Assembly: GCA_963769935.1 (NCBI GenBank)
Contig: CAVYNY010000009.1
Coordinates: forward strand, 288,001 to 352,000
Direction: 5' to 3'
Length of the DNA: 64,000 nt
Source: an uncultured delta proteobacterium
GTDB taxonomy: Bacteria > Desulfobacterota > Desulfobacteria > Desulfobacterales > JAFDCJ01
Part shown: positions 1 through 64,000 of the stretch, piece by piece
How positions within the stretch are numbered: position 1 is the first letter of the stretch
Layout of the letters: every line of letters begins with the position of its first letter
The notes under the pieces: model-generated
The model's database searches: none
Seen by the model: the letters and a program-made list of their open reading frames with translations, nothing else
Told to the model about the DNA's origin: nothing
Program-made: the position numbers and the translations under genes

Positions 1-378
1 CAAGGTTCCGCCTCCGACAAACTGCCAGATATATCTGTCAAAGCTGTCGAACTCCCGCTGAACGGACAGATATGATGCGGCATTCTGAATTGCGGCCTCA
101 ATTTTAAGTTTGTTGCGGATGATGCCGGTATTTGCCAGGAGCGCCTTTATTTTGGAGGTGTTGTAGGCGGCAATTTTAAGCGGGTCAAAACCATCAAAAG
201 CCTCGCGATAGTTTTCACGTTTCTTCAAGATTGTGAGCCAACTCAAGCCGGCCTGGAAACCGTCGAGGATTAAAAATTCAAACAGGCTGCGATCATCGTG
301 CAGCGGTATGCCCCACTCGGTATCGTGGTATTTTATATAGAGCGGATCGGACCCCGCCCAGTCGCATCTGGTTTTCAC
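1..378 (-). CDS. tag: DNA-3-methyladenine glycosylase I (3' part runs off window)
   Basis: Manual translation from GTG at 378 (RBS AGGAGG): MKTRCDWAGSDPLYIKYHDTEWGIPLHDDRSLFEFLILDGFQAGLSWLTILKKRENYREAFDGFDP, typical Tag motifs; not in ORF track. Confidence 0.92.
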   Translation of the reverse strand, partial: MKTRCDWAGSDPLYIKYHDTEWGIPLHDDRSLFEFLILDGFQAGLSWLTILKKRENYREAFDGFDPLKIAAYNTSKIKALLANTGIIRNKLKIEAAIQNAASYLSVQREFDSFDRYIWQFVGGGTL

Positions 379-458
379 AAAATTCCTCCTTTATTCACCT
401 GCTTCTACGATCCGGCATCAATTGCCAATTACCTGCAGATACCAAGTGGGACAAGGCT

Positions 459-846
459 TCAGGTGTCAGCACGTGAAACCTTATATGAAAATTCTTTTGT
501 TCAAAGATGAACGTCGAACATCGAACATCGATGTTCATTCTCAGTTTCTTTTTAGATCAAACTGGCCGCCCCCGCTCCATAAACTCAGAGGCGCTGAGCG
601 GCTTGGCTGACACCTGAAACCTCATATGAAACTTCCTTAAATTCGATGCCATTTTTACGAAGTGTCTCACCGCTGAGAGCGCAGAGAGCGCAGAGATTAA
701 TTTAACTTTTCTTTCTCGGCGTTCTCCCACCGGTGCGTAGGCCCTATGGGCCGGAGGCTGCGGGCTCTGCGGTGAACTATTATGCTTCTTTTTCGATCAG
801 ACCGGCCGTTGTTTTGGCCGGCGGCGGCGCTGACACCTGAAACCAT
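459..846. repeat. Composite intergenic repeat cluster (family A 'TTTCTTTTTCGATCAGACCGGCCG...GCTGACACCTGAAACC' x2, 9-mer palindromic element, nested 31-bp mini-hairpin)
   Basis: Family A copies at ~543-621 and ~785-846 match ~32233-32302 and inverted copies at ~16735-16780 and ~16880-16942; ~620-690 matches inverted ~36165-36231. Confidence 0.8.
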
Positions 847-869
847 TCTTGCTCCTGACCACCGCTCCC

Positions 870-1346
870 CTAGCTAAAGAGGTAAAACCCAAGGGCCTTG
901 TCCACCGCTTCCGTGGGAGCCAGCTCCGTACCGATCTCAGATCGATATATGTTGCGAATAATCACTTTCTTTCTAATGAGCGATCGCTGGGCATCGTCAA
1001 GGTAGAATTCGACCTTGATAACGTCTCCGACTTCACAGCCGTGATTGCCGTTGATATGCAACTTCATGCCGGTCATGGACAAATCCCTGACGGTCATCAG
1101 GCCGCTGGTCGTCTCCCTGCCGTCAACAAGGCGGATAAATGATCCATGCAGATTTGTTTCCTTGCGGTATTTTTTTCGTTTTTCCAAAATTGAGGTATAA
1201 GCATATCCGCATGGGCATTTTACCTTGACCTTGACCATTTTATCTAGATTGGCATATTGCGCGACATTCACCGTCTTTGATTTCTCACACTTCGGACAGA
1301 CAAAAGTGGCCATTTGCTTACTAGTGATATAGACCTTTTCCAACAT
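870..1346 (-). CDS. PilZ domain protein with N-terminal Zn-ribbon
   Basis: CPKC...CPCG followed by RKKYR and DLSMTG PilZ-like motifs (RxxxR, DxSxxG). Confidence 0.8.
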   Translation of the reverse strand: MLEKVYITSKQMATFVCPKCEKSKTVNVAQYANLDKMVKVKVKCPCGYAYTSILEKRKKYRKETNLHGSFIRLVDGRETTSGLMTVRDLSMTGMKLHINGNHGCEVGDVIKVEFYLDDAQRSLIRKKVIIRNIYRSEIGTELAPTEAVDKALGFYLFS

Positions 1347-1595
1347 GGCATATTCCCCGACAGCACACAGGCAAAATGTATTAACGATGTTTTAATTCAC
1401 CATTGTTTTTATCATGAAAAAGGATTTTTTGAAACAGAATTTTAACCGCCGGCCGATCGTCGCGCAAGACCCAGCCGGGGCAATGTTTTCCAGGGTTCCG
1501 AAGAAAACGAAATCTGCGACCCTGAAAAAGGTCTGGCATTAGCCACTTTTCAGGAATATCTTCTTGCAAAACTATGAAAAGCAAGCTTTTACTTG

Positions 1596-1624
1596 TTGAC
1601 TTTTTAAGTGATTTGCGTTAAATT
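1596..1624 (+). promoter_or_regulatory. sigma70 promoter of hup
   Basis: TTGACT-17 bp-TAAATT. Confidence 0.55.
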
Positions 1625-1680
1625 GAATTCAACAAAGCTTATAGAAGCTTTATATTTAAACACTCAAGAAGGAGGCAGTA

Positions 1681-1953
1681 ATGACCAAAGTAGATTTAAT
1701 CGACAAAATGGCAAAAGATGCGAACGTCTCCAAAGTAGCGGCCGGCGCGGTTCTGGACTCATTCATGGCCAATGTCACCAAAGCCCTGAAAAAGAAAGAC
1801 GGCAAGGTAACCCTGGTGGGGTTCGGCACTTTTTTGAAAGCCCGCCAAAAGGCTCGTAAAGGCCGTAATCCCCAAACAGGCGAGCCTCTCAAAATCAAGG
1901 CCCGCAATGTAGTCAAATTCAAAGCCGGCAAAAAACTCAAAGAATCCGTCTAA
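1681..1953 (+). CDS. hup: HU family DNA-binding protein
   Basis: VTLVGFGTF...ARKGRNPQTGEPLKI...VKFKAGKKLKE; RBS GGAGG. Confidence 0.97.
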   Translation: MTKVDLIDKMAKDANVSKVAAGAVLDSFMANVTKALKKKDGKVTLVGFGTFLKARQKARKGRNPQTGEPLKIKARNVVKFKAGKKLKESV

Positions 1954-1962
1954 CCCGATCTG

Positions 1963-2120
1963 AGGGCTCACTCAAAAATAACTTCACATTTTATACGCCA
2001 CGGCATCCCGCCTGGCTGCGTTGCGAAAGCTCTGAATATCCAGATATTCATGCATTTTCGCGCCTTGCCAGCCGGGCGCCGCAACGCCTAAAATTGTGAA
2101 CTAATTTTTTCGTGCACCCT
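1963..2120. mobile_element. MITE-like element with imperfect terminal inverted repeats
   Basis: Left AGGGCTCACTCAAAAATAACTTCACATTTTATACG vs right (rc) AGGGTGCACGAAAAAATTAGTTCACAATTTTAGGCG; no ORF; inverted partial copy at ~16988-17058. Confidence 0.7.
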
Positions 2121-2127
2121 TAGCACC

Positions 2128-2175
2128 AAAAAGGGCAGTTCTTCAGCTTTCAACAGGCTGAAAACTGCCTTTTTT
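2128..2175 (+). terminator. Rho-independent terminator after hup
   Basis: AAAAAGGGCAGTT(C)TTCAGC...GCTGAAAACTGCCTTTTTT hairpin with T tract. Confidence 0.7.
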
Positions 2176-2268
2176 ATTTTTTAAAACCGCACTTGATTTT
2201 CTGTGCTTGACCATTAGATTGTACATATTGAGTGCAAACAAATTATCAGGGCAAAGGAGGCTCATCTG

Positions 2269-2583
2269 ATGAGCGGCGACATTCCGGATCGAGAGAGGGA
2301 AATAGAATCAGAAATCGAAGAAGAGATCACCGAACCCTCCATGTATAAGGTGTTACTGCACAATGATGACTATACGACTAAAATATTTGTAGTGGAAATA
2401 TTGATGGCGGTTTTCAACAAGTCACAGGATGATGCTACCCGGCTTATGTGGCAGGTGCACAAAAACGGCGTGGGAGTCTGCGGAATTTATCCCCTGGAAG
2501 TGGCTGAGACCAAAATCCTCCAGGTGACTGAACTGGCCCGGGAAAATGGATTCCCATTAAAATTATCATTGGAAGAAGAGTGA
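2269..2583 (+). CDS. clpS: ATP-dependent Clp protease adaptor ClpS
   Basis: PSMYKVLLHNDDYTT...VHKNGVGVCGIYPLEVAETK...GFPL. Confidence 0.95.
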   Translation: MSGDIPDREREIESEIEEEITEPSMYKVLLHNDDYTTKIFVVEILMAVFNKSQDDATRLMWQVHKNGVGVCGIYPLEVAETKILQVTELARENGFPLKLSLEEE

Positions 2584-2870
2584 CCATGCTGGAGTTGATG
2601 GATAACGACATACTAACGAAGGTCTCCAGATACAATTTGATTCGCAGCCAGAGGTTGATTTATATTGACGTACATGAAAGCCTGGCCGGGAATCTGGCGG
2701 GAAAATTTGTTGCGGTTCCGAATCTGATCAATATCGTTGCCCGCCAGGTGTTTCAGGGTACCGGAAAAACCGAGACGGAAGCGTTGGAGAATTGCCTGTC
2801 CAAAATAAAGAACCACGGCATCAGCGAATTGTTCCCCACCACCGGTCCGAAAGAACCGGGGACGACCTAG
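2580..2870 (+). CDS. Hypothetical protein
   Basis: 96-aa ORF overlapping the clpS stop (GTGA); protein-like composition. Confidence 0.7.
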   Translation: MTMLELMDNDILTKVSRYNLIRSQRLIYIDVHESLAGNLAGKFVAVPNLINIVARQVFQGTGKTETEALENCLSKIKNHGISELFPTTGPKEPGTT

Positions 2871-2878
2871 CTACTTCA

Positions 2879-3301
2879 CTATTTTGATGATCTTGGGTCG
2901 GTATTCTTTTTTTTTGCCAGCTGATTGCCCCTGATTTTAACGATCAGCAAGGCGGCGCCAAAAAACGAAAACCCTGTAACGGCTGAAAATCCGGAGGAGT
3001 TGAAATTGAAATAGGAAGCCGTCTCCTGCCCGATAAAAGCACCTAAAATCAGCACCAATATGGGAAACATATAAAGCAAAAAGGTTGCCTTTAACAGAGA
3101 TCCGGTTTCAAAGCTCAGAACTATCCGGTCGCCCGCTTTGGCGCCGACGTCATTGATAACCTCCACCTCCATTTCCTCGCTGGCGCCTGAAGAATGACAG
3201 GACTCCCTGGCTGAACAACCCGCGCAGCCACCGCTTTTGACGGTTTTCACCCATGCCGCTCCTGCATCGGTTTTAATGACAACGCCCTGTTCGGTAGCCA
3301 T
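2879..3301 (-). CDS. RseC/MucC family protein (Rnf/Rsx-associated)
   Basis: EQGVVI...GCAGCSARESC...GAKAGDRIVL plus two TM helices; last codons probably shifted by an A-homopolymer (a plausible true end is KKEYRPKIIKIVK*). Confidence 0.85.
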   Translation of the reverse strand: MATEQGVVIKTDAGAAWVKTVKSGGCAGCSARESCHSSGASEEMEVEVINDVGAKAGDRIVLSFETGSLLKATFLLYMFPILVLILGAFIGQETASYFNFNSSGFSAVTGFSFFGAALLIVKIRGNQLAKKKNTDPRSSK

Positions 3302-3404
3302 TTCAGTGGTCCTTTGTGAATGAATATTGAAAATTGAAGATTGAATATTTGTGGTATGCTGTCTGTCTTATGTCGGGCTTGTTCTTTATAGAAGCAAAAG
3401 CAAA

Positions 3405-3555
3405 TAGAATGACGAACGTCGGATGTCGAATTAAAGGATACTATCTATTTTAAAAATGTATGAACCAAGATAAGTGGCGAAGCGACACGCCGCGCTGCGC
3501 GAGCGACTTCCTTTATTCGTCATTCTTCATTCGTCAATTGTCCTTCGTCATTCTA
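3405..3555. repeat. Palindromic GAATGAC-heptamer element (family C)
   Basis: TAGAATGACGAA...TTCGTCATTCTA ends; second copy at 8551-8683; supplies the stop codon of the upstream minus-strand gene. Confidence 0.75.
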
Positions 3556-5632
3556 ATGTTTCGCCGACGGCTTCCTCTTCAGCCTGCTGCGGCGGCGCTG
3601 GATGGGCATAGCATATTAATCCGCATTGCAAGCATCTTGAAGCTTCGGCTCGGGCCATTTCGCTGCTGAAGCCCCTCTCGATTTCACCGCAGGCTGCAAG
3701 CTGCCGTCCGCTGCAAATCGGCATGATCCGGCGCTGACTGGCCGCAACCGCTTCGACGTGGTCGACATCCTGCAATACGGAATGCGGTGTGATGACATGT
3801 TCGGTCAGGGACGGTCCAATTCCGTACATGATCTGCTGCACCGAGGCGGCTGCTCTTCTTCCGGCCCCGATGGCCTTGATGGCGGCACTGTAATCGGCCA
3901 GAACCTCTCCATCTGAAAACAGACCGACTTCGTCCTTGAATGCCGGCGGCTTATAGGGCGGGACGGCCTCCCATTTCAGCGGTTGATCGGAAGGCCGGTC
4001 GGTTTCACCTTCCGTTGATTTTTGCTCGACAAAGATCAGCTCCGGAAAACGCCCCGTCGCCATGATCAGGGTTTGGGCTGCAAGGGTGCCGGTTGCCCGC
4101 GATTTGGTTTCAACATACTCCAGTTGCGCCAGGCGATCTCCAATCCCGCGCAGACGATGAATCGCGGCATTATAAATGACATGCAGCCCTTCTTCAAGGC
4201 CCGCGTCTTTAACATCGGCATCGGTGATCGGGCTATTTTCCAGATCCTCGCGGAACATGAGGGTAACCTCTTGCGCACCTGCCGCCCTGCAAATGCCGGC
4301 CGCCTTCAGCGCCAGCTTGCCGCCGCCGAAAATAACCACATTCGACTGGCCGGCAAATATATCGGTACCGGCCGCCAATTTTAAAAGATCGACCATCAGA
4401 TAGGTACCGGGCACCGGCGATTCAATTTCGCTCGCCGCTCCACGCGCCATTCTGCCGTCCCAGCCGCCGGCTGCCAGAAAAACTGCTTCAAAATCCTGTT
4501 GGAGCAGCTTGTCGACGGTAAAATCCTTTCCCATGACCCGGCCGGTCTCCGCTTTGACTCCCATTTCAAGGATGCCTTCGATATCCCAGTCCAGAATCTC
4601 CCGGGGAAGCCTTTCAGCCGCAATGGCACTGCGCAATAGCCCGCCAAGTTGCGGACCCGCTTCATATACGGTAACTGCATGGCCCAGGCGGGCCGCAAAA
4701 AAGGCCGTGGACAGGCCCTCCACCCCGCCCCCGACCACCGCGATGCGGCGGCCCGAGGCCGGGGCTGCGTACGGCTGAATGCGTTCACCGCTTTCTCTTT
4801 CATAGTCGGCGGCATAGCGCTTGAGATAATTAATCGCCACGGGCTCATCGATGAAATTGCGCCGGCATTCCAGTTCGCAGGGACGGGGACAAATCCTGCC
4901 GATAATCGCCGGAAAAGGATTGCGCTCTTTAATGACCTGAACCGCACGATGATAATTCCCGAGAGAAATTTGCCGGATGTATTCGCGAATGTTGATGCCG
5001 GCCGGACAGCCCCGCTGACAGGGCGTGGTGCATTCCTCGGTCGTATACTCGCGCATGATGCGGCGGGTTACGGAAGACAGATTAATGATGTGTTTGGGGC
5101 AAACCCTTTCACAGGTACCGCAGCCGGTACATTTATCTTCAATCACCACCGGCAGTCCTTCGGGCCCCATGACAATCGCTTTAAAAGGGCAGGCTTTGGC
5201 GCAGGTTCCCAGCCCCAGGCAGCCGATGGTGCAAACTTTCATGCCGCCGCCCAGCAGGGCGACGGCCCGGCAATCATCCAGGCCGTCATAGACATATTTC
5301 GTATCGGCAGCCTGAACCCCGAAATAGCAGCCGGGTCGGGCAATATCCGGCTCTTTGGCCTCGATTTTAACTCCCATAATTTCGGCGATGGCTCCGACCA
5401 CTTCGGCACCGGCCGCGACACACGAATTGGGCGCTGAAATTCCGGACACGATCGCTTCGGCATTGGCGCTGCAACCCGGCAGCCCGCAGCCGCCTCAATT
5501 CGCGCCCGGCAGCGCGCCTTCGACGGCCTCTACCTTGGGATCAACATATACGTAAAAAAGTTTCGATGCCAGAGCGAGAACGGCACTGATGATCAGTCCC
5601 ATGCCTCCCATCAAAATAAGCGCTGTGGTCAT
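3548..5632 (-). CDS. RnfB-like membrane-anchored polyferredoxin fused to GltD/NfnB-like FAD oxidoreductase; probable selenoprotein (TGA at codon 46)
   Basis: ATG at 5632 with GGAG RBS: MTTALILMGGMGLIISAVLALASKLFYVYVDPKVEAVEGALPGAN*GGCGLPGCSANAEAI is in frame with ORF 3548-5449; CTIGCLGLGTCAKACP, CTGCGTCERVCP, PCQRGCP, GRICPRPCELECRR, Rossmann motif, EASRCLQCG. Confidence 0.88.
5465..5494 (-). promoter_or_regulatory. Candidate bacterial SECIS hairpin
   Basis: Directly 3' of the UGA (5497-5495): GGC-G-GCUGC-GGGCU-GCCG-GGUU-GCAGC-GCC stem-loop with a G-initiated apical loop. Confidence 0.6.
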
Positions 5633-5731
5633 TTCATACTCCCGAATCGGATATAATTGGTGTCATGTCCTTTATATAATTTACAAAACATGGGTTGAAT
5701 TGACAATGCTTTCTTCTCCATGATTTCGTAT

Positions 5732-5958
5732 AAATTCCAAATATCAAATCACAAATTACAAATAAATATCAAATCACAAAACTCAAATTCAAAACACTTC
5801 TTAGTTTTCAGCGAATCAAGTCCATTCGACTGACTCTGATAAGCTTCATTCTGCCTGAGTTCAAACCGAAGGAACCACTTGGCTGCGAGTCAAAACCTGT
5901 TTGGGTCATTGGAGCTTGGATATTGTTTGTTATTTGTTTTTTGGTGCTTGGAATTTTT
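5732..5958. repeat. Palindromic heptamer-like element (family D)
   Basis: AATTCCAAATATCAAATCACAAATTACAAA... left arm, ...TTGGTGCTTGGAATTT right arm; related copy at ~14211-14420. Confidence 0.65.
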
Positions 5959-6037
5959 TATACTCAAAGAATCAACTATAGTATAGCTATCCAGTTTCAC
6001 TTTTTTAACATATTTGTGGGAGGCAACACTCTCTTTG

Positions 6038-6110
6038 TCCACCATCCAGCATCCACCATCCAGCATCCACCATCCAGCATCCAGTATCCAGTATCCAGTA
6101 TCCAGCATCC
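6038..6110. repeat. Heptamer tandem repeat (ATCCAGY/ATCCACC), about 10 units
   Basis: ccaccatccagcatccaccatccagcat...ccagtatccagtatccagtatccagcat. Confidence 0.9.
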
Positions 6111-6112
6111 CG

Positions 6113-7900
6113 TCAGAAAATCGCATCAAACTTGCACTTCTCAAAACAGGTCATGCATTGGATGCATTTTTCTTTATCGATCCAGGCAACCTCTTTCTTT
6201 TTCCAGACAATGGCATCGGCCGGGCAGCTCCGGAAACAAAGCCCGCATTTGGTGCACATGTCCGGATTGACTTCAAATTTCAAGAGCGCCGTGCAGCGCT
6301 TGGCCGGACATCGTTTTTCATAGATATGGGCCTCATATTCGTGCCGGAAGTAGCGCAGGGTGGAAAGCACCGGGTTGGGTCCGGTCTGGCCCAGGCCGCA
6401 CAAGGCGGTTTCCTTGATGGCGGCCGAGAGCTCCTCCATGGTTGTCAGATCATCCGGTTCCCCCCGGCCTTCGCAGATTTTTTCCAGCAGCTGCAAAAGC
6501 CGTCGGGTGCCCTCACGGCAGGGAGTACACTTGCCGCAGGACTCATCCTGCACAAAGTCCATGAAAAATCGGGCCATGTCCACCATGCAGGTGTTCTCAT
6601 CCATAACAATGGCCCCGCCGGAGCCCATGATGGCCCCCACTTTGGCAATGGCTTCGTAATCAACCGGTGTATCCAGGTGCTGCTCCGGAACGCAGCCCCC
6701 GGAAGGACCACCGAGCTGGACCGCCTTGAATTTTTTCTTGCCGGGAATACCGCCCCCGATATCATAGACAATGGTTCTGAGGCTTGTTCCCATCGGCACT
6801 TCTACCAGACCGATATTATTAATATCGCCGGACAGAGCGAAGACCTTGGTTCCTTTGCTGCTTTCGGTGCCGACGCTGGCATACCACGCCCCTCCTTTTA
6901 AAATAATCTGGCCGATATTGGCCAGGGTCTCCACATTGTTTAAGACGGTCGGCTTCTCCCACAGTCCCTGATGGGCCGGAAACGGCGGACGGGGCCGCGG
7001 CATCCCGCGCTTGCCCTCGATTGACCGCATCAAAGCCGTTTCTTCGCCGCAAACAAAGGCACCGGCTCCCTGATAGATATTAATATCAAAATCGAAGCCG
7101 GTTCCCAGAATATCTTTGCCCAGCAGTCCGTAGTCCCTGGCCTGTTTGATGGCGATTCCCAGCCGGCGGATAGCCAGGGGATATTCCGTCCGGGCATATA
7201 TGACGCCCTGATGGGCATCAATAGCTCTGGCGGCAATAATCATCCCTTCCAGAACCGCATGCGGATCGGCTTCAAGGACGCTGCGATCCATAAAGGCACC
7301 GGGATCACCTTCATCCGCATTGCACAGCACATATTTGATATCTCCCGGACTCCGGCGGGCAAACTCCCACTTTAATCCGGTTGGGAAGCCGGCACCGCCG
7401 CGCCCTCTGAGCCCCGAAGTTTTTACCTCTTCGATGATCTGCTCGGGAGTCAACTCCTGCAACGCTTTGGCGGCTCCGAAGTAGCCGTCCCTGGCAATGT
7501 ATTCCTCAATCACCTCCGGATCGATGAGTCCTTTGTTCCGCATTACCCTGAACATCTGGTTGGCAAAAAAAGGAATTTGCGCCATATTCGGGATGGTTTC
7601 TTTGGAAGTGGGCTCCTTGTAAAACAACTCTTTAACCGGGCGGCCTTTTAGGAAATGCTCTTCTACCAGATGGGGAACATCTTCCGCTTTCAGCTTCTGA
7701 TAAAAAATGCCTTCGGGCTGAACCAGCATGACCGGCCCGACGGCACAAAAGCCGTTGCAGCCGGTTTCAATGATCTTGATCTCCTCGGCCAGCCCTTGCC
7801 GCTCGAGCTCCTGTTGAAGTGTTTCCGCAAATTTTTTTGTCCCACTGGCATGACAACCCGTACCGCCGCAGAGCATCAAATGGGTTCTAACCTTATTCAT
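6113..7900 (-). CDS. NuoF/HndC-like NAD(P)H-binding flavoprotein subunit
   Basis: N-terminal Trx-like 2Fe-2S domain, SGLRGRGGAGFPTG, NADEGDPG, GAFVCGEETAL, ESCGKCTPCREG, C-terminal 2x[4Fe-4S]; RBS AGGAGA before ATG 7900. Confidence 0.95.
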   Translation of the reverse strand: MNKVRTHLMLCGGTGCHASGTKKFAETLQQELERQGLAEEIKIIETGCNGFCAVGPVMLVQPEGIFYQKLKAEDVPHLVEEHFLKGRPVKELFYKEPTSKETIPNMAQIPFFANQMFRVMRNKGLIDPEVIEEYIARDGYFGAAKALQELTPEQIIEEVKTSGLRGRGGAGFPTGLKWEFARRSPGDIKYVLCNADEGDPGAFMDRSVLEADPHAVLEGMIIAARAIDAHQGVIYARTEYPLAIRRLGIAIKQARDYGLLGKDILGTGFDFDINIYQGAGAFVCGEETALMRSIEGKRGMPRPRPPFPAHQGLWEKPTVLNNVETLANIGQIILKGGAWYASVGTESSKGTKVFALSGDINNIGLVEVPMGTSLRTIVYDIGGGIPGKKKFKAVQLGGPSGGCVPEQHLDTPVDYEAIAKVGAIMGSGGAIVMDENTCMVDMARFFMDFVQDESCGKCTPCREGTRRLLQLLEKICEGRGEPDDLTTMEELSAAIKETALCGLGQTGPNPVLSTLRYFRHEYEAHIYEKRCPAKRCTALLKFEVNPDMCTKCGLCFRSCPADAIVWKKKEVAWIDKEKCIQCMTCFEKCKFDAIF

Positions 7901-7958
7901 TCTTTTCTCCTGCAATTCAATTACCAGGAACCATCACGTCCTCTGAGACCGTTTACTT

Positions 7959-8453
7959 CTATTTGTACTTTTCAAGGGTCTCTACAACCTTGTCGGCCTT
8001 AACACCGCCATAGGTGTCCTGATCCACCACCATCACAGGCGCAAGGCCGCAAGCTCCCAGACACCTGACCGCTTCCAGCGAAAACCGCCGATCCTCGGAG
8101 ACGCCGCCCCCTTTCAGGTCGAACTTGTTTTCGATACGGCCGATAACCTCCTTGATGCCCTTGACGTAACACGCCGTTCCCATGCACACCTTAATTATAT
8201 GGCGGCCTTTGGGCTCAAATGAGAAAAGGGCGTAAAACGAGGCGACACCGTAAACTTCGCTGCTGGAAAGATTGAGTCCGTAGCTGATATAATCAATCAG
8301 CTCGACAGGCAGATATCCAACGACATCCTGACATTCCCGCAAAACGCCGATGACCGATCCGGGGATATCCCGGTTAGCGGCGATAATCTCATCGATTTTA
8401 GTCCACATATCATTTTGGATATCAGGATGCTGGGGATGAATGTCATAAGTCAT
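7959..8453 (-). CDS. NuoE/HndA-like 2Fe-2S subunit
   Basis: VASFY...VCMGTACYVKG...VRCLGACGLAPV. Confidence 0.95.
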   Translation of the reverse strand: MTYDIHPQHPDIQNDMWTKIDEIIAANRDIPGSVIGVLRECQDVVGYLPVELIDYISYGLNLSSSEVYGVASFYALFSFEPKGRHIIKVCMGTACYVKGIKEVIGRIENKFDLKGGGVSEDRRFSLEAVRCLGACGLAPVMVVDQDTYGGVKADKVVETLEKYK

Positions 8454-8512
8454 GCATAACCTCCGGTTGATGAGTGATGACCTGGTCGGGGGATAAAAAA
8501 ATTAAACGTCGC

Positions 8513-8541
8513 AATATCACATAAGCGCATATAAATGTCAA
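8513..8541 (-). promoter_or_regulatory. sigma70 promoter of nuoE-like operon
   Basis: TTGACA-17 bp-GATATT on minus strand. Confidence 0.55.
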
Positions 8542-8550
8542 CGGACCCTC

Positions 8551-8683
8551 TGGAATGACGAACGACGATTGACGAATGCAGAACGGTGGAAATCGCTTCG
8601 CTCAGTCATCTAAATTTATGGAGCACTTTAAAATGGTCAGAATGCCTTAATTCGTCATTTTACATTTGTCATTCGTCATTCCA
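8551..8683. repeat. Palindromic GAATGAC-heptamer element (family C)
   Basis: TGGAATGACGAA...TTCGTCATTCCA. Confidence 0.75.
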
Positions 8684-8705
8684 AAGGTTCGTCATCCGTA
8701 CTTCC

Positions 8706-9281
8706 TCAGTCTCCTTCAAATTCGATTATTGAAAAGACTTTTCGGTTGCCGAGTTTCTCTCTGCCTTTAAGATCGGGCAGTTCAACGACAAATGCGCATT
8801 CAACAATTTCGCCGCCAAGTTTTTCGACCAAATTTGCAGCTGCCGTGATGGTGCCCCCGGTTGCCATCAAATCATCCACGATAACCACGCGTTCGCCCTT
8901 TTCGATGGCATCCTCATGAATCTCGATCGTTTCTTCCCCGTATTCCAAGGTATAGGATTCGCGGATGGTCTTATAGGGCAGTTTGCCGTTCTTGCGGACC
9001 GGCACGAATCCTACGTCCAGCTTGTATGCCAACACGGACCCGAATAGAAATCCCCGGGCATCGATGCCCACGATTTTAGCAATATTCTGTTTGGCATAGC
9101 GGTTGTAAAAAATGTCACATATTTCCCTGTGCGCCAGGGGATCCTGCAATAAAGTTGTAATATCTCTGAAGATGACACCTTTGATAGGCCAATCCGGGAT
9201 GGACCTGACTTTGCTTTTAATGTAGTCACAGGCCTTCTGATAATCATAGTTCACAGCCGAGGAGGAAGTCGGGGATTTCAT
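8706..9281 (-). CDS. apt: Adenine phosphoribosyltransferase
   Basis: PDWPIKGVIFRDITTLL, GIDARGF, YTLEYG, VVIVDDLMATGGT. Confidence 0.95.
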   Translation of the reverse strand: MKSPTSSSAVNYDYQKACDYIKSKVRSIPDWPIKGVIFRDITTLLQDPLAHREICDIFYNRYAKQNIAKIVGIDARGFLFGSVLAYKLDVGFVPVRKNGKLPYKTIRESYTLEYGEETIEIHEDAIEKGERVVIVDDLMATGGTITAAANLVEKLGGEIVECAFVVELPDLKGREKLGNRKVFSIIEFEGD

Positions 9282-10033
9282 TTTGCACCTTCTTGTTGGG
9301 AAAGTCGATGAATGGTTTCCAATAGTATTTTTTTAACATTATCAACATTATTATTAAAAATTGCCAAAATATCCTGCCAGACGGGCATTTGCTCGTCTTC
9401 TTTCCAGCAGTCGTAATCCGTCGACATGGCGATAACCGCATAGGGAATACCGGCCTCTTTTGCCAGCGCAGCTTCTGTTGCGACGGTCATATTGATGATA
9501 TCCGCTCCCCACAGGATAAACATCTTTGATTCCGCTCTGGTTGAGAATCGGGGACCTTCAATGGTTACCAGCGTTTTATTTTTGTGAACCCTGAATCCCA
9601 TTGCGGAGGCAACGGAATAGAGCAGATCGCTTAAGTTTTTATCAAAGGGGTCCGCCATAACCTCATGAAACATACCCTGACTGAAATCATCGTGGAAGGT
9701 ATTGATTCTGCGTTTGGTAAAGTCTATAAACTGGTCGGGTATAATAAAGTCGCCTCTTTGAATTTCGGACTTTAAACTGCCGCAGGCATTGGTCGCAATA
9801 ATATGGGTGGCGCCTGAATCCTTCAAGGCCTGAATATTGGCGCGATAATTTACATGGGTCGGGCTAAACTGATGACGATTGCCGTGGCGGGCCACAAAAA
9901 CAAGCTCAATATCATTTAGCTTGCCGGAATTAACCGATATTTCGCCGTAGGCCGTCGCCCGATTTTGACTTTGCAGATCTTTTATAATATCAGGATCATC
10001 TAATCCGGAACCACCGATAACTCCGATCTTCAT
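9278..10033 (-). CDS. mtnP: S-methyl-5'-thioadenosine phosphorylase
   Basis: IGVIGGSG, ARHG, NYRANI, PDQFID, IEGPRFSTRAES, STDYDCW; RBS AAGGAG before ATG 10033. Confidence 0.93.
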   Translation of the reverse strand: MKIGVIGGSGLDDPDIIKDLQSQNRATAYGEISVNSGKLNDIELVFVARHGNRHQFSPTHVNYRANIQALKDSGATHIIATNACGSLKSEIQRGDFIIPDQFIDFTKRRINTFHDDFSQGMFHEVMADPFDKNLSDLLYSVASAMGFRVHKNKTLVTIEGPRFSTRAESKMFILWGADIINMTVATEAALAKEAGIPYAVIAMSTDYDCWKEDEQMPVWQDILAIFNNNVDNVKKILLETIHRLSQQEGAK

Positions 10034-10264
10034 TAAAGACTCCTTTCCGCGACTCACACAATGTGGTTATCATCCTGAATTTTGCTCAGCAAAATAAAAT
10101 AGCAAAAAAAGCGCTTAAGGTAAAGGATTTTAACTCAAATAATTAAGCCGCCGGGGCTTCGATCAAATAAGCTTCATCAGTTTTCAAAAACCCTATCCAC
10201 CTCTGAATGGCCCATATATCAAGGCGGCTTAATTAACAGGATGCTGATAGCGGCCATCTGCTCC

Positions 10265-10294
10265 TTGACACCCATCTCTGCCCTAATCTATACT
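10265..10294 (+). promoter_or_regulatory. sigma70 promoter for the DRTGG-PHP-HATPase-ferredoxin operon
   Basis: TTGACA-18 bp-TATACT. Confidence 0.6.
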
Positions 10295-10380
10295 TTGGGC
10301 AACTTAAATTCCCGTGAGCACCCGACCTTCGGATCACTGCGACAAAATTGTTGGGGACCCTGACAACAGTTTAATGACCT

Positions 10381-10452
10381 TGTGGGAGCGGTTTTTAACC
10401 GCGATCAACCCGCTCAAGTCAACATCTGTAATCGTGGTTAAATACCGCTCCG
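10381..10452. repeat. Inverted pair of GTGG-family REP-like palindromes (REPIN-like)
   Basis: TGTGGGAGCGGTTTTTAACCGCGAT ... ATCGTGGTTAAATACCGCTCC; single copies at 16826-16850 and 32146-32202. Confidence 0.75.
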
Positions 10453-10531
10453 GCCAACTATTAACTCCAGTCTGAAAATGACATGAATTTAATAAAATTT
10501 CATGTGCGCGCAATTGTAAATAAAAAAGGAA

Positions 10532-10882
10532 ATGGGCAACATGACGGTAAATGATCTCGTGGCACGTTTTGACCTGCAGGTTGCGGCCGGTGAAAAAGGC
10601 CTTGAACGTAAAATCGCAGACGGCTACTGCGGCGATCTGCTCAGCGAAATAATGGTCAATGCCCCCGAAGGCTGTGTCTGGTTGACAATTCAGGGACATC
10701 AAAACATTGTGGCGGTCGGCGTCCTGCGTGAAATGGCCGGCATCATCATAACCGGCGGCCGGACACCGGATGATGAAACCCTGCACAAGGCAAATCAGGA
10801 AGGCATTCCTATCCTGCTTTCGCCCGACTCGGCCTATCAACTTGCAGGGCAGCTGTATGCCATCGGAGTGGGCAATCCTTAA
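10532..10882 (+). CDS. DRTGG domain protein
   Basis: GYCGDLLSEIM...VWLTIQGHQNIVAVG...IIITGG. Confidence 0.9.
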   Translation: MGNMTVNDLVARFDLQVAAGEKGLERKIADGYCGDLLSEIMVNAPEGCVWLTIQGHQNIVAVGVLREMAGIIITGGRTPDDETLHKANQEGIPILLSPDSAYQLAGQLYAIGVGNP

Positions 10883-10897
10883 GAAAGAGAATGACGA

Positions 10898-11242
10898 ATG
10901 ACGAATGTCGAAGATACTCTGAAAAAATACAAGGCCGACCTGCACATCCACAGCTGTCTATCGCGCTGCGCGGATTGGGATATGAGTCCCAGACCGATTA
11001 TCCAAAGAAGTCAGGAAGTGGGGCTTGATTTAATTGCGATCTGCGATCATAATACAGCGAAAAATGCCGAGGCAGCCGTGCGCGAAGGCCAAAAAAAGGC
11101 CTTCACGTTCCGCCGGGCATGGAAATCCGCTTTTATTGAAGACCTTGGAAAGGTGTGGACCGTATTCCGGATGGCGGGGCCCACCGTCGAAGAGGTCCGC
11201 CAATCATTATTGCAACTTGACGGAAGGAGGAATGTGGTCTGA
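10898..11242 (+). pseudogene. PHP domain protein with large internal deletion
   Basis: ADLHIHSCLS, IAICDHNTA, then (shifted frame) GLHVPPGMEI joined directly to the C-terminal FIEDLGKVWTVF; central PHP motifs missing. Confidence 0.75.
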
Positions 11243-11824
11243 TTGCATGAGCTGTCACTTCACATTCTGGATATTGCCGAAAACGGCATTACCGCCGGGG
11301 CCGACTGTATTCAAATTCTGATCAATGAAAATCGAAAGGAAGATTTACTGACGATTGCCATTACGGACAACGGACGAGGTATGCCGGCTGAAAAACTCAA
11401 AAACCCCACCGACCCGTTTATTACTTCCCGCACGACCCGCAAGGTAGGAATGGGTCTGTCGCTGCTGGCCGCAGCGGCCGAGCGATGTGACGGAAGGCTT
11501 GCAATTGAGACTGAAGCCGGCCGCGGGAGCCGGGTTACGGCCACCTTCCGCTACACTCATATTGATCGCGCGCCCGTCGGGGATATGGCCGTAACGATAA
11601 CGACCTTAATTATGGGAAATCCGCGGGTTGATCTTGTTTACCGCCACATTATCGACGCCGAGGAATTCATGCTGGACACCAGGGATCTCAAAGAGGGATC
11701 GGCGGACAATTCCCTGGCGGATCCGGTCATCCTGCATCATTTATCCCAAAGTATCCGCAATTCTCTCAACCGGCTGGCATTAAAAGACGGCACGTCTGAA
11801 CCAACGGAGGATAGTCATGGCTAA
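11243..11824 (+). CDS. HATPase_c ATP-binding protein (hnd-cluster type)
   Basis: ELSLHILDIAENGITAGA, DNGRGM, DPFITSRTTRKVGMGL, HIDRAPVGD. Confidence 0.9.
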   Translation: MHELSLHILDIAENGITAGADCIQILINENRKEDLLTIAITDNGRGMPAEKLKNPTDPFITSRTTRKVGMGLSLLAAAAERCDGRLAIETEAGRGSRVTATFRYTHIDRAPVGDMAVTITTLIMGNPRVDLVYRHIIDAEEFMLDTRDLKEGSADNSLADPVILHHLSQSIRNSLNRLALKDGTSEPTEDSHG

Positions 11825-12185
11825 ATTAACAATTGATGATTTGAAAAAAATAAAGGCGGAAACCGCCAAGAGCACTTCCCTGCGTGATGGTGCAGCCAAT
11901 GTAAAAATCACCGTTCACATGGGAACCTGTGGCATTGCCGCCGGAGCGCGTGGGGTGATGAACGCGCTGATGGAGGAGATGGCCCAGACCGATCGCCAGG
12001 ACATTCGGGTGTTCACATCCGGCTGCATGGGCATGTGCAGCAGTGAACCCAACGTAACGGTTGAAATTAAGGGCGCCGCACCGATTGTCTATCAAAAAAT
12101 GGAAGCCAACCGGATGCGCCAGGTGTTTAAACGGCATGTGCTTTTGGGTGAAGTCCAAAAGGACTTCGTGTTGGCGAAGAAGTGA
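11817..12185 (+). CDS. HndB-like thioredoxin-fold (2Fe-2S) ferredoxin
   Basis: ITVHMGTCGIAAGAR...SGCMGMCSSEP. Confidence 0.9.
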   Translation: MAKLTIDDLKKIKAETAKSTSLRDGAANVKITVHMGTCGIAAGARGVMNALMEEMAQTDRQDIRVFTSGCMGMCSSEPNVTVEIKGAAPIVYQKMEANRMRQVFKRHVLLGEVQKDFVLAKK

Positions 12186-12256
12186 CCATAATACACGACA
12201 AGTTAAAGAATGCTTAATATCCGAGTAAGCAAATAAAGACATACAGGAAGTTTCTT

Positions 12257-13363
12257 ATGAACGTCGACGGAAAAGACATTCGCACGATCTGGCTTGCTGA
12301 AGATCAAAAAGCAGTAAAAATTATCGACCAGCGTAAACTGCCCCATGAATTTATAGTGGTGGATCTGAAAACGGTGGACGACGCCGTCACAGCCATCAAA
12401 GACATGTACGTCAGGGGGGCGCCTCTAATCGGAGCCACCGGAGCTTACGGCGTTTATTTAGCCGCCCTGAACGCACCCGACACCCGCATCGACGATGACT
12501 ATATGACAAAGGCAGCCGAACGCATCAAATCCGCCCGGCCGACGGCCGTCAACCTCGCCTGGGGGGTGGACAGGGTTTTGTCTGCAGTACTGACCACCGC
12601 GGATCCTGCTGCGAAAATTGATGCAGCCCGCCAAGCCGCCGATGCCATCACCGAAGAGGAAGTGGCCAATTGCCGCCGCATCGGCGAGCACGGTTTGACC
12701 CTGATAGAGCAGATCAGCCGCCGGAAGCAAGGGCAGACCGTCAATATTCTCACCCACTGCAATGCCGGATGGCTGGCCTGTATTGAACACGGCACGGCTA
12801 CGGCCCCCATCTATGCCGCCTTTGATCACGGTATTGATATCCACGTCTGGGTGGATGAGACCAGACCGCTCAATCAGGGCACCCGCCTGACAGCCTGGGA
12901 GCTGGGCAAACACGGGGTCCGGCATACCATTATTGCGGACAACGCCGGCGGCTATCTGATGCAGCACGGCAAGGTGGATATAGTGATCGTGGGCACGGAT
13001 CGAACGGCGGTGTCCGGTGACGTCGCCAATAAAATCGGTACCTACTTAAAAGCCCTGGCTGCCTGGGACAATCAGGTGCCCTTCTATGTAGCCCTGCCCT
13101 CCAGCACATTTGACTGGAACATCAAAGACGGCATCAACGAAATCCCCATCGAACAGCGCGATCCGGACGAGATAAGATATGTTTACGGTCTGGCCGGGGA
13201 TCACACCACCCATGTATTGATTTGTCCCCGAGAGAGTCCGGCCGCCAATTTTGCTTTCGATGTCACGCCGGCCAGGTATGTCACCGGATTTATTACCGAG
13301 CGTGGAATCTGCAAGGCCACGGAAGCCGACATCCGCAGGCTGTTTCCGGAAAAAGGCAAATGA
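12257..13363 (+). CDS. mtnA: S-methyl-5-thioribose-1-phosphate isomerase
   Basis: [47 protein letters not shown]. Confidence 0.95.
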
Positions 13364-13370
13364 CCTAGAA

Positions 13371-13655
13371 ATAGAAGGGGAGAGGGTGAGAGGGTAAGAG
13401 GGTAAGAAGGTAAGAAGGGGGGGAGATGCTGGGAGGCTGGGAAGTTGGGAAGTCGAGAGGCTGAGAGGGTATGAAGCTGAGAAGATCAGAAGATTAGAAG
13501 CTGGGAAGCTGCGAAGCGGATTGGGGCAGTTTTTCGGCATTCCTGTTTCCACAAGCCATCAACTAGTAACTGTCAACCATGAACTATCATCTATCAACTA
13601 TGAACAATGCACTATTAACTCAATAAACCAAATCAACTTAATCAACAAATTAACG
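13371..13655. repeat. Degenerate 8-mer tandem (GAGAAGCT/GAGGGTAA-like) followed by 7- and 9-mer tandems
   Basis: gagggtaa gagggtaa gaaggtaa ... gggaagtt gggaagtc gagaggct ... then ccatcaa ctagtaa ctgtcaa ccatgaa ctatcat. Confidence 0.75.
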
Positions 13656-13665
13656 AGGATTTGGA

Positions 13666-14148
13666 ATGCTGACCGATCTGGAAAAAAAAATCATTGCTTC
13701 GATACAGGAAGATATGGCGATAACCGCGCGCCCCTATCTTAAAATTTCAGAAAAACTGGGGATCTCTGAAGAGACATTGCTTGAAACTCTGCAAAAACTC
13801 TGTGAACGGGGGATCATCCGTCGTTTCGGCGCAACCCTGCGCCACCAGAAAACAGGGTTTACCGCCAATGCCATGGCCGCCTGGAAGGTTGATGAAGACC
13901 GCGTTGAGACGGTCGGCAACCAGATGGCATCATTCAAACAGGTTTCCCACTGCTACCGCCGCAATCCCACTGACCGCTGGCCCTACAATCTCTACGCCAT
14001 GATTCATGCCAACGACAAAGAATCCTGCCGCCAGGTCGCCCGCCGGATGTCGCGGGAAACAGAGGTTGAAGACTACGCGCTGCTTTTCAGCCGCAAGGAG
14101 CTGAAGAAAATCTCGATGGTATACTTTCCTTCCGATGAAGATGATTGA
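13666..14148 (+). CDS. ahbB: Siroheme decarboxylase beta subunit (AhbB/NirH-like, Lrp/AsnC fold)
   Basis: GIIRRFGATLRHQKTGFTANAMAAW, VSHCYRR, WPYNLYAMIH. Confidence 0.85.
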   Translation: MLTDLEKKIIASIQEDMAITARPYLKISEKLGISEETLLETLQKLCERGIIRRFGATLRHQKTGFTANAMAAWKVDEDRVETVGNQMASFKQVSHCYRRNPTDRWPYNLYAMIHANDKESCRQVARRMSRETEVEDYALLFSRKELKKISMVYFPSDEDD

Positions 14149-14458
14149 TGGGAAGGCGGAGGTTATGTCGAATCGTAGGAGTCAAATGGCAGAGCACAAC
14201 CGACTAGAATAAATCCCAAATTCCAAGCACCAAATAACAAAAAAATCTCAAATTACAATGATCAATGACCGAAACCGGCCAAAATAGGAATAAGCAACTG
14301 TATTTTTTTATGTCCAGACTTACATTCCTGAATGATAGAGGATCGCGTATTTATCTAAAGCAATGACTAAAACAGATTAAATCCCGTTTGGAATTTTGTA
14401 TTTGGGTCATTGTAATTTATCGGAAGAATCGTAGAAACCATTAAAAGCCCGGCATATA

Positions 14459-15136
14459 CTATACCTTTTCGTAGGGTGCGTGCCGGATAATTTCCCCTTC
14501 AATCAGGTAGATTACCTCTTCGGCGATATTGGTGGTGTGATCGGCCAGACGCTCAATGTGGCGGGTGATCAGCAGCAAATTGATTAAGTAGCCGATCTTA
14601 TCCGGATTTTCTTTCATCGCCTGTTTGATTTGATCGTAGGCTTCCCTTTTAATTTTGTCGACTTCATCATCCAGCATGACAACCTTGAAGGCGATTTCGG
14701 TATCCAGATTCACCAGGGCATCCAGGCTCATTTTCAGCATGTTTTGGGCTTTTTCCCCCATGGCTGAACAGTCGAAGAAAAAATCGGACAGATCCCGCTT
14801 GGCAATAACATCGATCCGCTCGGCAATGTTAACCGCCTGGTCGCCGATCCTTTCAAGGTCGTTGTTGATTTTGATGACCGCGATCAGAAACCTTAAATCC
14901 ACCGCCACGGGCTGATGCAGGGCGAGAATTTTAAGGCACTCCTCTTCGATTTCAACCTCCATCTCATCAATTTCATAATCGGTCTTAATTATCTGGTGCG
15001 CCAACTCGGCATCATTGTTATCGATTGCATTCAGAGCCATGCGCACTCTTTCTTCGACCATGGCGCCAAGGGAAAGAATCTGCTTTTTAATTTTCTCCAA
15101 TTCGCGGGAGAAATGCTTTCGAATCATTTTTTCCAT
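14459..15136 (-). CDS. phoU: Phosphate signalling protein PhoU
   Basis: LALHQPVAVDLR, NDLERIGDQAVNIA, ERLADHTTNIAEEVIY. Confidence 0.96.
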   Translation of the reverse strand: MEKMIRKHFSRELEKIKKQILSLGAMVEERVRMALNAIDNNDAELAHQIIKTDYEIDEMEVEIEEECLKILALHQPVAVDLRFLIAVIKINNDLERIGDQAVNIAERIDVIAKRDLSDFFFDCSAMGEKAQNMLKMSLDALVNLDTEIAFKVVMLDDEVDKIKREAYDQIKQAMKENPDKIGYLINLLLITRHIERLADHTTNIAEEVIYLIEGEIIRHAPYEKV

Positions 15137-15246
15137 GGATTTACACCTGTATGCCAATTAATGCGCCCTGAAAAGCAGCACATTCCGGGTTATATAGGGT
15201 TCTTGAAAACCTGAAGCAACTTCACTTTTAAGCGCCTATCACGGTT

Positions 15247-15300
15247 AACATGCCCATATTTCGTTAGAAAATTGTTAGGGCGGTATTAGGAATCGGCTAA
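15247..15300 (-). promoter_or_regulatory. Putative Pho box plus -10 upstream of phoU
   Basis: TTAGC/CTAAT/CTAAC/CTAAC at 11-bp period, 10 bp, CATGTT. Confidence 0.7.
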
Positions 15301-15558
15301 TTCGTTCCGAATGCACCTATATAGTTAGACTTTTAAAAATTAACACACTTTTTTTGAGAAGTCGGATTCCCCTGCAAAGTGATTTTCATCCATATACACT
15401 AAAACAGCCTCCCGCGGCTAATATATTTTTAAATAATTTTTCCGCACCCAAACATCTTAATTACCTCCTGTCTTCAAATATCCTCCAACCATCTTTAACA
15501 CCGCAAAAACGAGGAGTGGAAAAATTAGTGGAAAAATTAGTGAAAAACAAATGAAATC

Positions 15559-15590
15559 TTAATCATTGTCTAATCCCAGCGCCTTACAAT
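15559..15590 (+). promoter_or_regulatory. Putative Pho box plus -10 upstream of glycosyltransferase locus
   Basis: TTAAT-N6-CTAAT, 10 bp, TACAAT. Confidence 0.6.
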
Positions 15591-15672
15591 GAATTTGAAT
15601 TTTTAAGGAGGTGCCATGACTAACTCTGCTCCACCTTAGGCAGAGAACCAAACTGATATCAAAGCGATTGCT

Positions 15673-16712
15673 ATGAAAATTCTTTACGGGGTCCAAACCA
15701 CAGGCAACGGGCATATCAGCCGCTCCCGTGAATTGATTCGGGAGCTGAAAAAACTCGGCCACACCGTTCAGGTTCTGCTGAGCGGCCGCAAGCCGACGAT
15801 GCCGTCGTAGCTCAAAGACTTGAGCCCTATCAGAGATTGAAGGGACTGACCTTTTGTACCAATCGCGGCCGGCTCAAATATTTCCAAACCGCATTCAGTT
15901 TAGACTTTGTTCATTTTTATCGCGATATCACCTCATTTAATGGGGCCGGCTTCGATCTGGTAATTACGGATTTTGAACCCATTTCGGCCCGCATCGCCCG
16001 GCGCAAATCGCTTCCGTCCATCGGGGTGGGCCATCAATACGCATTTGTCCACGCTGTCCCATTGGGCGGCGACAACCCTCTGGCCCGTTTTGTCATCAAA
16101 AACTTTGCCCCGGCGGACCATCCGGTCGGACTGCACTGGCACCATTTCAACCGGCCGATTTTACCGCCGATCGTTCCCCAAAAAATCAACGGCAGCGATA
16201 AAAAAATCGACAACAAGATCCTGGTTTATCTGCCCTTTGAACAGCTGGATGATATCCAGGAGTTGCTCAAACCGTTTCGCCGCTGTGAGTTTTTTATCTA
16301 TCACGGCCTGCCCCGGGCCGAGGACCGCGGCAACCTGCATTTACGGCCTTACTCCTGCGCCGGCTTTCTAAATGATTTGATCGAAAGCAGCGGCGTAATC
16401 AGCAATGCCGGATTCGAACTGGCCAGCGAGGCCATGCATTTGGGAAAAAAAATTCTGGTCAAGCCCCTGGTCGGCCAGATGGAGCAAATCTCCAACGCCC
16501 TGGCCCTTACTTCCTTGAAACTGGGCATGGCCATGAACCGCTTGAACAGCGTCAGAGTGGCTCAATTTCTGGATGGGCCGGCCGTGACCCCCATCAAATT
16601 TCCCAATGTCGCCCGCATGATTGTCAAATGGATTGAGAGCGGCCAATGGGAGGATGTGGAAGGTCTGGCCAAGCTGGCATGGGAGCAAACGGTTTTGCCG
16701 GATATTGTATAG
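15673..16712 (+). pseudogene. MJ1255/VC2487-family glycosyltransferase, disrupted
   Basis: MKILYGVQTTGNGHISRSRE start; in-frame TAG at 15808-15810 and a frameshift at ~15820; rest has DLVITDFEPIS, SNAGFELASEA, KPLVGQMEQISNA. Confidence 0.8.
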
Positions 16713-16734
16713 AGGTTTCAGATGCTCCGTCTCC

Positions 16735-17060
16735 GACGGACCGCTGGCCTGAAAAACGGCCAATTTGATCAATAAAAGTTAACAATGAACATCGAACATC
16801 GAATGAAGGGATTCTATCGATTTAAATCGCGGTTGCAAACCGCTCCCACAAGAACTTATAATGAAGTTTCATACGAGCGCAACCACCGGCCTGAAAAGTT
16901 TACCCGCCTTGGGAGGGCGGCAGATCTGATCGAAAAGGAAACATAATATTTCACCGCGAAAACGCAGAAATCCGCAACGGCGGATTCCGAGCTTTCGCAA
17001 CGCAGTCAGGCGGGATGCATCGGCGTATAAAATGTGAAGTTGTTTTTGAGTGAGCCCTTA
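16735..17060. repeat. Cluster of repeat copies (family A inverted x2, REP, partial MITE)
   Basis: Matches to 785-846, 10381-10405 and 1963-2035. Confidence 0.75.
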
Positions 17061-17186
17061 GTGCCTTTATATTAGTCTGGAACTTGGTTTCGTCCCCTCT
17101 TATTTCGAAAGCCGGCCGCCGCGCTGGCCGGCGGGAGGCCTATCCAGAGGAATTTCATCCATTTCCCTCAAATCCAGGGGTGATTT

Positions 17187-17591
17187 TTGATGAGGGGGAA
17201 AAAAAGCGCATCGTTGTATGATCTGCCGCAGCGTCAATGTCTACTAGGGAACGAAGAACGCCATCAAGATAATTCCCTGGATATCGGGCGCAACGAAGTC
17301 ATTGCCATGATCAGACTCTCCGGCTGCGGCAAATCAACGTTCATCCCTGAAGTCATATTAATGCATGAGCCCTGTTCCGCCCTGGATCCTATTGCCACCG
17401 TTGTCATCGAAGATTTGATCGACGAACTGCGGACCCAGTATTCCATTGCCATCGTCACCCACTCCATGCAGCAAGCTTCCCGCGCTTCACAGCGCACGGC
17501 CTATTTTCATCTGGGCAATCTTATTGAAGTCGGACCCACCGAACGGATATTCACCCGCCCCAGGCACCAATTTTCACTTCGCGGTCCTTGA
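17187..17591 (+). pseudogene. pstB: pstB (phosphate ABC ATPase) remnant with internal deletion
   Basis: [19 protein letters not shown] joined directly to [40 protein letters not shown]; region between Walker A and Walker B absent. Confidence 0.85.
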
Positions 17592-17767
17592 CTTAACCAA
17601 TTCATTCCGTACTATTGGAGAAAGTTTAGTATTTTTTAGATGTCGATGAAGCTCGCGGACTGACCGAGCGCCGGGCCAGGTTCTGCGATTAAGAGTCAGT
17701 CACCAGTGTGTCTGCATCGGTTGAGTCGTAGAGCGTCCTAATTTCCCCCAAAATGAGGAGGTTTAAG

Positions 17768-18046
17768 ATGAAACTGTTCGGAGGCTGTTTAAAAACCGGT
17801 GGAGCCATGGCTATCGGAGCCGGTGTCTTGCTGTTGGCTCCCGTCATCATCCCGGCGGTGGCAAGTGTGTTGAGACCCGCAGCCAAAGCGGTTATCAAGG
17901 GCGGAATCCTGGCCTATGAAAACGCCCGCATCGCGGTGGCGGAAACCAAAGAAACCGTTGAAGACATTGCGGCTGAAGCCCGTTCAGAGATCGCGGCCGA
18001 CCATGAACAGCCGGCCAAAGCCAGCCTTAAAAAAGCAGCCAAATAA
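17768..18046 (+). CDS. DUF5132-like small membrane protein
   Basis: GAGVLLLAPVIIPAVASVLRPAAKAVIKGGILAYE...ETVEDIAAEARSE; RBS GAGGAGG. Confidence 0.75.
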   Translation: MKLFGGCLKTGGAMAIGAGVLLLAPVIIPAVASVLRPAAKAVIKGGILAYENARIAVAETKETVEDIAAEARSEIAADHEQPAKASLKKAAK

Positions 18047-18690
18047 ACGAATCGTTCACACTTGAAAATCGCGACATCAACATTCGGCGCCGCCTGTTTA
18101 CAAAAGGAAAAGGGTTCATAAAAAAGCCTTTGAGACATCTGACATCACGATGCGCATTGGCATATGACAATTTGAATTTGTTCGGGGAAATAAACCATAC
18201 CCTGCATTTAGGTCGGCCAGCTGATGGTCGATGCCGCCCGCTCCCGCGATGCCCGGGTAGGTGTCCGAGCTCGGCCAGACGGTAGACTGTAAACACGCGA
18301 AAGCACCCCACATCAGCAAGAATGTCTATCCCTGCTTCCAAAATAAGTGGGGAACGTGACGGAATTATTAGCGCCAGAAGGCGGAAATGCTGATTTTCGG
18401 TCTTAATCGTTTTTTCCGGCTTCTGGCGTTTGTTTAAAAAAAACCTGCCAAAATCATCTGGCAGGGCCTAATTTTTTTGATCTAATGCTGTTATGTCTTG
18501 AGTATCTTTATGCATCCCTGGTGAATGCCATTAAAGATATATAGCAGAAAGCACAACTTTAGACCTAATAATCAGAAATGATCATATCACAACTTTTTTG
18601 GAGGCTTCATTTTTGCCGATACGTTGGAGAAACCACAAGTTTTAGAACTGAGAAAAAGCTTTTGTTAATCGAAGAATAACTTTATGTTGA

Positions 18691-20589
18691 TTATTCAGGT
18701 AGCCCTGCCTTGCGCAGAGCAGCCACATAACGCTCTATATCAGCTTTATTCTTATAGGGGAGGGTCTTTGCATAATATTCAATAGAGAATTTAGGGTTGA
18801 TCCGGAGGACTTCCTTGGCTGCAGCGGAAGCCTCTGCATGTCGATCCAATGAACTATAACAGGCTGCGAGAAAAGCATGGGCGGGCAAGTAATCGGGGGC
18901 TCCCTGCAGAGCCTTTTTCCATGTGGCTATGGATTCATCAAGCTGCCCTGTCATGAAATAGGCACGGCCCAACCAGTGATAGAATATGACCGGTGGGAAT
19001 GGTTCGAGGCGTATGGCCTTCTTTGCCAATTCAATACTTTCATCCCACCTGCCTGAACAGCCGACGGCCCCGGCCAGAAAAGCATAATTCCCAGCCCCAT
19101 TAGGATTGAGGGCGATAGCCCGCTCCCCTTCAGCGATTGCCTTTTCATACTGACCTTGGAGAAAGTAAACGCCGCCAATCAATAGGTAAGCAAAGTCCGA
19201 GGTGTCATTCAGCTGAATCGCTTTTTGCGCATATTTCAGAGCCATTTTAATAGATTCGGCCCGAGACTCAACCCACCCAAACCTCGCATCGAACCAGTAA
19301 GTCCAACCTATAGCAGCATAGGCAAGATCATACTTAGGGTCCAGGGCAATGGCCTCCTCATATAATCGTCGCGCTGTGGCGTTGTCCTCTTTCGTGTACC
19401 GATAACTATAATCTATTGCTTGCAGAAATTTTTCCCAGGCTCTAAGATTCGTCGTCGTATTTTTATCCCACACGCGGGCTTGCTCACCCTCTGTTAGCTC
19501 CACCCGCAGGGCACTCGTGATCTTTATGGTAATGTCATCTTGAATCGCAAATATGTCTTTTGCTTCACGATCGTAGCCTTCCGACCAAATATGATGCCCT
19601 GTAGTCGCATCGATTAACTGGGCAGTGATCCGAACTCGGTCGGCTGTTCTCTGCACACTGCCTTCCAGCACGTACTTTACCCCTAAATCCTCTGCGACCT
19701 TTTGAACCTTCACGGGTTTCCCTTTGTAGGTAAAAACTGAACTGCGCGAGATCACAAATAGGCCTCGAAGCTTGGACAGTGTGCTGATGATCTGGTCGGT
19801 CAGCCCGTCGCTGAAGTAATCCTGTGCAGGGTCACCACTCATGTTTTCAAAAGGCAACACCGCAATAGAGGGCTTATCCGGTAATGGGTGCGCCATCCTT
19901 GCCACGGATGCCACCTCCACCTCGGAAGGCCGCAAATAAAAGTTCCAAATTGTTGCTATTGCAATCGCCCCAACTAAAACTGCTGCTATCCCAAAGGCGA
20001 TCTTTCGCCATTTTCTTTCCAATGTTTTTTTCGCTTTTACCACTCGATGAGCAGCTGCATCCGGAAACGAAAGCACCCTAAATACGCGGATAGGCCTTGT
20101 AATATTTTTAACCTGATGCTCTCCCAAATCCTCATATTCCAGCCCGAGCTTATTTTCCACCTGATCGTAAGCCCTGCCGGAAATGCAGATGCCCCCTGCT
20201 TCAGCCATCGCTTCCACGCGGGCTGTAATATTAACACCATCACCGTAAATTCGCCCTTCTTCCTCGATAACATCTCCGAGGTTGACCCCGATGCGAAACT
20301 GCATCCTTCGTTTTTCCAGCAGCTCAGTATTGCGTTCAGCAAGCTCACGCTGAATCTCCACAGCACAGTTTACTGCATCCACCACACTGGTAAACTCTGC
20401 CAGGATGTTGTCTCCCGGTGTGTCTATAACACGACCACGGTATTGCTGGACCAGATCATTAATTGCGGTACGGTAAACGGTTAGGGTGCGGACGGTAACT
20501 TCTTCATCGTCGTCCATAAGCCGGCTGTAACCTTGCACATCGGCACTGAGGATGGCGGCGAGCTTACGCTTAAAACCTGCATCTGCCAA
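18691..20589 (-). CDS. Class III adenylate/guanylate cyclase with TM, TolB-like and TPR domains
   Basis: RKLAAILSADVQGYSRLM, GDNILAEF, FRIGVNLGDV, GDGVN, PSIAVLPFENMSGD, TPR repeats. Confidence 0.92.
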   Translation of the reverse strand: MADAGFKRKLAAILSADVQGYSRLMDDDEEVTVRTLTVYRTAINDLVQQYRGRVIDTPGDNILAEFTSVVDAVNCAVEIQRELAERNTELLEKRRMQFRIGVNLGDVIEEEGRIYGDGVNITARVEAMAEAGGICISGRAYDQVENKLGLEYEDLGEHQVKNITRPIRVFRVLSFPDAAAHRVVKAKKTLERKWRKIAFGIAAVLVGAIAIATIWNFYLRPSEVEVASVARMAHPLPDKPSIAVLPFENMSGDPAQDYFSDGLTDQIISTLSKLRGLFVISRSSVFTYKGKPVKVQKVAEDLGVKYVLEGSVQRTADRVRITAQLIDATTGHHIWSEGYDREAKDIFAIQDDITIKITSALRVELTEGEQARVWDKNTTTNLRAWEKFLQAIDYSYRYTKEDNATARRLYEEAIALDPKYDLAYAAIGWTYWFDARFGWVESRAESIKMALKYAQKAIQLNDTSDFAYLLIGGVYFLQGQYEKAIAEGERAIALNPNGAGNYAFLAGAVGCSGRWDESIELAKKAIRLEPFPPVIFYHWLGRAYFMTGQLDESIATWKKALQGAPDYLPAHAFLAACYSSLDRHAEASAAAKEVLRINPKFSIEYYAKTLPYKNKADIERYVAALRKAGLPE

Positions 20590-20903
20590 AACGGCACCTC
20601 CGTTTTTAAGGTTTCAAACAGAGGAACTCATTATATGGATTACTCAAAAAAGCATAAAAATCAGATTAGAAATTGAACTTGATTCTGTAAATGCAAAACC
20701 GCTTCAGGTCAAATGGAATTGGAGCATCGTAAATAGGTTGCGTATTTATATCCAAATCGATGGACTTTTTCAATCAAAATTAGGGATTCTGGAAACTGGT
20801 GATTCATTGAGATAATATGCAAAAACAACACCGCCCAAAACTGTGATATCATAATGGATATCACAGATCTGCTCACTTTTTGTAAAGGTTGATAATTTGA
20901 AAT

Positions 20904-20936
20904 AAAAGGACAGGGTTATTTGCTGACCCTGCCCTT
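20904..20936 (-). terminator. Rho-independent terminator
   Basis: AAGGACAGGGTTA-TTTGC-TGACCCTGCCCTT hairpin with minus-strand T tract. Confidence 0.55.
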
Positions 20937-21023
20937 GAGGTTAGTGTTCTCTCCACCTTAATAAATCGACCTGATTCAATAACAAAAATGAGGAATTATT
21001 TTGCACTTAGAAATCCGTTACCT

Positions 21024-21344
21024 CTATGGTGTCTTTTTGCCTATTGATTCCATTGCTTCCTCAATTGTCATCCAAGTGCGAACCTCATAATAGAAACCTT
21101 CAATGTCAAAAAATTCTGCCATAAATTTGGCCGTATAAGCTGCAGCTTCTTCATATTTGCCTGGATGGATTTTACTGGCTGATAACACTCTTAGCCCACA
21201 CTTGTCACTTGTGACTGCCGATTCAACCAGCGGAGTGACCAGACCTTCAGGTCGAGGGTATTTTTCAAGTGCCTTGAGCCAAGCAGCTACAACTTCTTTG
21301 TTTTTAGAGGCGGGATATTGGCTTTCAACAAATATAATTGGCAT
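21024..21344 (-). CDS. Hypothetical protein
   Basis: 106-aa ORF with strong RBS AGGAGG and own terminator. Confidence 0.8.
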   Translation of the reverse strand: MPIIFVESQYPASKNKEVVAAWLKALEKYPRPEGLVTPLVESAVTSDKCGLRVLSASKIHPGKYEEAAAYTAKFMAEFFDIEGFYYEVRTWMTIEEAMESIGKKTP

Positions 21345-22711
21345 AGGAACCTCCTTTCTTCAGTTTTTGGAAAGATCGAATTGAAGTGATATTTCAACTG
21401 AACTCCTAACAGGAAATGGATAAAATCCCGTCAGGAGCAAAATAGGCACAATTTGAGAGGGTTCTCCATCGTAACTTCACCATAATGTTAAGCTAATGTT
21501 CGGTGGAAACCAATATTTTTTCAGTAGAAGTCTTTAAAATGTGAAATTCATCGAGATCGCAGAAGCGCAGATGGTTGATACCGGTCAGATTCAGGAGTAG
21601 ATGGTGATTAAGATATGAAACTGTTGTCTTTTGATTATTCTATAGATTTTCTAATGTCAAGAAAAATTAATAAGTACTACTATGTAGTAATTACAGCGGG
21701 CATCTTTGGATTGACATATCTTGCCATTATATGAATTTCGAAAACTATCGAACTATTTAAAGATATAATCCGCATACCAAAAAGTATTTGACCCTGTCAA
21801 TTAATGAATAATATTCAGACCAATTGGTAATAATCATATTCGTTGCCGCCTATTTGTTTGAGTGATAATCGCCTTTCCAGCTTCATTAACCCTCTAATTT
21901 TCCTATTTTCTAAATATAGGATATTGTAACTGGTTTTTAATCAATTTTTGGCTCTTTCAGACGCTTTTGGTAGGTCGATCCGATATTGACCAGTGCAACA
22001 GCAAGATTTTTATGCAATCGCCCTATTTTGGCCCTTTGGTGGATTATCAGTCACTAAGCCACCATAGAAAATTGAATGAAGCCTTCAGAGATTGCAAAAA
22101 AAAATGTCACAGGCAAAAAACCTGTGACATTTTCTAAATCCCTATTTTCAAGTGAAAATATTAGTTCTGAAGGTTTTCGAATTGGTCTATTAATTCCAAT
22201 GCCTTTTGAACAGGTTGGGAACCATTGCGGCAGGAGAACCCGGAAGCTGTGCCTGGCTTATGTGTTTGAGGATGTTTTTTCCTTGTGACGGTTAAGCATG
22301 GAATACGGAAGTACTTTTGAAACCGTGGCAACCGGCGCGCGCCCGGTCAACCTCACCGGTCCAGCGGTTCCTCGGATTGTCATGGAGGCGACGGCAATAG
22401 CCGTCTAAAGGCCTGTTCCAAATAGCTTCTTTGCCACGTTCACAATGGATTCATTGACAACTATTATGAGAAGTTATTTTCTAGTGAGTCATTGGGCGGC
22501 TGCATTCTTTTGCGGTGCTGTTTTGCCGCTTTTGGAAATCGTTGGCCTGGCTTCTTCACAAAAGCACTTTTGCTCGACCAAATATCGAGCGGACTTGACA
22601 CGAATTGAAAAGCAATCCTTTGGACAGAGATCTCTTGACAGAACAAAAACAATGCCAAAATATAGAGCATTCTGCCCCAGAGGACCAGTTTTTTAATCAT
22701 AGAATAATGCA

Positions 22712-23518
22712 ATGAAGAGAGCCGACTTTGTAATTCGTCCCCATAAAACAGAGATAAAAGCCGCCGGCGGAAAGCTGAGGCTTCGGGTCATGACCTACAA
22801 TATCCACAGCTGCGTCGATCAAAACCGAACCGTTAATTTCGACAAGTTTGTTGGAATCATTGAGAAACGCCAAGCCGATATTATCGCACTGCAGGAAGTC
22901 GACGTCCAGAAGCCTTTCGACCAAAACCGGAATCAGGCCGGTATGATTGCAGATAAATTAAAGATGGATCATATTTTCTTTCCGGCCGAACATTCCAGCC
23001 TGCGCGCTTTCGGACTTGCCATCCTGAGCCGCTATACATTAACGGCATCCCATGGCGGCCTTCTACCGCAGTTATATGCCCGGCTCAAGCCAAGAAAGCG
23101 GGCCGCAGTTCGGGCAACCCTTCAGACGCCGGCCGGACCGCTGCATATTGTCAATGCGCATCTCAGCCTTTTTAAGCTGGAGCGCCGCGGGCAGTTAAAA
23201 AACCTTCTGGGCCGTGACTGGCTGGCGGGGGTGCCGGCCGGGGAGCCGGTTATCTTTTGCGGTGATCTGAATGCCGGGCCTTTATCCAAAACATACCGCA
23301 CCCTCTCCCGTCATTTAACCGACGTTCAAAAGGAATTAAAGATCCTGAAAGGAGCTGCCACCCAGCCGACTTTTCACTCCAGAAGTCCTCTGTTTCGGAT
23401 TGATCATATTTTTGTCTCTCAGCATCTGCGAACCATCCAGGTGGAAGTCACGAATTCCCCGGATACACGGACGGCTTCCGATCACTTGCCGCTGACGGCG
23501 GATCTTGCGTTATTATAG
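22712..23518 (+). CDS. Endonuclease/exonuclease/phosphatase family protein
   Basis: VMTYNIH, DIIALQEVD, NAHL, CGDLNA, RIDHIF, ASDHLP. Confidence 0.93.
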   Translation: MKRADFVIRPHKTEIKAAGGKLRLRVMTYNIHSCVDQNRTVNFDKFVGIIEKRQADIIALQEVDVQKPFDQNRNQAGMIADKLKMDHIFFPAEHSSLRAFGLAILSRYTLTASHGGLLPQLYARLKPRKRAAVRATLQTPAGPLHIVNAHLSLFKLERRGQLKNLLGRDWLAGVPAGEPVIFCGDLNAGPLSKTYRTLSRHLTDVQKELKILKGAATQPTFHSRSPLFRIDHIFVSQHLRTIQVEVTNSPDTRTASDHLPLTADLALL

Positions 23519-23558
23519 AAAAAATTTATTTGCCATAATCGAAAAAATTTTTGCATCG

Positions 23559-23590
23559 CTAATAAAATCCTAACAATCCTTTTGTATCCT
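23559..23590 (+). promoter_or_regulatory. Putative Pho box plus -10
   Basis: CTAAT-N6-CTAAC, 10 bp, TATCCT. Confidence 0.6.
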
Positions 23591-23753
23591 TTTCTAGGCA
23601 ATCGAGACCGGCTTTAAAGCGGCCGATGATGTTTCCGCAAGCGATCTTCATCTTTATGCGGATGTCGACCTGATCAGGTTAAAATCCGGGCTTTGAATTA
23701 ATAAAGTGTATTTTCACAAAAGATCGCCAGAAACGTGAAAGGGAGAGCGCGAT

Positions 23754-24044
23754 ATGATTTCAGCTAACTGCGATATTCGCGAATTCATTTCTGAGCTGGA
23801 AAACAAGGATTTTTTCGAAATGATCTATTTGCTGGATAAGGAGGCGACGGAGGCTGAAAGACAATTATTTAATTCCAGGAGCAAAACGTGTGATGGACAA
23901 ATTTGCGGGTCCGAATACGTGAGTAACCTGAAAAACCTTATCTTCTATCTCAGGTACGGTGCCAGGCCCAATGGATTGCAAAAGGAGTATATTCGCCTTT
24001 TAGATTCAGTTTGCGCCAAAAATGTTCATCCACCGGCGCATTGA
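23754..24044 (+). CDS. Hypothetical protein
   Basis: 96-aa ORF, RBS GGGAG, followed 6 bp later by the next gene. Confidence 0.75.
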   Translation: MISANCDIREFISELENKDFFEMIYLLDKEATEAERQLFNSRSKTCDGQICGSEYVSNLKNLIFYLRYGARPNGLQKEYIRLLDSVCAKNVHPPAH

Positions 24045-24050
24045 GGCAAC

Positions 24051-24527
24051 ATGAAAACCGCTGGCAAAGATCTGCCCTCCATTATTTTACCGCCGCCGCT
24101 CATTTTTTTCGTGTTGCTGGGTGTCGGTTTTTTGCTGGATTATCTTTTTCCATTAAAATATTTCAGACTGCCGTGGACACCCCGGGTTATCGGCAGCGGC
24201 ATCCTTTTTCTGATCTCCGGGTATCTGGCAATGGGATCGATCAATGTGTTGCTGCGCAATAAAACGCCGTATAACCCGTCAAAACCTGCCATAAAAATTG
24301 TTGGTCAGGGCCCGTTCCGGCTTTCACGAAACCCGATGTATCTTGCGCTCCTGCTCCTGCTTGCAGCCGCTGCGGTTTTCACCGGTTCGATCTGGCTTTT
24401 TCTGGCCGTACCGCTGCTTTTGATTGTTTTGGACATCACTGCCGTCAAACCGGAAGAATCATATCTGGAGCGCCATTTCGGCAGCCGGTATCTGGCATAC
24501 AAGGCCAAAGTCAGACGGTGGCTTTAA
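24051..24527 (+). CDS. Isoprenylcysteine/phospholipid methyltransferase (ICMT/PEMT) family protein
   Basis: GPFRLSRNPMYL, EESYLERHFG, YKAKVRRWL; hydrophobic. Confidence 0.9.
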   Translation: MKTAGKDLPSIILPPPLIFFVLLGVGFLLDYLFPLKYFRLPWTPRVIGSGILFLISGYLAMGSINVLLRNKTPYNPSKPAIKIVGQGPFRLSRNPMYLALLLLLAAAAVFTGSIWLFLAVPLLLIVLDITAVKPEESYLERHFGSRYLAYKAKVRRWL

Positions 24528-24595
24528 AATCCGCAGCATCAACCCGGCTGAAGGTATATTCCTGGGGCGTTATTGTCGTTTTAATTCACTCATTT

Positions 24596-24638
24596 CTAAC
24601 ATCATCCTAGTAAAAGTCTAAAGCATCAATCCTACTAT
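24596..24638 (+). promoter_or_regulatory. Putative Pho box plus -10
   Basis: CTAAC/CTAGT/CTAAA at 11-bp period, 10 bp, TACTAT. Confidence 0.62.
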
Positions 24639-24721
24639 TATTCCGGCCGCAAACCCTTATAGCACCATCAAAATATATTCGGAAATTCTATAAAACTGAG
24701 CTATTCGGCTGAGGTTTAAGT

Positions 24722-24907
24722 ATGCAATTTAAAGTATCATGCTTTGAAGTCAAAAAATTGGGAGAGGATGAGTGGCAGGAAGCCTCCGAGAGAATGGTCC
24801 TGGCAAAATTGGCCGAATGCTTTGACCCGCTTACCCCGATCCTGACGAAAATGATGGAAGGCAATGAGATCGTTGCACAGCGAGAAATATATCGATTCAG
24901 ATGTTAG
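24722..24907 (+). CDS. Small hypothetical protein
   Basis: 61 aa, RBS GAGG. Confidence 0.65.
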   Translation: MQFKVSCFEVKKLGEDEWQEASERMVLAKLAECFDPLTPILTKMMEGNEIVAQREIYRFRC

Positions 24908-24927
24908 GCTTAGAAAGGAGAAAAAAT

Positions 24928-25119
24928 ATGGGCGAATTGTTTCTGCAGCATGATGCATTCACCTATTTATTTGATACTGATTTGCTTAAACTCTACCGGT
25001 TGCAGGGCCGTCAGTCTGTAGAGATCAATAATCCTGAAACGGTACGCAATGTGCGGCTCTATTCTTCTGAAATCAGCCGGGAGCGGGCGTTCAAGATGGC
25101 CGAAGGATGTCATAACTGA
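24928..25119 (+). CDS. Small hypothetical protein
   Basis: 63 aa from ATG 24928, RBS AAGGAG. Confidence 0.7.
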   Translation: MGELFLQHDAFTYLFDTDLLKLYRLQGRQSVEINNPETVRNVRLYSSEISRERAFKMAEGCHN

Positions 25120-25223
25120 TTTTTCATTCTAACCATGACCAATGCAATGAAAATAGTGGAAGTCGGCCAGGTCGTTTAATTTCGCAATGAGAAGAATGAT
25201 TGAAGATTTCCAGGCCGTGAAAT

Positions 25224-25832
25224 TTATGGTTCGATCCGTGTCATTTTGGGCAAGGCGGTCAGAACATCCTCACAGGTAAAGAAAATATCAATACCCATAG
25301 GGTGCAGAAATGATATCTGCCGCCACTGACACCAGAAGATATCCGCAACGTCCTTAAGATCCAGGCGAGAATTCCTGTTCCCGGCGACATTGGAATTTTG
25401 ATGGTCCGCCACCGGGTAAATATCCTCCACCTGTACAACTATCGTCGTCGCTTTTTCGCAATGCTCATATCGGCCGACCCTGAAATATTCAAGGGGCGGC
25501 ATGGCGGCCGGCCTGGTAATAATCGCGAATTTCGCCATGCAGGGTTCGGTCACAACACTGCTTCCACAGCCGGACTGCAGCCAGCCGATTGCCGGGTTCC
25601 TCCAGTCGATATCAGTCCAGACGGGCGTCTCATCATCGAGCAGGGTCAGACAGGTGGCGGCAGAGGCTGAATTAAATACTGCCGGCGCATACGGATACTC
25701 CCGGATTGTAACCAGCCGGCCGGGATGTTCCATAGCATCGAGAATCGCTCTAAAGGCCTGATGTGATTCGACAGCGGGATCATCAGATCCATTCCTCCAC
25801 TGATTAAGCGCCCGTGAGTGGTTCATTTTCAT
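25224..25832 (-). CDS. phnH: PhnH-like (C-P lyase system) protein
   Basis: SHQAFRAILDAMEHPG, AATCLTLLDDETPVW, ATTIVVQV, PMGIDIFFTC...ALP. Confidence 0.85.
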   Translation of the reverse strand: MKMNHSRALNQWRNGSDDPAVESHQAFRAILDAMEHPGRLVTIREYPYAPAVFNSASAATCLTLLDDETPVWTDIDWRNPAIGWLQSGCGSSVVTEPCMAKFAIITRPAAMPPLEYFRVGRYEHCEKATTIVVQVEDIYPVADHQNSNVAGNRNSRLDLKDVADIFWCQWRQISFLHPMGIDIFFTCEDVLTALPKMTRIEP

Positions 25833-25893
25833 GTTCCTCTATACATGGGGGGAAACGCACTTTTTCCGGGGGAGTTGCTCGTCACCCTGCCTG

Positions 25894-25938
25894 AATCTAT
25901 AGGATATGCCTGTTAGGGGGATATTAGCGAATCATTAG
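25894..25938 (-). promoter_or_regulatory. Putative Pho box plus -10 upstream of phnH
   Basis: CTAAT/CTAAT/CTAAC at 11-bp period followed by TATAGATT. Confidence 0.7.
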
Positions 25939-25959
25939 AAATGAATGAAAAATGTAGGC

Positions 25960-26295
25960 CTGTTAGCCGGTTGGCCCGTTGGCCGGTTGGCCCGTTGGCC
26001 GGTTGGCCCGTTGGCCGGTTGACCCGTTGGCCCGTTGGCCCGTTGACCCGTTGGCCCGTTGGCCCGTTGGCCCGTTGGCCCGTTGACCCGTTGGCCCGTT
26101 GACCCGTTGGCCCGTTGACCAGTGGGCCCGTTGACCCGTTGACCCGTTGGGCCCGTTGACTCTCGTTGACCCGGTGTGGCCTGTTGACTGGTTGTTCTCT
26201 TGGCTGGTTGCCCTGCTTCAATACACCGGCAACCGGCGAACAGGCACACGGGACAACCGGCCAACCGGCGCACGGGCCAACCGGCAAACCGGCTA
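25960..26295. repeat. 8-mer tandem array (CCGTTGRC, about 25 units) plus shorter inverted arm (about 9 units)
   Basis: Directly visible; lies between phoR stop and phnH promoter. Confidence 0.93.
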
Positions 26296-28069
26296 ACTGA
26301 TAGGCAGGTGGATGGTGAAGGTGCTGCCCTTGCCGAGCGTGCTGTCCACGGTGATATTGCCGCCATGGGCCTGGGCAATGTGTTTGACAATGGCAAGTCC
26401 GAGACCGGTGCCGCCCATTTTGCGGCTGCGCGCTTTGTCCACCCGATAAAATCTTTCAAAAAGCCGGGGCAGATGTTTTTTCGCAATGCCGATGCCCTGA
26501 TCTTCAACACTGATCTGAATTTCCGAGCCGTTCCGCCAAGCTTTAAGATGAATGACACTCTCGGGTTCGCTGTATTTAATGGCATTGTCCAGCAGGTTAA
26601 CCATCGCCTGCTCGAGCAGTGAGCTGTCAAATTTGGCTGAAATCTGCTCATCGCCGGCGATGGCAACGGTGATATTTTTTTCCTCGGCCTTCGGACGGCA
26701 TAGTTGCATTACAGAGCGAAAAACATTGCCGATGTTTCCCTCTTCTAAGCTTAACGGTCTTGCCTTCATCTTCCTGCTCGATTCTGGAAAGAGCGAGCAG
26801 ATCCTCGACGATGGAGCTCAGGCGGTCCACATGTTTTTGAATGATGCCCAGAAATCGCCTGGCCTCCTCCGGATTGTCGACACTGCCCTGGTGCAGGGTT
26901 TCAACAAAGCCCTTGATAGCCGTCAGCGGGGTTTTGATCTCATGCGAGACATTGGCCACAAAGTCGCGCCGCATGTTCTCCAGGCGTCTGAGTTGGGTGA
27001 CGTCATTGAATACCACCAGGGTTCCGATATGGTCTTTATTGGCGTCCAGCAGAGGGGAGCTCTGCAGGTGCAGCGTCTTTTCGCCCTTATGATACAGACC
27101 GATGTCGTCTTCTTTGGGAACCTTGCTGGATATGGCCCGGCCGACAAACTGCTGCAGCACCGAATTGCGAATGACTTCCTGCAGGTCCCGGCCCTGGTAC
27201 TTTTCGGGGTCGCAGTCGAAAAAATCGGTTGCCGCTGCATTCATGTTTATAATCCTTTCCTCATTGTCGACGGCAATGACGCCTTCCAGCATGCTGGCCA
27301 GCACGGTCTCCAGTTCATTGTGCTGGCTGACAATAGTTTTGATGCGACGGTCAAGCTGGGCGGCCATCTGGTTCAGGGCCTCGGCCAGACTGGCCAATTC
27401 TTCGGAATCCGGCGCCGCCAGGCGGTGGGTTAAATCACCGTCCGCGAAATGATCTGCGCCCTTTTTCATTTCTTCGATGGGCCGGCTGATGCGGCGTGAA
27501 ATCAACAAACTGATGCCGGCGGCCATCAAGGCAATTAAAAGACCGCCGAGTGCGATTTTGATCTGGATCGACTGCAGCTCCCGGTCAATCGATGTCGTGG
27601 GCAGGGACGCTCTTATTACCCCGTAGGTGGCATTACCCTGCTGCAAAGGGACAGCGACATACATCATTTTTTGCTTGAGTGTTTTGCTGTAGCGCCGGGA
27701 CAGGCCGGTATGGCCTTTAAGTGCTGTTGCAATTTCAGGCCGCTCGGCATGATTATCCATCACCCGGGGTGATTCACGGGAGTCGCCCACGACTTGCCCG
27801 TCGGGCAATATGACGGTGATGCGGGTGGCGGATTTTTCGCCGATTTCCTTGCAGACGGCGTCCACTGCGGCAGCATCCAAAGGCGTCAGGTGGGCGGTGA
27901 TTTGCTTTTCGACCAGTACGGCGCGGATTTTCAGATCCGCTGCGGTCTGGTCCATGAAAAAATGGTGCAGCGAACTGGAGGCATACCAGCTGACCGCCAA
28001 TACCGAGAGCACCGTGATCAGCAGATATGAAGGAAACAGCTGCCAGATCAGTCTTTTTTTCCTATTCAT
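26293..28069 (-). CDS. phoR: PhoR-like sensor histidine kinase (HAMP-PAS-HisKA-HATPase); one frameshift at ~26746
   Basis: RRDFVANVSHEIKTPLTAIKG, NLLDNAIKY, RLFERFYRVDKARSRKMGGTGLGL split over two ORFs. Confidence 0.88.
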
Positions 28070-28760
28070 TGTTTTCTTTGAACCGATATCCGACACCTCG
28101 GACGGTTTCAATGTACCGGCTGGATGGACCCAGTTTTTTTCGCAATCCCACGATTTGGACGTCCACGCTGCGGTCGGTAACCGGGTAGTCGTCACCGCGC
28201 ACGGCATCCACAATGTGGCTGCGGGTAAACACCCACCCCGGTCGCCGGGCCAGAAGATACAGCACCTGAAACTCGGTATATGTCAAATCAACAGCCTGAC
28301 CGGAGACCAGAACACTGCGCCGGCCGAGATCTATCTCCAGATCATAGATCCGAAGCATGGATACATCTCCCTCATCCGGCTTGCCGGTTTTGCGGCGCAG
28401 GATGGCCCGCACTCTTGCAATCAGCACCCGGGGGCTGAACGGCTTGGTCACATAGTCATCGGCGCCCAGTTCCAGACCGGTGACAATGTCGGCCTCCTCA
28501 CCCTTGGCCGTCAGCATCAGAATCGGAAAATTCCCGGTCTTTGGGTCGCTTTTTAATTTTTTGGCCACATCCAGTCCGTCGATACCGGGCAGCATGAGAT
28601 CGAGAACGACCAGATCAAACACTTCTGCCCGGGCCTTTTTCAGTGCATCTTCCCCGGTCAACGCCCCGGTAACCTGATACCCTTCTTTTACCAGATTGTA
28701 TCTGATCAGCTCGAGGATATCCTCCTCATCTTCAACCACGAGAATCCGTTCTTTTGGCAT
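28062..28760 (-). CDS. phoB: PhoB/PhoP-like OmpR-family response regulator
   Basis: LDLMLPG, GADDYVTKPFS, RSVDVQIVGLRKKL, IETVRGVGYRF; paired with phoR near phoU. Confidence 0.88.
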   Translation of the reverse strand: MPKERILVVEDEEDILELIRYNLVKEGYQVTGALTGEDALKKARAEVFDLVVLDLMLPGIDGLDVAKKLKSDPKTGNFPILMLTAKGEEADIVTGLELGADDYVTKPFSPRVLIARVRAILRRKTGKPDEGDVSMLRIYDLEIDLGRRSVLVSGQAVDLTYTEFQVLYLLARRPGWVFTRSHIVDAVRGDDYPVTDRSVDVQIVGLRKKLGPSSRYIETVRGVGYRFKENNE

Positions 28761-28826
28761 CGCCTTGTCTCACCGTTTTGACAATGGAATTTATCTTGCT
28801 TTGTAATTTATTTTTTCCCGGTGAGC

Positions 28827-28880
28827 AATCTATTTCTTTATTGTTATCATAACGTTAGATTGCGGTTAAATTTGTGATAG
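28827..28880 (-). promoter_or_regulatory. Putative autoregulatory Pho box plus -10 upstream of phoB
   Basis: CTATC/TTAAC/CTAAC/ATAAC at 11-bp period, 10 bp, TAGATT. Confidence 0.72.
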
Positions 28881-29024
28881 CCTTTTGATGCGACAGACAC
28901 AGCCGGCGGCACTAAAAGAAACACGGTGATAATTCCAGTTATTCCGGCACCGGCCGGAATTTGTTCAAATTTCACACTTAATACTTTCAGTTGACTTTAT
29001 AAATTATCGGGTTAATATTAAACC

Positions 29025-30281
29025 ATGATTAAACGAAAGTTGTTTTCAGAATTGGTGGGCCATCTTCCGCAAAAGGAGATGAGCCTGATAATCGGCCCCC
29101 GTCAGGCCGGCAAAACGACCCTGATGGAGATGTTGCAGGCACATCTGGAAAAGAGCGGTGAGCGCACGCTGTTTCTAAACCTCGACGTCGAGTGGGACAG
29201 ACTTCATTTTGAATCTCAGGCAGCTCTTCTAAAAAAAATTGAATTGGAGCTGGGCCGACGGCGCGGTTACGTTTTTATCGATGAAATTCAGCGCAAAGGT
29301 GATGCCGGTTTATTTTTAAAGGGCCTTTTTGATCTCAACTTGCCTTATAAATTTATCGTTTCCGGTTCCGGCAGCCTGGAGCTGAAAGAAAAAATCCATG
29401 AATCGATGGTCGGCCGCAAACGACTGTTTGAATTATCCACCCTGACCTTCGAGGAATTTATCAATCACCGAACGGACTATCGGTATGAAGAAAATATTGC
29501 CGAGTTTATGGCAATTGAAACGGACAATGCCCGGCAGCTGCTGTCTGAATACATGCAGTTCGGCGGGTATCCCCGGATTGTTTTAGCTTTGGAACAAGTT
29601 GAAAAGCTTCGTCTCATCGATGAAATCTACCGCAGTGTCCTGGAAAAGGATATTGCCTATCTTTTAAAACTTGACAAGCCTGATGTTTTCAGAGCGCTCA
29701 TCAAGATTCTTGCCGGCCAGATCGGGCAGTTGATGAACTACACTGAGCTGGCATCGACATTGAATGTGTCTTTTGCCACTGTTAAAAACTACCTCTGGTA
29801 TGCTCAAAAAATATTCATAGTGGAACTTATCCCACCCTATGCGCGCAATGTCAGAAAAGAAATCAGCAAATCACCCGTGCCTTATTTTTGGGATTTGGGC
29901 CTCAGAAACTATTCCCTGGGACTGTTCGGACACCTTGAAAGCCCAATGGAAAAAGGGTTTGTCTTTGAAAACCTGGTTTTTTTACTTTTAAGGCAAAAAC
30001 TAAGATTCAAAGCCGCCAAGTTGAATTACTGGCGAACAAAGGATAAAGCCGAGGTGGATTTTGTGATCGAAGCCGGTAAAAGACTCATTCCGGTGGAGGT
30101 TAAGCATAAGCAGCTTAGACAGGATAAGGTGCCGGTATCCTTGCGCAGTTTCATCGACAAATACCAGCCGGAGCGAGCCTTTATTATAAATTTTGGTTTG
30201 AACAAAACCATTGAAATCAACCAGACAAAAGTTTGCTTTATGCCGTTTCATGAACTGCTGAGTCAAAGCACGGTATTTTAA
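29025..30281 (+). CDS. AAA_14 ATPase with DUF4143 domain
   Basis: GPRQAGKTT, FIDEIQ, SGSGS, GGYP, FENLV, AEVDFV, PVEVK. Confidence 0.92.
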   Translation: MIKRKLFSELVGHLPQKEMSLIIGPRQAGKTTLMEMLQAHLEKSGERTLFLNLDVEWDRLHFESQAALLKKIELELGRRRGYVFIDEIQRKGDAGLFLKGLFDLNLPYKFIVSGSGSLELKEKIHESMVGRKRLFELSTLTFEEFINHRTDYRYEENIAEFMAIETDNARQLLSEYMQFGGYPRIVLALEQVEKLRLIDEIYRSVLEKDIAYLLKLDKPDVFRALIKILAGQIGQLMNYTELASTLNVSFATVKNYLWYAQKIFIVELIPPYARNVRKEISKSPVPYFWDLGLRNYSLGLFGHLESPMEKGFVFENLVFLLLRQKLRFKAAKLNYWRTKDKAEVDFVIEAGKRLIPVEVKHKQLRQDKVPVSLRSFIDKYQPERAFIINFGLNKTIEINQTKVCFMPFHELLSQSTVF

Positions 30282-30548
30282 AGATCTCGACTTTAAACCG
30301 GCCCGCATCAAAGATCCGGTTGTCTGAGGTCCCTTTTTATGATGCACAAGGTTGATAAGGTCGTCGAGAAAGGTACCGAAAATTCCACCTACTAATGAAT
30401 CACGCAAGCACCCCGGTGCCATTCTCTGGAGCTGCGCAGCTGGCAAAAATCCCAAAAAAAGACAGGATAAAATTCGTGCTTTATATATTTCGCGTTTTCG
30501 TGATAAAAAAAAATAGAAGATGTCCTTTCTTCTTAGGATCGCGATCAC

Positions 30549-31889
30549 TTGACCGGTAATGCGCCCCATATTCTTCTGATCAATCCCTGGATCCACGATT
30601 TTGCCGCCTACGATTTCTGGGCCAAGCCTCTGGGACTGCTCATCATTGCAGGCCTGCTAAAGGCGCACGGCATTGCGGTTTCCTATATCGACTGTCTGGA
30701 CCGTTTTCATCCCCGGGCCGCTAAAACCGATCCTGCGGCCAGATACGGCCGGGGTCCGTATCTTAAATCCCGCATCCCTAAACCGGCCGGGTTGGATGAC
30801 GTCCGCCGTAAATTCTCACGCTACGGTATCAAACCGCAATGGTTCCAGGAAGATCTTCTTGGACTGGCCCCACCCGATCTTGTGCTGATCACCTCGCTGA
30901 TGACATACTGGTACCCGGGGGTGCAGGAAACCATTGCAGCTGTCAGATCGGTTTTTCCGCATACGCCGATCGTGCTGGGCGGCATCTATGCCCGATTATG
31001 CGCTGAGCATGCCGGAAGCAATTCCGGCGCCGATCATATCGCCGTCGAGCCGGCGGAAAAATGCTTAATGGCCCTGTTGTGTGACTTTACAGGCTACTCG
31101 GCCGCACCGGCATTTGATCCGTTAAATATGGATTCCTACCCCTACCCTGCCCTGGAATTGCAGACCAGGATTAATTATGTACCCCTGCTGACCACCAAAG
31201 GCTGCCCGTTTAACTGTGCCTACTGCGCTTCCCGTTTTTTGGAGCCCAACCCCCTGCGGCGCAGTCCGGAATCCGTTATTGAAGAGATCCGTTACTGGCA
31301 CGGCCGGTATGGACTGATCGACTTTGTCCTGTACGACGACGCCTTTTTGGTGGATGCCGACCACCATGCCATTCCGATGCTGGAAGGCATCTGCGCAGCC
31401 GGTCTCAAGGTTCGTTTTCACACGCCGAATGCGCTCCATATTCGCGGCATCACCCCCGCAACGGCCCGGCTGATGCACCGGGCCGGTTTTACGACCCTGC
31501 GTCTCGGATTGGAAACAGCTGAATTTGAACACCGCCTGAAACTTGATCAGAAAGTCTCTCAGCACGAGTTTAACCGAGCGGTGACCTGCCTGATCGAGGC
31601 CGGTTTTGACAAAAAACGGGTGGGCGCCTATCTGCTGGTCGGTCTTCCCGGCCAGAAACTAAGCGCTATTGAGTATTCCATCCGGGCCGTTTCAGAAAGC
31701 GGTATATCGCCGGTGCCCGCGTATTACACCCCCATTCCGCATACGGCGCTGTGGCCTGAGGCGGTAGCGGCATCCCGCTACGATCTTGCTTCCGATCCGA
31801 TATTCACCAATAACGCCATCCTCCCCTGCCGCAAAGAACCGTTTTCCTGGGAACTGATTTCGCATTTAAAGGATTTGGCGGCGAAATAA
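30549..31889 (+). CDS. B12-binding radical SAM protein
   Basis: LLINPWIHDF, LGGIYA, KGCPFNCAYC. Confidence 0.92.
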   Translation: MTGNAPHILLINPWIHDFAAYDFWAKPLGLLIIAGLLKAHGIAVSYIDCLDRFHPRAAKTDPAARYGRGPYLKSRIPKPAGLDDVRRKFSRYGIKPQWFQEDLLGLAPPDLVLITSLMTYWYPGVQETIAAVRSVFPHTPIVLGGIYARLCAEHAGSNSGADHIAVEPAEKCLMALLCDFTGYSAAPAFDPLNMDSYPYPALELQTRINYVPLLTTKGCPFNCAYCASRFLEPNPLRRSPESVIEEIRYWHGRYGLIDFVLYDDAFLVDADHHAIPMLEGICAAGLKVRFHTPNALHIRGITPATARLMHRAGFTTLRLGLETAEFEHRLKLDQKVSQHEFNRAVTCLIEAGFDKKRVGAYLLVGLPGQKLSAIEYSIRAVSESGISPVPAYYTPIPHTALWPEAVAASRYDLASDPIFTNNAILPCRKEPFSWELISHLKDLAAK

Positions 31890-32145
31890 AAATGAAAGAT
31901 GCTTTGCCGCTGAAAAATATTTATCATGGTGTAGTTATGAAAAAATTGATATTTTCGTCAAACAGTGCTAATTAATCTGCCCTGATAAGAAGCATTTGCA
32001 GGGTTGTGAACTGTTAGTTGAAAATAGAAGAAAGTCGTTTGATCGAAGATCCGACGGGTTAATAGCATTATACTGCGCATGTTGAAGTAATGCCTGGTGG
32101 CAGTGGTTTTCAAATACGATTCTAAAGGGTGGTCCGACCGCGTTC

Positions 32146-32302
32146 ATCGCGGTTGCCTCCAGCCCGCAGGGCTTACGCCCCGGAGGGAAAACCGCTCCCA
32201 CAAACTTTTTAAACTATTTTCAGGTTCCAAAGAAGTTTCTTTTTCGATCAGACCGGCCGCTTTCAGGCCGGCGGCGGCGCTGACACCTGACGCCCGAAAC
32301 CT
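32146..32302. repeat. REP with nested 31-bp insertion, plus family A repeat
   Basis: ATCGCGGTTG[CCTCCAGCCCGCAGGGCTTACGCCCCGGAGG]GAAAACCGCTCCCACA; family A at ~32233-32302. Confidence 0.75.
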
Positions 32303-32366
32303 TTAAGTTTTTGACAGCCTGTTGTTTAAAACAAAGGCTCTGCCACAGTAAAGGAGAAAAATATTT

Positions 32367-33866
32367 ATGCTTCACCTGAAATCCGCCGATTTAAAAAAAC
32401 AGGCGATGGAAATACTGGCAATTCCCGTATGTGAAGATAAAGATATCCATGCAGACCCGTTGATTAAGGCCGTCGTCCAAAAAGCACTGGCCCTCAAGGA
32501 GTTCAACGGAAAAAAGGACGAAGAAGTGACGCTTTACGATGTGCCGGATCTCAAGGCCCGGCGGGTAATCATGTTGGGTCTCGGCAAAGCCGAGAAACTT
32601 GACCTGGAAGCCTTGCGCTGCATGGCCGGCAGGACGGTTAAAAGTTGCATCAAGAAAGAACTGGCCGACCTGTGGTTCGCGGTCCCCGCGGCGGCCGGGA
32701 TCGGCCTTGAGATGGCGGCGGTTCTGGAAGCCATGCAGGAAGGTGCTTTGCTCGGCAATCATATATTTAATAAGTACAAAGTAGAGAATAAAAAGACGGC
32801 CCTCAGGCAGATCATTTTTTTGACGACACCCCGGATCGTTAAAGATCTGCGCCGCCTGTGTTCCAGAGTTGCCGTTGTTTGTGAAGGAACCTGCCTGGCC
32901 CGCGACTGGATCAGTACCCCCTCCAACGAAAAGACACCGGAAAAATTTGCCCGGTCCATCGTCGAAATGGCTAAAAAACAGCGCCTTAAAATTCAGGTGC
33001 TCAGCGAAAACCAGCTGAAACAAAAAAAATTCGACGCCCTGCTGGCTGTGGCGGCCGGCAGCCAATGCAAACCCGGCCTGGTCCTGCTGGAGCACACGGT
33101 ACCGGGCGCCAAAAAGACAGTGGCCCTGGTGGGCAAAGGGGTGACCTTTGACTCAGGGGGTCTTAATATCAAAACCGGCGGCTCCATTGCCGATATGAAA
33201 TCGGATATGTCCGGGGCGGCTGCGGTTGCGGCCACGTTGATCACCGCCGCCCGGTTAAAAACCAAAGTCAACCTTATCGGCGCCATTCCCATTGTGGAAA
33301 ATATGCCGTCGGGCCACGCCACCAGGCCCGGAGATATTATTCGAAGCTATGCCGGCAAAACCATCGAGATCGGAAACACCGATGCCGAAGGACGCCTGAT
33401 TCTGATCGATGCCATGGCTTACGTTCTAAAGCGGTACAAACCGCAAATGCTGATCGACCTGGCAACGCTGACCGGGGCCTGTGTGGTTGCATTAGGGGAA
33501 AAGATTGCCGGGGTATTTTCCAATGACGAGCATCTGGCCGCTTCAATTGCGTCGGCGGGAGAAAAAACCCATGAACGCTGCTGGCGCATGCCGCTGCCCG
33601 ATGATTATAAGGAACTCTTGAAAAGCGATTTTGCCGACATCAACAACATGCCCAGCAGCCGCTGGGGAAGCGCCATCACCGCGGCGCTTTTTCTGGCCGA
33701 ATTTGTGGGTGATACCCGCTGGGCCCATATCGATATCGCCGGCCCGGCCTATCTCAAAAATGAAAATGCTTACTGCGGACCCGGTGGGACGGGTTTTGGG
33801 GTAAGGCTGTTAACGGAGTTGCTGGAGGGGATGGTAAAGACAGAAGTTGAGAAGTTGAGAAGTTGA
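32367..33866 (+). CDS. pepA: Leucyl aminopeptidase (M17)
   Basis: VGKGVTFDSGG, MKSDMSGAA, NTDAEGRL, DLATLTGA, WAHIDIAG. Confidence 0.96.
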   Translation: MLHLKSADLKKQAMEILAIPVCEDKDIHADPLIKAVVQKALALKEFNGKKDEEVTLYDVPDLKARRVIMLGLGKAEKLDLEALRCMAGRTVKSCIKKELADLWFAVPAAAGIGLEMAAVLEAMQEGALLGNHIFNKYKVENKKTALRQIIFLTTPRIVKDLRRLCSRVAVVCEGTCLARDWISTPSNEKTPEKFARSIVEMAKKQRLKIQVLSENQLKQKKFDALLAVAAGSQCKPGLVLLEHTVPGAKKTVALVGKGVTFDSGGLNIKTGGSIADMKSDMSGAAAVAATLITAARLKTKVNLIGAIPIVENMPSGHATRPGDIIRSYAGKTIEIGNTDAEGRLILIDAMAYVLKRYKPQMLIDLATLTGACVVALGEKIAGVFSNDEHLAASIASAGEKTHERCWRMPLPDDYKELLKSDFADINNMPSSRWGSAITAALFLAEFVGDTRWAHIDIAGPAYLKNENAYCGPGGTGFGVRLLTELLEGMVKTEVEKLRS

Positions 33867-34012
33867 GAAGTTGGGATACCAGGGGAAGATAGGAAGTTAG
33901 ATAGCTGGTGAGTTCGTAAGTTCATAAGCACCAACCCAATTCACATAGTAAAGAATCCTGGCCCACAGGACCAGGTTTGCAATGTTAGAATAAATGCCAT
34001 CCCTTACCGGAT

Positions 34013-34543
34013 TCATCTTCGGCGCAGATTGGCAGCCGCGAAATCGCGCTGAATCCGGCTGGGTCTTCCCGTGATTCTTCTGGTTATATATTCAGGTACA
34101 ACGCCGAGCGCGATGTACTTGGCCTGAACCTCCTCCGGCAGAAAAGTGAAATCCACCACCTTGCCGCGGCAGATGGGCGATCCGCATGCACACTGCATCA
34201 CCAGCACGGGCTTGTACATGGTCGTGGAATAATCAAATCGAATCTCCTCGCCGCGTCCAATGGTTTGGATGGCAACCAGTTTCGAGGTTTCGCCGTCCAT
34301 AACAACTCCGGAATTGGGGTCACAGGAATGGTTGATATAGTCGTCGATCTCGCCGGACGGACCAAGGAATACATTGTCGCCCACCTGAAGATAATAGTCT
34401 TCATCCTGGCTGTGAATCGCCGGCATATCCCGACGCCGGATGAGCGGTCCTAAAAATGTGATGATTTCCTCGCCGGCAAAAATTCTCTCGCCGGCAAAAA
34501 CGCCCCTTCCGATGGGACACTTCTGCAAAATCAACCTTTTCAT
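34013..34543 (-). CDS. SET domain protein with post-SET cysteines
   Basis: GRGVFA, YINHSCDPN, GEEIRFDY, CACGSPICRG. Confidence 0.9.
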   Translation of the reverse strand: MKRLILQKCPIGRGVFAGERIFAGEEIITFLGPLIRRRDMPAIHSQDEDYYLQVGDNVFLGPSGEIDDYINHSCDPNSGVVMDGETSKLVAIQTIGRGEEIRFDYSTTMYKPVLVMQCACGSPICRGKVVDFTFLPEEVQAKYIALGVVPEYITRRITGRPSRIQRDFAAANLRRR

Positions 34544-34767
34544 ACCGCGACAAATCTCCTTTGATGTCGGATCAAAATCGTGCAGCCGAAAAATCAATTC
34601 ATAAATTTAGTACAGAAAAAATAAATAGCAAGATTTAACCATATTTTTTATGCAGGAATGACGGCGGGGCTGAATCCGGCCTGCTCCCCGTCCTGTCGCG
34701 TCGTAGTTACGCTGCACGCGTGACGAAGTCGGAAGCCGGGCAGCTGAAGGAGGGAACCTTTTAAGGC

Positions 34768-34931
34768 TCAGATTTTCCCGGGTTCACCCTTCAAGAAAAT
34801 GATCCGGTGGGCGTAGACCGGCCGGCGGTAGGCTTGCTTCTGGTGGAGGCATTGGACGGGGCAGGAATCCACGCAGATGCCGCAGTAGACACAGGCAAAA
34901 GGGTCAGGATGGTGGCAAGTTCTTGTTCCAT
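34768..34931 (-). pseudogene. Deletion scar: gene start (MEQELATIL) fused out of frame to EchF-like ferredoxin C-terminus
   Basis: DPFACVYCGICVDSCPVQCLHQKQAYRRPVYAHRIIFLKGEPGKI*; RBS AGGTG at the usp stop. Confidence 0.7.
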
Positions 34932-34938
34932 GGTTCAC

Positions 34939-35877
34939 CTATCTGACGATCCAGACGGACCGATCGCGGCCCAGATAAATGACTTTATTGGTCACCCTTC
35001 CGATGAAAAATGATTGTACCTGCGATAAACCGCGTCTGCCCATCACGATCGTGCCGTAATTTTTCTTCCGGGCTTCATCGACGATGGCCGCAGCTCGCGA
35101 TTGGACTCCGACAACAAGCTTGGATGAGATCCGATTTTCCTCGAAACCCGCTTGCATCAATTTTTTTTGGGCATCTTCCAAGCGGGCCGCGATATCGATT
35201 TTGGCATCGTCCACGAATTTTTGGGGTGAAAACAGGCCCTGATGTTCCTCCGCGGCCCTTTCACGGCCTCGAATCACATGCAGCAGACAGACGTTGAAAG
35301 CGGATGCGCCCAGGAAGGTTCCCACACAATCAACCGCGCGCAGGGCGCCGGGTGAGCCGTCAAAAGCCAGCAAGATGCCTTTTCCCACCGGCGCCCGCCC
35401 GGCCAGTATAAAGGGCAGAAAATCAAGCCTTTCGAGCAGCTTGTTGGCGATGCTGCCGATCACCAGCCCCTGCAGTGCGCCCATGCCGCGCCGCCGGGCC
35501 ACAACTGCGTCATACCCCTCGCGGGCTTCTCTGATGATATCGCGGGCGATGCCCTGTTTCCGCTTCAGAATTTTAACCTTAACGGCATCCTCCGGGAAAC
35601 CGGCATTCAGAAGAATCGCCTTGGCATTTTGCATGTAGTCCCCGGCATTGCTCTTCTGCTGGACCTCCCAAGCCTGGACGGACATTACCGTTCCGGTGCT
35701 GCGGGGATCCCTTTTCAGGTCAAAATACGACTCGGGAACGCCGGCATACACGTGCATCAGCACCACCTGCATTTGCTTAAAAGGTCTGATCTTGGCGATG
35801 TACCGCACCGTGCCCAGCGACCGTTCCGAACCGTCCAGCGGCAGAAGGATTTTAGGGGGGATTTGTCTTGCAGTCAT
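34939..35877 (-). CDS. Universal stress protein (two USP domains)
   Basis: KILLPLDGSE...RRGMGAL..GSIANKLL; ILLAFDGS...VMGRRGLS..IGRVTNKVI. Confidence 0.92.
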   Translation of the reverse strand: MTARQIPPKILLPLDGSERSLGTVRYIAKIRPFKQMQVVLMHVYAGVPESYFDLKRDPRSTGTVMSVQAWEVQQKSNAGDYMQNAKAILLNAGFPEDAVKVKILKRKQGIARDIIREAREGYDAVVARRRGMGALQGLVIGSIANKLLERLDFLPFILAGRAPVGKGILLAFDGSPGALRAVDCVGTFLGASAFNVCLLHVIRGRERAAEEHQGLFSPQKFVDDAKIDIAARLEDAQKKLMQAGFEENRISSKLVVGVQSRAAAIVDEARKKNYGTIVMGRRGLSQVQSFFIGRVTNKVIYLGRDRSVWIVR

Positions 35878-35955
35878 TTCAATGTCCTTTCTAAGCAAGC
35901 AATTCGTTGAAGAAGTTACTACGGTGCTTTTAACAGGACACTGACAGTTTATTCG

Positions 35956-35971
35956 AGCAATAGGTATGCCA
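35956..35971 (-). promoter_or_regulatory. sigma54 (-24/-12) promoter of usp
   Basis: TGGCAT-ACCTA-TTGCT. Confidence 0.7.
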
Positions 35972-36257
35972 TGGTAGACGGGGGAACATAAAAAATTTTA
36001 ACTTATTACTATCATTATGAATTACTTGAATTTTCGAAGGCCGGTAACCGCTAATCTTCGCGGCAATCCTGTCGGACTATTTTACATGTTGCAAAAAAGA
36101 TAGCCTATTTTTGGATTCGTGCCGGAAATTGCCCTGGGCATTTACATTTCAGCCCCGCCGGAGGCTGCGCTCTCAGCGGTGAGACACTTCATAAAAATGT
36201 GCTCGAATGTAATGAAGAGTTTCATATGAGGGGGCGGGCAATCGATGGGACTAAAAG

Positions 36258-36286
36258 AAAAAGGAGGGATATTCCCTCCTTTTTTT
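36258..36286. terminator. Bidirectional Rho-independent terminator
   Basis: AAAAAGGAGGGA-TAT-TCCCTCCTTTTTTT. Confidence 0.75.
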
Positions 36287-36349
36287 GTGGCAAATTAATT
36301 TTTGTCTGATTAAGGATAATGTAACTAGAAGGGGTTGGCGCTGATCCCC

Positions 36350-36538
36350 CTACACACGTCCGCCATGTACCCCGGGTTGCTCTTTTCTGTTTTTGGTCCA
36401 CTTAGGGCTTTTCGGACTCGGCTCGCTGTAAGGTTCGGCCTTGATGCCTTCCTGGCGTTCTTTTTCTCCCTCTTGGACGCGATCACGGCATTCGCCTTTG
36501 CAATTGCCCGTCGTGTCTCTTGTTGGCATTTTTTTCAT
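36350..36538 (-). CDS. Small hydrophilic hypothetical protein
   Basis: RBS AGGAG, terminator downstream. Confidence 0.55.
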   Translation of the reverse strand: MKKMPTRDTTGNCKGECRDRVQEGEKERQEGIKAEPYSEPSPKSPKWTKNRKEQPGVHGGRV

Positions 36539-36665
36539 GATATCGATCTCCTGCTTTAGGACTGGTTTGTTAAAGTTTGTATTGTCGCATCCGACAATGT
36601 TAAGTATACGTTATGCATCATTTGGGAAAAATCAAGTCAACCTTCCAGGCAAATTTGCCGCCCGA

Positions 36666-37466
36666 TCAAAATCCCCGTATATTTCCGGTCGATTCCAAAA
36701 ACTCCGGACGGCATAATTGTTCGATGATTGCTAAAAGCTCTTTGTGTTTAAAGGGTTTTTTAAGGGTCCTGGCACCCATGGCACGCGCCAAATCAATTTC
36801 CGCCTCATTGCCGTACCAGCCAAACCCGGAAACGACAATAATTTTTACATCCGGATATTGTTCTTTAATTGTTAGAACCGTTTCGATGCCTTCCTTCTTT
36901 GGCATGACGATATCGGAGATGATCAAATCAGCCGGGCATGCCGATTGACGGCGTATCCCGGCTTCTCCGTCGCAGGCTTCCATAACCTCAAAGCCCTGCG
37001 ATTCCAGCATATGGCGCAGCATTTTTCGAAAACTTTCGTCGTCATCAATTATCAGGATGCGTTTGACGACGATGGGGCAGGAATCTTTTGCCGATCGATC
37101 TATCTTTTCAAAGGCGGCCGCGGCGGATTTTAAAAGCACATCGAAGTCAAGCGGCTTTGAAAAATAATCGTTAAAACCGGCTTCAAGTATTTCTTCCGGC
37201 CCCAAAATCCCCGCATAGCCGGTTACGGCATAGATTATCGCCCGGGAGTCGTTCTCTCTTATCCGTTCGCATAGGTCAAATCCGCTCATGGTCTCCAAGC
37301 CCAGGTCGATATACATGACCGGAAAATCCTCATGAGCTAAGATCTCAAGAGCCTCCTCTCCGGTGGCGGCCGAACCGACGGAATACCCCTTGCGGCTGAA
37401 AGCCATTTCGAACATTTCGCGAATAGAAGCTTCGTCATCGACAACTAAAATCTTTTTTGCATTCAT
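36666..37466 (-). CDS. Response regulator with two receiver domains
   Basis: ILVVDDE...KP and ILIIDDD...DIVMP...KP. Confidence 0.9.
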   Translation of the reverse strand: MNAKKILVVDDEASIREMFEMAFSRKGYSVGSAATGEEALEILAHEDFPVMYIDLGLETMSGFDLCERIRENDSRAIIYAVTGYAGILGPEEILEAGFNDYFSKPLDFDVLLKSAAAAFEKIDRSAKDSCPIVVKRILIIDDDESFRKMLRHMLESQGFEVMEACDGEAGIRRQSACPADLIISDIVMPKKEGIETVLTIKEQYPDVKIIVVSGFGWYGNEAEIDLARAMGARTLKKPFKHKELLAIIEQLCRPEFLESTGNIRGF

Positions 37467-37505
37467 GGTTCTTTAACGATCTTGAGATTCTGCCCCCAAG
37501 TTCAA

Positions 37506-38681
37506 CTAATTATCAGCCTCGGCCGCCCGGTCTTTCTCGATCAGAACCGGCACCAATACGCGCACAGGTTCTTGAATGCCGGAATTTTGATAAAAGAGCT
37601 TTAAACGGTTGAGTGCAACCTCATTGAGCTCGCGTCCTTTGGAAATCAGCAACTGCCCTTTTAATGAACACAGATCCTCCTCCAATATCATATGCGCCCT
37701 CAGCTCGGAAAATGCTGCTTCCCGGACCTGGTAGTTTTTTTCAACGCCGACGACCTGCTCCATGGCCTCCAGCACCTCCGGATCGTACCAGCCGTCCCGG
37801 CTCCTTAGTTCGGCCAGCGCCTTGCCTGGCATAACGCCTTTTGCTTCCAGCAGATCGAAATCCAGCGCTACCTTTAAAATTCGGGCGCCCAACGGAATGG
37901 CGTCGCCCCGGCGCTTATCCTCCGGCTGGCCCGATCCATCATAGTGTTTTTCCTGGTATAAGATGATTTCGGCCACCGCTTCCATGCGCGGGATATTATT
38001 GATCAGGTCCGCCGATATCATGGGGTTCATGGTCAGGGTTTTGGTTTCCTCAGGACTCAAACTTTTACCGCTAAAGAGTTTCTGCATCGTATGCGCCGGC
38101 AGAAGGAACCACCCGATCTGAGAGAGCATGGCAGCGGTTTCGAGCTGCCAGAGGTTGGAAACCATCAGTTTTGTTGCGATTTCAGTCACATACCGCCTGA
38201 TGCGCAGGGACCGGCCGAAGGCCTCCGGGTTGGCCATGGAGAGCAAATCGGTCATCACCTCGATGCCGCCTTTCAGCGTTTTTTCTAGAAGCTCCTTTTC
38301 GGCCGTAACCAGCCGGTATTGTTCAAGCCCGACAGTCAGAACCGAAATCAGCTCCTTTTCGGTGCAGGGTTTGGTCAGAAACCGGAATACGTTGCCTTCG
38401 TTGACGGCCTTGATGGCGGCCTTCAGATCCGCGTTGCCCGTCAGCATCATGCGGACTGTGTCCGGTGACATTTCGCGCACCTTGGCCAGGAACTGGATTC
38501 CATCCATCAGCGGCATTCTCAGATCCGATACGACCGCCGCAAACGGCCCTTTTTCCTTAACCGCCGCCAATCCTTCCTTGGGGCCGACAGCTATCTCAAG
38601 TTTAAATTTGTTGCCCAATTGACGTCGAATTGCATTCAAGACATTGGGCTCATCATCAACAAATAAGATACGATTCATCAT
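37506..38681 (-). CDS. Receiver plus degenerate HD-GYP-like domain
   Basis: SDLRMP, FRFLTKP; LSQIG, YQEKHYDGSGQP, IPLGARIL. Confidence 0.88.
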   Translation of the reverse strand: MMNRILFVDDEPNVLNAIRRQLGNKFKLEIAVGPKEGLAAVKEKGPFAAVVSDLRMPLMDGIQFLAKVREMSPDTVRMMLTGNADLKAAIKAVNEGNVFRFLTKPCTEKELISVLTVGLEQYRLVTAEKELLEKTLKGGIEVMTDLLSMANPEAFGRSLRIRRYVTEIATKLMVSNLWQLETAAMLSQIGWFLLPAHTMQKLFSGKSLSPEETKTLTMNPMISADLINNIPRMEAVAEIILYQEKHYDGSGQPEDKRRGDAIPLGARILKVALDFDLLEAKGVMPGKALAELRSRDGWYDPEVLEAMEQVVGVEKNYQVREAAFSELRAHMILEEDLCSLKGQLLISKGRELNEVALNRLKLFYQNSGIQEPVRVLVPVLIEKDRAAEADN

Positions 38682-39898
38682 GTTTTTTCCTCTTCGGAAA
38701 TCATTTTAATATATTCAGCGCGCCAGATTTCGATTCGTTGGCTCAGGCCTAATTCGGCCAAATAGTCGGAATCCATTCCACCCGGCGCGTCGCTGCTGCC
38801 GCTCCGGGAAAACGGATTGTCGTGCTGGAGGGCGTTAGCGATGTAAACGGCCGCCAGCGGAATAAACGTATTCGCCGGGCAGTCTTGCGGGCGGTGATGA
38901 AAGGCGACTGCTTCGACAATAGGGTCGGGCAATCCCCACAACCCCAGCAGGTAAGCGCCAACCTCAGCATGACCCGCCCCCAGGATTTGGATTTCGGCGT
39001 CTGCCAGATTCAATCCTTCGTGCTTCAACAGACCCTGGATCTCTTTGTATTGGTCCGGGTAATTGTCCACCAATACCAGTTTGCCGATGTCATGCAGCAG
39101 CCCGGCCATGTAGGCATCATCCAGCAGCTGCTTGCCGACCGCTTCGGTCTTGGCGATATTCCTGACCAGTTGACCGGTTACCACACTGTGATTCCAAAGA
39201 CTTACGATATCAAACATCGCCAGCTTGCTCGGATCGAATTTGGAAAAAACTTCCACCGTCAGCACCAGGGCTTTGACGGTATCCAACCCCAGTAGGCTGA
39301 CGGCTTGGGAAGGATCGGTGATATGGCGCGACAGGGCAAAAAAAGCCGAATTGACCAACTGCAATACTTTGGTAGTCATACCCAGATCTTTGGCAATGAT
39401 ACCGCCGATTTTTTGAATGGATGCATTTGAAGAACTCAACTCTTCCACAATTTCGGCATACAGCGACGGCAGGCTCGGCAGCGAATCAATCTTCGAAACG
39501 ACGCCCTTCAGGGTTTCCTGTGACAGCAGATCCCTCAGGGCACACGCACGGCTGATGGTACTTTTTAAGGCCTCGGCTTCGGCAGGTTTCGAAAGATACT
39601 GGTGGGCCGGACGCACGGATCGCAGTATCATTTCCTGATCTGAGTGACCGGAGAGGACAATTCGAACAATATGTGGATGGCGGCTTTTGATTTCGGTCAA
39701 CAGCTGCGCACCGTCCATTTTCGGCATGCGCATGTCGGTGACGACCACATCGAAAGGCTCCTGTGCCAGCATATCGAGAGCTTCAGGGCCGCTTTTCACA
39801 AACTGCATCTCCCACTCGGCGCGCGCGCTGTGCAGCATACGTCGGATGCTCTGCAGCACATTCGGTTCGTCATCCACAAAAAGAATGCGTCTTTTCAC
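38678..39898 (-). CDS. Receiver plus HDOD domain protein
   Basis: LPSLP, VLQLVNSAFF, AGLLHDIGKL, HAEVGAYLL..WGLP. Confidence 0.92.
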   Translation of the reverse strand: MKRRILFVDDEPNVLQSIRRMLHSARAEWEMQFVKSGPEALDMLAQEPFDVVVTDMRMPKMDGAQLLTEIKSRHPHIVRIVLSGHSDQEMILRSVRPAHQYLSKPAEAEALKSTISRACALRDLLSQETLKGVVSKIDSLPSLPSLYAEIVEELSSSNASIQKIGGIIAKDLGMTTKVLQLVNSAFFALSRHITDPSQAVSLLGLDTVKALVLTVEVFSKFDPSKLAMFDIVSLWNHSVVTGQLVRNIAKTEAVGKQLLDDAYMAGLLHDIGKLVLVDNYPDQYKEIQGLLKHEGLNLADAEIQILGAGHAEVGAYLLGLWGLPDPIVEAVAFHHRPQDCPANTFIPLAAVYIANALQHDNPFSRSGSSDAPGGMDSDYLAELGLSQRIEIWRAEYIKMISEEEKT

Positions 39899-39919
39899 TG
39901 TTATTCACCTTTTCTTATT

Positions 39920-42323
39920 TCAGGTCGATTTCTCTTCAAGGGGCAGTTGAATTATAAAGGTGGTGCCTTTACCAATTTCGGTTTCAAAACGGATCTCCCC
40001 GCCGTGTTTTTCGGCAATGACCGCATGCGATATAGCCAACCCCTGCCCGGTGCCGCGTCCGACTTCTTTAGTAGTGAAAAATGGATCGAATATCCGGCCC
40101 CGATTCTCTTCGACAATTCCGGTTCCGGTGTCGGACACCCGGATCTCGACCCAGCCGTCATTGCGGCAGGTGCGGATGCTAATCAAGCCTTTTTCTTCGG
40201 CGCCGTCTCCCACGACATCTGCGATCGCATGGGCGGCGTTGACGATCAGGTTTAAAATAACCTGGTTGAAATCACCGGGCAGACAGGGCACCAGCGGCAG
40301 GTCGGCATCGAAATCGGTTTCCATCTCCGCCACGTACTTCCATTCGTTGCGTGCAACGGTGATGGTGCTTTGAATGGCTTTGTTTAAATCCACCATGGAT
40401 TTTTCGTCGGATCCCGGATGTGAAAACTCCTTCATGGCCCGCACAATATCGGCCACCCGCTGGGCGCCCTCGAGGGTCTGCTCGATGGCCGGCGGTATTT
40501 CTTCCCGAATAAAGCCCAAATCGATTCTCTCAATCACTTCCTTGATTTCTTCCGACAATGACGTCCTCGCTTCATCGCTTTCGGCCGTTTGGATCAATTG
40601 CCCGATTTTGTCGAAAAGCATGTCTAAATCTCCGAATTTTTCCTGCAAAAAACGGGTGTTGTAAAGCACATACTGGATGGGCGTGTTGATTTCATGGGCA
40701 ATCCCGCCCGCCAAAGTGCCGATGGCCTCCATCCGTTGAGCCTGGCGCAGCTGGATTTCCAGGCAGCGTTCTTTGGTGACATCCCGTTTGACGGCGACAA
40801 AGTTGACAATTTCGCCGGACGGATTGCGGATTGGTGAGATCCGGGCCTCTTCTTCGTAAATGGTTCCGTCCTTTTTGCGGTTGGAAAGCCGGCCGGACCA
40901 CACCCGTCCGCTGCGAATTGTCTCCCACAAAGATTTATAGAAGCCCGCCTCGTGCTTGCCGCTTTTTAAAATGCGGGGGTTCTGTCCAATGGCCTCCCGG
41001 CGGCTGTAACCGGTGTGCTTCTCGAATGCCGGGTTGACATATTGAATCGATCCCCCGGCATCGGTGACGATGATCATCTCATCGACCTGGGATATGGCGG
41101 TTGCCAGGTGGATACGGTCCGCCTCAGCTCGTTTGCGTTCGGTGATGTCCAGCATGACTCCGACCATGCCGGTTGGTTTTTCCCTATCGTCGATGATGGA
41201 TGCTTTATAGAAAATGACATCATGCAGGCTGTTGTCGGCATACCTGACCCTGCTTTCATAGGATTGGATCGATTGGGCTGCCGGGTTGCTGATCAGCTCC
41301 ATATCGGCTTTGTGATAGATGTCGGCCAGTTCCTTGGGCGCAAAGTCGAAAACCGTTTTGCCGATAATGTCGGCTCTGGATACACCGATAAACTTTTCGA
41401 AGGCGGCATTGCACAGCCGATAGACCCCCTCCACATTTTTATAATAATAAGGGTTCGGAATCGTGTCGAGGATCTGCTGCAAAAATTCAAAATTGCGGTG
41501 CAGGTCCTGGACTGCATTTCTGCGTTCGGTAATATCCTGCCCGATGCTGAGAATACCGGTCACCTCTCCCCGGTCGGATAAAATCGCCTTGTCGGTCCAC
41601 GACATCCATACCCGTTCCCCGTTGCGTCGCATATTCTCATGTTCACTTTTAGCCGTTTTTTCCGGATGCCGGATAATATCCTGTATAAAAGCGTTCAGAT
41701 CAAGGCCCTCGGAATCCACAGCCGGCACAATCGTTCCGACGATGAGGTTGGCCGAGAATTTCAGCTTCGCTGTAGCCGAAGAAATGCCGGGCGAATTCGT
41801 TGATAAAAGTCACACGGCCGGCAGTATCTAATTTCAGGATAATGCTGTTGGCGCTTTCGACCAGTTCACGGTATTTGGCTTCGCTTTGCTGCAGCTCATG
41901 GGTGCGGCGCTTGATCTCTTCTTCGAGGTGATTCCGGTGCCGGCGATTTTCAATGGCGAGCGAGCGCCGGTGCAAGGCATTAGCGACGCTGGTGAGAATC
42001 CGGCTGCGCTCGAGCGGCTTGGCGATGTAGTCATAAGCCCCGGCCGCCAAGGCAGTTTCGATCGTCAGCCGGTCGGCGGCGCCGGTTACCATTATCGCGG
42101 CCGTATCCGGATAGTCGGGCAGAATATCGCAAATGAAATCCAGACCGGATTCGCCGGGCATGTTTACGTCGCAAAGCAAAAGTTCAAAATCTTTGCAGGC
42201 TGAAAGTTGACGGGCCTCCGCGGCATTAGAGGCTGTTGTGCAGCGGTACCCATTGGGCTCGAGGTATTCCTTGAGCAGTATCTGAATGGAGACTTCGTCA
42301 TCAACGATTAAGATATCTGTCAT
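39920..42323 (-). CDS. Receiver-multiPAS NtrB-type histidine kinase; frameshift at ~41748
   Basis: Two consecutive ORFs join (compare paralog 54640-57417); AHEINTP, NLIVNA, DPFFTTK, GTGQGL. Confidence 0.85.
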
Positions 42324-42326
42324 TTT

Positions 42327-42458
42327 TTATCTTTCTCCGGCGGGTCTGAATTCATCATATTTTCCGAATTTTTTTTGAACCGGAATAGCGGGTATATGGG
42401 ATCGAATCATCACGACGACTATCATGAATCCAAGCGCCAATTTATATTTGATTTTCAT
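42327..42458 (-). pseudogene. Remnant: N-terminal TM start of a membrane sensor/MCP-like gene
   Basis: MKIKYKLALGFMIVVVMI, then unrelated sequence and early stop. Confidence 0.45.
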
Positions 42459-42492
42459 GCTGACTTTCTTTTTGAGGTTATACAGCCTCGCC

Positions 42493-42915
42493 TCATAGGG
42501 CGGCATGCAATATCGCCGGATAATTTTTCTTAAACCGCTCATAAGAACCTAAATAGATTACTCCGGCCCTTCTCAAACTTACCTCTGTTTCCTGATTCAG
42601 ATTGTCAAAAAGCCCAATTATTTTTGCCGAAGGAAAGGATCTTCGCAAACTGCTGAATAAATTTTCATTTATTTTTCGATTGAGTGAATCGGTAATAACG
42701 ATCAAGCCGAAATTGTCACTTGCGCATGACGTTGGTCGGTCGTCCGGTCCTTCAATTCTCGTTATAGTGGGAAAAAACTCAGCCAGTATTTTAACCAATT
42801 CGTAAATTTTTGTCCCCTGCCTTCCCACCACCAGCACGTTTTGAAAACCTGCTTTTTCCATCCACCCTGCCCCAGGTTCATTGCATGTTTCTTCTACTAA
42901 ATGATTTTTGCTCAC
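42493..42915 (-). CDS. Hypothetical receiver-like protein
   Basis: beta/alpha pattern (NVLVVG, LIVITDS, AKIIGL) lacking canonical DD; downstream of a sigma54 promoter. Confidence 0.6.
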   Translation of the reverse strand: MSKNHLVEETCNEPGAGWMEKAGFQNVLVVGRQGTKIYELVKILAEFFPTITRIEGPDDRPTSCASDNFGLIVITDSLNRKINENLFSSLRRSFPSAKIIGLFDNLNQETEVSLRRAGVIYLGSYERFKKNYPAILHAAL

Positions 42916-42971
42916 GGTTTCCCCTAATCTTACCCAGCGACATAACTCATTGTAACTGCCCCAATACGGAA

Positions 42972-42987
42972 AGCAACATCCATGCCG
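42972..42987 (-). promoter_or_regulatory. sigma54 promoter
   Basis: CGGCAT-GGATG-TTGCT. Confidence 0.65.
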
Positions 42988-43050
42988 CTTCAGCCAACTT
43001 TGTATCTATCTGATATTTAATATAATTTTTCATAAAGGAAGAACCGGGAA

Positions 43051-43096
43051 CTATCATATTGATAGAAACAGGCGGCCGGGTCTATCAAAATGATAG
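43051..43096. promoter_or_regulatory. Tandem palindromic enhancer (UAS) candidates
   Basis: CTATCA-N3-TGATAG at 43051 and 43082, upstream of the sigma54 promoter. Confidence 0.65.
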
Positions 43097-43246
43097 AATG
43101 ATTTAGGACAGAAACGTAATTTAACCCTGAATACAGGGAAGTGATGAAATTACAGCAATAATCTCTTCGTCGATATAAACTGCAGGAACAAAAGGAAGTG
43201 AAATTCGAATATTAAGATTCAGACCGAATTGTTAAATCCAAAATCG

Positions 43247-44680
43247 TTAAATCCGAATTCCGTATCTCTTAATTTTTCTGTAAAGTGTTGCTTCGCCGAT
43301 GCCGAGCAGCCGGGCAGCCCCTGAACGACTATTACTGCTTTTTGCCAGAGCATTCCTGAGCGCGGCTATTTCAAAAGCCTGCAGGCTGTCATCGGCCGGA
43401 AGGTTCAAATCAGGATTAGAACATATTGGGCGGGCATATAGGTGCTGGGGAAGATCTTCAGGGCGGATCATATCCGCTTTGCCGAGAGCCACCGATCGCC
43501 GTATGATGTTTTCCAGTTCCCGAACATTGCCCGGCCATTCATAATTTTCAAGGCACATCAGTGCTGCTTGAGAAATATCTTTCACGGGTGAAAGGTCCGT
43601 CCCAAAGCGGGTTAAAAAATATCTTGCCAGCAAAGGAAGATCTTCCTTCCGGTCTCGCAGGGGGGGTACTTTGATGGTCAGAACGTTTATGCGGTAAAAG
43701 AGATCCTCACGAAAATTTCCCTGACTAAGCTGTTCACTCAGATCTCGATTGGTGGCGGCCAGGATGCGGACGTCCACTGGATGATTTCGGCTGCTGCCGA
43801 CCGGTCGTACTTCTTTTTCCTGCAGGGTTCGCAGCAGCTTGGCCTGGATGGCCGGGGAAAGTTCGCCGATTTCATCCAGGAACAACGTACCCTTGTCAGC
43901 CGCGCGAATCAGACCCAGGGTTGATGTATGCGCGCCGGTAAAGGCGCCTTTGACATGACCGAAAAGCTCGCTTTCGATCACTGTATCGCTGATGGCTGCA
44001 CAATCAACCGGTAAAAAATTATGTTTTGACCTGGTGCTGTGTTGATGCAACGCCCGAGCTACCAACTCCTTGCCTGTGCCGGTTTCAGCCTGGATCAAGA
44101 CGGGGGAATCCGTCCTGCCGGCGTCCGCTATCAGTTCTTTTAATTTCAGCATGGTCGTCGAATTGCCGACCAACTCGGGAAAAACAAACCTATTTTTGAT
44201 CTCTTCGCGCAGCCTTTGATTTTCTTGTTTTAACTCCCAAAATTTAAACAGTTGAGCCACGCGCAGCCGCAACTCCTCCGGTGAAAAGGGCTTTTCTAAA
44301 AAATCGTCCGCGCCCATCTTGATGGCGGCCACCGCCTTTTGAACCCCTCCCTCACCAGTCAGTATGACAACCATCAGGGCCGGGTATTGCTTGCGGATTC
44401 GCTTTAAAAGCTCAAAACCGTCCATCTGCGGCATTGCCAGATCGATCACGGCCGCATCGACTTGGATCTTCTCTAACAGCGCCAGCGCTTCCTGACCGTC
44501 GCCGGCTGTACGGATGCGATAATCTTCTTCGGCAAATGTCTCCTCCAGCAGCCGCAGCATCGATGGTTCATCATCGACAAACAGCAGGCAAAAGGCAGCG
44601 GATTGATGGTCGTCGCTAATTGATTGTTGGTTGGAAAAATCGAAATTCTTTTTCATTTTTGGACTATTTTCTCTTTCCAC
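43247..44680 (-). CDS. NtrC-family sigma54-dependent response regulator
   Basis: ETGTGKE, ESELFGHVKGAFTGA, LFLDEIG, WPGNVREL, Fis-type HTH. Confidence 0.95.
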   Translation of the reverse strand: MERENSPKMKKNFDFSNQQSISDDHQSAAFCLLFVDDEPSMLRLLEETFAEEDYRIRTAGDGQEALALLEKIQVDAAVIDLAMPQMDGFELLKRIRKQYPALMVVILTGEGGVQKAVAAIKMGADDFLEKPFSPEELRLRVAQLFKFWELKQENQRLREEIKNRFVFPELVGNSTTMLKLKELIADAGRTDSPVLIQAETGTGKELVARALHQHSTRSKHNFLPVDCAAISDTVIESELFGHVKGAFTGAHTSTLGLIRAADKGTLFLDEIGELSPAIQAKLLRTLQEKEVRPVGSSRNHPVDVRILAATNRDLSEQLSQGNFREDLFYRINVLTIKVPPLRDRKEDLPLLARYFLTRFGTDLSPVKDISQAALMCLENYEWPGNVRELENIIRRSVALGKADMIRPEDLPQHLYARPICSNPDLNLPADDSLQAFEIAALRNALAKSSNSRSGAARLLGIGEATLYRKIKRYGIRI

Positions 44681-44718
44681 CCTGGACCGATCTTCCGGTT
44701 GTATGGTTGAATTGAGTT

Positions 44719-45498
44719 TTAGGCTTCATCCAACACCTCCCGGACTTTCGCGGCCAAAGCCTGGGTCGAAAAAGGCTTCTGGATGAAGGGAAGCCCTTCT
44801 TCAAGCACACCGCGCTGGGCGATGACGTCGTCGGTGTACCCGGACATGTACAGTACCTTCAGATTCGGGTATTTTTGAGCTGCTTTCTCATACAGTTGCC
44901 TGCCATTCAGTCCGGGCATAACCACATCGGTCGACAGCAAGTGCACGGGGGCATCGTGAGATGCCAATGTCCTCAGCGCTTCATCGCTGTGGTTGGCCGA
45001 AATGACCGTGTATCCCCGTTGCCTTAATATGAGGTGGGTCAACCGGCATGGCGTCGGAGGCGTTGACGGCCAGGTTCATGATCACCTGTTCCAATTGTCC
45101 GATATCGGCCATGACAGGCAGGAGACCGGGTGAGGAGACGGTTTTTATCTCGACATCTTCCGGGATCGTACGCCGCAGCAGGTTTTTAAAATTTTCAATG
45201 GTCGCGTTAATGTCCACCGTTCTGAATTCCAAGGTCTGATTGCGGCTGAAGACCAGCAGCTGACGCAACAGATCCCGCGTAAGGTTTCCGGCTCTGAAGA
45301 TTTCGTTCACCAACTCGCGCCGATTGTCGTTTTGCCCCAAACCTTCCAGCAACATTTCGCTGTAGCCGGGGAATTGATCACTTTAAGGACTTCAAAAACC
45401 ATCAGCTGCTCCTGTTCAACGAGCTGATGCTCAAATTCGGCCCGTTCTAGTTCCTGGACTCTTTTTTCCAGTTCTTCATAGGTTGGCTTTTTAAGCAT
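44719..45498 (-). pseudogene. Hybrid histidine kinase remnant with two large internal deletions
   Basis: MLKKPTYEELEKRV start joined to GYSEMLL...NLAVNASDAMP, then joined to a receiver C-terminus; H-box and G boxes missing. Confidence 0.75.
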
Positions 45499-45600
45499 GG
45501 TAAATGCCCTTGTTTTTAAAACGTTACTCAGGATGGCCCGTTTTAAACCCGCTTGGGCTCCATATGCCGTCGCCTGAAATCAATCATCAATCAACAATCA

Positions 45601-48259
45601 TCAATTCTGCCCGTCCAGCACTCGCCGGATAACATGTGCCAGTTCGTGAGTGGTTATCGGTTTTAATAGAAATGCCCGGATGCCCGCAGCTTTGATGCTT
45701 TCGCCGTTGATATTTTCGCTGAAGCCGGTGCTTAAAATGATAGGGAAATCGGGGCGTATCGCCAAAAATTCCCGAGCCAGATCAGTACCCGTCATATTGG
45801 GCATGGTCATATCAGTCACAACCAGATCGAAATCATCGGCTTTGATCTTGAAAAGCTCCAGCGCCTCGATGCTGCTGGTGCGGGTCGTAACCTTGTAGCC
45901 CAGCTGCTCCAACATTTGCCGGCCGATATCCACCAGCGGTTTTTCATCGTCGATCAAAAGAACGTGTTCGTCCCCGACGGGCAGCGGTCCTTTGATCTTG
46001 GCTTCAGGCCGGCTGGGTTTTTTGGCAATAGGAAAGTACACATGAAACGCGGTGCCCTTATCAGGCTCGCTGTCGACTTTAATAAATCCGCCATGCCCCT
46101 TGACGATGCCGTCAACGACGGCCAGCCCCAGGCCGGTTCCCTCCTCCTTCGCTTTAGTTGTAAAAAAAGGATCAAAGATTTTCTCCATCACATCGGCGGA
46201 CATGCCTTGGCCGGTATCACATACTGTCAACAGCCTGATAGGCTCCCGAAGCGGCTCCCGGCATAACTATCCGCCAGTGAGGCCGTCAAATCAACAGAAT
46301 ATCCTTCAGGCTCACCGAAAGCAGACCGCCATTTTCCCGCATGGCATGGGCCGCATTGGTGCACAGATTCATCAGGATCTGGTGAATCTGGGTCGGATCC
46401 GCAATCACGGTGTCGTCGCTGTCAACTCCTGGGCGAATTTCAATCGTCGCCGGCAGGGATGCCCTCAGCAGCTTGAGCACTTCCTTTACGATCAGCTTGA
46501 TTTGAACCGGCTGCATCTTCTGTTCGGTCTGGCGGCTGAACGTCAGGATCTGTTTGACCAAATCTCGGGCACGTACACCGGCATTTAATATCTCCTGCAG
46601 GTGATCTTTCAACTTCTCATCATTTTGAACCTTGTCAAGCGCAATCTCCGAATACCCGATGACCGCCGATAAAATGTTGTTGAAGTCATGGGCGATACCG
46701 CCGGCCAAGGTGCCGATGGCCTCCATCTTCTGGGCCTGGCGCAGCTGTTTTTCCCTCCTGATTTCATCGGTGACATCCCGTTTGACGGCTACATAATGGG
46801 TGATTTTGCCGGCCGCGTTTATCACCGGTGAAATGGTTGCATCTTCTTCGTACAGGCTGCCGTCTTTTCTTCGATTGACGAAATGCCCTTTCCACATGCT
46901 GCCTTGTTCGAGATTGGCCCACATGGATTGGTAAAAGGATCGGTCATCTTTGCCGCTTTGAAGGATTCTGGGGTTTTGCCCGATGAGCTCTTCCTTTGTA
47001 TATCCGGAAATTTTTTCGCAGATCGGGTTGACATATTGGATGCTGCCGTTCAGATCGGTTATCAATACGCTCTCGGAAGCATGCTCGATGGCGGCCGCCA
47101 GCAGAATGCGCTCCGCTTCCGCTTTTCTGCGCTGGCTGATATCGCGGAAAAAAGCGAGTGTGACCGTATCGCCCTGGTAGGAGGTCTGGGCAATGGAGAC
47201 CTCGATGAAAATCATGTCGCCATTTTTTTTGATTCCCCTGCATTCGTATCTTGACGGCACCGGGCCGTTTTTGGCCCTGCGGTCCACAATCTCGCGCACC
47301 CAGTCTCGGTCATCGGGATGCACCAACTGCACAGAGGGGCGGTTTAAAATCTCTTCGGCCTGCGCATAACCGAAAATTTCAAGATATTTTGGATTGACAT
47401 AAACATGAATATCACCTTTCAGAATCGCAATGCCGTCATTGGAGTATTCTATGGCGGTTCGGTAGCGCTCCTCGGATTCCGCCAAGGCTTGCTCGGCCCG
47501 AATGCGCTCGGTTTCATCAGTGTAAATGGCCACGATCTCCCCGGTAGGGAGCTTGTAGACATAGTTGTCGCGCCAGCCGGATGTCCGCTGACCCTCGTAG
47601 TAAAATACAGGGGGTTTTTCCGGTTTTCCGGTCGACCACACTCGCTGAAAGACCTCAAATAGCCCGCATTTCTTTATCCCGGCAAAGACTTCTGAAACCG
47701 GCTTGCCGATAGCTTCATGGCGCCTGATATTTTCTATCTTTTCGCAGCCCTTGTTAACATCAACAATTATGAAATCGTTGCTATCATCGATCGCTTTATA
47801 AATGGTAATGCCGTTGTTGGTGTGATCAAATATCCCCTTGAACCTTGCTTCACTTTCCCGCAATTCAGTTTCGGTTTTTTTTCGTTCAACCGCATACTGA
47901 AGAGTGCTGGTTAGCAACCATCTGTTCAATTTGCTTTTCACAAGGTAATCCTGCGCCCCAGCCTGTACGGCCGAAATCCCTGTTTTTTCGTCATCGTTGC
48001 CGGTAAGTACGACGATCGGCATGGCGGACACGGCTTCCCTGACTGCCCGGAGCGTGTCGAGACCGTCGCTGTCGGGCAGATTCAGATCCAGCAACACCAA
48101 ATTCACGAAATCGCGCCCGAGATTATGGATTGCCTCAGACAAGCGGGTCACCCAGACGATTTCAAAGCTCATCGTCTCGGTTTGCGACAGCATCTCCCGG
48201 ATGAGGTCGGCGTCCCCGGGATTATCTTCAACCAGGATTAACTTCAGATGGGTGTTCAT
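45601..48259 (-). CDS. Receiver-multiPAS hybrid histidine kinase; indels at ~46235-46300
   Basis: AHDFNNIL, MNLCTNA, DPFFTTK, GTGLGL, C-terminal receiver. Confidence 0.85.
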
Positions 48260-48714
48260 TATTTCCTTCCGCCGGGCGGCAACACGACGATGCTGAGCCA
48301 GAACTCTTTGATCGATTTGACCACTCGGCTAAACTGGCTGAAATCGATGGGTTTGGTGATATAGCAGTTCGCATGCAAGTTGTAGGACTTGAGCACGTCT
48401 TCCTCGGCCCGGGAGGTCGTTAAGACCACCACCGGAATGCGCTTGAAGTCTTCGTCGTTTTTGATCTCGGCCAGAACCTCCCGTCCGTCCATTTTCGGCA
48501 GATTCAGGTCCAGCAAAATCAGATCGGGCCGGGCGGCAGCGCTATATTCGCCTTCACGTCTCAAAAAAGAAAGCGCGGCTTCGCCGTCTTCGACCACCCA
48601 GAGTTTATTAAGCACTTTGCTGTTTTCTAAAGCATCCTGCGTCAGCTCAACATCCCCGGGGTTGTCTTCAACCAGTAGAATTTCGATCGGTTTCACCAAT
48701 TGTGTATTTTTCAT
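48259..48714 (-). CDS. Single-domain response regulator (Rcp1-like)
   Basis: [33 protein letters not shown]. Confidence 0.93.
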
Positions 48715-50582
48715 TTTTTACATCTCCTTTTTTGGCAGCCGCCAGGGTGAAGTGAAAGGTGGCGCCTTTCCCCGGCTCGGACTCGAACCAGATCCGGCCG
48801 CCGTGCCGCTCGATGATTCGCTTGCAAAGCGCCAGGCCGATGCCTGTACCCGGGTATTCCCGCTGGGTATGCAGGCGCTGGAAGATCACAAAGATTTTGT
48901 CCCCGTACTTTGCATCGATGCCGATGCCGTTGTCGCGAACGGAGAAAATCAAGTTGGGGTCCTCGGCTTTGGCGGAGACGTGGATTAAGGGGGGCGACTC
49001 ACCGCGAAACTTGATGGCGTTGCCGATAAGGTTTTGGAAAACCTGGGCAAGCTGGACGGAGTCGGCCCTCACCTCCGGCAGGTTATCGTTGGTCACAATT
49101 GCCCCCGACTCGCGAATCACGGCTTCCAGGTTGACGATTGCGGCGCCCAAGGCGGAGCCGGAATCAACCGGCTCAAAGGCAGCGCCGCGCGTCCTTACCC
49201 GCGAGAAAGCCAACAGATCGTTGATTAATCGCTGCATGCGCTTGGAGCCGTCCACCGCATAGTTGATGTATTTTTTTGCCTTCTCATCCAGTTGGCCATC
49301 GTAGCGCTGCTCCAGCAGCTGGGTGTAGCTGGATACCATACGCAGAGGCTCCTGCAGGTCGTGCGAGGCCACGTAGGCAAACTGTTCCAGCTCCTTGTTC
49401 GAGCGGCCGAGTTCGGCCAGCGTCTTTTTGAGCTTCTCCTCCGCCCTCATGCGCACGGCAGCTTCTTTTATCAATTCGTCGCGGGACACCACCGTCTCTT
49501 TGAGCTGCTTGTCATCCGGTTAAACGCTCGGACAGTTCACCGATCTCATCACTCCCGGATGTCCCGACATTGTAGCCCAGATTCCCACAGCTGATCTCTT
49601 CGGTGCCTTCAACCAGGCGGCTGACCGGCCGTGTAATCGTGCGCGCGATGACTGCCCCCAGCAGGGCCGCCAATAGTGCGACAGCGATCCCGACGCCCCC
49701 AATCGTTTTCTGCAGAGCGGATATGGGGGCGAACGCCTCCGCCTGGTCGATCTCGGTTATGAGAGCCAGGTCCCAGTCCGGCATCCAATGGTAGGCGCCG
49801 ATGACCGGGACACTGCGGTAATCAGCATAAAAGCCGACCCCGTCCTTGCCGGCCAGCGCGGCCCGGACCCCTTCCGTTTGGACCGATTTTTTCAGGGCAT
49901 AGTCCCGGCCGAATCTGGGTTCGGTGATGAAGAAGTTAAACTTGTTGACCAGGTAGGTGTCCTCGGAGCGGCTCAAGTCGCTGCGCTTTCCCACGATCCC
50001 GGAAAGCTCGCTGAGATCGAGGCGCCCGGCAAGCACGGCGGCCGTTTTGCCCAAGCTGTCCATTATCGGTGTGCTGATGGTCATAGCCGGCTGCTGCAGT
50101 GTCATGGCATAATAGACATTTTGGATAAAGGTACGATTTCTGCCGTTTTTAAAAAAAGATTGATCATCCAGGTATTTTCCTACTTGCCGTTTGTCGGTGG
50201 AAATAAGAAGCCGCCCGCTGCCGGCCTCCAGAATGAACACTTCAAAAAATCCCGACCCCTTGACGACCGGCAGCAGATAATCTGCCACGATGCCTGTAAG
50301 TTCGGCCGTCTGTGTCGGGTTGGAGGCGTCATAGGCTTCTAATTTGCCGGCCAGGTCTTTCTTAAGAAAGGGACGATTTGCCAGGATCTCCAGGGTGCGA
50401 ACGTTGTCGCGCACCCATCTTTCGAACTCGGCCTCCTTGTAAATGTTGGTGGAGATCAGGTGGTTGATGGTCTGCTGCTCGATGGTGGTCCGGCTGTTGC
50501 GGTAAGACAGCCAGCCGACAGTGAAGATCGGGACTACAGAAAACAGGATAAAGAACAGCGACAGCTTGGCGGCCAGTTTCAT
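48668..50582 (-). CDS. Cache-HAMP sensor histidine kinase (Cph1-type kinase core); indels at ~49505-49530
   Basis: TM-Cache-TM-HAMP ORF continues into [29 protein letters not shown]. Confidence 0.85.
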
Positions 50583-51589
50583 TGCGTGTTGCCTCCATAT
50601 ATCGCCTCTAAAAACTGCATCGTGTAAACCTGGCTCACATCAGGAAGCGGTGAGGGCAGGATTCCCTGTTCCAACAAAATGCGGTGCATTTCTTGCCAGC
50701 GGTCGGCTTTCATCCAGCCGATCTGATCTTCGCCGGTGTGCACCAGCGGAAGGAGGGCTTCCATCATTGCTGTTTGGAGCTCGGCATTGGGGTTGCGGGC
50801 ATACTTAAGAGTAGCGGCTGCGGCGGACTCGGGATCACCGACGGCATCGCGCCAGCCCTTCAGGGTGGCTCGCAAAAATCGTAGTACAAGCTTCGGTTTT
50901 TGGGTGATCATCTGTTCGTTTGTCACCAGGGTGTCGGAATAAAAGCGCACCCCGTAGTCACCCGGCCAGACAAGGTTGAGTTTATAGCCCTTTTGGCGCA
51001 TTCTGATGACGCCGCCGGTAATATAAGCCGGCGTGACATCCACCCGGCTGCTGTAAAAGCTCTCGTACTCCGGATCGTACGGAACAACGTTGACCTTGGA
51101 TGCGTCCAGCCCGAGCTCTTTCATCATTGCGTAAAACTGAAATTGCAAATCCTGGATGGCGCCGCCGGTGCCGCCGACGGCGATGATCTTGCCGGTAAAA
51201 TCTGCCGGGCGGACGAGGCCGGAATCGGCCATGGAGACAAATACCACCGCGCTGCGCCGGTAAAGTGCGGCAATAGCGGTAACGGGCTTCCCCTGGCTGC
51301 GTTTTTTCAAAACATTTTCCGGTGCCACCACGGCGAAATCGGCCTGCCCGGAAATAACCGGCTTGACGATGTCGATGCCATATCCACCTTCCAGAAAGTT
51401 GACTTTAAGATTTTCTGCCGCATAGTAGCCTTTTTCCTGCGCGACATAAAAACCGGCAAACTGGGCCTGGTGAAACCATTTCAACTGCACCGTCACCTCA
51501 TCCGGCGGCTTTTGATCCTGTGGTTTAGCGCAGGCCACGGTAACGGCGGACAGCAGCAGTATTAAAAGCGTTCGCATGATAATGCGCAT
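50579..51589 (-). CDS. NMT1/THI5-like ABC substrate-binding lipoprotein
   Basis: Lipobox VAC, QLKWFHQAQFAGFYVAQEKGYY, FLRATLKGW. Confidence 0.9.
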   Translation of the reverse strand: MRIIMRTLLILLLSAVTVACAKPQDQKPPDEVTVQLKWFHQAQFAGFYVAQEKGYYAAENLKVNFLEGGYGIDIVKPVISGQADFAVVAPENVLKKRSQGKPVTAIAALYRRSAVVFVSMADSGLVRPADFTGKIIAVGGTGGAIQDLQFQFYAMMKELGLDASKVNVVPYDPEYESFYSSRVDVTPAYITGGVIRMRQKGYKLNLVWPGDYGVRFYSDTLVTNEQMITQKPKLVLRFLRATLKGWRDAVGDPESAAAATLKYARNPNAELQTAMMEALLPLVHTGEDQIGWMKADRWQEMHRILLEQGILPSPLPDVSQVYTMQFLEAIYGGNTQ

Positions 51590-52025
51590 TTTAGGGCTCC
51601 CTTTATACGATTTACGAAATCACGTTCGATTGAGTTAAACATCTGGTTTGAACACAGCGAAGGCTGGTGTGCGGAGAGCCCGCTGTAGAAAGCGGAGGTC
51701 ATCAGCGGCAGCGGATAGGCCGGCACAAATCCGAGCGTCATGCGATACCGATGGATTCCCCAAGCCAATTTCGAAATCAAACCAATGATCTTGAGAACAC
51801 TTATTTGTAATGGCGGTCAACAACCAAACAAGAACTATAAATATCATTTTTTCCCGGTCGGCTCATCAGACCACAATGATCCTGCGGCACCCCTGAGCCG
51901 CATCAAGGTGGATATAACTTCGCGATGGCGACCCATTTTTAATAGTTCGATATTATTAATAATTATAAGCTTCAACGCTATGAATAGGAAAGAGGGGTTT
52001 TTATGGTAGATTTTGGGTATAAAAA

Positions 52026-54199
52026 CTACCCATTAAGGTTGGATAGAAGATAAGCCCGGAGATTCTTCGCCTTGTTTTGGATGCCGATTTTCTTGCGGAT
52101 ATTCTTGCGATGCGTATTAATCGTCTGCCAGGAAAGGTTCAGCAGTTCGCTGATTTCCTTGGAGGTTTTGCCCTGCATCACCAGGTTGGCGACCTGCAGC
52201 TGCATGTGGGTCAACTTATAATGCCTGGAGGACAGCTTATCGGCATAACGGCATCACAACTTCCTTTAAATTTGTATCCGCGATGTCCAAATAAGACTTT
52301 TGCCTTTTTGATAAACGGCTCTTTTTGAGCTTTTCGAGATACGGTTCGACGAGTTCCTTGATGTTGGCCAGCAATTGTTCTTTAAGTTTTTCGCGGTCCT
52401 CCTCTCTTTTTTTCAACAGAACGCGCAAGGTGGTGTTGATGTCTTCAAGCTCCGCGGTTTTGTCCTGCAACTCCCTCTCCCTTTTTTTCAACAAACTTTC
52501 CTTCTCCCTGAGGTCGGTGACGTCGCAAAGCAGTCCGAATACTCTCACCGGCTTGCCTTCCGCATCATACCCGGGTTCCGCAATCGAATGCACAACCCGC
52601 TGCGATCCGTCGGGACGCAAATATACAGATACTCCAAATCCACCTTTTCTCCGGTGCTTATTGCCGTTTCGATGGCATTTTTAAGCATGTCGCGATCTTG
52701 CGGATGGACCAAATGCATAAAATGTTTCCAGGTAGGTTTAAATTGAGCCGGATCCTGTCCGAAAATGCGATACGTTCCTTTTGACCAGGCGGCTGTATTT
52801 TCGATCAAATTTCGATCCCAGTGGCCGAATTGTCCGATTTCCTCGGCTCGAAGGTGCCGCATCTCTCTATCCTGCAGCATCTTTTCCGCCAGTTTTTCCT
52901 TGGTAATATCTAGATGCGCTACCACCACCCGTGGAGAATCACCGTCCATAAACCGGGTTGCCCGCATGTTGAACCAGCGTTTTTCAGTGGGACTGTGACA
53001 CGGATAATCCAAGAGTAAAGACATCCTGCCGAAAATCCAAAAGCGCCTTAAGCCCGTTCAATGCCTCCTGCGCCAAGGGTGCATCTTCACCCTCGGCGGA
53101 TTCGCAAACCTTCAAATAATTTGTCCCCAGGCCATGGTCGGATAGATTCAGCTGGTTGGCTTCAGCAAAGCGGCGCCAGGCCTCATTTACAAAAATAATC
53201 ACTCCCGATTCATCCAGGATGGCGATATGGGACCGCAATGCATTGATGGTTGATTGCAGAAAGCGTTCCGACCGGTAAAGCGCCTCCTCCTGCCGTTTTT
53301 GTTCGGATACATCCCGGACAAAAACTGAAATTCCCTGTTTTGTGGGATAAGTACTGATATCAAAAATACGCGGCCTGTCTTTTATGCGGAATTCAGCTGA
53401 GATGTTCCGAGGCCGTTTAGTTTTCAACACCTTCAGATAAATATCTTCGATGGCGGTTCCTTTAATTTTGGGGAAAATTTCGTAAAGGGATTTACCCAAC
53501 GCCTTGACGGCTGGAATCCCCGTCAGTTTCTCGGATGCTCGGTTCCAATAGGTGTATCTCAGATTCGAATCCAATGAAAAAAATACGTCGGCAATGCTTT
53601 CGGCAAGTTCCCTGAACTGGGCTTCACCGGCTCGCAGAGCCTGCTCCAGCTTTCGCTGTTTATCAATCTCTTGCTTGAGATGCGCATTGATCTTTTGTAG
53701 TTCAATCTCACGCGCTTCATCCAGTTTCTCGAGATGCCGGTCGTGCCTTTCCAATTCCCCCATCATGTGCTTTTGATCACTGATATCAAGTATATGGACG
53801 GCCCGGTACAACACCTTGCCGGTGTCATCTTTGACCGCCGTGGCATCCACCAGCACCGGAAAAACGGAGCCATCCTTGCGAATGTGCATCGATTCATAGA
53901 TGTGATAACCCTTTTCATGAATAATACGCGTGTAATACGGTAATTTTTCCCGCTCCGCGGGAGCAATAACATCAGCAATCGGCCGCCCGCTGAGTTCCTC
54001 TTCAGTATAGCCGTGCATGCGCGCAAAGGCAGGATTCATCAATTCCAAAGCGGTGCCGTCGGCACTGAGGACAACGACTCCCCACGCGATACCTTTATTC
54101 CTCTCGAAACCTTTGACTGGTGCATCCATCGGTGAATTGACTGGATATCGGCTGCTTTTTTTTGACAGCGTCTTCCGGACTGCTATAATTGGTTTTCAT
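52026..54199 (-). CDS. MultiPAS LuxR-type transcriptional regulator; several frameshifts
   Basis: Consecutive ORFs with PAS repeats, coiled coil and GKTSKEISELLNLSWQTINTHRKNIRKK HTH. Confidence 0.8.
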
Positions 54200-54639
54200 G
54201 GCCTGAAATCGCCGGTCCAGCTTGTACGGGCATGCCCGGCAAGTATCCTCGGTTATTAATATTTTTAATTAATGGTGTCGCAACCGTACCCTTGGATTAA
54301 AATTCTAAAATCGCGATCGATTCATGCCTCGTGATTAAATTCGCAGGGTGAAGCCAGTGTAAGAGGAATCCGGAGAGGTCGAAATAACCCATGAGGTGAA
54401 TATACCTAAGAATAATCACATTAACTAATTGGGCAAGATAAGAATAATCCCACCGGACAGGCAATGGTTTACGTTCGACCGGCATTCGCCCGCAACAGCA
54501 TCCGACTTAAATTCCGCCGTCTCACAAGCATTCCTTAATTCCGGACCTGATCAGATAACCGATATGCAAAAACTGGAATATTTCACTTAAGTTAAAAAAA
54601 TCTTAGCCAATAATAAACCTTGGAAGGAAACCTGGGAAA

Positions 54640-57417
54640 ATGTCCCGAATTTTGGGTCGTTGATGATGAGCACGGAGTACGGAAGTTACTGCAGGATATC
54701 CTTGCAATCAAAAGGATACGAATGCATGACAGCAGGCGACACCGCTGAGGCACGCAATTTACTGAACGATCATCAAATCGATCTGGTTCTATGCGATATT
54801 CATATGCCCGGCGAATCCGGCCTGGATTTTCTGCGCAATATCCTGCCGGAGTATCCGGAGACAGCCGCGATGATCATAACCGGAGACAGCGACAAACAAA
54901 TGGTCGACGCGGCACTGAAGATCGGCGTTTATGACTACATCGATAAGCCCATCGAGCGCGATCGACTCCTGATCAGCGTTGCCAACGCCCTGCATCGTCG
55001 CGAGCTCGAGATTCAAGGCCGCCTTTATCAGAACCGGCTCGAAGAAGAAATCGCCCACCGGACTCAAGCTTTTCAGGAAAGTGAGGAGCGCTTTCGATCC
55101 CTTTTTGAAAACTCTAAAGATATCATATTTATTTTCTCAAGAGACGGCCGGCTTTTAGAAATCAACGAGGCGGGACTGGAGCTTTTCGGGTACAGCAAGG
55201 AAGAAACAAGAACCCTGTCGGCCACGGACTTTTTCCAGAAATCGATCCGATTTTAACATGCTCTTCAGAAAAATAAGAAGGGACGGATTTGTCAAAGATT
55301 TCTTTAATGATATCAAATGCAAGGACGGAAGGTTGGTTCCGACGATTATCACGGTGTCGACCCGGCGCGACGGCACCGGCAATATAATAGAATTTCAGGG
55401 AATTTTAAGAGATATCACCCGCGAAAGAAAGTCCCGTAAAAAACTAAAGGCCAGCGAAGCCAAATATCGTGAACTGGTTCAAAGCGCCAATTCGATCATT
55501 CTGAAACTGGATACCGCCGGGCGTGTGACATTTATCAACGATTTCGCCCAGCATTTCTTTGGCTATTCCGAGACTGAAATTCTCAACCAATCCGCCATCG
55601 GAACAATAGTGCCGGCCATGGATTCCGACGGCCTCGACCAGGCGGCTATGGTAAAGGGTCTTGTTCTTGATCCGGAAAAAACAACCATTAATGAAAATGA
55701 GAATATGCGGCGCAACGGTGAACGGATTTGGGTATCGTGGACCAACAAGCCAATCCTCTCCGATCAGGGTGAGATCACCGGCATTCTGTGCATTGGACAG
55801 GATATCACCGAACGGAAAGGGCCGTCCAGGCCCTGCACCGCAACTATGATTTTTTGCAGCAGCTGATCGATAAAATTCCAAGTGCCATTTACTATAAAGA
55901 TGTCGACGGGATCTACGGTCTGTGCAATACAACCTTCGAAGCGGCTGTCGGATTACCCAAAACCGAAATCATAGGTAAAACGATTTTTGACCTTGTCCCC
56001 AAGGAGTTGGCCGATACATATAGCGCGTTCGATAAGGAGCTGCTGTAGCAAACCGGGGACCCAATCCTATGAAGGCCGGATCGAAGTATGCAGCGGCCGG
56101 AAATACGATGTCATAATCAATAAAGCGACGATCACAAATGATGCGGGTATACCGATAGGCATCGTCGGCGTTATACAGGATATCACCGAACGCAAACGGG
56201 CTGAAAATGAGCGTATTCAACTATCCACCGCAATTGCTCAGGCAGACGAAATGTTTCTTGTAACCGATGTCGAGGGCCTGATTGTGTATGTCAACCCGGC
56301 TTTCGAAAAGTACACCGGCTATCGTCGCCGGGAGGTCATTGGGCAGACTCCCCGCCTTCTGAAAAGCGGCAAACAGGATGACGCGTTTTACGAATCGATG
56401 TGGAATGAACTCCTCAGTGGACGAGTCTGGTCGGGGCATTTGACCAGCCGCAAAAAGGACGGCACTTTTTTGGAAGAAGAAGTTCGCATCTCGCCGATTC
56501 GGGATCAGGCCGGCAAAATTGTCAACTTTGTCGCCATCAGACGGGACGTCACCAAGCAGATGGCCATGGAGCGGCAGCTGCGGCAAGCTCAACGGATCGA
56601 AGCCATCGGCTCCCTGGCAAGCGGAATTGCGCACGAAATTAACACACCCATCCAATATGTGCTTTATAATACACGTTTTTTGCAGGAAAAATTTGCAGAG
56701 TTGAACCCGCTTTTCGATCGAATTAGAGAACTCATCCAAGCGAGTGAAAGCACCGAACAGATGGTGGCCCTACTGAATGAAATCGGGGAATTTGCCGACA
56801 AAATCGATTTGAATTTTATTCGAGCAGAAATTCCGCCGGCCATTGAGCAGACCTTAGAAGGTGCCGACCGGGTGGCGGATATTGTACGGTCCATGAAGGA
56901 ATTTTCACATCCGGGATCCGATAATAAATCTATGGTGGATCTGAACAAGGCCATCCAAAGCACCATCACTGTGGCACGCAACGAATGGAAGTACGTGGCT
57001 GAGTTGGAAACCGACCTGGATCCCGACTTACCGCTGGTACCCTGCTTTCCCGGTGATTTTAATCAGGTTCTATTAAACCTGATCCTAAATGCGACCCATG
57101 CGATCGCCGATGTGGTGGGTGATGGTTCCGAAAAAAAGGGATTAATTTCCATCCAGACCAGGCGGAATAACGGTTGGGCCGAAATCCGGGTGGCCGACAG
57201 CGGCACGGGTATTGCTGAAGAGAATCGGGCGCGTATCTTCGATCCATTTTTTACTACCAAAGAGGTCGGACGCGGCACAGGCCAGGGATTGGCCATAAGC
57301 CACGCGGTCATCGTCGAAAAACACTGCGGGATGTTAAGTTTTGAGACCGAAATCGGTAAAGGCACGACTTTTCAAATTCAGCTGCCGCTTGAAGAAAAAA
57401 TAGAAGCACCCAGGTAA
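54640..57417 (+). CDS. Receiver-multiPAS histidine kinase, paralog of 39920-42323; multiple frameshifts
   Basis: MSRILVVDDE reconstructable; SEAKYRELVQSANSIILKLDTAGRVTFIN and AHEINTPIQYVLYNTRFLQEKF shared with paralog. Confidence 0.82.
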
Positions 57418-57555
57418 GGATAAAATCTTTAAAGGCCACGGTCAATCCTGTCTGCTCCCTGACGGAGCGGGAATAACCTGCTCAACTCATTCTGCAGGAA
57501 AGAGTTGACCTTGCCGCGATGAATTTATCCGGACGATTTCAGAAGGAAAAAATCC

Positions 57556-58719
57556 ATGACGAATCGAGTCCTATTTGTTGATGATGAGCCCAATGTATTG
57601 CATGCAATTCGGCGTCAATTGGGCTGCAAATTTAAGCTTGAGACGGCCATCGGCCCTCAGGAGGGCCTGGCAGCCGTCACCGAAAAAGGGCCGTATGCCG
57701 TGGTTGTATCCGACTTGCGAATGCCGCTGATGGACGGCAATCAATTTCTGTCTAAGGTGCGCGAGATAGCGCCGGATACGGTTCGCACGATGCTGACGGG
57801 CAATGCGGATCTGAATGCCGCCATTGCAGCCGTCAACGAAGGCAATGTATTCCGCTTTCTGACCAAACCCTGCGCCGAAAATGAGCTGATCTCGGTTTTG
57901 ACGATCGGGCTTGAACAATATCGCCTTATCACGGCCGAAAAGGAACTGCTGGAAAAAACCGTTAAAGGCAGCATCGAGGTCATGACCGATCTTTTGTCCA
58001 TGTCCAACCCGGAGGCATTCGGCAGATCTCTGCGAGTTAAGCGTTATGCGACCGAAATAGCGAAAAGTTTGGAAATTTCAAATATATGGCTGCTTGAAAC
58101 TGCCGTAATGCTTTCCCAGATAGGTTTTTTTCTTTTGCCGTCCCATACGCTGCAAAGGCTCTATCAACGCAAGTCGCTAACCGCCAAGGAGATCAAGACC
58201 CTGAATATGAACCCCATGATTTCAGCGGACTTGATTAACAACATCCCGCGCATGGAGGACGTGGCCGAGATTATTCTGTACCAGGACAAGCACTTTGACG
58301 GCACCGGCCAACCGGAAGACAAATGCCGGGCAGAGGCCATTCCAGTCGGGTCAAGAATCCTCAAAGTAGCCTTGGATTTCGATTTATTGGAAATACAGGG
58401 AACGACCCGCGGCAAGGCCTTGTCTGAACTCAAAAATCGATCCGGTTGGTATGATCCTGAGGTTCTTGAGGAACTGGAGAAGGTGATCGGAATTGAACAC
58501 AATCTTCAAATGAAATCGATCAAGGTTTCACGACTGAGATCGCACATGATCCTGGATGAAGACGTCCACTCGATCACGGGCCAGTTACTCATTTCCAAGG
58601 GACAGGAACTGAATGAAGCGGCGCTCAATCGTTTGATGCATTTCCATAAAAATTCAGGAATCCGCGAACCTGTGCGGGTCTTGGTCGGCGCTCAACCCGA
58701 AGGTAAAGAAAATAAATGA
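57556..58719 (+). CDS. Receiver plus degenerate HD-GYP-like domain, paralog of 37506-38681
   Basis: Near-colinear similarity along its length. Confidence 0.9.
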   Translation: MTNRVLFVDDEPNVLHAIRRQLGCKFKLETAIGPQEGLAAVTEKGPYAVVVSDLRMPLMDGNQFLSKVREIAPDTVRTMLTGNADLNAAIAAVNEGNVFRFLTKPCAENELISVLTIGLEQYRLITAEKELLEKTVKGSIEVMTDLLSMSNPEAFGRSLRVKRYATEIAKSLEISNIWLLETAVMLSQIGFFLLPSHTLQRLYQRKSLTAKEIKTLNMNPMISADLINNIPRMEDVAEIILYQDKHFDGTGQPEDKCRAEAIPVGSRILKVALDFDLLEIQGTTRGKALSELKNRSGWYDPEVLEELEKVIGIEHNLQMKSIKVSRLRSHMILDEDVHSITGQLLISKGQELNEAALNRLMHFHKNSGIREPVRVLVGAQPEGKENK

Positions 58720-58908
58720 TACACAGCCCGGCTTGGCGAGGACGTTCCTATTATTCCGGGTTTGGAGTATATATAGTATTTATGCGCCCGCCTAAAGTAA
58801 TCCATGTCGAAATAGAATAAAATTTGCTCGCCCAGGCAGGTATCCCCGCAGCGTCGGCTCGGACAGGGAGCATGGCGACTTCCCAAGCGGACTAGGCCCT
58901 GCTCCGGC

Positions 58909-61206
58909 CTAAAGGTCCAAAACTTCCCGGACCGTTCGGGCCAGGCTTTTTGGGGTGAATGGTTTCTGGATAAAATTGACATCGCGATCCAAGATGCCGT
59001 GATGGGCGATGATATTGTCCGTATAGCCCGACATGTAAAGCACCTTCAGCTTCGCCCGCTCCTTAGTGATTTGCTCCGCCAGTCGACGCCCGCTTGTCTC
59101 AGGCATGACCACATCGGTCAGCAGCAAATCAATGACCCCGGTATGCCGGCGGCTCACCGCCAGGGCCTCTTCACCGCTTCGCGTATCCAAAACGGTGTAG
59201 CCATAGCTCTGCAGCGCCGTGCGGGTCAATTTTCGAACCGCATCATCATCCTCGGCAATGAGGATGGTCTCCGAGCCGGATGCAGCCTTATCTTCAGCCG
59301 GTTTTCGCTGCAGCGGCTCCGCATCCTGTTCGATCCTGGGCAGATAGATCTTGAAGGCCGCGCCTTGGCCGGGCTCGCTGTAAACCCAGATATAACCGCC
59401 GCTTTGTTTGACGATCCCGTAGACCGTGGCCAATCCCAGGCCGGTGCCCTTGCCTTTTTCCTTAGTGGTGAAAAACGGTTCAAAGATCTTGGCTGAAATC
59501 TCTTTATCCATTCCAACACCGGTGTCGCTGACGGCCAACATGACATAGGAGCCGGGCTCCAATTCAATTCCATGCTGGTACGCATAGGTTTCATCCAAAA
59601 ACACATTCTGGGTCTCAATCGTCAGCTTGCCGCCTTGGGGCATCGCATCTCGGGCATTGACGGCCAGATTCATTACCACCTGCTCGATCTGCCCGGGGTC
59701 CGCCTTTACTCGGCCCAGGTTGGGACTGAGTGCTGTTCTCAGCTCAATATCTTCACCAATGAGCCGCCCGAGCATCTTTTCAAAGTCGAACAATATATGG
59801 TTGAGATCCAAAACTTTCGGCCGCATCACCTGTTTACGGCTGAAGGCCAAAAGCTGCCGGGTAAGAATGGTTGCGCGCTGGCCGGCCTTATATATTTCAT
59901 CCAGCTTTTCCCTGACCGGGTGGTCCCGTTCGAGTTTTTCTAAAATGAGTTCGGAAAACCCGATCACGACCGACATCAGGTTATTAAGATCGTGAGCAAC
60001 CCCGCCGGCAAGCCGGCCGACCGCTTCCATCTTCTGCGACTGGAAAAACTGCTCTTCGATCTTCTTCTGCTCCGTCAAGTCTTCATAAATGACAAGTTGT
60101 TCGCCGGCCTCCGTTCCCACTGAAAAAAATTTAATAATTTTTTGCGAACCGTCTTTGCAGGTTACCGTAAATGTCTGGGGGACCATCTTAGCAGTATCCG
60201 AATCCGCATGGTAGGAAACCCATGAGGCTATCACCTGCTTCCTGTAACCTTCGTCCGGAAAGGCATTTCTGAACCAATCGCCGCCGGTAGGCACTTCCTC
60301 CAGGGTATATCCGAAAAGCTCACTGAATCGCGGGTTGATGTATTGGTAGGCACCCTCTTTTCCGATAATGGACAGCCCCAATGGTGATTCCTCTACCAGC
60401 AGGCGAAATTTTTCCTGTTCCATCCGCAGCGCTTCCTGCGCCTCCCGCTCAAGGGTCCGATCGCGAAAAACCAGAACAACGCCCATGATCGCCTGGGCCG
60501 TGTCCCTGATCGGTGCGCCGCTGTCGGCGATTGGTATTTGTTTTCCGGTTCGGGAAATGAGGATCGTGTGATTGGCCAGTCCCACTATCGCCCCCTCTCT
60601 TAAGACCCTTTGCACCGGGTTGTCGCAGGCTTCGCGGCTGTATTCATTCACTATATGAAAGATCTCCGACAGCGGCTTGCCGATAGCTTCATCCTGCTGC
60701 CAGCCCGTCAATCTTTCGGCCGTTGGGTTCAGAAAGCTGACGATGCCCTGGGGATCGGTGGCGATTACCCCATCGCCGACGCTTTTTAAAGTGGTGGCAA
60801 ACCATTCTTGGCTCTCTTTTAATTTACGATCCATCCGGTGTTTGTAGAGTGCAATTTCAACGGCAACTTTCAGCTCTTTTTCAGCAAAAGGCTTAACGAT
60901 ATAGCCGTACGGTTCTGTCTTCATTGCCCGCTGCAGGATATCTTCGTCGGCATAGGCTGTAAGATACACAACCGGTAAATTCAGCTGATCCTTTAATACC
61001 CCTGCGGCCTCGATTCCGTTCATTTTGCCTTTGAGCATAATATCCATCATCACCAGACCGGGTCTCATTTCCGCTGCCGTTGCGGCGACTTCTTCACCGG
61101 ACGGAATAATTGCACAGACATCATACCCCATCTTGTTTAGGCTGAGCTTAATGTCTTCTGCAACAATCCGATTGTCTTCAACGATCAGAATATTTTCCTT
61201 GAACAT
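58909..61206 (-). CDS. Receiver-PAS-PAS hybrid histidine kinase
   Basis: [26 protein letters not shown]-terminal receiver. Confidence 0.93.
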
Positions 61207-61260
61207 TATATTACTCCCCGGAAATCATGCTCGGGTACTAACAGAGCATGCTAGGTTGGC

Positions 61261-63456
61261 TCATGTTCTGGATCGCTCAAATGTGATCATAAATTCGGTG
61301 CCCCCGGCGCTGACGACCTGCACGTCGGCGTTAAGTTGCTCAGCCAGCATCTGCACTATATGCAGGCCCAGAGTGGGGGACTGTCTCCAGTCAAGGCTAT
61401 CCGGCAAGCCGATGCCGTTGTCGCCTACGCCCAGCCGCACTCGTCCTTGCGCTTCGCTGCGCAGCGAAACGGTCACCCGGCCGTTGTCGCGGCCGGCAAA
61501 GGCATGCTTCAGCGCGTTGCTGAACAGCTCGTTTAGAATCAGCCCGCAAGGAACGGCCGTGTTCACGGGCAGCGCGACCGGTTCCAGGTCCAGCTCCAGC
61601 TCGAGGCTCGTTTCAGTCGTCTCGTGGGCATGCCGGATGTAGTTGAGCAGGCTTCGGGCGTAGTCGGCAAATTCGATATGGGCCAGATCGGTCGACTGAT
61701 ACAGCTTCTCGTGCACCAGGGCCATGGAACGCACCCGGTGGGTCACATCCCTGAGTATATCCCGCAGGGCGTCATCCTGCAATTGGTTGGTCTGCAGGGA
61801 CAACAAACTGGAAATGACCTGCATATTGTTCTTCACCCGATGATGAATTTCCCTAAGCAGCACTTCCTTTTCCTGCAGAGAAACGCTGAGGCGCTCCCTG
61901 CTTTCGCGCAATTCCCTTTCTTCGTTTCGTTGTTTTGTGACATCTCTGAACACCAAAACGACACCGTACAAATTACCTTCGTCATCCTGAATGGGAGCGC
62001 CGCTGTCATTAATGGGGATTTCCTTTCCCTTTTTATTAATTAGAACCGTATGATTGGCCAATCCTACAACTTTTCCCGATTTGATGACTTCAGCGACCGG
62101 ATTTTCAATCTTTATTCGTGTATGTTCGTTTATTATGGTAAAAGCCTCGTCGAGGGGTTTATTGATCACCGCTTCCATGCCGCATCCCAAAATCCGTTCC
62201 GCCACCGGATTCATAAATGTGACTGCAGCCTCCTTATCCGTTGTGATTACGCCGTCTCCGATACAAGACAACGTGGTATACAAACGATTCCTTTCCACTC
62301 GCAGGGATTTTCCCAGTGCCATGAGCGCTGCATTTTTTTCCTGAAGTTCCTTTCTTGAAAATATCAATTTTTCGATCATGCTGGTGAAGGCTTGGTTTAG
62401 AATTTTAACCTCGGTGTAAAATGATTGGACGGGGTTGCTTTTGAACTGCTCGAGATTATCCATTTCGATTTGTTTTACATTCTCTGCCAGGTCGACCAAT
62501 GGCTGTGCCGTTCTTTTTGACAACACGAAGGTAACACCAATGCCGATAAGCAATACGACGGCGCCTGCTGAGATGGAAGTCAGAATCAGAAAATAAACGG
62601 GTTTGCGTATTTCATTTTTAGAGGCCACGGCCACTACGGCAAGTGGATATCCGGAAAAAGGATGGGCTTCCAGATCAATGGATTGATAAGAAGCAGGAAT
62701 GTCCGACCACTTTTGCCAGTTGCGGCTCGCCTCGATGAAATTCTGTACCTCAATCTCATCTCCGACAAGGCTTGGTGTCCAGATTTGTTGATTGCTTTTT
62801 ACAAGCAGCGCAACAAACCCATTTTCCCCCACCTTGGCATCCTTGAATAATATGCTCTGAAGCTTCTCCGGATTGATTGATACAGCGAGATACTTTCCCG
62901 GTACAGGCCGTCCATTCTTAACAAACGGGCGCTTTATGAATATCAAGGTTTGCCGGGAAACAGATGAGATTGGAAGATCAAAAGCAAAACAGGTCAAATC
63001 AGGGTCATTGAGAAGCTGCTTGAGCATTGCATCCGAATTCGAAGCTTGCAATCCTTTGAATTTGTTGGAAAGGTCGTAAGAGATCTCACCGTTATCGGTC
63101 AGCAGAATATTTTCAACCCAATTCTTATTGGTTTTTATGCGGGAAAAAAAGGTATGCAGTCCCGGAGTTGAAATAACGGCAAGTTCCGGGTTGCTGTAAA
63201 AAACGTCGACAATTGGTTGGGAAGCCCATAAATCAAGATTGATTTGACGCAGTTCAATAAAGCCGGCAAGATTGTAGACACTTTGCTTCAGCATTTGAGA
63301 AAGCTCTCTCTGAGAGTTCTCCTTTAAGATCCTGCTGGATTTCCACGTTGTAAAAAAGGTCAATGAACATATAATCACAAATATCAGGGCGGTCGTTAAA
63401 AAAATCAGATGAACTTTGATGGAATTTTTATCCGAAAATATAGCTGGAATTTTCAT
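61261..63456 (-). CDS. Membrane sensor kinase (periplasmic-HAMP-PAS-HisKA_2)
   Basis: EIHHRVKNNMQ, NELFSNALKHAF, DNGIG, TLGL. Confidence 0.92.
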   Translation of the reverse strand: MKIPAIFSDKNSIKVHLIFLTTALIFVIICSLTFFTTWKSSRILKENSQRELSQMLKQSVYNLAGFIELRQINLDLWASQPIVDVFYSNPELAVISTPGLHTFFSRIKTNKNWVENILLTDNGEISYDLSNKFKGLQASNSDAMLKQLLNDPDLTCFAFDLPISSVSRQTLIFIKRPFVKNGRPVPGKYLAVSINPEKLQSILFKDAKVGENGFVALLVKSNQQIWTPSLVGDEIEVQNFIEASRNWQKWSDIPASYQSIDLEAHPFSGYPLAVVAVASKNEIRKPVYFLILTSISAGAVVLLIGIGVTFVLSKRTAQPLVDLAENVKQIEMDNLEQFKSNPVQSFYTEVKILNQAFTSMIEKLIFSRKELQEKNAALMALGKSLRVERNRLYTTLSCIGDGVITTDKEAAVTFMNPVAERILGCGMEAVINKPLDEAFTIINEHTRIKIENPVAEVIKSGKVVGLANHTVLINKKGKEIPINDSGAPIQDDEGNLYGVVLVFRDVTKQRNEERELRESRERLSVSLQEKEVLLREIHHRVKNNMQVISSLLSLQTNQLQDDALRDILRDVTHRVRSMALVHEKLYQSTDLAHIEFADYARSLLNYIRHAHETTETSLELELDLEPVALPVNTAVPCGLILNELFSNALKHAFAGRDNGRVTVSLRSEAQGRVRLGVGDNGIGLPDSLDWRQSPTLGLHIVQMLAEQLNADVQVVSAGGTEFMITFERSRT

Positions 63457-63458
63457 AG

Positions 63459-64000
63459 TTAATGCTGAGTAGGCTCGGGCGTAGAAGTGACAAATAAAAT
63501 GAATTCACCCAACGTCAAACCAATATATTCCTGCCAGTTTTTGTTTAACTGCGAATCCGGTGAATTTTTTTGAACTTCAAAAAAATTGTGGACCGCTTCC
63601 TGCAGGTCCTTGTCTTCTTTGCGAAAACACCAGCCGTATTCAGTTATCTCGCCTGTCGGAAAAGCAACCTTCGCATTTTTTGCAAAATTTTTGACGGCCC
63701 AAAGCGCGCCGTCTGCACCTGCAACGGCAAAATCGACTTTTCCTGAGTCCACGGCTTTGATCGCCTGTTCCTGCGGCATGAATTTTAATTTTATCGGGTC
63801 CTTTTCGAATAGGGCCTTATTTTGCTCTTCCAGCCAGTTATGAAAGGAAGTTCCTTCCATAACGGCAGCAGTTTTGCCGGCCAGATCATTTAAGCCCCTG
63901 AATTCCTCAACCCTGCTTTTATTTATGATGATTGTATTGCGGGATATAAATAAAAGAACGTACGCCATTTTTTTTTCACGCCATTCCAGCCTAACCAAAT
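63459..64000 (-). CDS. Family 3 solute-binding protein (5' part outside window)
   Basis: LAGKTAAVMEGTSF, AVDSGKVDF, YGWCFRKEDKDL. Confidence 0.8.
   Translation of the reverse strand, partial: LVRLEWREKKMAYVLLFISRNTIIINKSRVEEFRGLNDLAGKTAAVMEGTSFHNWLEEQNKALFEKDPIKLKFMPQEQAIKAVDSGKVDFAVAGADGALWAVKNFAKNAKVAFPTGEITEYGWCFRKEDKDLQEAVHNFFEVQKNSPDSQLNKNWQEYIGLTLGEFILFVTSTPEPTQH

What the first reader, a model, noticed from the sequence alone, without database searches (positions are those of the whole stretch)
2879..12185. Hydrogenase-less HndABC/NuoEF module coupled to a membrane-anchored RnfB-flavoprotein and RseC
Seen: NuoE/HndA, NuoF/HndC (with extra Fe-S domains), HndB, and the DRTGG/PHP/HATPase accessory genes that usually accompany electron-bifurcating [FeFe] hydrogenases are present. 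No catalytic HndD, Fdh or NuoG gene is in the window. The gene downstream of nuoF is instead the RnfB-NfnB-like fusion followed by rseC, with no rnfCDGEA nearby. Established: HydBC-like modules partner different catalytic units, and Sporomusa Stn pairs NuoEF-like subunits with an NfnB-like protein. Inference: a membrane-tethered transhydrogenase or bifurcating complex, or an alternative RnfB that plugs an NADH/NADPH module into Rnf. The fusion's nucleotide-binding motifs are atypical (GGGVEGL, GGGKLAL), so its substrate may differ.
Basis: partly seen in the sequence, partly recalled or inferred. Interest (0 to 1): 0.72.

Follow-up and report, generated by a model that had tools for sequence, protein, structure and literature searches.

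The report
Formate dehydrogenase docking subunit for Rnf
These genes encode a second, likely selenium-containing copy of the ion-pump subunit RnfB that has lost its NADPH-binding motifs, plus a hydrogenase-type NADH module, and both likely work with a formate dehydrogenase encoded elsewhere in the genome, which would let sulfate-reducing bacteria pass formate electrons straight into the Rnf pump.

Summary
The genes are real and conserved, but the module is probably not catalyst-free. The fusion (3548-5632) is a second paralog ("RnfB2") of the published ~700-aa Desulfobacterales RnfB; the first paralog sits in a full rnf operon on contig C22. RnfB2 keeps its Fe-S and FAD residues, has lost the NADPH motifs, and carries an in-frame TGA (likely selenocysteine) in 6 related genomes. 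In 151 order genomes nuoF lies directly upstream in 49 of 59 that have both. The tightest partner, however, is a stand-alone NuoG-type Sec formate dehydrogenase (FdhA, contig C28): 100 of 104 RnfB2 genomes have it (phi 0.83; acetyl-CoA synthase control 0.32). FdhA lies within 12 kb in 11 of 100 genomes, and one distant genome has rnfCDGEA-RnfB2-FdhA-hndB-nuoF in one run. A complex prediction supports RnfB2-FdhA binding (0.70, best control 0.00) at the old NADPH face. Best reading: RnfB2 wires FdhA into Rnf, with NuoEF an optional bifurcating arm. No activity is shown. This scan noted the module and the TGA before on other DNA, not the FdhA link.

The parts
2879..3301 (-). rseC, membrane protein with a CxxCxxxxxC motif; likely Rnf accessory
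   Evidence: Pfam RseC_MucC E 4.6e-32; downstream of the fusion in 34 of 40 loci
3548..5632 (-). RnfB2: 694-aa fusion of N-terminal membrane helix, RnfB Fe-S domains and a StnC/NfnB-like FAD domain with degenerate NADP(H) site
   Evidence: 39% identical to the rnf-operon RnfB on C22
5495..5497 (-). In-frame TGA at codon 46, first Cys position of the RnfB Fe-S motif (GAN-U-GGC); likely selenocysteine
   Evidence: TGA in 6 related genomes, TGC/TGT in 52 others; the six form one clade, support 98; selB, selD, tRNA-Sec present
5462..5494 (-). Candidate SECIS element (codons +1 to +11 after the TGA)
   Evidence: third codon positions 0.83-1.0 conserved in the 6 TGA genomes, 0.33-0.67 from codon +12 on; folding energy not better than shuffles
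6113..7900 (-). nuoF / HydB-type flavoprotein with the sequence hallmarks of bifurcating beta subunits
   Evidence: best PDB matches 7t2r_B, 7q4v_B, 9bov_B, 8oh5_B; motifs AFM, RPPFP, GGPSG, extra Fe-S
7959..8453 (-). nuoE / HydC-type [2Fe-2S] subunit
   Evidence: NCBIfam HoxE/NuoE
8706..10033 (-). mtaP and apt, purine/methylthioadenosine salvage genes between the two halves; not part of the redox module
   Evidence: variable position in relatives
10532..10882 (+). DRTGG-domain accessory gene
   Evidence: Pfam DRTGG
10898..11242 (+). PHP-domain gene with an internal in-frame deletion of about 140 aa; likely inactive
   Evidence: 114 aa against 254 aa in G010, both ends kept; an RNA contig of a near strain covers the junction without gaps
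11243..11824 (+). HATPase_c accessory gene
   Evidence: Pfam HATPase_c
11817..12185 (+). hndB-like thioredoxin-fold [2Fe-2S] protein

Best explanation
The fusion is a second large RnfB that has lost its NADPH motifs and likely docks the stand-alone selenocysteine formate dehydrogenase FdhA (contig C28), so that electrons would run from formate through FdhA, the fusion's FAD and Fe-S chain into the RnfAEGDC ion pump, or in reverse for CO2 reduction. NuoE and NuoF likely bind the NuoG-like arm of the same FdhA as an optional HydBC-type branch to NAD+ and ferredoxin. Shown: gene content, motif loss, co-occurrence, gene order. Predicted: RnfB2-FdhA contact. Inferred: assembly with Rnf, NuoEF-FdhA contact, selenocysteine insertion, direction of flow and ion pumping.
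For: (1) Genuine RnfB: 0 of 103 fusion genomes lack rnfD and 0 of 14 rnfD-less genomes have the fusion; it is the RnfB of complete rnf operons in 8 of 10 loci of this type outside the order. (2) NADP(H) site lost, FAD and Fe-S kept: mean identity in the NADPH domain 0.32 in 34 RnfB2 against 0.65 in 13 RnfB1, other domains similar; RnfB1 keeps GGGNTA and YRR..E.PAN; GxGxxG, E324, K271 and R341 (equivalents of StnC K170 and R239) are invariant in 60 of 60. (3) Co-occurrence with FdhA in 151 genomes: 100 both, 4 fusion only, 7 FdhA only, 40 neither, phi 0.83; among 111 genomes with both Rnf and acetyl-CoA synthase 89/2/4/16, phi 0.81, while fusion against acetyl-CoA synthase gives 0.32; the 28 Rnf-positive genomes lacking both fall in 20 families, 6 of which also hold genomes with both. 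Outside the order a full-length FdhA ortholog is in 8 of 10 RnfB2-type genomes and 1 of 16 others. (4) Gene order: FdhA within 12 kb of the fusion in 11 of 100 genomes, 9 families, directly upstream in G001 and G018; G317 has rnfCDGEA-RnfB2-FdhA and G287 has rnfCDGEA-RnfB2-FdhA-DRTGG-PHP-HATPase-hndB-nuoF co-oriented; FdhA lies beside 5 of 10 RnfB2-type and 0 of 10 RnfB1-type loci. (5) The same nuoEF ortholog (78%) is directly followed by FdhA in two Rnf-less genomes, G101 and G150. (6) Complex prediction of RnfB2 (92-680) with FdhA (1-305): median 0.70 (0.70, 0.54, 0.72), best of 3 controls 0.00, runs agree in at least 75% of contacts, partner pLDDT at least 79; the mark was reached by 116 of 157 solved complexes and 2 of 215 mismatched pairs, counts that hold only roughly for my own alignments. 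The contact lies at the FAD face and the degenerate GGGKL motif, against the FdhA-specific insert in the N5-cluster motif.
Against: No activity, purification or co-expression is shown. The complex prediction may pass by likeness to StnC/NfnA, which hold both domain types in one chain, and RnfB1 was not run as a specificity control. Predicted interface residues are not more conserved than average (0.70 against 0.68; 0.79 against 0.79). In 89 of 100 genomes FdhA is not near the fusion. Related genomes are not independent, so phi overstates. Seven genomes have FdhA without the fusion and four the reverse; G019 (97% complete) has the nuoEF ortholog with no Rnf, no fusion and no FdhA found with this query. 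Three of the five neighbouring FdhA genes outside the order are a short type without the NuoG arm. In D. multivorans the only FdhA was not detected in 17 proteomes (PMC5109826, passage). Co-transcription across 5632-6113 is not shown. selA is frameshifted in this assembly.
Confidence: 0.65

Rival explanations
1. NuoEF and FdhA form a soluble Hyl/Fdh-type bifurcating formate dehydrogenase; RnfB2 is only a ferredoxin-accepting alternative RnfB of the same pathway, with no direct contact.
For: nuoE-nuoF-fdhA is one run in G101 and G150, which lack Rnf; G030 and G109 keep nuoEF and FdhA without the fusion; nuoF has bifurcating hallmarks.
Against: 42 genomes have fusion and FdhA but no nuoF ortholog; FdhA tracks the fusion (phi 0.83) better than it tracks nuoF (0.40); the direct pair passes the complex prediction; a ferredoxin-only RnfB would not need the invariant FAD residues.
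Confidence: 0.15
2. RnfB2 binds FdhA but acts as a membrane anchor or a relay to another membrane partner (RseC or a quinone-linked complex), not as an exchangeable subunit of the C22 Rnf complex.
For: In this order RnfB2 is encoded away from the rnf operon, which has its own RnfB; rseC follows it in 34 of 40 loci. Assembly with RnfA/E was not tested.
Against: Strict dependence on rnfD; in other orders it is the only RnfB of the operon; the N-terminal Fe-S domain is well conserved (0.83).
Confidence: 0.1
3. One reading: NuoE, NuoF, HndB and the fusion form a membrane-tethered transhydrogenase or NADH/NADPH module with no further catalytic subunit.
For: nuoF directly upstream of the fusion in 49 of 59 genomes; the fusion's FAD domain is most like StnC/NfnA.
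Against: The NADP(H) motifs are lost; the fusion lacks the [2Fe-2S] arm by which StnC meets StnB, while FdhA has it; 44 of 103 fusion genomes lack the nuoF ortholog; hndB is in a divergent, eroded cluster.
Confidence: 0.07

Closest known systems
Large RnfB of the Desulfobacula toluolica Tol2-type Rnf (RnfB2 of Desulfococcus multivorans, 691 aa; PMC5109826)
   Same: Same architecture and length: membrane anchor, RnfB Fe-S domains, nucleotide-binding flavoprotein domain; the genome's C22 operon (large RnfB, cytochrome, rnfCDGEA) is of this type.
   Different: The window gene is a separate paralog clade (39% identity, support 100), outside the operon in this order, without the NADP(H) motifs, followed by rseC, tracking FdhA, and with a TGA codon in one clade.
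StnABC of Sporomusa ovata (8oh5) and NfnABC (9bov, 9n5u)
   Same: NuoE = StnA, NuoF = StnB; the fusion's residues ~195-675 match StnC residues ~95-570, including the Lys ligand and the FAD Arg; FdhA matches the NuoG/FdhF part of StnC.
   Different: StnC is one soluble chain that binds NADPH and has an inactive FdhF domain (PMC10482914). Here the two parts are separate genes, the NADPH site is lost, the Fdh has a Sec active-site motif, and the flavin domain is fused to a membrane RnfB. The predicted contact is at the FAD face, not at the chain junction of StnC.
HydBC-type bifurcating module of HydABC and NiFe-HydABCSL (7q4v, 8a6t, 7p5h, 7t2r); Hyl-Fdh formate dehydrogenases (name recalled)
   Same: NuoF aligns over its full length and has the bifurcating-type motifs; the DRTGG/PHP/HATPase/HndB genes accompany it.
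   Different: No hydrogenase subunit in the genome; the likely catalytic partner is encoded in trans and appears to be tied to Rnf.
fdhF2 adjacent to nfnB in Seep-SRB1g (PMC10553843)
   Same: A cytoplasmic formate dehydrogenase gene next to an NfnB-like gene in Desulfobacterota (passage).
   Different: Read there as a soluble NADPH-recycling bifurcating enzyme, with no RnfB link. I could not tell whether it is the same gene pair; 5 of 17 supplementary files were not searched.

Membership tests
RnfB (Rnf subunit B) | N-terminal membrane helix followed by the CxxCxxxxC..C Fe-S domain and ferredoxin-like clusters | tested here: met
   hydropathy 2.4 at residues 4-22; PF04060 at 41-72; matches to 7zc6_B and 9eri_B; first Cys is TGA here
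RnfB (Rnf subunit B) | Occurs with rnfCDGEA | tested here: met
   103 of 103 genomes have rnfD; inside the operon in 8 of 10 loci outside the order
RnfB (Rnf subunit B) | Assembles with RnfA/E and passes electrons to the membrane core | not testable with these tools
Tol2-type large RnfB (RnfB1) | Intact NAD(P)H-binding motifs in the C-terminal domain | tested here: not met
   GGGNTA and YRR..E.PAN kept in 13 RnfB1 rows, lost in RnfB2; domain identity 0.65 against 0.32
Stn/NfnABC transhydrogenase | StnC chain with [2Fe-2S] arm, NADPH-binding GltD domain and NuoG/FdhF domain in one protein | tested here: not met
   the fusion covers only the GltD-like part and lacks the NADPH motifs
Stn/NfnABC transhydrogenase | StnAB (HydBC-like) module | tested here: met
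   nuoE and nuoF; 8oh5_B E 2.4e-218
NfnAB | NfnA partner and Glu ligand at the cluster next to FAD | tested here: not met
   Lys (K271) invariant at that place, as in StnC; no nfnA seen in 40 loci
Bifurcating HydB-type beta subunit (criteria of PMC7311640) | A/E-x-M near the NADH site, Phe near FMN, GGPSG, extra Fe-S clusters | tested here: met
   ADEGDPGAFMD, RPRPPFP, GGPSGG, [2Fe-2S] plus two [4Fe-4S]; matched by motif, not by T. maritima numbering
Bifurcating HydB-type beta subunit (criteria of PMC7311640) | Coupled NAD+ and ferredoxin reduction | not testable with these tools
   needs enzyme assays
Hnd/HydABC [FeFe]-hydrogenase | H-cluster catalytic subunit | tested here: not met
   PF02906 not found in G000, 96.7% complete
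Bacterial selenoprotein | Conserved in-frame TGA aligned with Cys in homologs | tested here: met
   6 TGA, 52 Cys
Bacterial selenoprotein | SECIS hairpin just downstream | tested here: inconclusive
   synonymous-site footprint over 11 codons and a 5-bp stem with a G-rich loop 16 nt after the TGA; energy not better than shuffles
Bacterial selenoprotein | selA, selB, selC, selD in the genome | tested here: met
   selB, selD, tRNA-Sec in G000; selA frameshifted in this assembly but whole in the 5 other TGA genomes

The most novel reading that the evidence does not exclude
Most Desulfobacterales run one Rnf pump with two exchangeable input subunits: an NADPH-binding RnfB1 and a formate-specific RnfB2 that carries a Sec formate dehydrogenase on its flavin face, making an ion-pumping formate dehydrogenase-Rnf supercomplex, in about half of them extended by a HydBC bifurcating arm, and in one clade with a selenocysteine-ligated Fe-S cluster at the entry to the membrane core.
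Probability: 0.5. Interest if true: 0.87.

Novelty: new variant of a known kind. Interest (0 to 1): 0.76.

Why it matters
The large-RnfB Rnf of Desulfobacterales was flagged as working differently from classical Rnf, with unknown partners (PMC5109826). These bacteria oxidise acetyl-CoA through the Wood-Ljungdahl pathway, whose formate step yields low-potential electrons (established knowledge). A dedicated RnfB that couples that formate dehydrogenase to the pump would name a new energy-conserving site in dominant marine sulfate reducers (104 of 151 sampled genomes), explain why the FdhA and nuoEF genes stand alone in these genomes, and be directly testable by complexome profiling. It would also show a modular step beyond Stn: the same domains split into two genes, with formate replacing NADPH. 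The TGA codon offers a natural Cys/Sec pair at an Fe-S ligand of RnfB.

Tried and rejected
Frameshift or pseudogene reading of the TGA: rejected, since it is conserved in 6 genomes at 70-76% protein identity with both flanks intact. SECIS by folding energy: no signal, z +0.6 to +1.6; loose motif scans for other Sec genes gave mostly noise and were not used, except the two FdhA genes. Recent deletion of a catalytic gene at this place: rejected, the 5 closest relatives have the same run. Wood-Ljungdahl lifestyle as the cause of the FdhA co-occurrence: not sufficient. RNA evidence: contigs of 4 sediment metatranscriptomes of one study, about 98% alike, cover nuoE, nuoF, the fusion, rseC and fdhA, but they are unstranded contigs and none of the listed pieces bridges the whole nuoF-fusion gap, so they show neither level nor co-transcription. 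Promoter/terminator scan: consensus matches upstream of nuoE and inside the 5632-6113 gap, not informative. The single-chain model has low confidence in the RnfB part (pLDDT under 50 for 40-95 of the modelled chain), so only its flavin-domain fold match was used. Interface conservation: not enriched. rseC is more widespread (123 of 151) than the fusion and does not mark it. Rfam: no match in the window. The careful tree did not finish; the quick tree is cited. One review on sulfate-reducer energy metabolism could not be read, and the D. toluolica primary papers were not seen.


Full report
1. Observation. The minus strand carries mtaP, apt, nuoE (7959-8453), nuoF (6113-7900), a fusion gene (3548-5632) and rseC (2879-3301); the plus strand carries DRTGG, PHP, HATPase and hndB (10532-12185). 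No NuoG, Fdh or rnfCDGEA gene is in the window, and no [FeFe]-hydrogenase domain was found in the genome, which is 96.7% complete. The accessory cluster is eroded: PHP is 114 aa against 254 aa in a same-genus genome, by an internal in-frame deletion, and the Fe-S, RsbW-like and second DRTGG genes seen in relatives were not found.

2. The fusion. Read from ATG 5632 it is 694 aa: a membrane helix, the RnfB Fe-S domain (41-72), a ferredoxin pair, a Fer4_20 domain and a FAD oxidoreductase domain. Codon 46 is an in-frame TGA in place of the first Cys (GAN-U-GGC). This architecture is published: D. toluolica Tol2 and D. multivorans have a ~700-aa RnfB with nucleotide-binding sites and an RnfC lacking the NADH domain, with an unverified mode of action (PMC5109826, passages and supplement rows). 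The window's genome has such an operon on C22: large RnfB (705 aa), cytochrome, rnfCDGEA. The window gene is a second paralog, 39% identical. I call them RnfB1 and RnfB2; these labels are mine and differ from the paper's numbering. In a quick maximum-likelihood tree of 47 rows they separate with support 100.

3. What RnfB2 keeps and loses. In 60 orthologs the Fe-S regions have mean majority conservation 0.81-0.84, the first FAD region 0.74 and the NAD(P)H domain 0.49. As a control, mean pairwise identity in the NADPH domain is 0.65 in 13 RnfB1 rows and 0.32 in 34 RnfB2 rows, while the other domains are similar; RnfB1 keeps GGGNTA and YRR..E.PAN, RnfB2 does not. GxGxxG, E324, K271 and R341 are invariant in 60 of 60. 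By alignment to 8oh5_C, K271 and R341 equal StnC K170 and R239, the residues of a non-bifurcating FAD site (PMC10482914 sections 9 and 11). Inference: RnfB2 binds FAD but not NADP(H).

4. Selenocysteine. Of 58 loci examined, 6 have TGA and 52 have TGC/TGT. The six genomes (two genera) form one clade, support 98. Third codon positions are 0.83-1.0 conserved for 11 codons after the TGA and 0.33-0.67 beyond, as a SECIS would give, though the folding energy is not unusual. The genome has tRNA-Sec, selB and selD. Its selA is split over three frames, probably by assembly indels, since the other five have whole selA and RNA contigs show another indel in an A-run of rseC. Two selenoprotein papers list RnfC but not RnfB, or neither (PMC5029168 passages and 5 supplements; bioRxiv 2022.07.06.499078 passages). 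An earlier scan note says this type is catalogued; I could not confirm that.

5. Synteny. In 151 genomes of the order, RnfB2 was found in 103 (104 with one cut by a contig end), the nuoF ortholog in 68, rnfD in 137. nuoF is directly upstream of RnfB2 in 49 of 59 genomes with both, in 34 families. In 40 of the 103 loci, chosen for score and contig length, 22 have nuoE-nuoF-RnfB2 (18 with a DRTGG gene between nuoE and nuoF), 34 have rseC downstream, and none of the 22 has a catalytic gene in the run. RnfB2 never occurs without rnfD (0 of 103), whereas the nuoF ortholog does (4 genomes). Outside the order, 32 of 251 phylum genomes matched; of 20 loci read, 10 are RnfB2-type, and 8 of these are the RnfB of a complete rnf operon. 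So RnfB2 is a real Rnf subunit type.

6. The missing catalytic subunit. In two Rnf-less genomes (G101, G150) the same nuoEF (78% identity) and accessory genes are followed directly by a NuoG-type formate dehydrogenase. The window's genome has an ortholog (62-70% identity) standing alone on C28, with a CARL-TGA-HSST motif and no nuoEF beside it. Of the 40 further FdhA loci fetched, only G056 has nuoEF nearby. This FdhA was found in 107 of 151 genomes. Against RnfB2 the table is 100 both, 4 RnfB2 only, 7 FdhA only, 40 neither (phi 0.83); RnfB2 against nuoF among Rnf-positive genomes gives 0.39. Acetyl-CoA synthase, as a lifestyle control, gives 0.32, and within the 111 genomes that have both Rnf and the synthase the table is 89/2/4/16, phi 0.81. 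Kin are not independent; still, the 28 Rnf-positive genomes lacking both genes fall in 20 families, 6 of which also hold genomes with both. FdhA lies within 12 kb of RnfB2 in 11 of 100 genomes, 9 families, directly upstream and co-oriented in G001 and G018. Outside the order, G317 has rnfCDGEA-RnfB2-FdhA and G287 has rnfCDGEA-RnfB2-FdhA-DRTGG-PHP-HATPase-hndB-nuoF, all co-oriented; an FdhA gene lies beside 5 of 10 RnfB2-type and 0 of 10 RnfB1-type loci, though 3 of the 5 are a short type. A full-length ortholog is in 8 of 10 RnfB2-type genomes and 1 of 16 others, that one of unexamined type.

7. Structure. The flavin part of RnfB2 is closest to NfnA (9n5u, 9bov) and StnC (8oh5) by sequence and fold; FdhA matches NAD-linked formate dehydrogenases and the NuoG/FdhF part of StnC. 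FdhA has a conserved insert of about 26 aa inside its His/Cys cluster motif. A complex prediction of RnfB2 92-680 with FdhA 1-305 scored 0.70 (runs 0.70, 0.54, 0.72), best control 0.00, contacts agreeing at least 75%, partner pLDDT at least 79. The mark was reached by 116 of 157 solved complexes and 2 of 215 mismatched pairs, roughly only, as I supplied the alignments. The contact joins RnfB2 residues 334-341, 391-401, 436-440 (the degenerate GGGKL), 525-527, 581-583 and 633-646 with FdhA 10-32 and 101-144 (the insert). This would put an FdhA cluster at the face where NADPH used to bind. Caveats: a pass may reflect likeness to StnC/NfnA; RnfB1 was not run as a control; interface residues are not more conserved than average.

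8. Mechanism. Most likely (0.65): formate is oxidised at the Mo/W-Sec site of FdhA; electrons pass through its Fe-S chain to the FAD and clusters of RnfB2, then through the N-terminal cluster (Sec-ligated in this clade) to RnfAE and the pump; the reverse would drive CO2 reduction. NuoF has the hallmarks of bifurcating beta subunits (PMC7311640 passages) and would bind the [2Fe-2S] arm of FdhA as in HydABC and StnABC, giving an optional branch to NAD+ and ferredoxin; 42 genomes have RnfB2 and FdhA without it. Shown: gene content, motif loss, co-occurrence, gene order. Predicted: the RnfB2-FdhA contact. Inferred: everything about electron flow. The exit side of this Rnf type is unknown (PMC5109826). 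RseC as an Rnf accessory is recalled knowledge, consistent with its place beside rnf operons.

9. Against. G019 has the nuoEF ortholog with no Rnf, RnfB2 or FdhA found. G030 and G109 keep nuoEF and FdhA without RnfB2. D. multivorans FdhA was not detected in 17 proteomes. RNA contigs do not show co-transcription.

10. Novelty. The large RnfB, Stn and HydBC modules are known. I found no paper linking a second large RnfB to formate dehydrogenase in the searches (listings only, apart from the papers cited); subscription papers, including the D. toluolica originals, were not seen. The nearest hint is fdhF2 beside nfnB in Seep-SRB1g, read as a soluble NADPH enzyme (PMC10553843 passage; 12 of 17 supplements searched). 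Earlier scan notes saw the TGA and the nuoEF-RnfB-RseC module on other genomes; a word search found none with the FdhA link. Verdict: a new variant of known redox machinery, widespread and testable; interest 0.76.

Noticed in passing
G000:C11:285724-285797: tRNA-Pyl (CUA) called by ARAGORN; the genome may encode both pyrrolysine and selenocysteine.
   Followed up: no
G000:C22:678083-679500: selA is split over three reading frames; whole in five relatives, so likely assembly indels. Other split genes were seen on C15, C17 and C35.
   Followed up: partly
G000:C20:157619-158545 and C7:116160-117080: Two selD copies, each with one in-frame TGA.
   Followed up: no
L063:8764-10716 (G025); similar in L142, L146: A 650-aa protein joining the NuoF C-terminal 4Fe-4S domain to an intact GltD-like domain lies between FdhA and RnfB2; possibly an NADPH arm for the same FdhA.
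   Followed up: no
L089:657-7670 (G101): Tandem Sec formate dehydrogenase genes after nuoEF; the second has a GltD domain inserted, i.e. a StnC architecture with an apparently active Sec-Fdh.
   Followed up: no
L180:11341-14295 (G287): A 984-aa FdhA-like gene ending in a NuoE-like motif, in one run with rnfCDGEA, RnfB2 and a NuoF-GltD fusion.
   Followed up: partly
L102 (G007:C153): rnfD-G-E-A followed by an RnfB/NuoE-like gene, hndB and nuoF (62%): another direct link of a HydBC module to Rnf membrane subunits.
   Followed up: no
L181:6221-10492 (G167): RnfB2 is followed by a gene that looks like formate-tetrahydrofolate ligase (judged by eye) and an HdrA-like gene, again tying RnfB2 to formate metabolism.
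   Followed up: no
L091, L092 (G030, G109): nuoE-DRTGG-nuoF with RnfB2 and rseC missing while the flanking genes are kept; their RnfD lies in an open frame of about 740 aa.
   Followed up: partly
window:8706-13363: apt, mtaP and mtnA (methylthioadenosine salvage) are interleaved with the redox genes; PNP, MtaD and adenine deaminase genes lie upstream of nuoE in many relatives.
   Followed up: no
window:36666-63998: About 27 kb dense in PAS histidine kinases, response regulators, HD-GYP and HDOD genes, several apparently split.
   Followed up: no
window:6037-6111: Imperfect short tandem repeat (GGATGCT/GGATACT-like units) after the nuoF stop, absent in an RNA contig of a near strain.
   Followed up: no
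L104:54-1309 (G010); L095, L097, L113: cNMP-binding proteins, one fused to an HndB-like [2Fe-2S] domain, accompany the accessory cluster in relatives and are missing here.
   Followed up: no

Follow-up and report, generated by a model that had tools for sequence, protein, structure and literature searches.

The window is a stretch of 64,000 nucleotides from the genome of an uncultured delta proteobacterium of the Desulfobacterales, and the genes considered here lie together on its reverse strand. The features are listed below by their positions in the window; the numbers of loci refer to the comparison of gene neighbourhoods described in the last section.

2879..3301, reverse strand: gene of an rseC/mucC-family membrane protein, assigned by family match; downstream partner of rnfB (65 of 80 loci)
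3548..5632, reverse strand: gene of a large RnfB paralogue of 694 aa, with a TM anchor, an FdI motif containing the predicted Sec46, a ferredoxin region, an NfnA/GltD-like dicluster domain and an FAD module
4025..4747, reverse strand: Pyr_redox_2 FAD module, residues 296-536, with a degenerate second nucleotide motif
4787..5032, reverse strand: Fer4_20 dicluster domain, residues 201-282, from a domain match
5420..5497, reverse strand: FdI cluster motif U46-x2-C49-x4-C54-x16-C71 (Pfam PF04060), from a domain match
5447..5449, reverse strand: GTG taken as a false start by standard gene calling
5468..5483, reverse strand: likely bSECIS upper stem-loop, with a 5-bp stem (+12..+16/+23..+27), a 6-nt loop and G at loop position 2
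5495..5497, reverse strand: in-frame TGA, codon 46, predicted selenocysteine from Cys/TGA pairing in orthologues
5558..5629, reverse strand: predicted N-terminal membrane helix, residues 2-25, from hydrophobicity and helical in the structural model
5639..5643, reverse strand: Shine-Dalgarno sequence GGGAG, 6 nt upstream of ATG 5632
6113..7915, reverse strand: gene of a NuoF/HydB (BfuB)-type flavoprotein with AFM, F287 and GGPSG signatures (upstream of rnfB in 73 of 80 loci)
7959..8453, reverse strand: gene of a NuoE/HydC (BfuC)-type 2Fe-2S protein (upstream in 62 of 80 loci)

A stand-alone large RnfB

The reading frame that opens at ATG 5632 runs to the stop codon at 3550-3548 and comprises 694 residues plus the stop (695 codons), and its sole internal stop is the TGA at 5497-5495, which is codon 46 and lies within LPGAN-TGA-GGCGLPGC. 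The preliminary description of this DNA had given the same start with its ribosome-binding site, membrane anchor, motif and codon number, and all of these were found to be correct. Purine-rich, Shine-Dalgarno-like stretches also precede the equivalent start in most of the TGA orthologues. The most hydrophobic 19-residue window of the protein begins at residue 4 (mean 2.41), and a single N-terminal TM helix is a property of RnfB (PMC9588780).

The protein has the layout of RnfB, namely an N-terminal TM helix, an FdI motif and a downstream ferredoxin domain. It scored 87 bits with the RnfB subfamily model TIGR01944, above the cut-off of 68.7, and it matched RnfB chains of known structure (9ERI_B and 7ZC6_B) with E values of about 1e-51, codon 46 being aligned with the first FdI Cys of these chains. 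The PF04060 Fe-S domain spans residues 41-72, within which C49, C54 and C71 are invariant in 66 sequences, and a ferredoxin dicluster is located near residues 137-185. An AlphaFold model of the protein had a mean pLDDT of 75.8, with a confident flavin module and a weak Fe-S linker region; the FdI-FdII region was of low confidence, falling below 50 at residues 88-116.

The protein had initially been described as an RnfB-NfnB/GltD-like fusion. It is indeed a fusion, but one of the known Rnf2 type of large RnfB, and for its C-terminal module the best match, in sequence as well as in fold, is the flavin domain of NfnA/StnC. D. toluolica and D. multivorans are known to have a large RnfB of about 700 aa (PMC5109826), and that of the Desulfobacula toluolica Tol2 type (Woehlbrand et al., in PMC5109826) likewise consists of an RnfB head and a nucleotide-binding flavin module. 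In contrast to the Rnf2 large RnfB, the stand-alone protein belongs to a separate paralogous clade, is encoded outside the rnf operon and has degenerate NADPH motifs. The same genome contains an rnf operon elsewhere, with the order rnfB-cytochrome-C-D-G-E-A as read from ORF starts, and only one rnfA/E pair was found in the genome. The RnfB of this operon is also large; it is of the Cys type and has intact GGGNTA and YRR motifs, and the stand-alone RnfB is 39% identical to it over the full length. The corresponding motifs of the stand-alone protein are GGGKLA at residues 436-441 and FRE at 460-462. The stand-alone sequences vary in the second nucleotide motif, and 56 of 66 have Glu in place of the second Arg, which suggests that NADPH binding has likely been lost; a switch to NADH is conceivable.

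Contigs from an RNA library span the rnfB gene, which is no demonstration of transcription.

The in-frame UGA codon and its probable SECIS element

The preliminary description had placed the TGA at the first Cys of the RnfB N-terminal motif and had looked to homologues for Cys/TGA pairing at this column. Among 92 distinct orthologous loci, pooled from 110, codon 46 was TGA in 33 and TGC or TGT in the remaining 59, and nothing else occurred there, which bears out the placement; when 13 other Cys columns were inspected in the same 92 loci, none contained a stop. Of the genomes in the same genus, 19 of 22 had TGA and three had Cys (one of these three being a partial gene), and one genome from another family also had TGA. 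Purifying selection extends to both sides of the codon, with a dN/dS of 0.078 for codons 5-45 in the 33 TGA copies and of 0.054 downstream. A UGA that aligns with a conserved Cys of homologues has been conserved in independent genomes, flanked by coding sequence under constraint. A TGA seen in the rnf-operon RnfB of one further genome (G053) was set aside, as it lies at a Gly column and not at the Cys column.

If the TGA were a true stop, the gene would be a pseudogene, or else it would produce a 45-aa anchor peptide and a soluble product restarting at GTG 5449. Standard gene callers and public records give just such a truncated product. The plain ORF list opens the gene at GTG 5449, and, of ten truncated forms looked up in a public protein collection, one was present, that of the TGA orthologue L038, as a 629-aa product that begins at the post-UGA GTG, as expected from an earlier warning that annotation would truncate this gene; other records of 629 aa in the cluster of this product bear the name 'FAD-dependent oxidoreductase'. 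Furthermore, the intact Cys-type large RnfB of the rnf operon could render the stand-alone copy dispensable. However, the TGA is kept across two families, the residues on both sides are invariant (including C49 and C54, which precede the restart), the GTG itself is not conserved (21 of the 33 TGA loci), and a stop gives no reason for the synonymous freeze downstream that is described below. We therefore regard a true stop as very improbable. Cutting the gene to about 630 aa removes the membrane anchor and three of the four FdI ligands, and the protein is therefore misread as a soluble oxidoreductase, a misreading that affects sediment Desulfobacterales.

The preliminary description had also proposed that the TGA be verified in raw reads. 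The available comparison is one of contigs: those of four public runs span codon 46, and the TGA was unchanged among the differences listed, with 70 further difference rows outside those listed. An error of sequencing or assembly has next to no probability as the source of the TGA, because, although the assembly has 1-nt insertion errors in selA and its EF-Tu matches are fragmented, the same TGA is present in 32 other distinct loci from independent genomes and the contigs of the four runs had no listed difference at this codon.

The region immediately downstream of the TGA is unusually constant at synonymous positions. Codons +4, +5, +6 and +9 (and also +8) were identical in all 33 TGA loci, compared to none invariant among 66 background columns of 4-6-fold degeneracy. 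In the TGA copies, the pS of codons +4 to +9 (nt +10..+27) was 0.035 relative to a median of 0.63, the lowest of 165 windows, and in 33 Cys loci the same window was ordinary (rank 70 of 150). This freeze at +10..+27 fits a likely bacterial SECIS stem at +12..+27. The stem formed by +12..+16 and +23..+27 has all five Watson-Crick pairs in 33 of 33 TGA loci, in 30 of 30 metagenome loci from a TGA pattern search (26 distinct 45-mers, which may overlap the 33) and in 5 of 59 Cys loci. Because the stem is invariant, it offers no covariation or compensatory change that would prove the pairing.

The published limits for a bSECIS are a loop of 3-9 nt, a stem of 4-16 bp, G in the first two loop positions, a distance of 16-37 nt from the UGA and an MFE of -7.5 or lower (PMC13188914). 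The +12..+27 hairpin, with a spacing of 16 nt from the UGA, a stem of 5-7 bp and an energy of -10.7 kcal/mol, is within these limits, so that the search for a bacterial SECIS suggested by the preliminary description yielded a candidate. A bSECIS-like fold alone is a weak filter: our own implementation of the model accepted 32 of 59 Cys orthologues as well, together with about a fifth of the control codons (104 of 600 ordinary TGA stops, 140 of 600 Cys codons). There was no Rfam match in the region 2800-8700.

The SECIS-like hairpin had originally been drawn from the base next to the UGA. A conserved stem is present, but it starts at +12 (5483-5468). The hairpin from the next base was no more stable than shuffled sequences (z of +0.24 to +1.34 in four stretches), its 5′ arm varies, and its pairs were all possible in 31 of 33 TGA and 22 of 30 metagenome loci but were never all Watson-Crick. 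Being no stabler than shuffles and less conserved than the +12..+27 stem, it is probably not the functional SECIS. The minimum-energy pairing of +5..+9 with +23..+27 (32 of 33 and 25 of 30 loci) was also less well kept than the +12..+27 stem and was rejected. Folding energy was discounted as evidence for a SECIS, since shuffled sequences fold equally well or better.

The genome carries tRNA-Sec, selB, selA and two copies of selD, both of which contain an internal TGA, and thus every gene of the selA/selB/selC/selD set named as a check in the preliminary description is present. In the assembly, selA is split by three 1-nt insertions. None of the three occurs in the contigs of run X2, X3 or X4, and run X1 lacks two of them and does not cover the third; therefore, the frameshifts are most likely assembly errors. 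The genome also contains 17 motif-confirmed TGA sites of known selenoprotein families, counted in a noisy scan from which six loose SelD-pattern rows were excluded. We take these sites to be five HdrA, four MvhD, three FdhA, two SelD, and one each of MsrA, AhpD and Prx. Within a sample of the order, a search of 61 genomes detected selA in 58, Cys-type genomes included, and selA or selB was seen in each of 21 sampled TGA-bearing genomes. Since the Sec machinery is nearly universal in the order, its co-occurrence with the TGA does not discriminate, and we set this co-occurrence aside as uninformative.

The Cys/TGA pairing, the presence of Sec machinery in the genome, the SECIS-type synonymous freeze and the purifying selection upstream of the codon strongly support selenocysteine, and on these sequence features we consider it very likely that UGA codon 46 is read as Sec.

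Predicted selenocysteine in large and short RnfB

A pattern search of 400 other genomes of the phylum found TGA at the same column in six. Among these matches and 80 metagenome loci, there was a second TGA group, that of a short RnfB of about 290 aa; the short loci encode 237-311 aa, and rnfA/rnfE are adjacent in 46 of the 48 with enough flank. It had been suspected from the outset that Sec-RnfB might already appear in selenoproteome lists, and this is the case for the short form, for which Sec is catalogued (NF005503/PRK07118, WP_258165141.1) as a prediction without experimental verification. WP_258165141.1 has its U at the same position, where the FdI motif has its first Cys (deep-Sep supplement, PMC12013277).

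The short Sec-RnfB (PRK07118/NF005503, UxxC) shares with the 694-aa protein the U at this FdI column and an N-terminal TM anchor. However, the short representative has about 290 aa and rnfA/rnfE as neighbours, whereas the 694-aa protein has a flavin module, is encoded outside the rnf operon and scores 180.6 bits with NF005503, below the curated cut-off of 252 bits. The SECIS register differs as well: the pair sum is 39 in the large and 40 in the short Sec-RnfB, a shift of one base, and neither group is able to form the stem of the other (0 of 33 and 0 of 55).

The phylogeny was evaluated with two trees, both quick searches. The tree of the large form, from which the Sec and SECIS columns had been left out, placed the 33 TGA rows together with two Cys rows in one clade (SH-aLRT 96). 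The Sec/Cys label needs three changes on this tree, consistent with one gain and two reversions, and both Cys revertants retain the SECIS codons. Sec is thus confined to one sub-clade of the stand-alone paralogues, and the operon copy of the genome under study has Cys. The short Sec group was a clade of its own (SH-aLRT 99), and Cys lineages lie between the short and the large Sec clades.

An AU test that included the revertants did not reject a single Sec clade (p=0.107); a first AU test (p=0.002) was discounted as unfair, because the two revertants were outside the constrained group. The different SECIS register, the intervening Cys lineages and parsimony make an independent gain of Sec in the large RnfB the probable course, one that we hold with fair but not high confidence because the AU test does not reject a single origin. 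In the other course, Sec at this column would be shared by descent with the short Sec-RnfB, being either ancestral or transferred with the N-terminal domain. The AU test tolerates the clade that this requires, in which both Sec groups are united with the two revertants, and the tree sample is without Cys sisters of the short Sec clade. Nevertheless, the large Sec sequences branch from within Cys orthologues and Rnf2 paralogues of the Cys type, and the two groups have stems that are not interchangeable, so that a common origin appears rather unlikely.

Gene neighbourhood and proposed function

Neighbours were counted in 80 orthologous loci, some with flanks too short to reveal them. The large stand-alone RnfB was beside rnfA, rnfC, rnfD, rnfE or rnfG in none of the 80, and the conserved arrangement is a nuoE-nuoF-rnfB-rseC module. 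In the window, nuoF and rnfB are 480 nt apart, and the DNA between them contains repeat-like sequence and promoter-like matches. Over its full length, the NuoF-like protein is homologous to HydB/BfuB, with AFM, F287 and GGPSG invariant across 51 sequences, and AFM, Phe and GGPSG are signatures of bifurcating enzymes (PMC12018979). Compared to the Bfu family (NfnABC/StnABC, 9N5U, 9BOV and 8OH5; type 4 Bfu), the NuoF-like and NuoE-like neighbours are full-length homologues of BfuB and BfuC, but the genes of the module include no BfuA-type subunit, and the putative partner here is membrane-anchored and RnfB-headed. Type 4 Bfu enzymes that lack BfuA are described in the portion of PMC9304861 concerned without an RnfB partner.

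We think it very probable that UGA 46 specifies Sec in a membrane-anchored, 694-residue large RnfB, and Sec46 is predicted to replace the first Cys ligand of a mobile [4Fe-4S] cluster. On the basis of established bacterial Sec biology, SelB and Sec-tRNA would bind the +12..+27 hairpin, and Sec would be inserted. By reference to RnfB structures, U46, C49, C54 and C71 would then hold the FdI cluster, which would carry electrons from the chain of soluble Fe-S clusters to the iron site of RnfAE or back. For Rnf, the proposal is that FdI has a mobile [4Fe-4S] cluster moving to and from the RnfAE iron; the map of the C. tetanomorphum structure did not resolve this cluster, which was inferred (PMC9588780). 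Given Sec insertion, ligation of the FdI cluster by Sec46 is highly likely, direct Se-Fe ligation being inferred from the position in the motif. A 2026 review points out that, a few enzymes apart, the prediction of Sec as a metal ligand is based on Cys homologues and calls for direct confirmation (PMC13188914).

Sec could also be inserted without being a stable Fe ligand, serving as a redox-active or exchangeable selenol in UxxC that acts as a redox switch or protects an exposed cluster. Among selenoproteins, the thiol-oxidoreductase motif is usually UxxC (PMC13188914), and the cryo-EM map did not reveal the FdI cluster (PMC9588780). On the other side, the four FdI positions are invariant as Cys or Sec in a Pfam Fe-S domain with no thioredoxin fold, and a [4Fe-4S] cluster in FdI has been argued by analogy with a corrinoid Fe-S protein (PMC9588780). 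These points leave the selenol reading improbable. RseC, a constant neighbour of the gene, would suit this reading, in which Sec may have an RseC-linked role of the SoxR-reducing type, a role given in the NCBIfam name of RseC.

For Sec46 as a cluster ligand, the Cys orthologues are informative: they keep the same module, and therefore Sec is optional for function and likely tunes the FdI cluster. A cultured relative, Desulfatitalea alkaliphila, has one of the Cys orthologues (locus L068). A weaker step of the model concerns the partner proteins. Because the NADPH pocket is degenerate and the gene is nearly always behind the NuoE/NuoF pair, we propose that the stand-alone RnfB could be an alternative B subunit, wiring a NuoE/NuoF (BfuC/BfuB) NADH/ferredoxin module to an Rnf core. 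That it links NuoEF to the single Rnf core found in this genome is a tentative proposal, for which we would put the chances at somewhat under even. The full scheme is more doubtful still: nuoE-nuoF-rnfB(large)-rseC might be an undescribed membrane-anchored, BfuA-less bifurcating module of Desulfobacterales that feeds NADH and ferredoxin into the Rnf2 pump, with Sec at its shuttle cluster acquired independently of the short RnfB and served by a different SECIS.

The Sec position in RnfB and the large RnfB architecture are both already in print. The features particular to this case are that the carrier is a large paralogue standing alone, that its NADPH pocket is degenerate, that it belongs to a conserved nuoE-nuoF-rnfB-rseC module, that it has its own SECIS register and that its Sec probably had a separate origin. 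A literature search found no paper on Sec in the large RnfB paralogue, although supplementary tables may list the large form, and none on the four-gene module. A search on the potentials of Sec-ligated [4Fe-4S] clusters gave no match, and the main text of PMC2398784 makes no mention of 'Fe-S' or 'Rnf'.

If the full scheme is true, the same Fe-S ligand would have been switched to selenium twice, and nature would provide Sec/Cys pairs, including recent revertants, for measuring the effect of selenium on a pure electron-transfer [4Fe-4S] cluster. Close pairs are on offer in a small domain, with about 86% identity over the N-terminal 190 aa, the two revertants among them. If the module works as proposed, it would also join Bfu to Rnf2, both of them systems by which sulfate reducers conserve energy.

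Cysteine and short versions of RnfB in relatives

Cysteine was found instead of the TGA in the same-genus copies at loci L014 and L015/L037 (related genomes G016, G005) and at L129 (G019). The SECIS codons were retained in the L014 and L015/L037 copies, which are likely to be recent reversions, and the SECIS stem was partly lost in the G019 copy. At locus L127 (G053:C66), a TGA was located at a Gly column of the large RnfB of the rnf operon; this is probably a nonsense change or an error.

A TGA at the identical column was also identified in the short RnfB of rnf operons at L128 (G037:C76:40000-48000), L132-L136, L138 and about 48 metagenome loci. The hairpin register of these loci is shifted relative to that of the large RnfB, and they match the catalogued short Sec-RnfB family.

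Surroundings of the large rnfB gene

Short intergenic repeats flank the large rnfB, and sigma-70-like promoter matches precede it and the nuoE-like gene; in the region as a whole, there were 15 such matches versus 5 expected from shuffles.

3320-3370, repeat with about 95 similar copies genome-wide
5880-5990, repeat with about 30 similar copies genome-wide
5706-5678, minus strand, promoter match before large rnfB
8541-8513, minus strand, promoter match before the nuoE-like gene
10532-12185, plus strand, DRTGG, PHP, HATPase_c and 2Fe-2S thioredoxin-like genes

The last set is usual next to bifurcating hydrogenase operons. Its PHP ORF here is just 114 aa and looks frameshifted. At loci L062/L064, nuoF is immediately preceded by the 2Fe-2S gene of this set, which replaces nuoE.

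Further genes and assembly of the source genome

The source genome (G000) contains a second rseC homologue and three more PF04060 Fe-S-domain genes.

C13:648316-648702, second rseC homologue
C13:164485, PF04060 gene
C16:126511, PF04060 gene
C17:115852, PF04060 gene
C22:678107-679400 (L003), selA, split by three 1-nt insertions
C11:285724-285797, tRNA-Pyl (CTA), predicted by ARAGORN

The selA insertions are absent from short-read contigs, and EF-Tu matches are likewise in fragments. Therefore, the assembly contains indel errors, and other "split genes" in it are suspect.

A tRNA-Sec is present in addition to the predicted tRNA-Pyl, so selenocysteine and pyrrolysine may both be in use in the source organism, as has been reported for marine Deltaproteobacteria (PMC8318568).

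Follow-up and report, generated by a model that had tools for sequence, protein, structure and literature searches.

The window, by which we mean the whole analyzed stretch of 64,000 nucleotides from an uncultured delta proteobacterium, holds a gene cluster that runs from phoU to a phoB-phoR pair. The phoU gene lies at 14459 to 15157 on the minus strand (TIGR02135, 211 bits against a cut-off of 130), and its translation probably begins at the 15136 ATG. On the plus strand, a 7-codon stub (15616 to 15639) occupies the place of the 175-aa PAP2 phosphatase gene (PF01569) of relatives, about 550 bp being missing, and is followed by an MJ1255/VC2487-family glycosyltransferase gene (15673 to 16712) that is frameshifted near 15810 to 15820. 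By blastn against locus L160, window positions 15530 to 15619 matched 694 to 783, and 15673 to 16682 then matched 1333 to 2343. Near-identical contigs from runs X1 and X3 match the window gap-free in the glycosyltransferase region. A 3′ remnant of pstB (17187 to 17591, plus strand) covers only positions 163 to 237 of TIGR00972 and matches the end of pstB in L240 and L241 at 82%.

Further along the plus strand, positions 23754 to 24527 hold a 96-aa open reading frame (ORF) and then a PEMT/ICMT-type methyltransferase gene. The 96-aa ORF has no family match and gave no usable match in an atlas search, and its ortholog is found in L241. Two small ORFs of 61 and 63 aa (24722 to 25119) also lack family matches and have homologs in L241 and L240. 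The minus strand then carries a lone phnH (25224 to 25832; TIGR03292, 111 bits, cut-off 91.5), phnJ not being found anywhere in the genome, a phoR-type sensor kinase gene (26293 to 28069), and a PhoB-type regulator gene (28062 to 28760) for which TIGR02154 is the best family at 236 bits, under its cut-off of 296. The kinase has sCache, HAMP, PAS, and HisKA domains, with the HATPase in another frame. This frame change is likely an assembly error, an extra base near 26746 to 26747 that is absent from contigs of runs X1, X2, and X6. The RNA run X6 represents contigs of a relative and has no bearing on expression. The regulator joins a receiver to a Trans_reg_C domain, has the PhoR kinase downstream, and has orthologs that adjoin pst or phoU genes. 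The gene names given in an earlier note on this DNA hold, with the caveats that the glycosyltransferase is frameshifted and that ORFs 23754 and 24722 match no family. Since the cluster is partly decayed, some of the boxes described here may front dead genes.

Six promoters in the cluster carry tandem direct repeats at an 11-bp period, and all six arrays were found where the earlier note had placed them. The phoU promoter (15247 to 15300, minus strand) has four units from 15300 to 15263 (TTAGC, CTAAT, CTAAC, and CTAAC at 15300, 15289, 15278, and 15267) and a −10-like CATGTT at 15252 to 15247. The phoB promoter (28827 to 28880, minus strand) likewise has four, from 28880 to 28843 (CTATC, TTAAC, CTAAC, and ATAAC at 28880, 28869, 28858, and 28847), followed by TAGATT at 28832 to 28827. 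Two units each precede the glycosyltransferase locus (15559 to 15590, plus strand; TTAAT and CTAAT at 15559 and 15570, TACAAT at 15585 to 15590) and ORF 23754 (23559 to 23590, plus strand; CTAAT and CTAAC at 23559 and 23570, TATCCT at 23585 to 23590). ORF 24722 has three (24596 to 24638, plus strand; CTAAC, CTAGT, and CTAAA at 24596, 24607, and 24618, TACTAT at 24633 to 24638), as does phnH (25896 to 25938, minus strand; CTAAT, CTAAT, and CTAAC at 25938, 25927, and 25916, spanning 25938 to 25912). In five of the six promoters the −10-like hexamer (CATGTT, TACAAT, TATCCT, TACTAT, or TAGATT) starts exactly 10 bp past the last unit, as had been claimed, so that, as far as the sequence tells, the repeats take the place of a −35 element. 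At phnH, the hexamer at +10 is TATAGA and the one at +12 is TAGATT. The literal description of the unit as (C/T)TAA(C/T) fits 13 of the 18 units and fails for the other 5. The first base is C in 14 of 18 and T in 3 of 18, and G in none.

The plain two-unit pattern showed no excess at period 11 genome-wide (132 matches versus 118 to 165 at periods 8 to 17), so the literal pattern is uninformative by itself. Seven of its nine matches in the window fell inside the cluster, and one of the other two lies at 29032. A matrix built from the six window sites gave many matches at period 9 (66 above 18 bits; period 11 gave 19), and we therefore used a fixed model trained on 43 promoters from genomes other than this one (phoB, phoU, pstS, pstC, and porin only). 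Scanning the 8-Mb genome, which is 96.7% complete, with this other-genome matrix returned 21 loci above 12 bits, and all six window sites were among them. The phoB promoter ranked first (34.2 bits) and the phoU promoter second (30.3 bits), both having orthologous promoters in the training set. The ORF 24722, phnH, and ORF 23754 promoters scored 20.9, 19.7, and 14.2 bits, and the glycosyltransferase promoter ranked 19th with 12.3 bits. Between 14.2 and 29.1 kb there were 6 sites, compared to a mean of 0.045 and a maximum of 1 in 200 block shuffles, and the remaining 49 kb of the window had 0. Above 15 bits, the period-11 model had 13 matches genome-wide, compared to 1 for a period-10 and 0 for a period-12 control model. 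Among 64 pho promoters whose arrays were picked without a −10 term, YAnnnT stood at exactly +10 in 31 and at +21 in 13, with at most 7 at any other offset.

The earlier note had predicted that a genome scan would reach pstS, and both matrices did so. The pstSCAB-phoU operon (pstS at C11:4997) was among the top three non-window loci with the six-site matrix (a held-out recovery, second best in one scan) and was 6th of 21 with the other-genome matrix. With the latter, ugpB (C10:289156), whose protein scores above its NCBIfam cut-off, was 5th of 21 and a second ugp-like ABC operon was 4th. The box thus stands at pstSCAB-phoU, ugpB, phoU, phoBR, and phnH, and the matches at pstS and a bona fide ugpB support the view that the motif is a Pho box marking a regulon. 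Several of the 21 loci above 12 bits have no phosphate link. We did not find phoA, phoX, phoD, or ppk1 in this 96.7%-complete genome; all of these but phoD were among the further targets that the earlier note expected. A Tat-exported NAPE-PLD-like hydrolase (C9:177723-178826; 4QN9, E value of 1e-45) was rejected as a conserved regulon member. Its array was second best in the six-site scan, with a poor −10 and 279 bp from the start, and it was missing from all 9 orthologs whose upstream sequence was long enough. Lower six-site matches at pheT, a cupin, DUF5995, and glnD look like noise.

Orthologous phoB promoters reached a score of at least 18 at 9 of the 11 loci from the genus and at 7 of the 16 from the order; for the other nine same-order loci, a CTAA array was present at pstS in six, or in their genomes. 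In L241 the orthologous boxes scored 23.7 (ORF 23754), 20.8 (ORF 24722), and 18.5 bits (phnH) with the other-genome matrix, and L240 has a 22.2-bit box before its homolog of ORF 24928. The glycosyltransferase array, which in relatives stands before a PAP2 phosphatase-glycosyltransferase pair, was kept in 7 of 8 such loci.

We compared the unit with known Pho boxes. Desulfovibrio vulgaris PhoB (DVU1083), from what relatives indicate is the same phylum, recognizes (c/t)GT(n)AC, and its sites consist of GTAAC/GTCAC pairs with an 11-bp period, one of which has been validated by electrophoretic mobility shift assay (PMC3333781, including Table S7; PMC6456213). The period and the TAAC core are shared with the window box, as are targets of the phoB, pstS, and phoU type. 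The window unit CTAAC differs by G to C at the first base and comes in arrays of 2 to 4. No CTAAC or CTAAT PhoB site was among the 13 matches listed for those strings in the PMC3333781 supplement. The pho box CTGTCAT of the E. coli PhoB-PhoR system (PDB 1GXP; PMC4415409 and PMC3973317) also has 11-bp units, with a −10 ten bases past the last X-T-N-A-Y unit (CATAAT 10 bp past GTCAT at phoB itself), phoBR autoregulation, and pst and ugp targets. Its unit is GTCAT rather than CTAAC, and the phoA gene was not found in the window genome. Published descriptions give 11-bp units with the T-A-A-C core for the Bacillus subtilis PhoP box, TT(A/T/C)ACA in four copies (PMC11870197), and the cyanobacterial SphR box, CTTAACCT in three (PMC1906773); both begin with T (the TTAAC/TTHAC type), unlike most of the window units. 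The Streptomyces coelicolor PhoP box GTTCACC (PMC4415409) shares 11-bp direct repeats at pho genes and differs in its TTCAC core, though actinobacterial regulators beside phoU keep Arg201. CTAAC is one base off GTAAC, and its register and −10 geometry are those of GTCAT; we therefore regard it as a Pho-box variant and not as a box of a new kind. The label noncanonical was overstated, since the validated D. vulgaris unit differs by a single base and those of Bacillus and cyanobacteria are similar. Our searches of a literature library found no described Pho box of CTAAC form for sediment sulfate reducers or PVC bacteria.

The window PhoB shares 93 identical residues over 229 with E. coli PhoB and keeps V197, R203, K204, T217, and R219. 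In the recognition helix (E. coli numbering, by alignment) it has Q198, V200, and G201 in place of H, R, and R, in addition to T194S. In the crystal of PhoB with DNA, Arg201 forms a hydrogen bond to guanine (PMC3973317). The subfamily with Gly or Ser at this position spans Desulfobacterota, Verrucomicrobiota, and other phyla. Within Verrucomicrobiota, genomes that carry CTAAC at pst had a PhoB of the window clade, 57 to 59% identical, in 5 of 5 cases, and those with GTAAC/GTCAC at pst were without one. A same-order genome with an Arg201 PhoB (L126/L129) has GTAAC. In these sequence comparisons, the box tracks one PhoB subfamily across phyla and not organism lineage, and the term lineage-specific went too far.

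Taken together, we believe, with a probability of roughly 0.88, that the repeats are CTAA(C/T) boxes of 11-bp period covering the −35 region in promoters of phosphate-starvation genes, likely sites at which the adjacent PhoB, phosphorylated by PhoR, activates them. PhoR would phosphorylate PhoB, which would bind the arrays and switch on the genes. By analogy with the E. coli and Desulfovibrio systems, PhoB would bind as head-to-tail dimers with one unit per subunit, would stand in for −35 recognition and bring in sigma-70 polymerase, and would regulate itself through the boxes at phoB and phoU. The co-occurrence of residue and box suggests that this subfamily lost the Arg201 guanine contact, its boxes carrying C for G there.

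A tally of 80 regulators paired Gly/Ser201 with C in 31 of 38, Arg201 with G in 25 of 28, and other residues with T in 9 of 14; at the loci examined, T went with His or Asn. Of 85 pho-context loci, 29 had no array that could be scored and were not counted. Nine of ten residue-box predictions fixed in advance came true. A tentative extension is that PhoB is a natural three-state switch in which residue 201, together with residues 198 and 200, determines the first base of the unit (Arg to G, His/Asn to T, Gly/Ser to C), and that a widespread, uncharacterized Gly/Ser subfamily may have rewired whole regulons to CTAAC in Desulfobacterota, Verrucomicrobiota, some Planctomycetota, and one gammaproteobacterial contig. 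Exceptions are Gly201 paired with a GTAAC adjacent to the −10 (L183, L187) or with TTAAC (L182), Asn201 with CTAAC (L299/L287), and Arg201 with mostly T (L256, L259). Arg201 actinobacterial loci with TTCAC are a counterexample to a strict code. Of two Bacillota loci read, neither with PhoB in the locus, L275 has TTTAC/TTAAT at pstC and L295 has no array. A scan of genome contigs mostly yielded distant regulators, which served as outgroups only. All C-box regulators fell in one clade (39 rows, SH-aLRT 85; 33 rows, SH-aLRT 99), so the match may not be causal, and as there were just 2 independent contrasts (sign test, P of 0.5 to 1), we rejected the code as statistically shown coevolution. Joyce and Havranek reportedly studied winged-helix specificity codes in 2018, which may bear on novelty.

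The C might instead go unread by a PhoB that does bind the arrays, if loss of Arg201 did no more than loosen the requirement at this position, with C becoming fixed a single time in the clade ancestor and then inherited. This account, which we find rather unlikely, bears on the code alone and does not conflict with the Pho-box reading. It fits a single clade without independent origins, a glycine that lacks any side chain with which a base could be read, and the tolerance of Gly/Ser loci (C 106, T 39, A 14, and G 8 of 167 units) next to Arg loci that rarely have C (2 of 73). However, C is kept in several phyla and in mutually nonhomologous promoters (pstS of three types, phoU, phoB, porin, PAP2-glycosyltransferase, ugpB, and small ORFs), a persistence that calls for selection for C, direct or indirect.

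It is highly improbable that the arrays are real regulatory sites read by another OmpR-family regulator, alone or with PhoB. The 11-bp tandem form is common to OmpR-family sites. Of the six OmpR-type DNA-binding domains in the genome, however, the five others lack an upstream array, which is found only at the 28062 to 28760 regulator (34.2 bits versus at most 1.9), and across phyla the box varies along with the PhoB subfamily, as in the verrucomicrobial genomes. Chance matches in AT-rich intergenic DNA, to which the unenriched literal pattern and the near-background scores (12 to 14 bits) of the two-unit sites might point, were rejected for the set by the genome scan and block shuffles, with near-empty period-10 and period-12 controls and both weak sites conserved in relatives.

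As a Pho box, the CTAAC motif is usable for finding phosphate-starvation regulons of sediment sulfate reducers and PVC bacteria, where E. coli-type matrices requiring G would likely miss it. It nominates ORFs 23754, 24722, and 24928, of no known function, as candidate regulon members in a genome where PhoA, PhoX, and PhoD were not found. The PAP2 and MJ1255-family glycosyltransferase operon is a candidate for phosphorus-sparing lipid remodeling, by analogy with systems described in PMC5193443 and PMC11181052. The box also lends itself to an inexpensive look at protein-DNA specificity, in which the exchange of a single residue is set against that of a single base. If the three-state switch is true, Pho regulons of uncultured anaerobes would be readable from the helix sequence, and this would bring to light further members, for example PAP2-glycosyltransferase operons and small uncharacterized ORFs.

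All six arrays of CTAA(C/T) repeats at an 11-bp period were confirmed, each on the strand of its downstream gene: those of phoU (15263-15300), the glycosyltransferase (GT) gene (15559 and 15570), ORF 23754 (23559 and 23570), ORF 24722 (24596, 24607, and 24618), phnH (25912-25938), and phoB (28843-28880). The literal unit of the earlier note, (C/T)TAA(C/T), fits 13 of the 18 window units but not the other 5; the first base is C in 14, T in 3, and A in 1. The five -10-like hexamers that it had listed do start exactly 10 bp past the last unit; in the phnH promoter, TATAGA lies at +10, and TAGATT starts at +12. Genome-wide, the literal two-unit pattern gave no period-11 excess (132 versus 118 to 165), so the significance of the arrays is carried by the array model, which found 6 sites in 14.2 to 29.1 kb, where 200 copies with local shuffling averaged 0.045, and zero in the rest of the window. 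Comparative evidence gives good support to the reading of CTAAC as a real Pho box.

The X-T-N-A-Y register of the window unit (where “X” is the first base) matches Desulfovibrio vulgaris GTAAC/GTCAC (PMC3333781, PMC6456213), Bacillus TT(A/T/C)AC (PMC11870197), and cyanobacterial TTAAC (PMC1906773). It also matches E. coli GTCAT, and the departure from all four boxes is at base X. The E. coli PhoB crystal structure has Arg201 bonding the guanine and Thr194 and Val197 contacting thymines (PMC3973317). The PhoB-type regulator at 28062-28760 carries S194, V197, Q198, V200, and G201 (E. coli numbering). Because CATAAT lies 10 bp past GTCAT in the E. coli phoB promoter and a -10-like hexamer lies at +10 in 31 of 64 promoters of relatives (arrays picked with no -10 term), the geometry is canonical, that of PhoB dimers over the -35 region recruiting sigma-70 polymerase as is established for E. 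coli. A cryo-EM study offers mycobacterial PhoP as an example of such recruitment (PMC11825685).

Scanning the genome (8.0 Mb in 41 contigs) with a matrix built from the six window sites, its -10 weights being approximations, yielded three nonwindow loci above 23 bits, the next scoring 19.7. These were a Tat-type metallo-beta-lactamase-fold hydrolase, a ugp-like ABC operon, and pstSCAB-phoU, as had been expected for pstS. A second, fixed matrix (57 bp) came from 43 promoters (phoB, phoU, pstS, pstC, and porin) of other genomes whose PhoB has Gly or Ser at position 201. It gave 21 loci above 12 bits, with the window sites at ranks 1, 2, 7, 8, 15, and 19. Ranks 1 and 2 are not independent, since orthologous promoters were in the training set; the other four are. 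Rank 3 (L247:1133-1820, contig C35) lies ahead of solute-binding protein gene fragments broken by stops. Next in score come the ugp-like operon (rank 4), ugpB (rank 5; 558 bits against a cutoff of 411), pstS (rank 6), a site with no assigned gene (rank 9), the Tat-type hydrolase (rank 10), and a tyrosine-phosphatase-family gene (rank 11). The remaining loci, part of them annotated, have no evident phosphate link. The boxes of phnH, ORF 23754, and ORF 24722 are preserved in L241, the sole holder of these genes among six relative loci examined. Searches of the genome for phoA, phoX, phoD, ppk1, and phnJ found none.

The hydrolase array, the strongest outside the window (L007:9070-9150; contig C9:179105, minus strand), has three near-perfect units 279 bp from the hydrolase start. 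None of nine scorable orthologs has the box (two more had too little upstream DNA), and the array may act on a short ORF or an RNA absent from the annotation. The tyrosine-phosphatase-family protein (PF13350; L016:2791-3750, contig C34) has a likely export signal, and its gene lies 565 bp downstream of an array that scores 15.5 bits and is followed by TATCTT at +10; it is a candidate secreted phosphatase in a genome with no PhoA, PhoX, or PhoD matches. Arrays also precede Porin_5-type genes at five loci (L021, L022, L198, L206, and L293), which are candidate phosphate-starvation porins.

Six OmpR-type DNA-binding domains are encoded in the genome, and only the gene at 28062-28760 has an upstream array. 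Its product's nearest named homolog is from a Desulfobacterales MAG (69%), which points to this order for the genome. Orthologs occur in 27 of 40 relatives, their promoters scoring at least 18 bits in 9 of 11 genus loci and 7 of 16 order loci; where phoB is within an operon, the array is usually at pstS instead.

The cluster (phoU, an MJ1255/VC2487 glycosyltransferase, a pstB remnant, an EEP-family enzyme, a 96-aa ORF with a PEMT/ICMT gene, two small ORFs, phnH, phoR, and phoB) is in partial decay. In relatives, a two-unit promoter precedes a PAP2 phosphatase and then the GT; in the window, this PAP2-GT-pst region (15616-17591) lacks about 550 bp and its GT carries a frameshift. Near-identical contigs from the sequencing runs match the window there. 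Genus relatives have a pst operon between phoU and phoBR, of which only the pstB end remains. A pstSCAB-phoU of a different type, with a PRK10918-type PstS and a CTAA array, lies on contig C11 (4960-9730), and tblastn of the genome at 1e-12 found no genus-typical PstS. The transporter was possibly replaced with the regulon link retained. An extra base at 26746-26747 interrupts phoR ahead of the HATPase domain; this frameshift is likely an assembly error, since contigs of three of four runs (X1, X2, and X6) lack the base. Kinase genes at 11243-11824, 45601-48259, and 54660-57417 also seem split or truncated, which suggests further indel errors or decay. The lone phnH (25224-25832), its box retained in L241, may either function outside a full C-P lyase or be a remnant. 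Between phoR and phnH, 8-bp tandem arrays (25957-26297; GGCCCGTT x25 and ACCGGCCA x9) differ in length between run contigs, and short multicopy elements at about 14210-14420 and 16770-17065 show high contig depth and many loose ends.

We tallied units in the pho promoters of 85 loci, 56 of them classable, with X neutral in scoring. Units were C91 T37 A11 G8 for Gly201, C15 A3 T2 for Ser201, G52 T19 C2 for Arg201, T19 A1 G1 for His201, T9 C2 for Asn201, T3 C1 for Lys201, and T3 for Ala201. Another 7 classed rows, of which 2 were Arg with mostly T, came from forty more loci in Spirochaetota, Verrucomicrobiota, and three additional genomes. For ten genomes, the residue was predicted in writing from the pst boxes before the regulators were inspected. 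Gly or Ser was found in four of five CTAAC genomes (the fifth had Asn, in the same clade), Arg in four of four G-box genomes, and His in the T-box genome; in three of these last five, the best match (40 to 43% identity) is only a putative PhoB. The final table of 80 rows, 7 of them hand-labeled, gave C31 G2 T1 with 4 ties for Gly/Ser, G25 T2 with 1 tie for Arg, and T9 C1 with 4 ties for other residues. One verrucomicrobial genome has two Gly201 PhoB copies (L285 and L296), and the second copy's own promoter has T/G units.

In the freely accessible literature searched, we found no description of a CTAAC Pho box or of the PhoB residue-base pattern seen here. A review already says that the PHO-box consensus changes along with the contacts made by the regulator (PMC4415409), and Bacteroides fragilis PhoB binds pstC, with no motif in the passages available (PMC3547664).

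Trees built without the helix columns place every C box in a single clade and yield two independent residue-base contrasts, with no significance; actinobacterial Arg201 loci have TTCAC. For these reasons, the C box is a trait of one PhoB subfamily, which spans several phyla; the earlier proposal of a lineage-specific Pho box was too narrow. That residue 201 causes the C box is our hypothesis, which fits the crystal contact, and the proposed recognition switch between residue 201 and the first base is open to experimental test.
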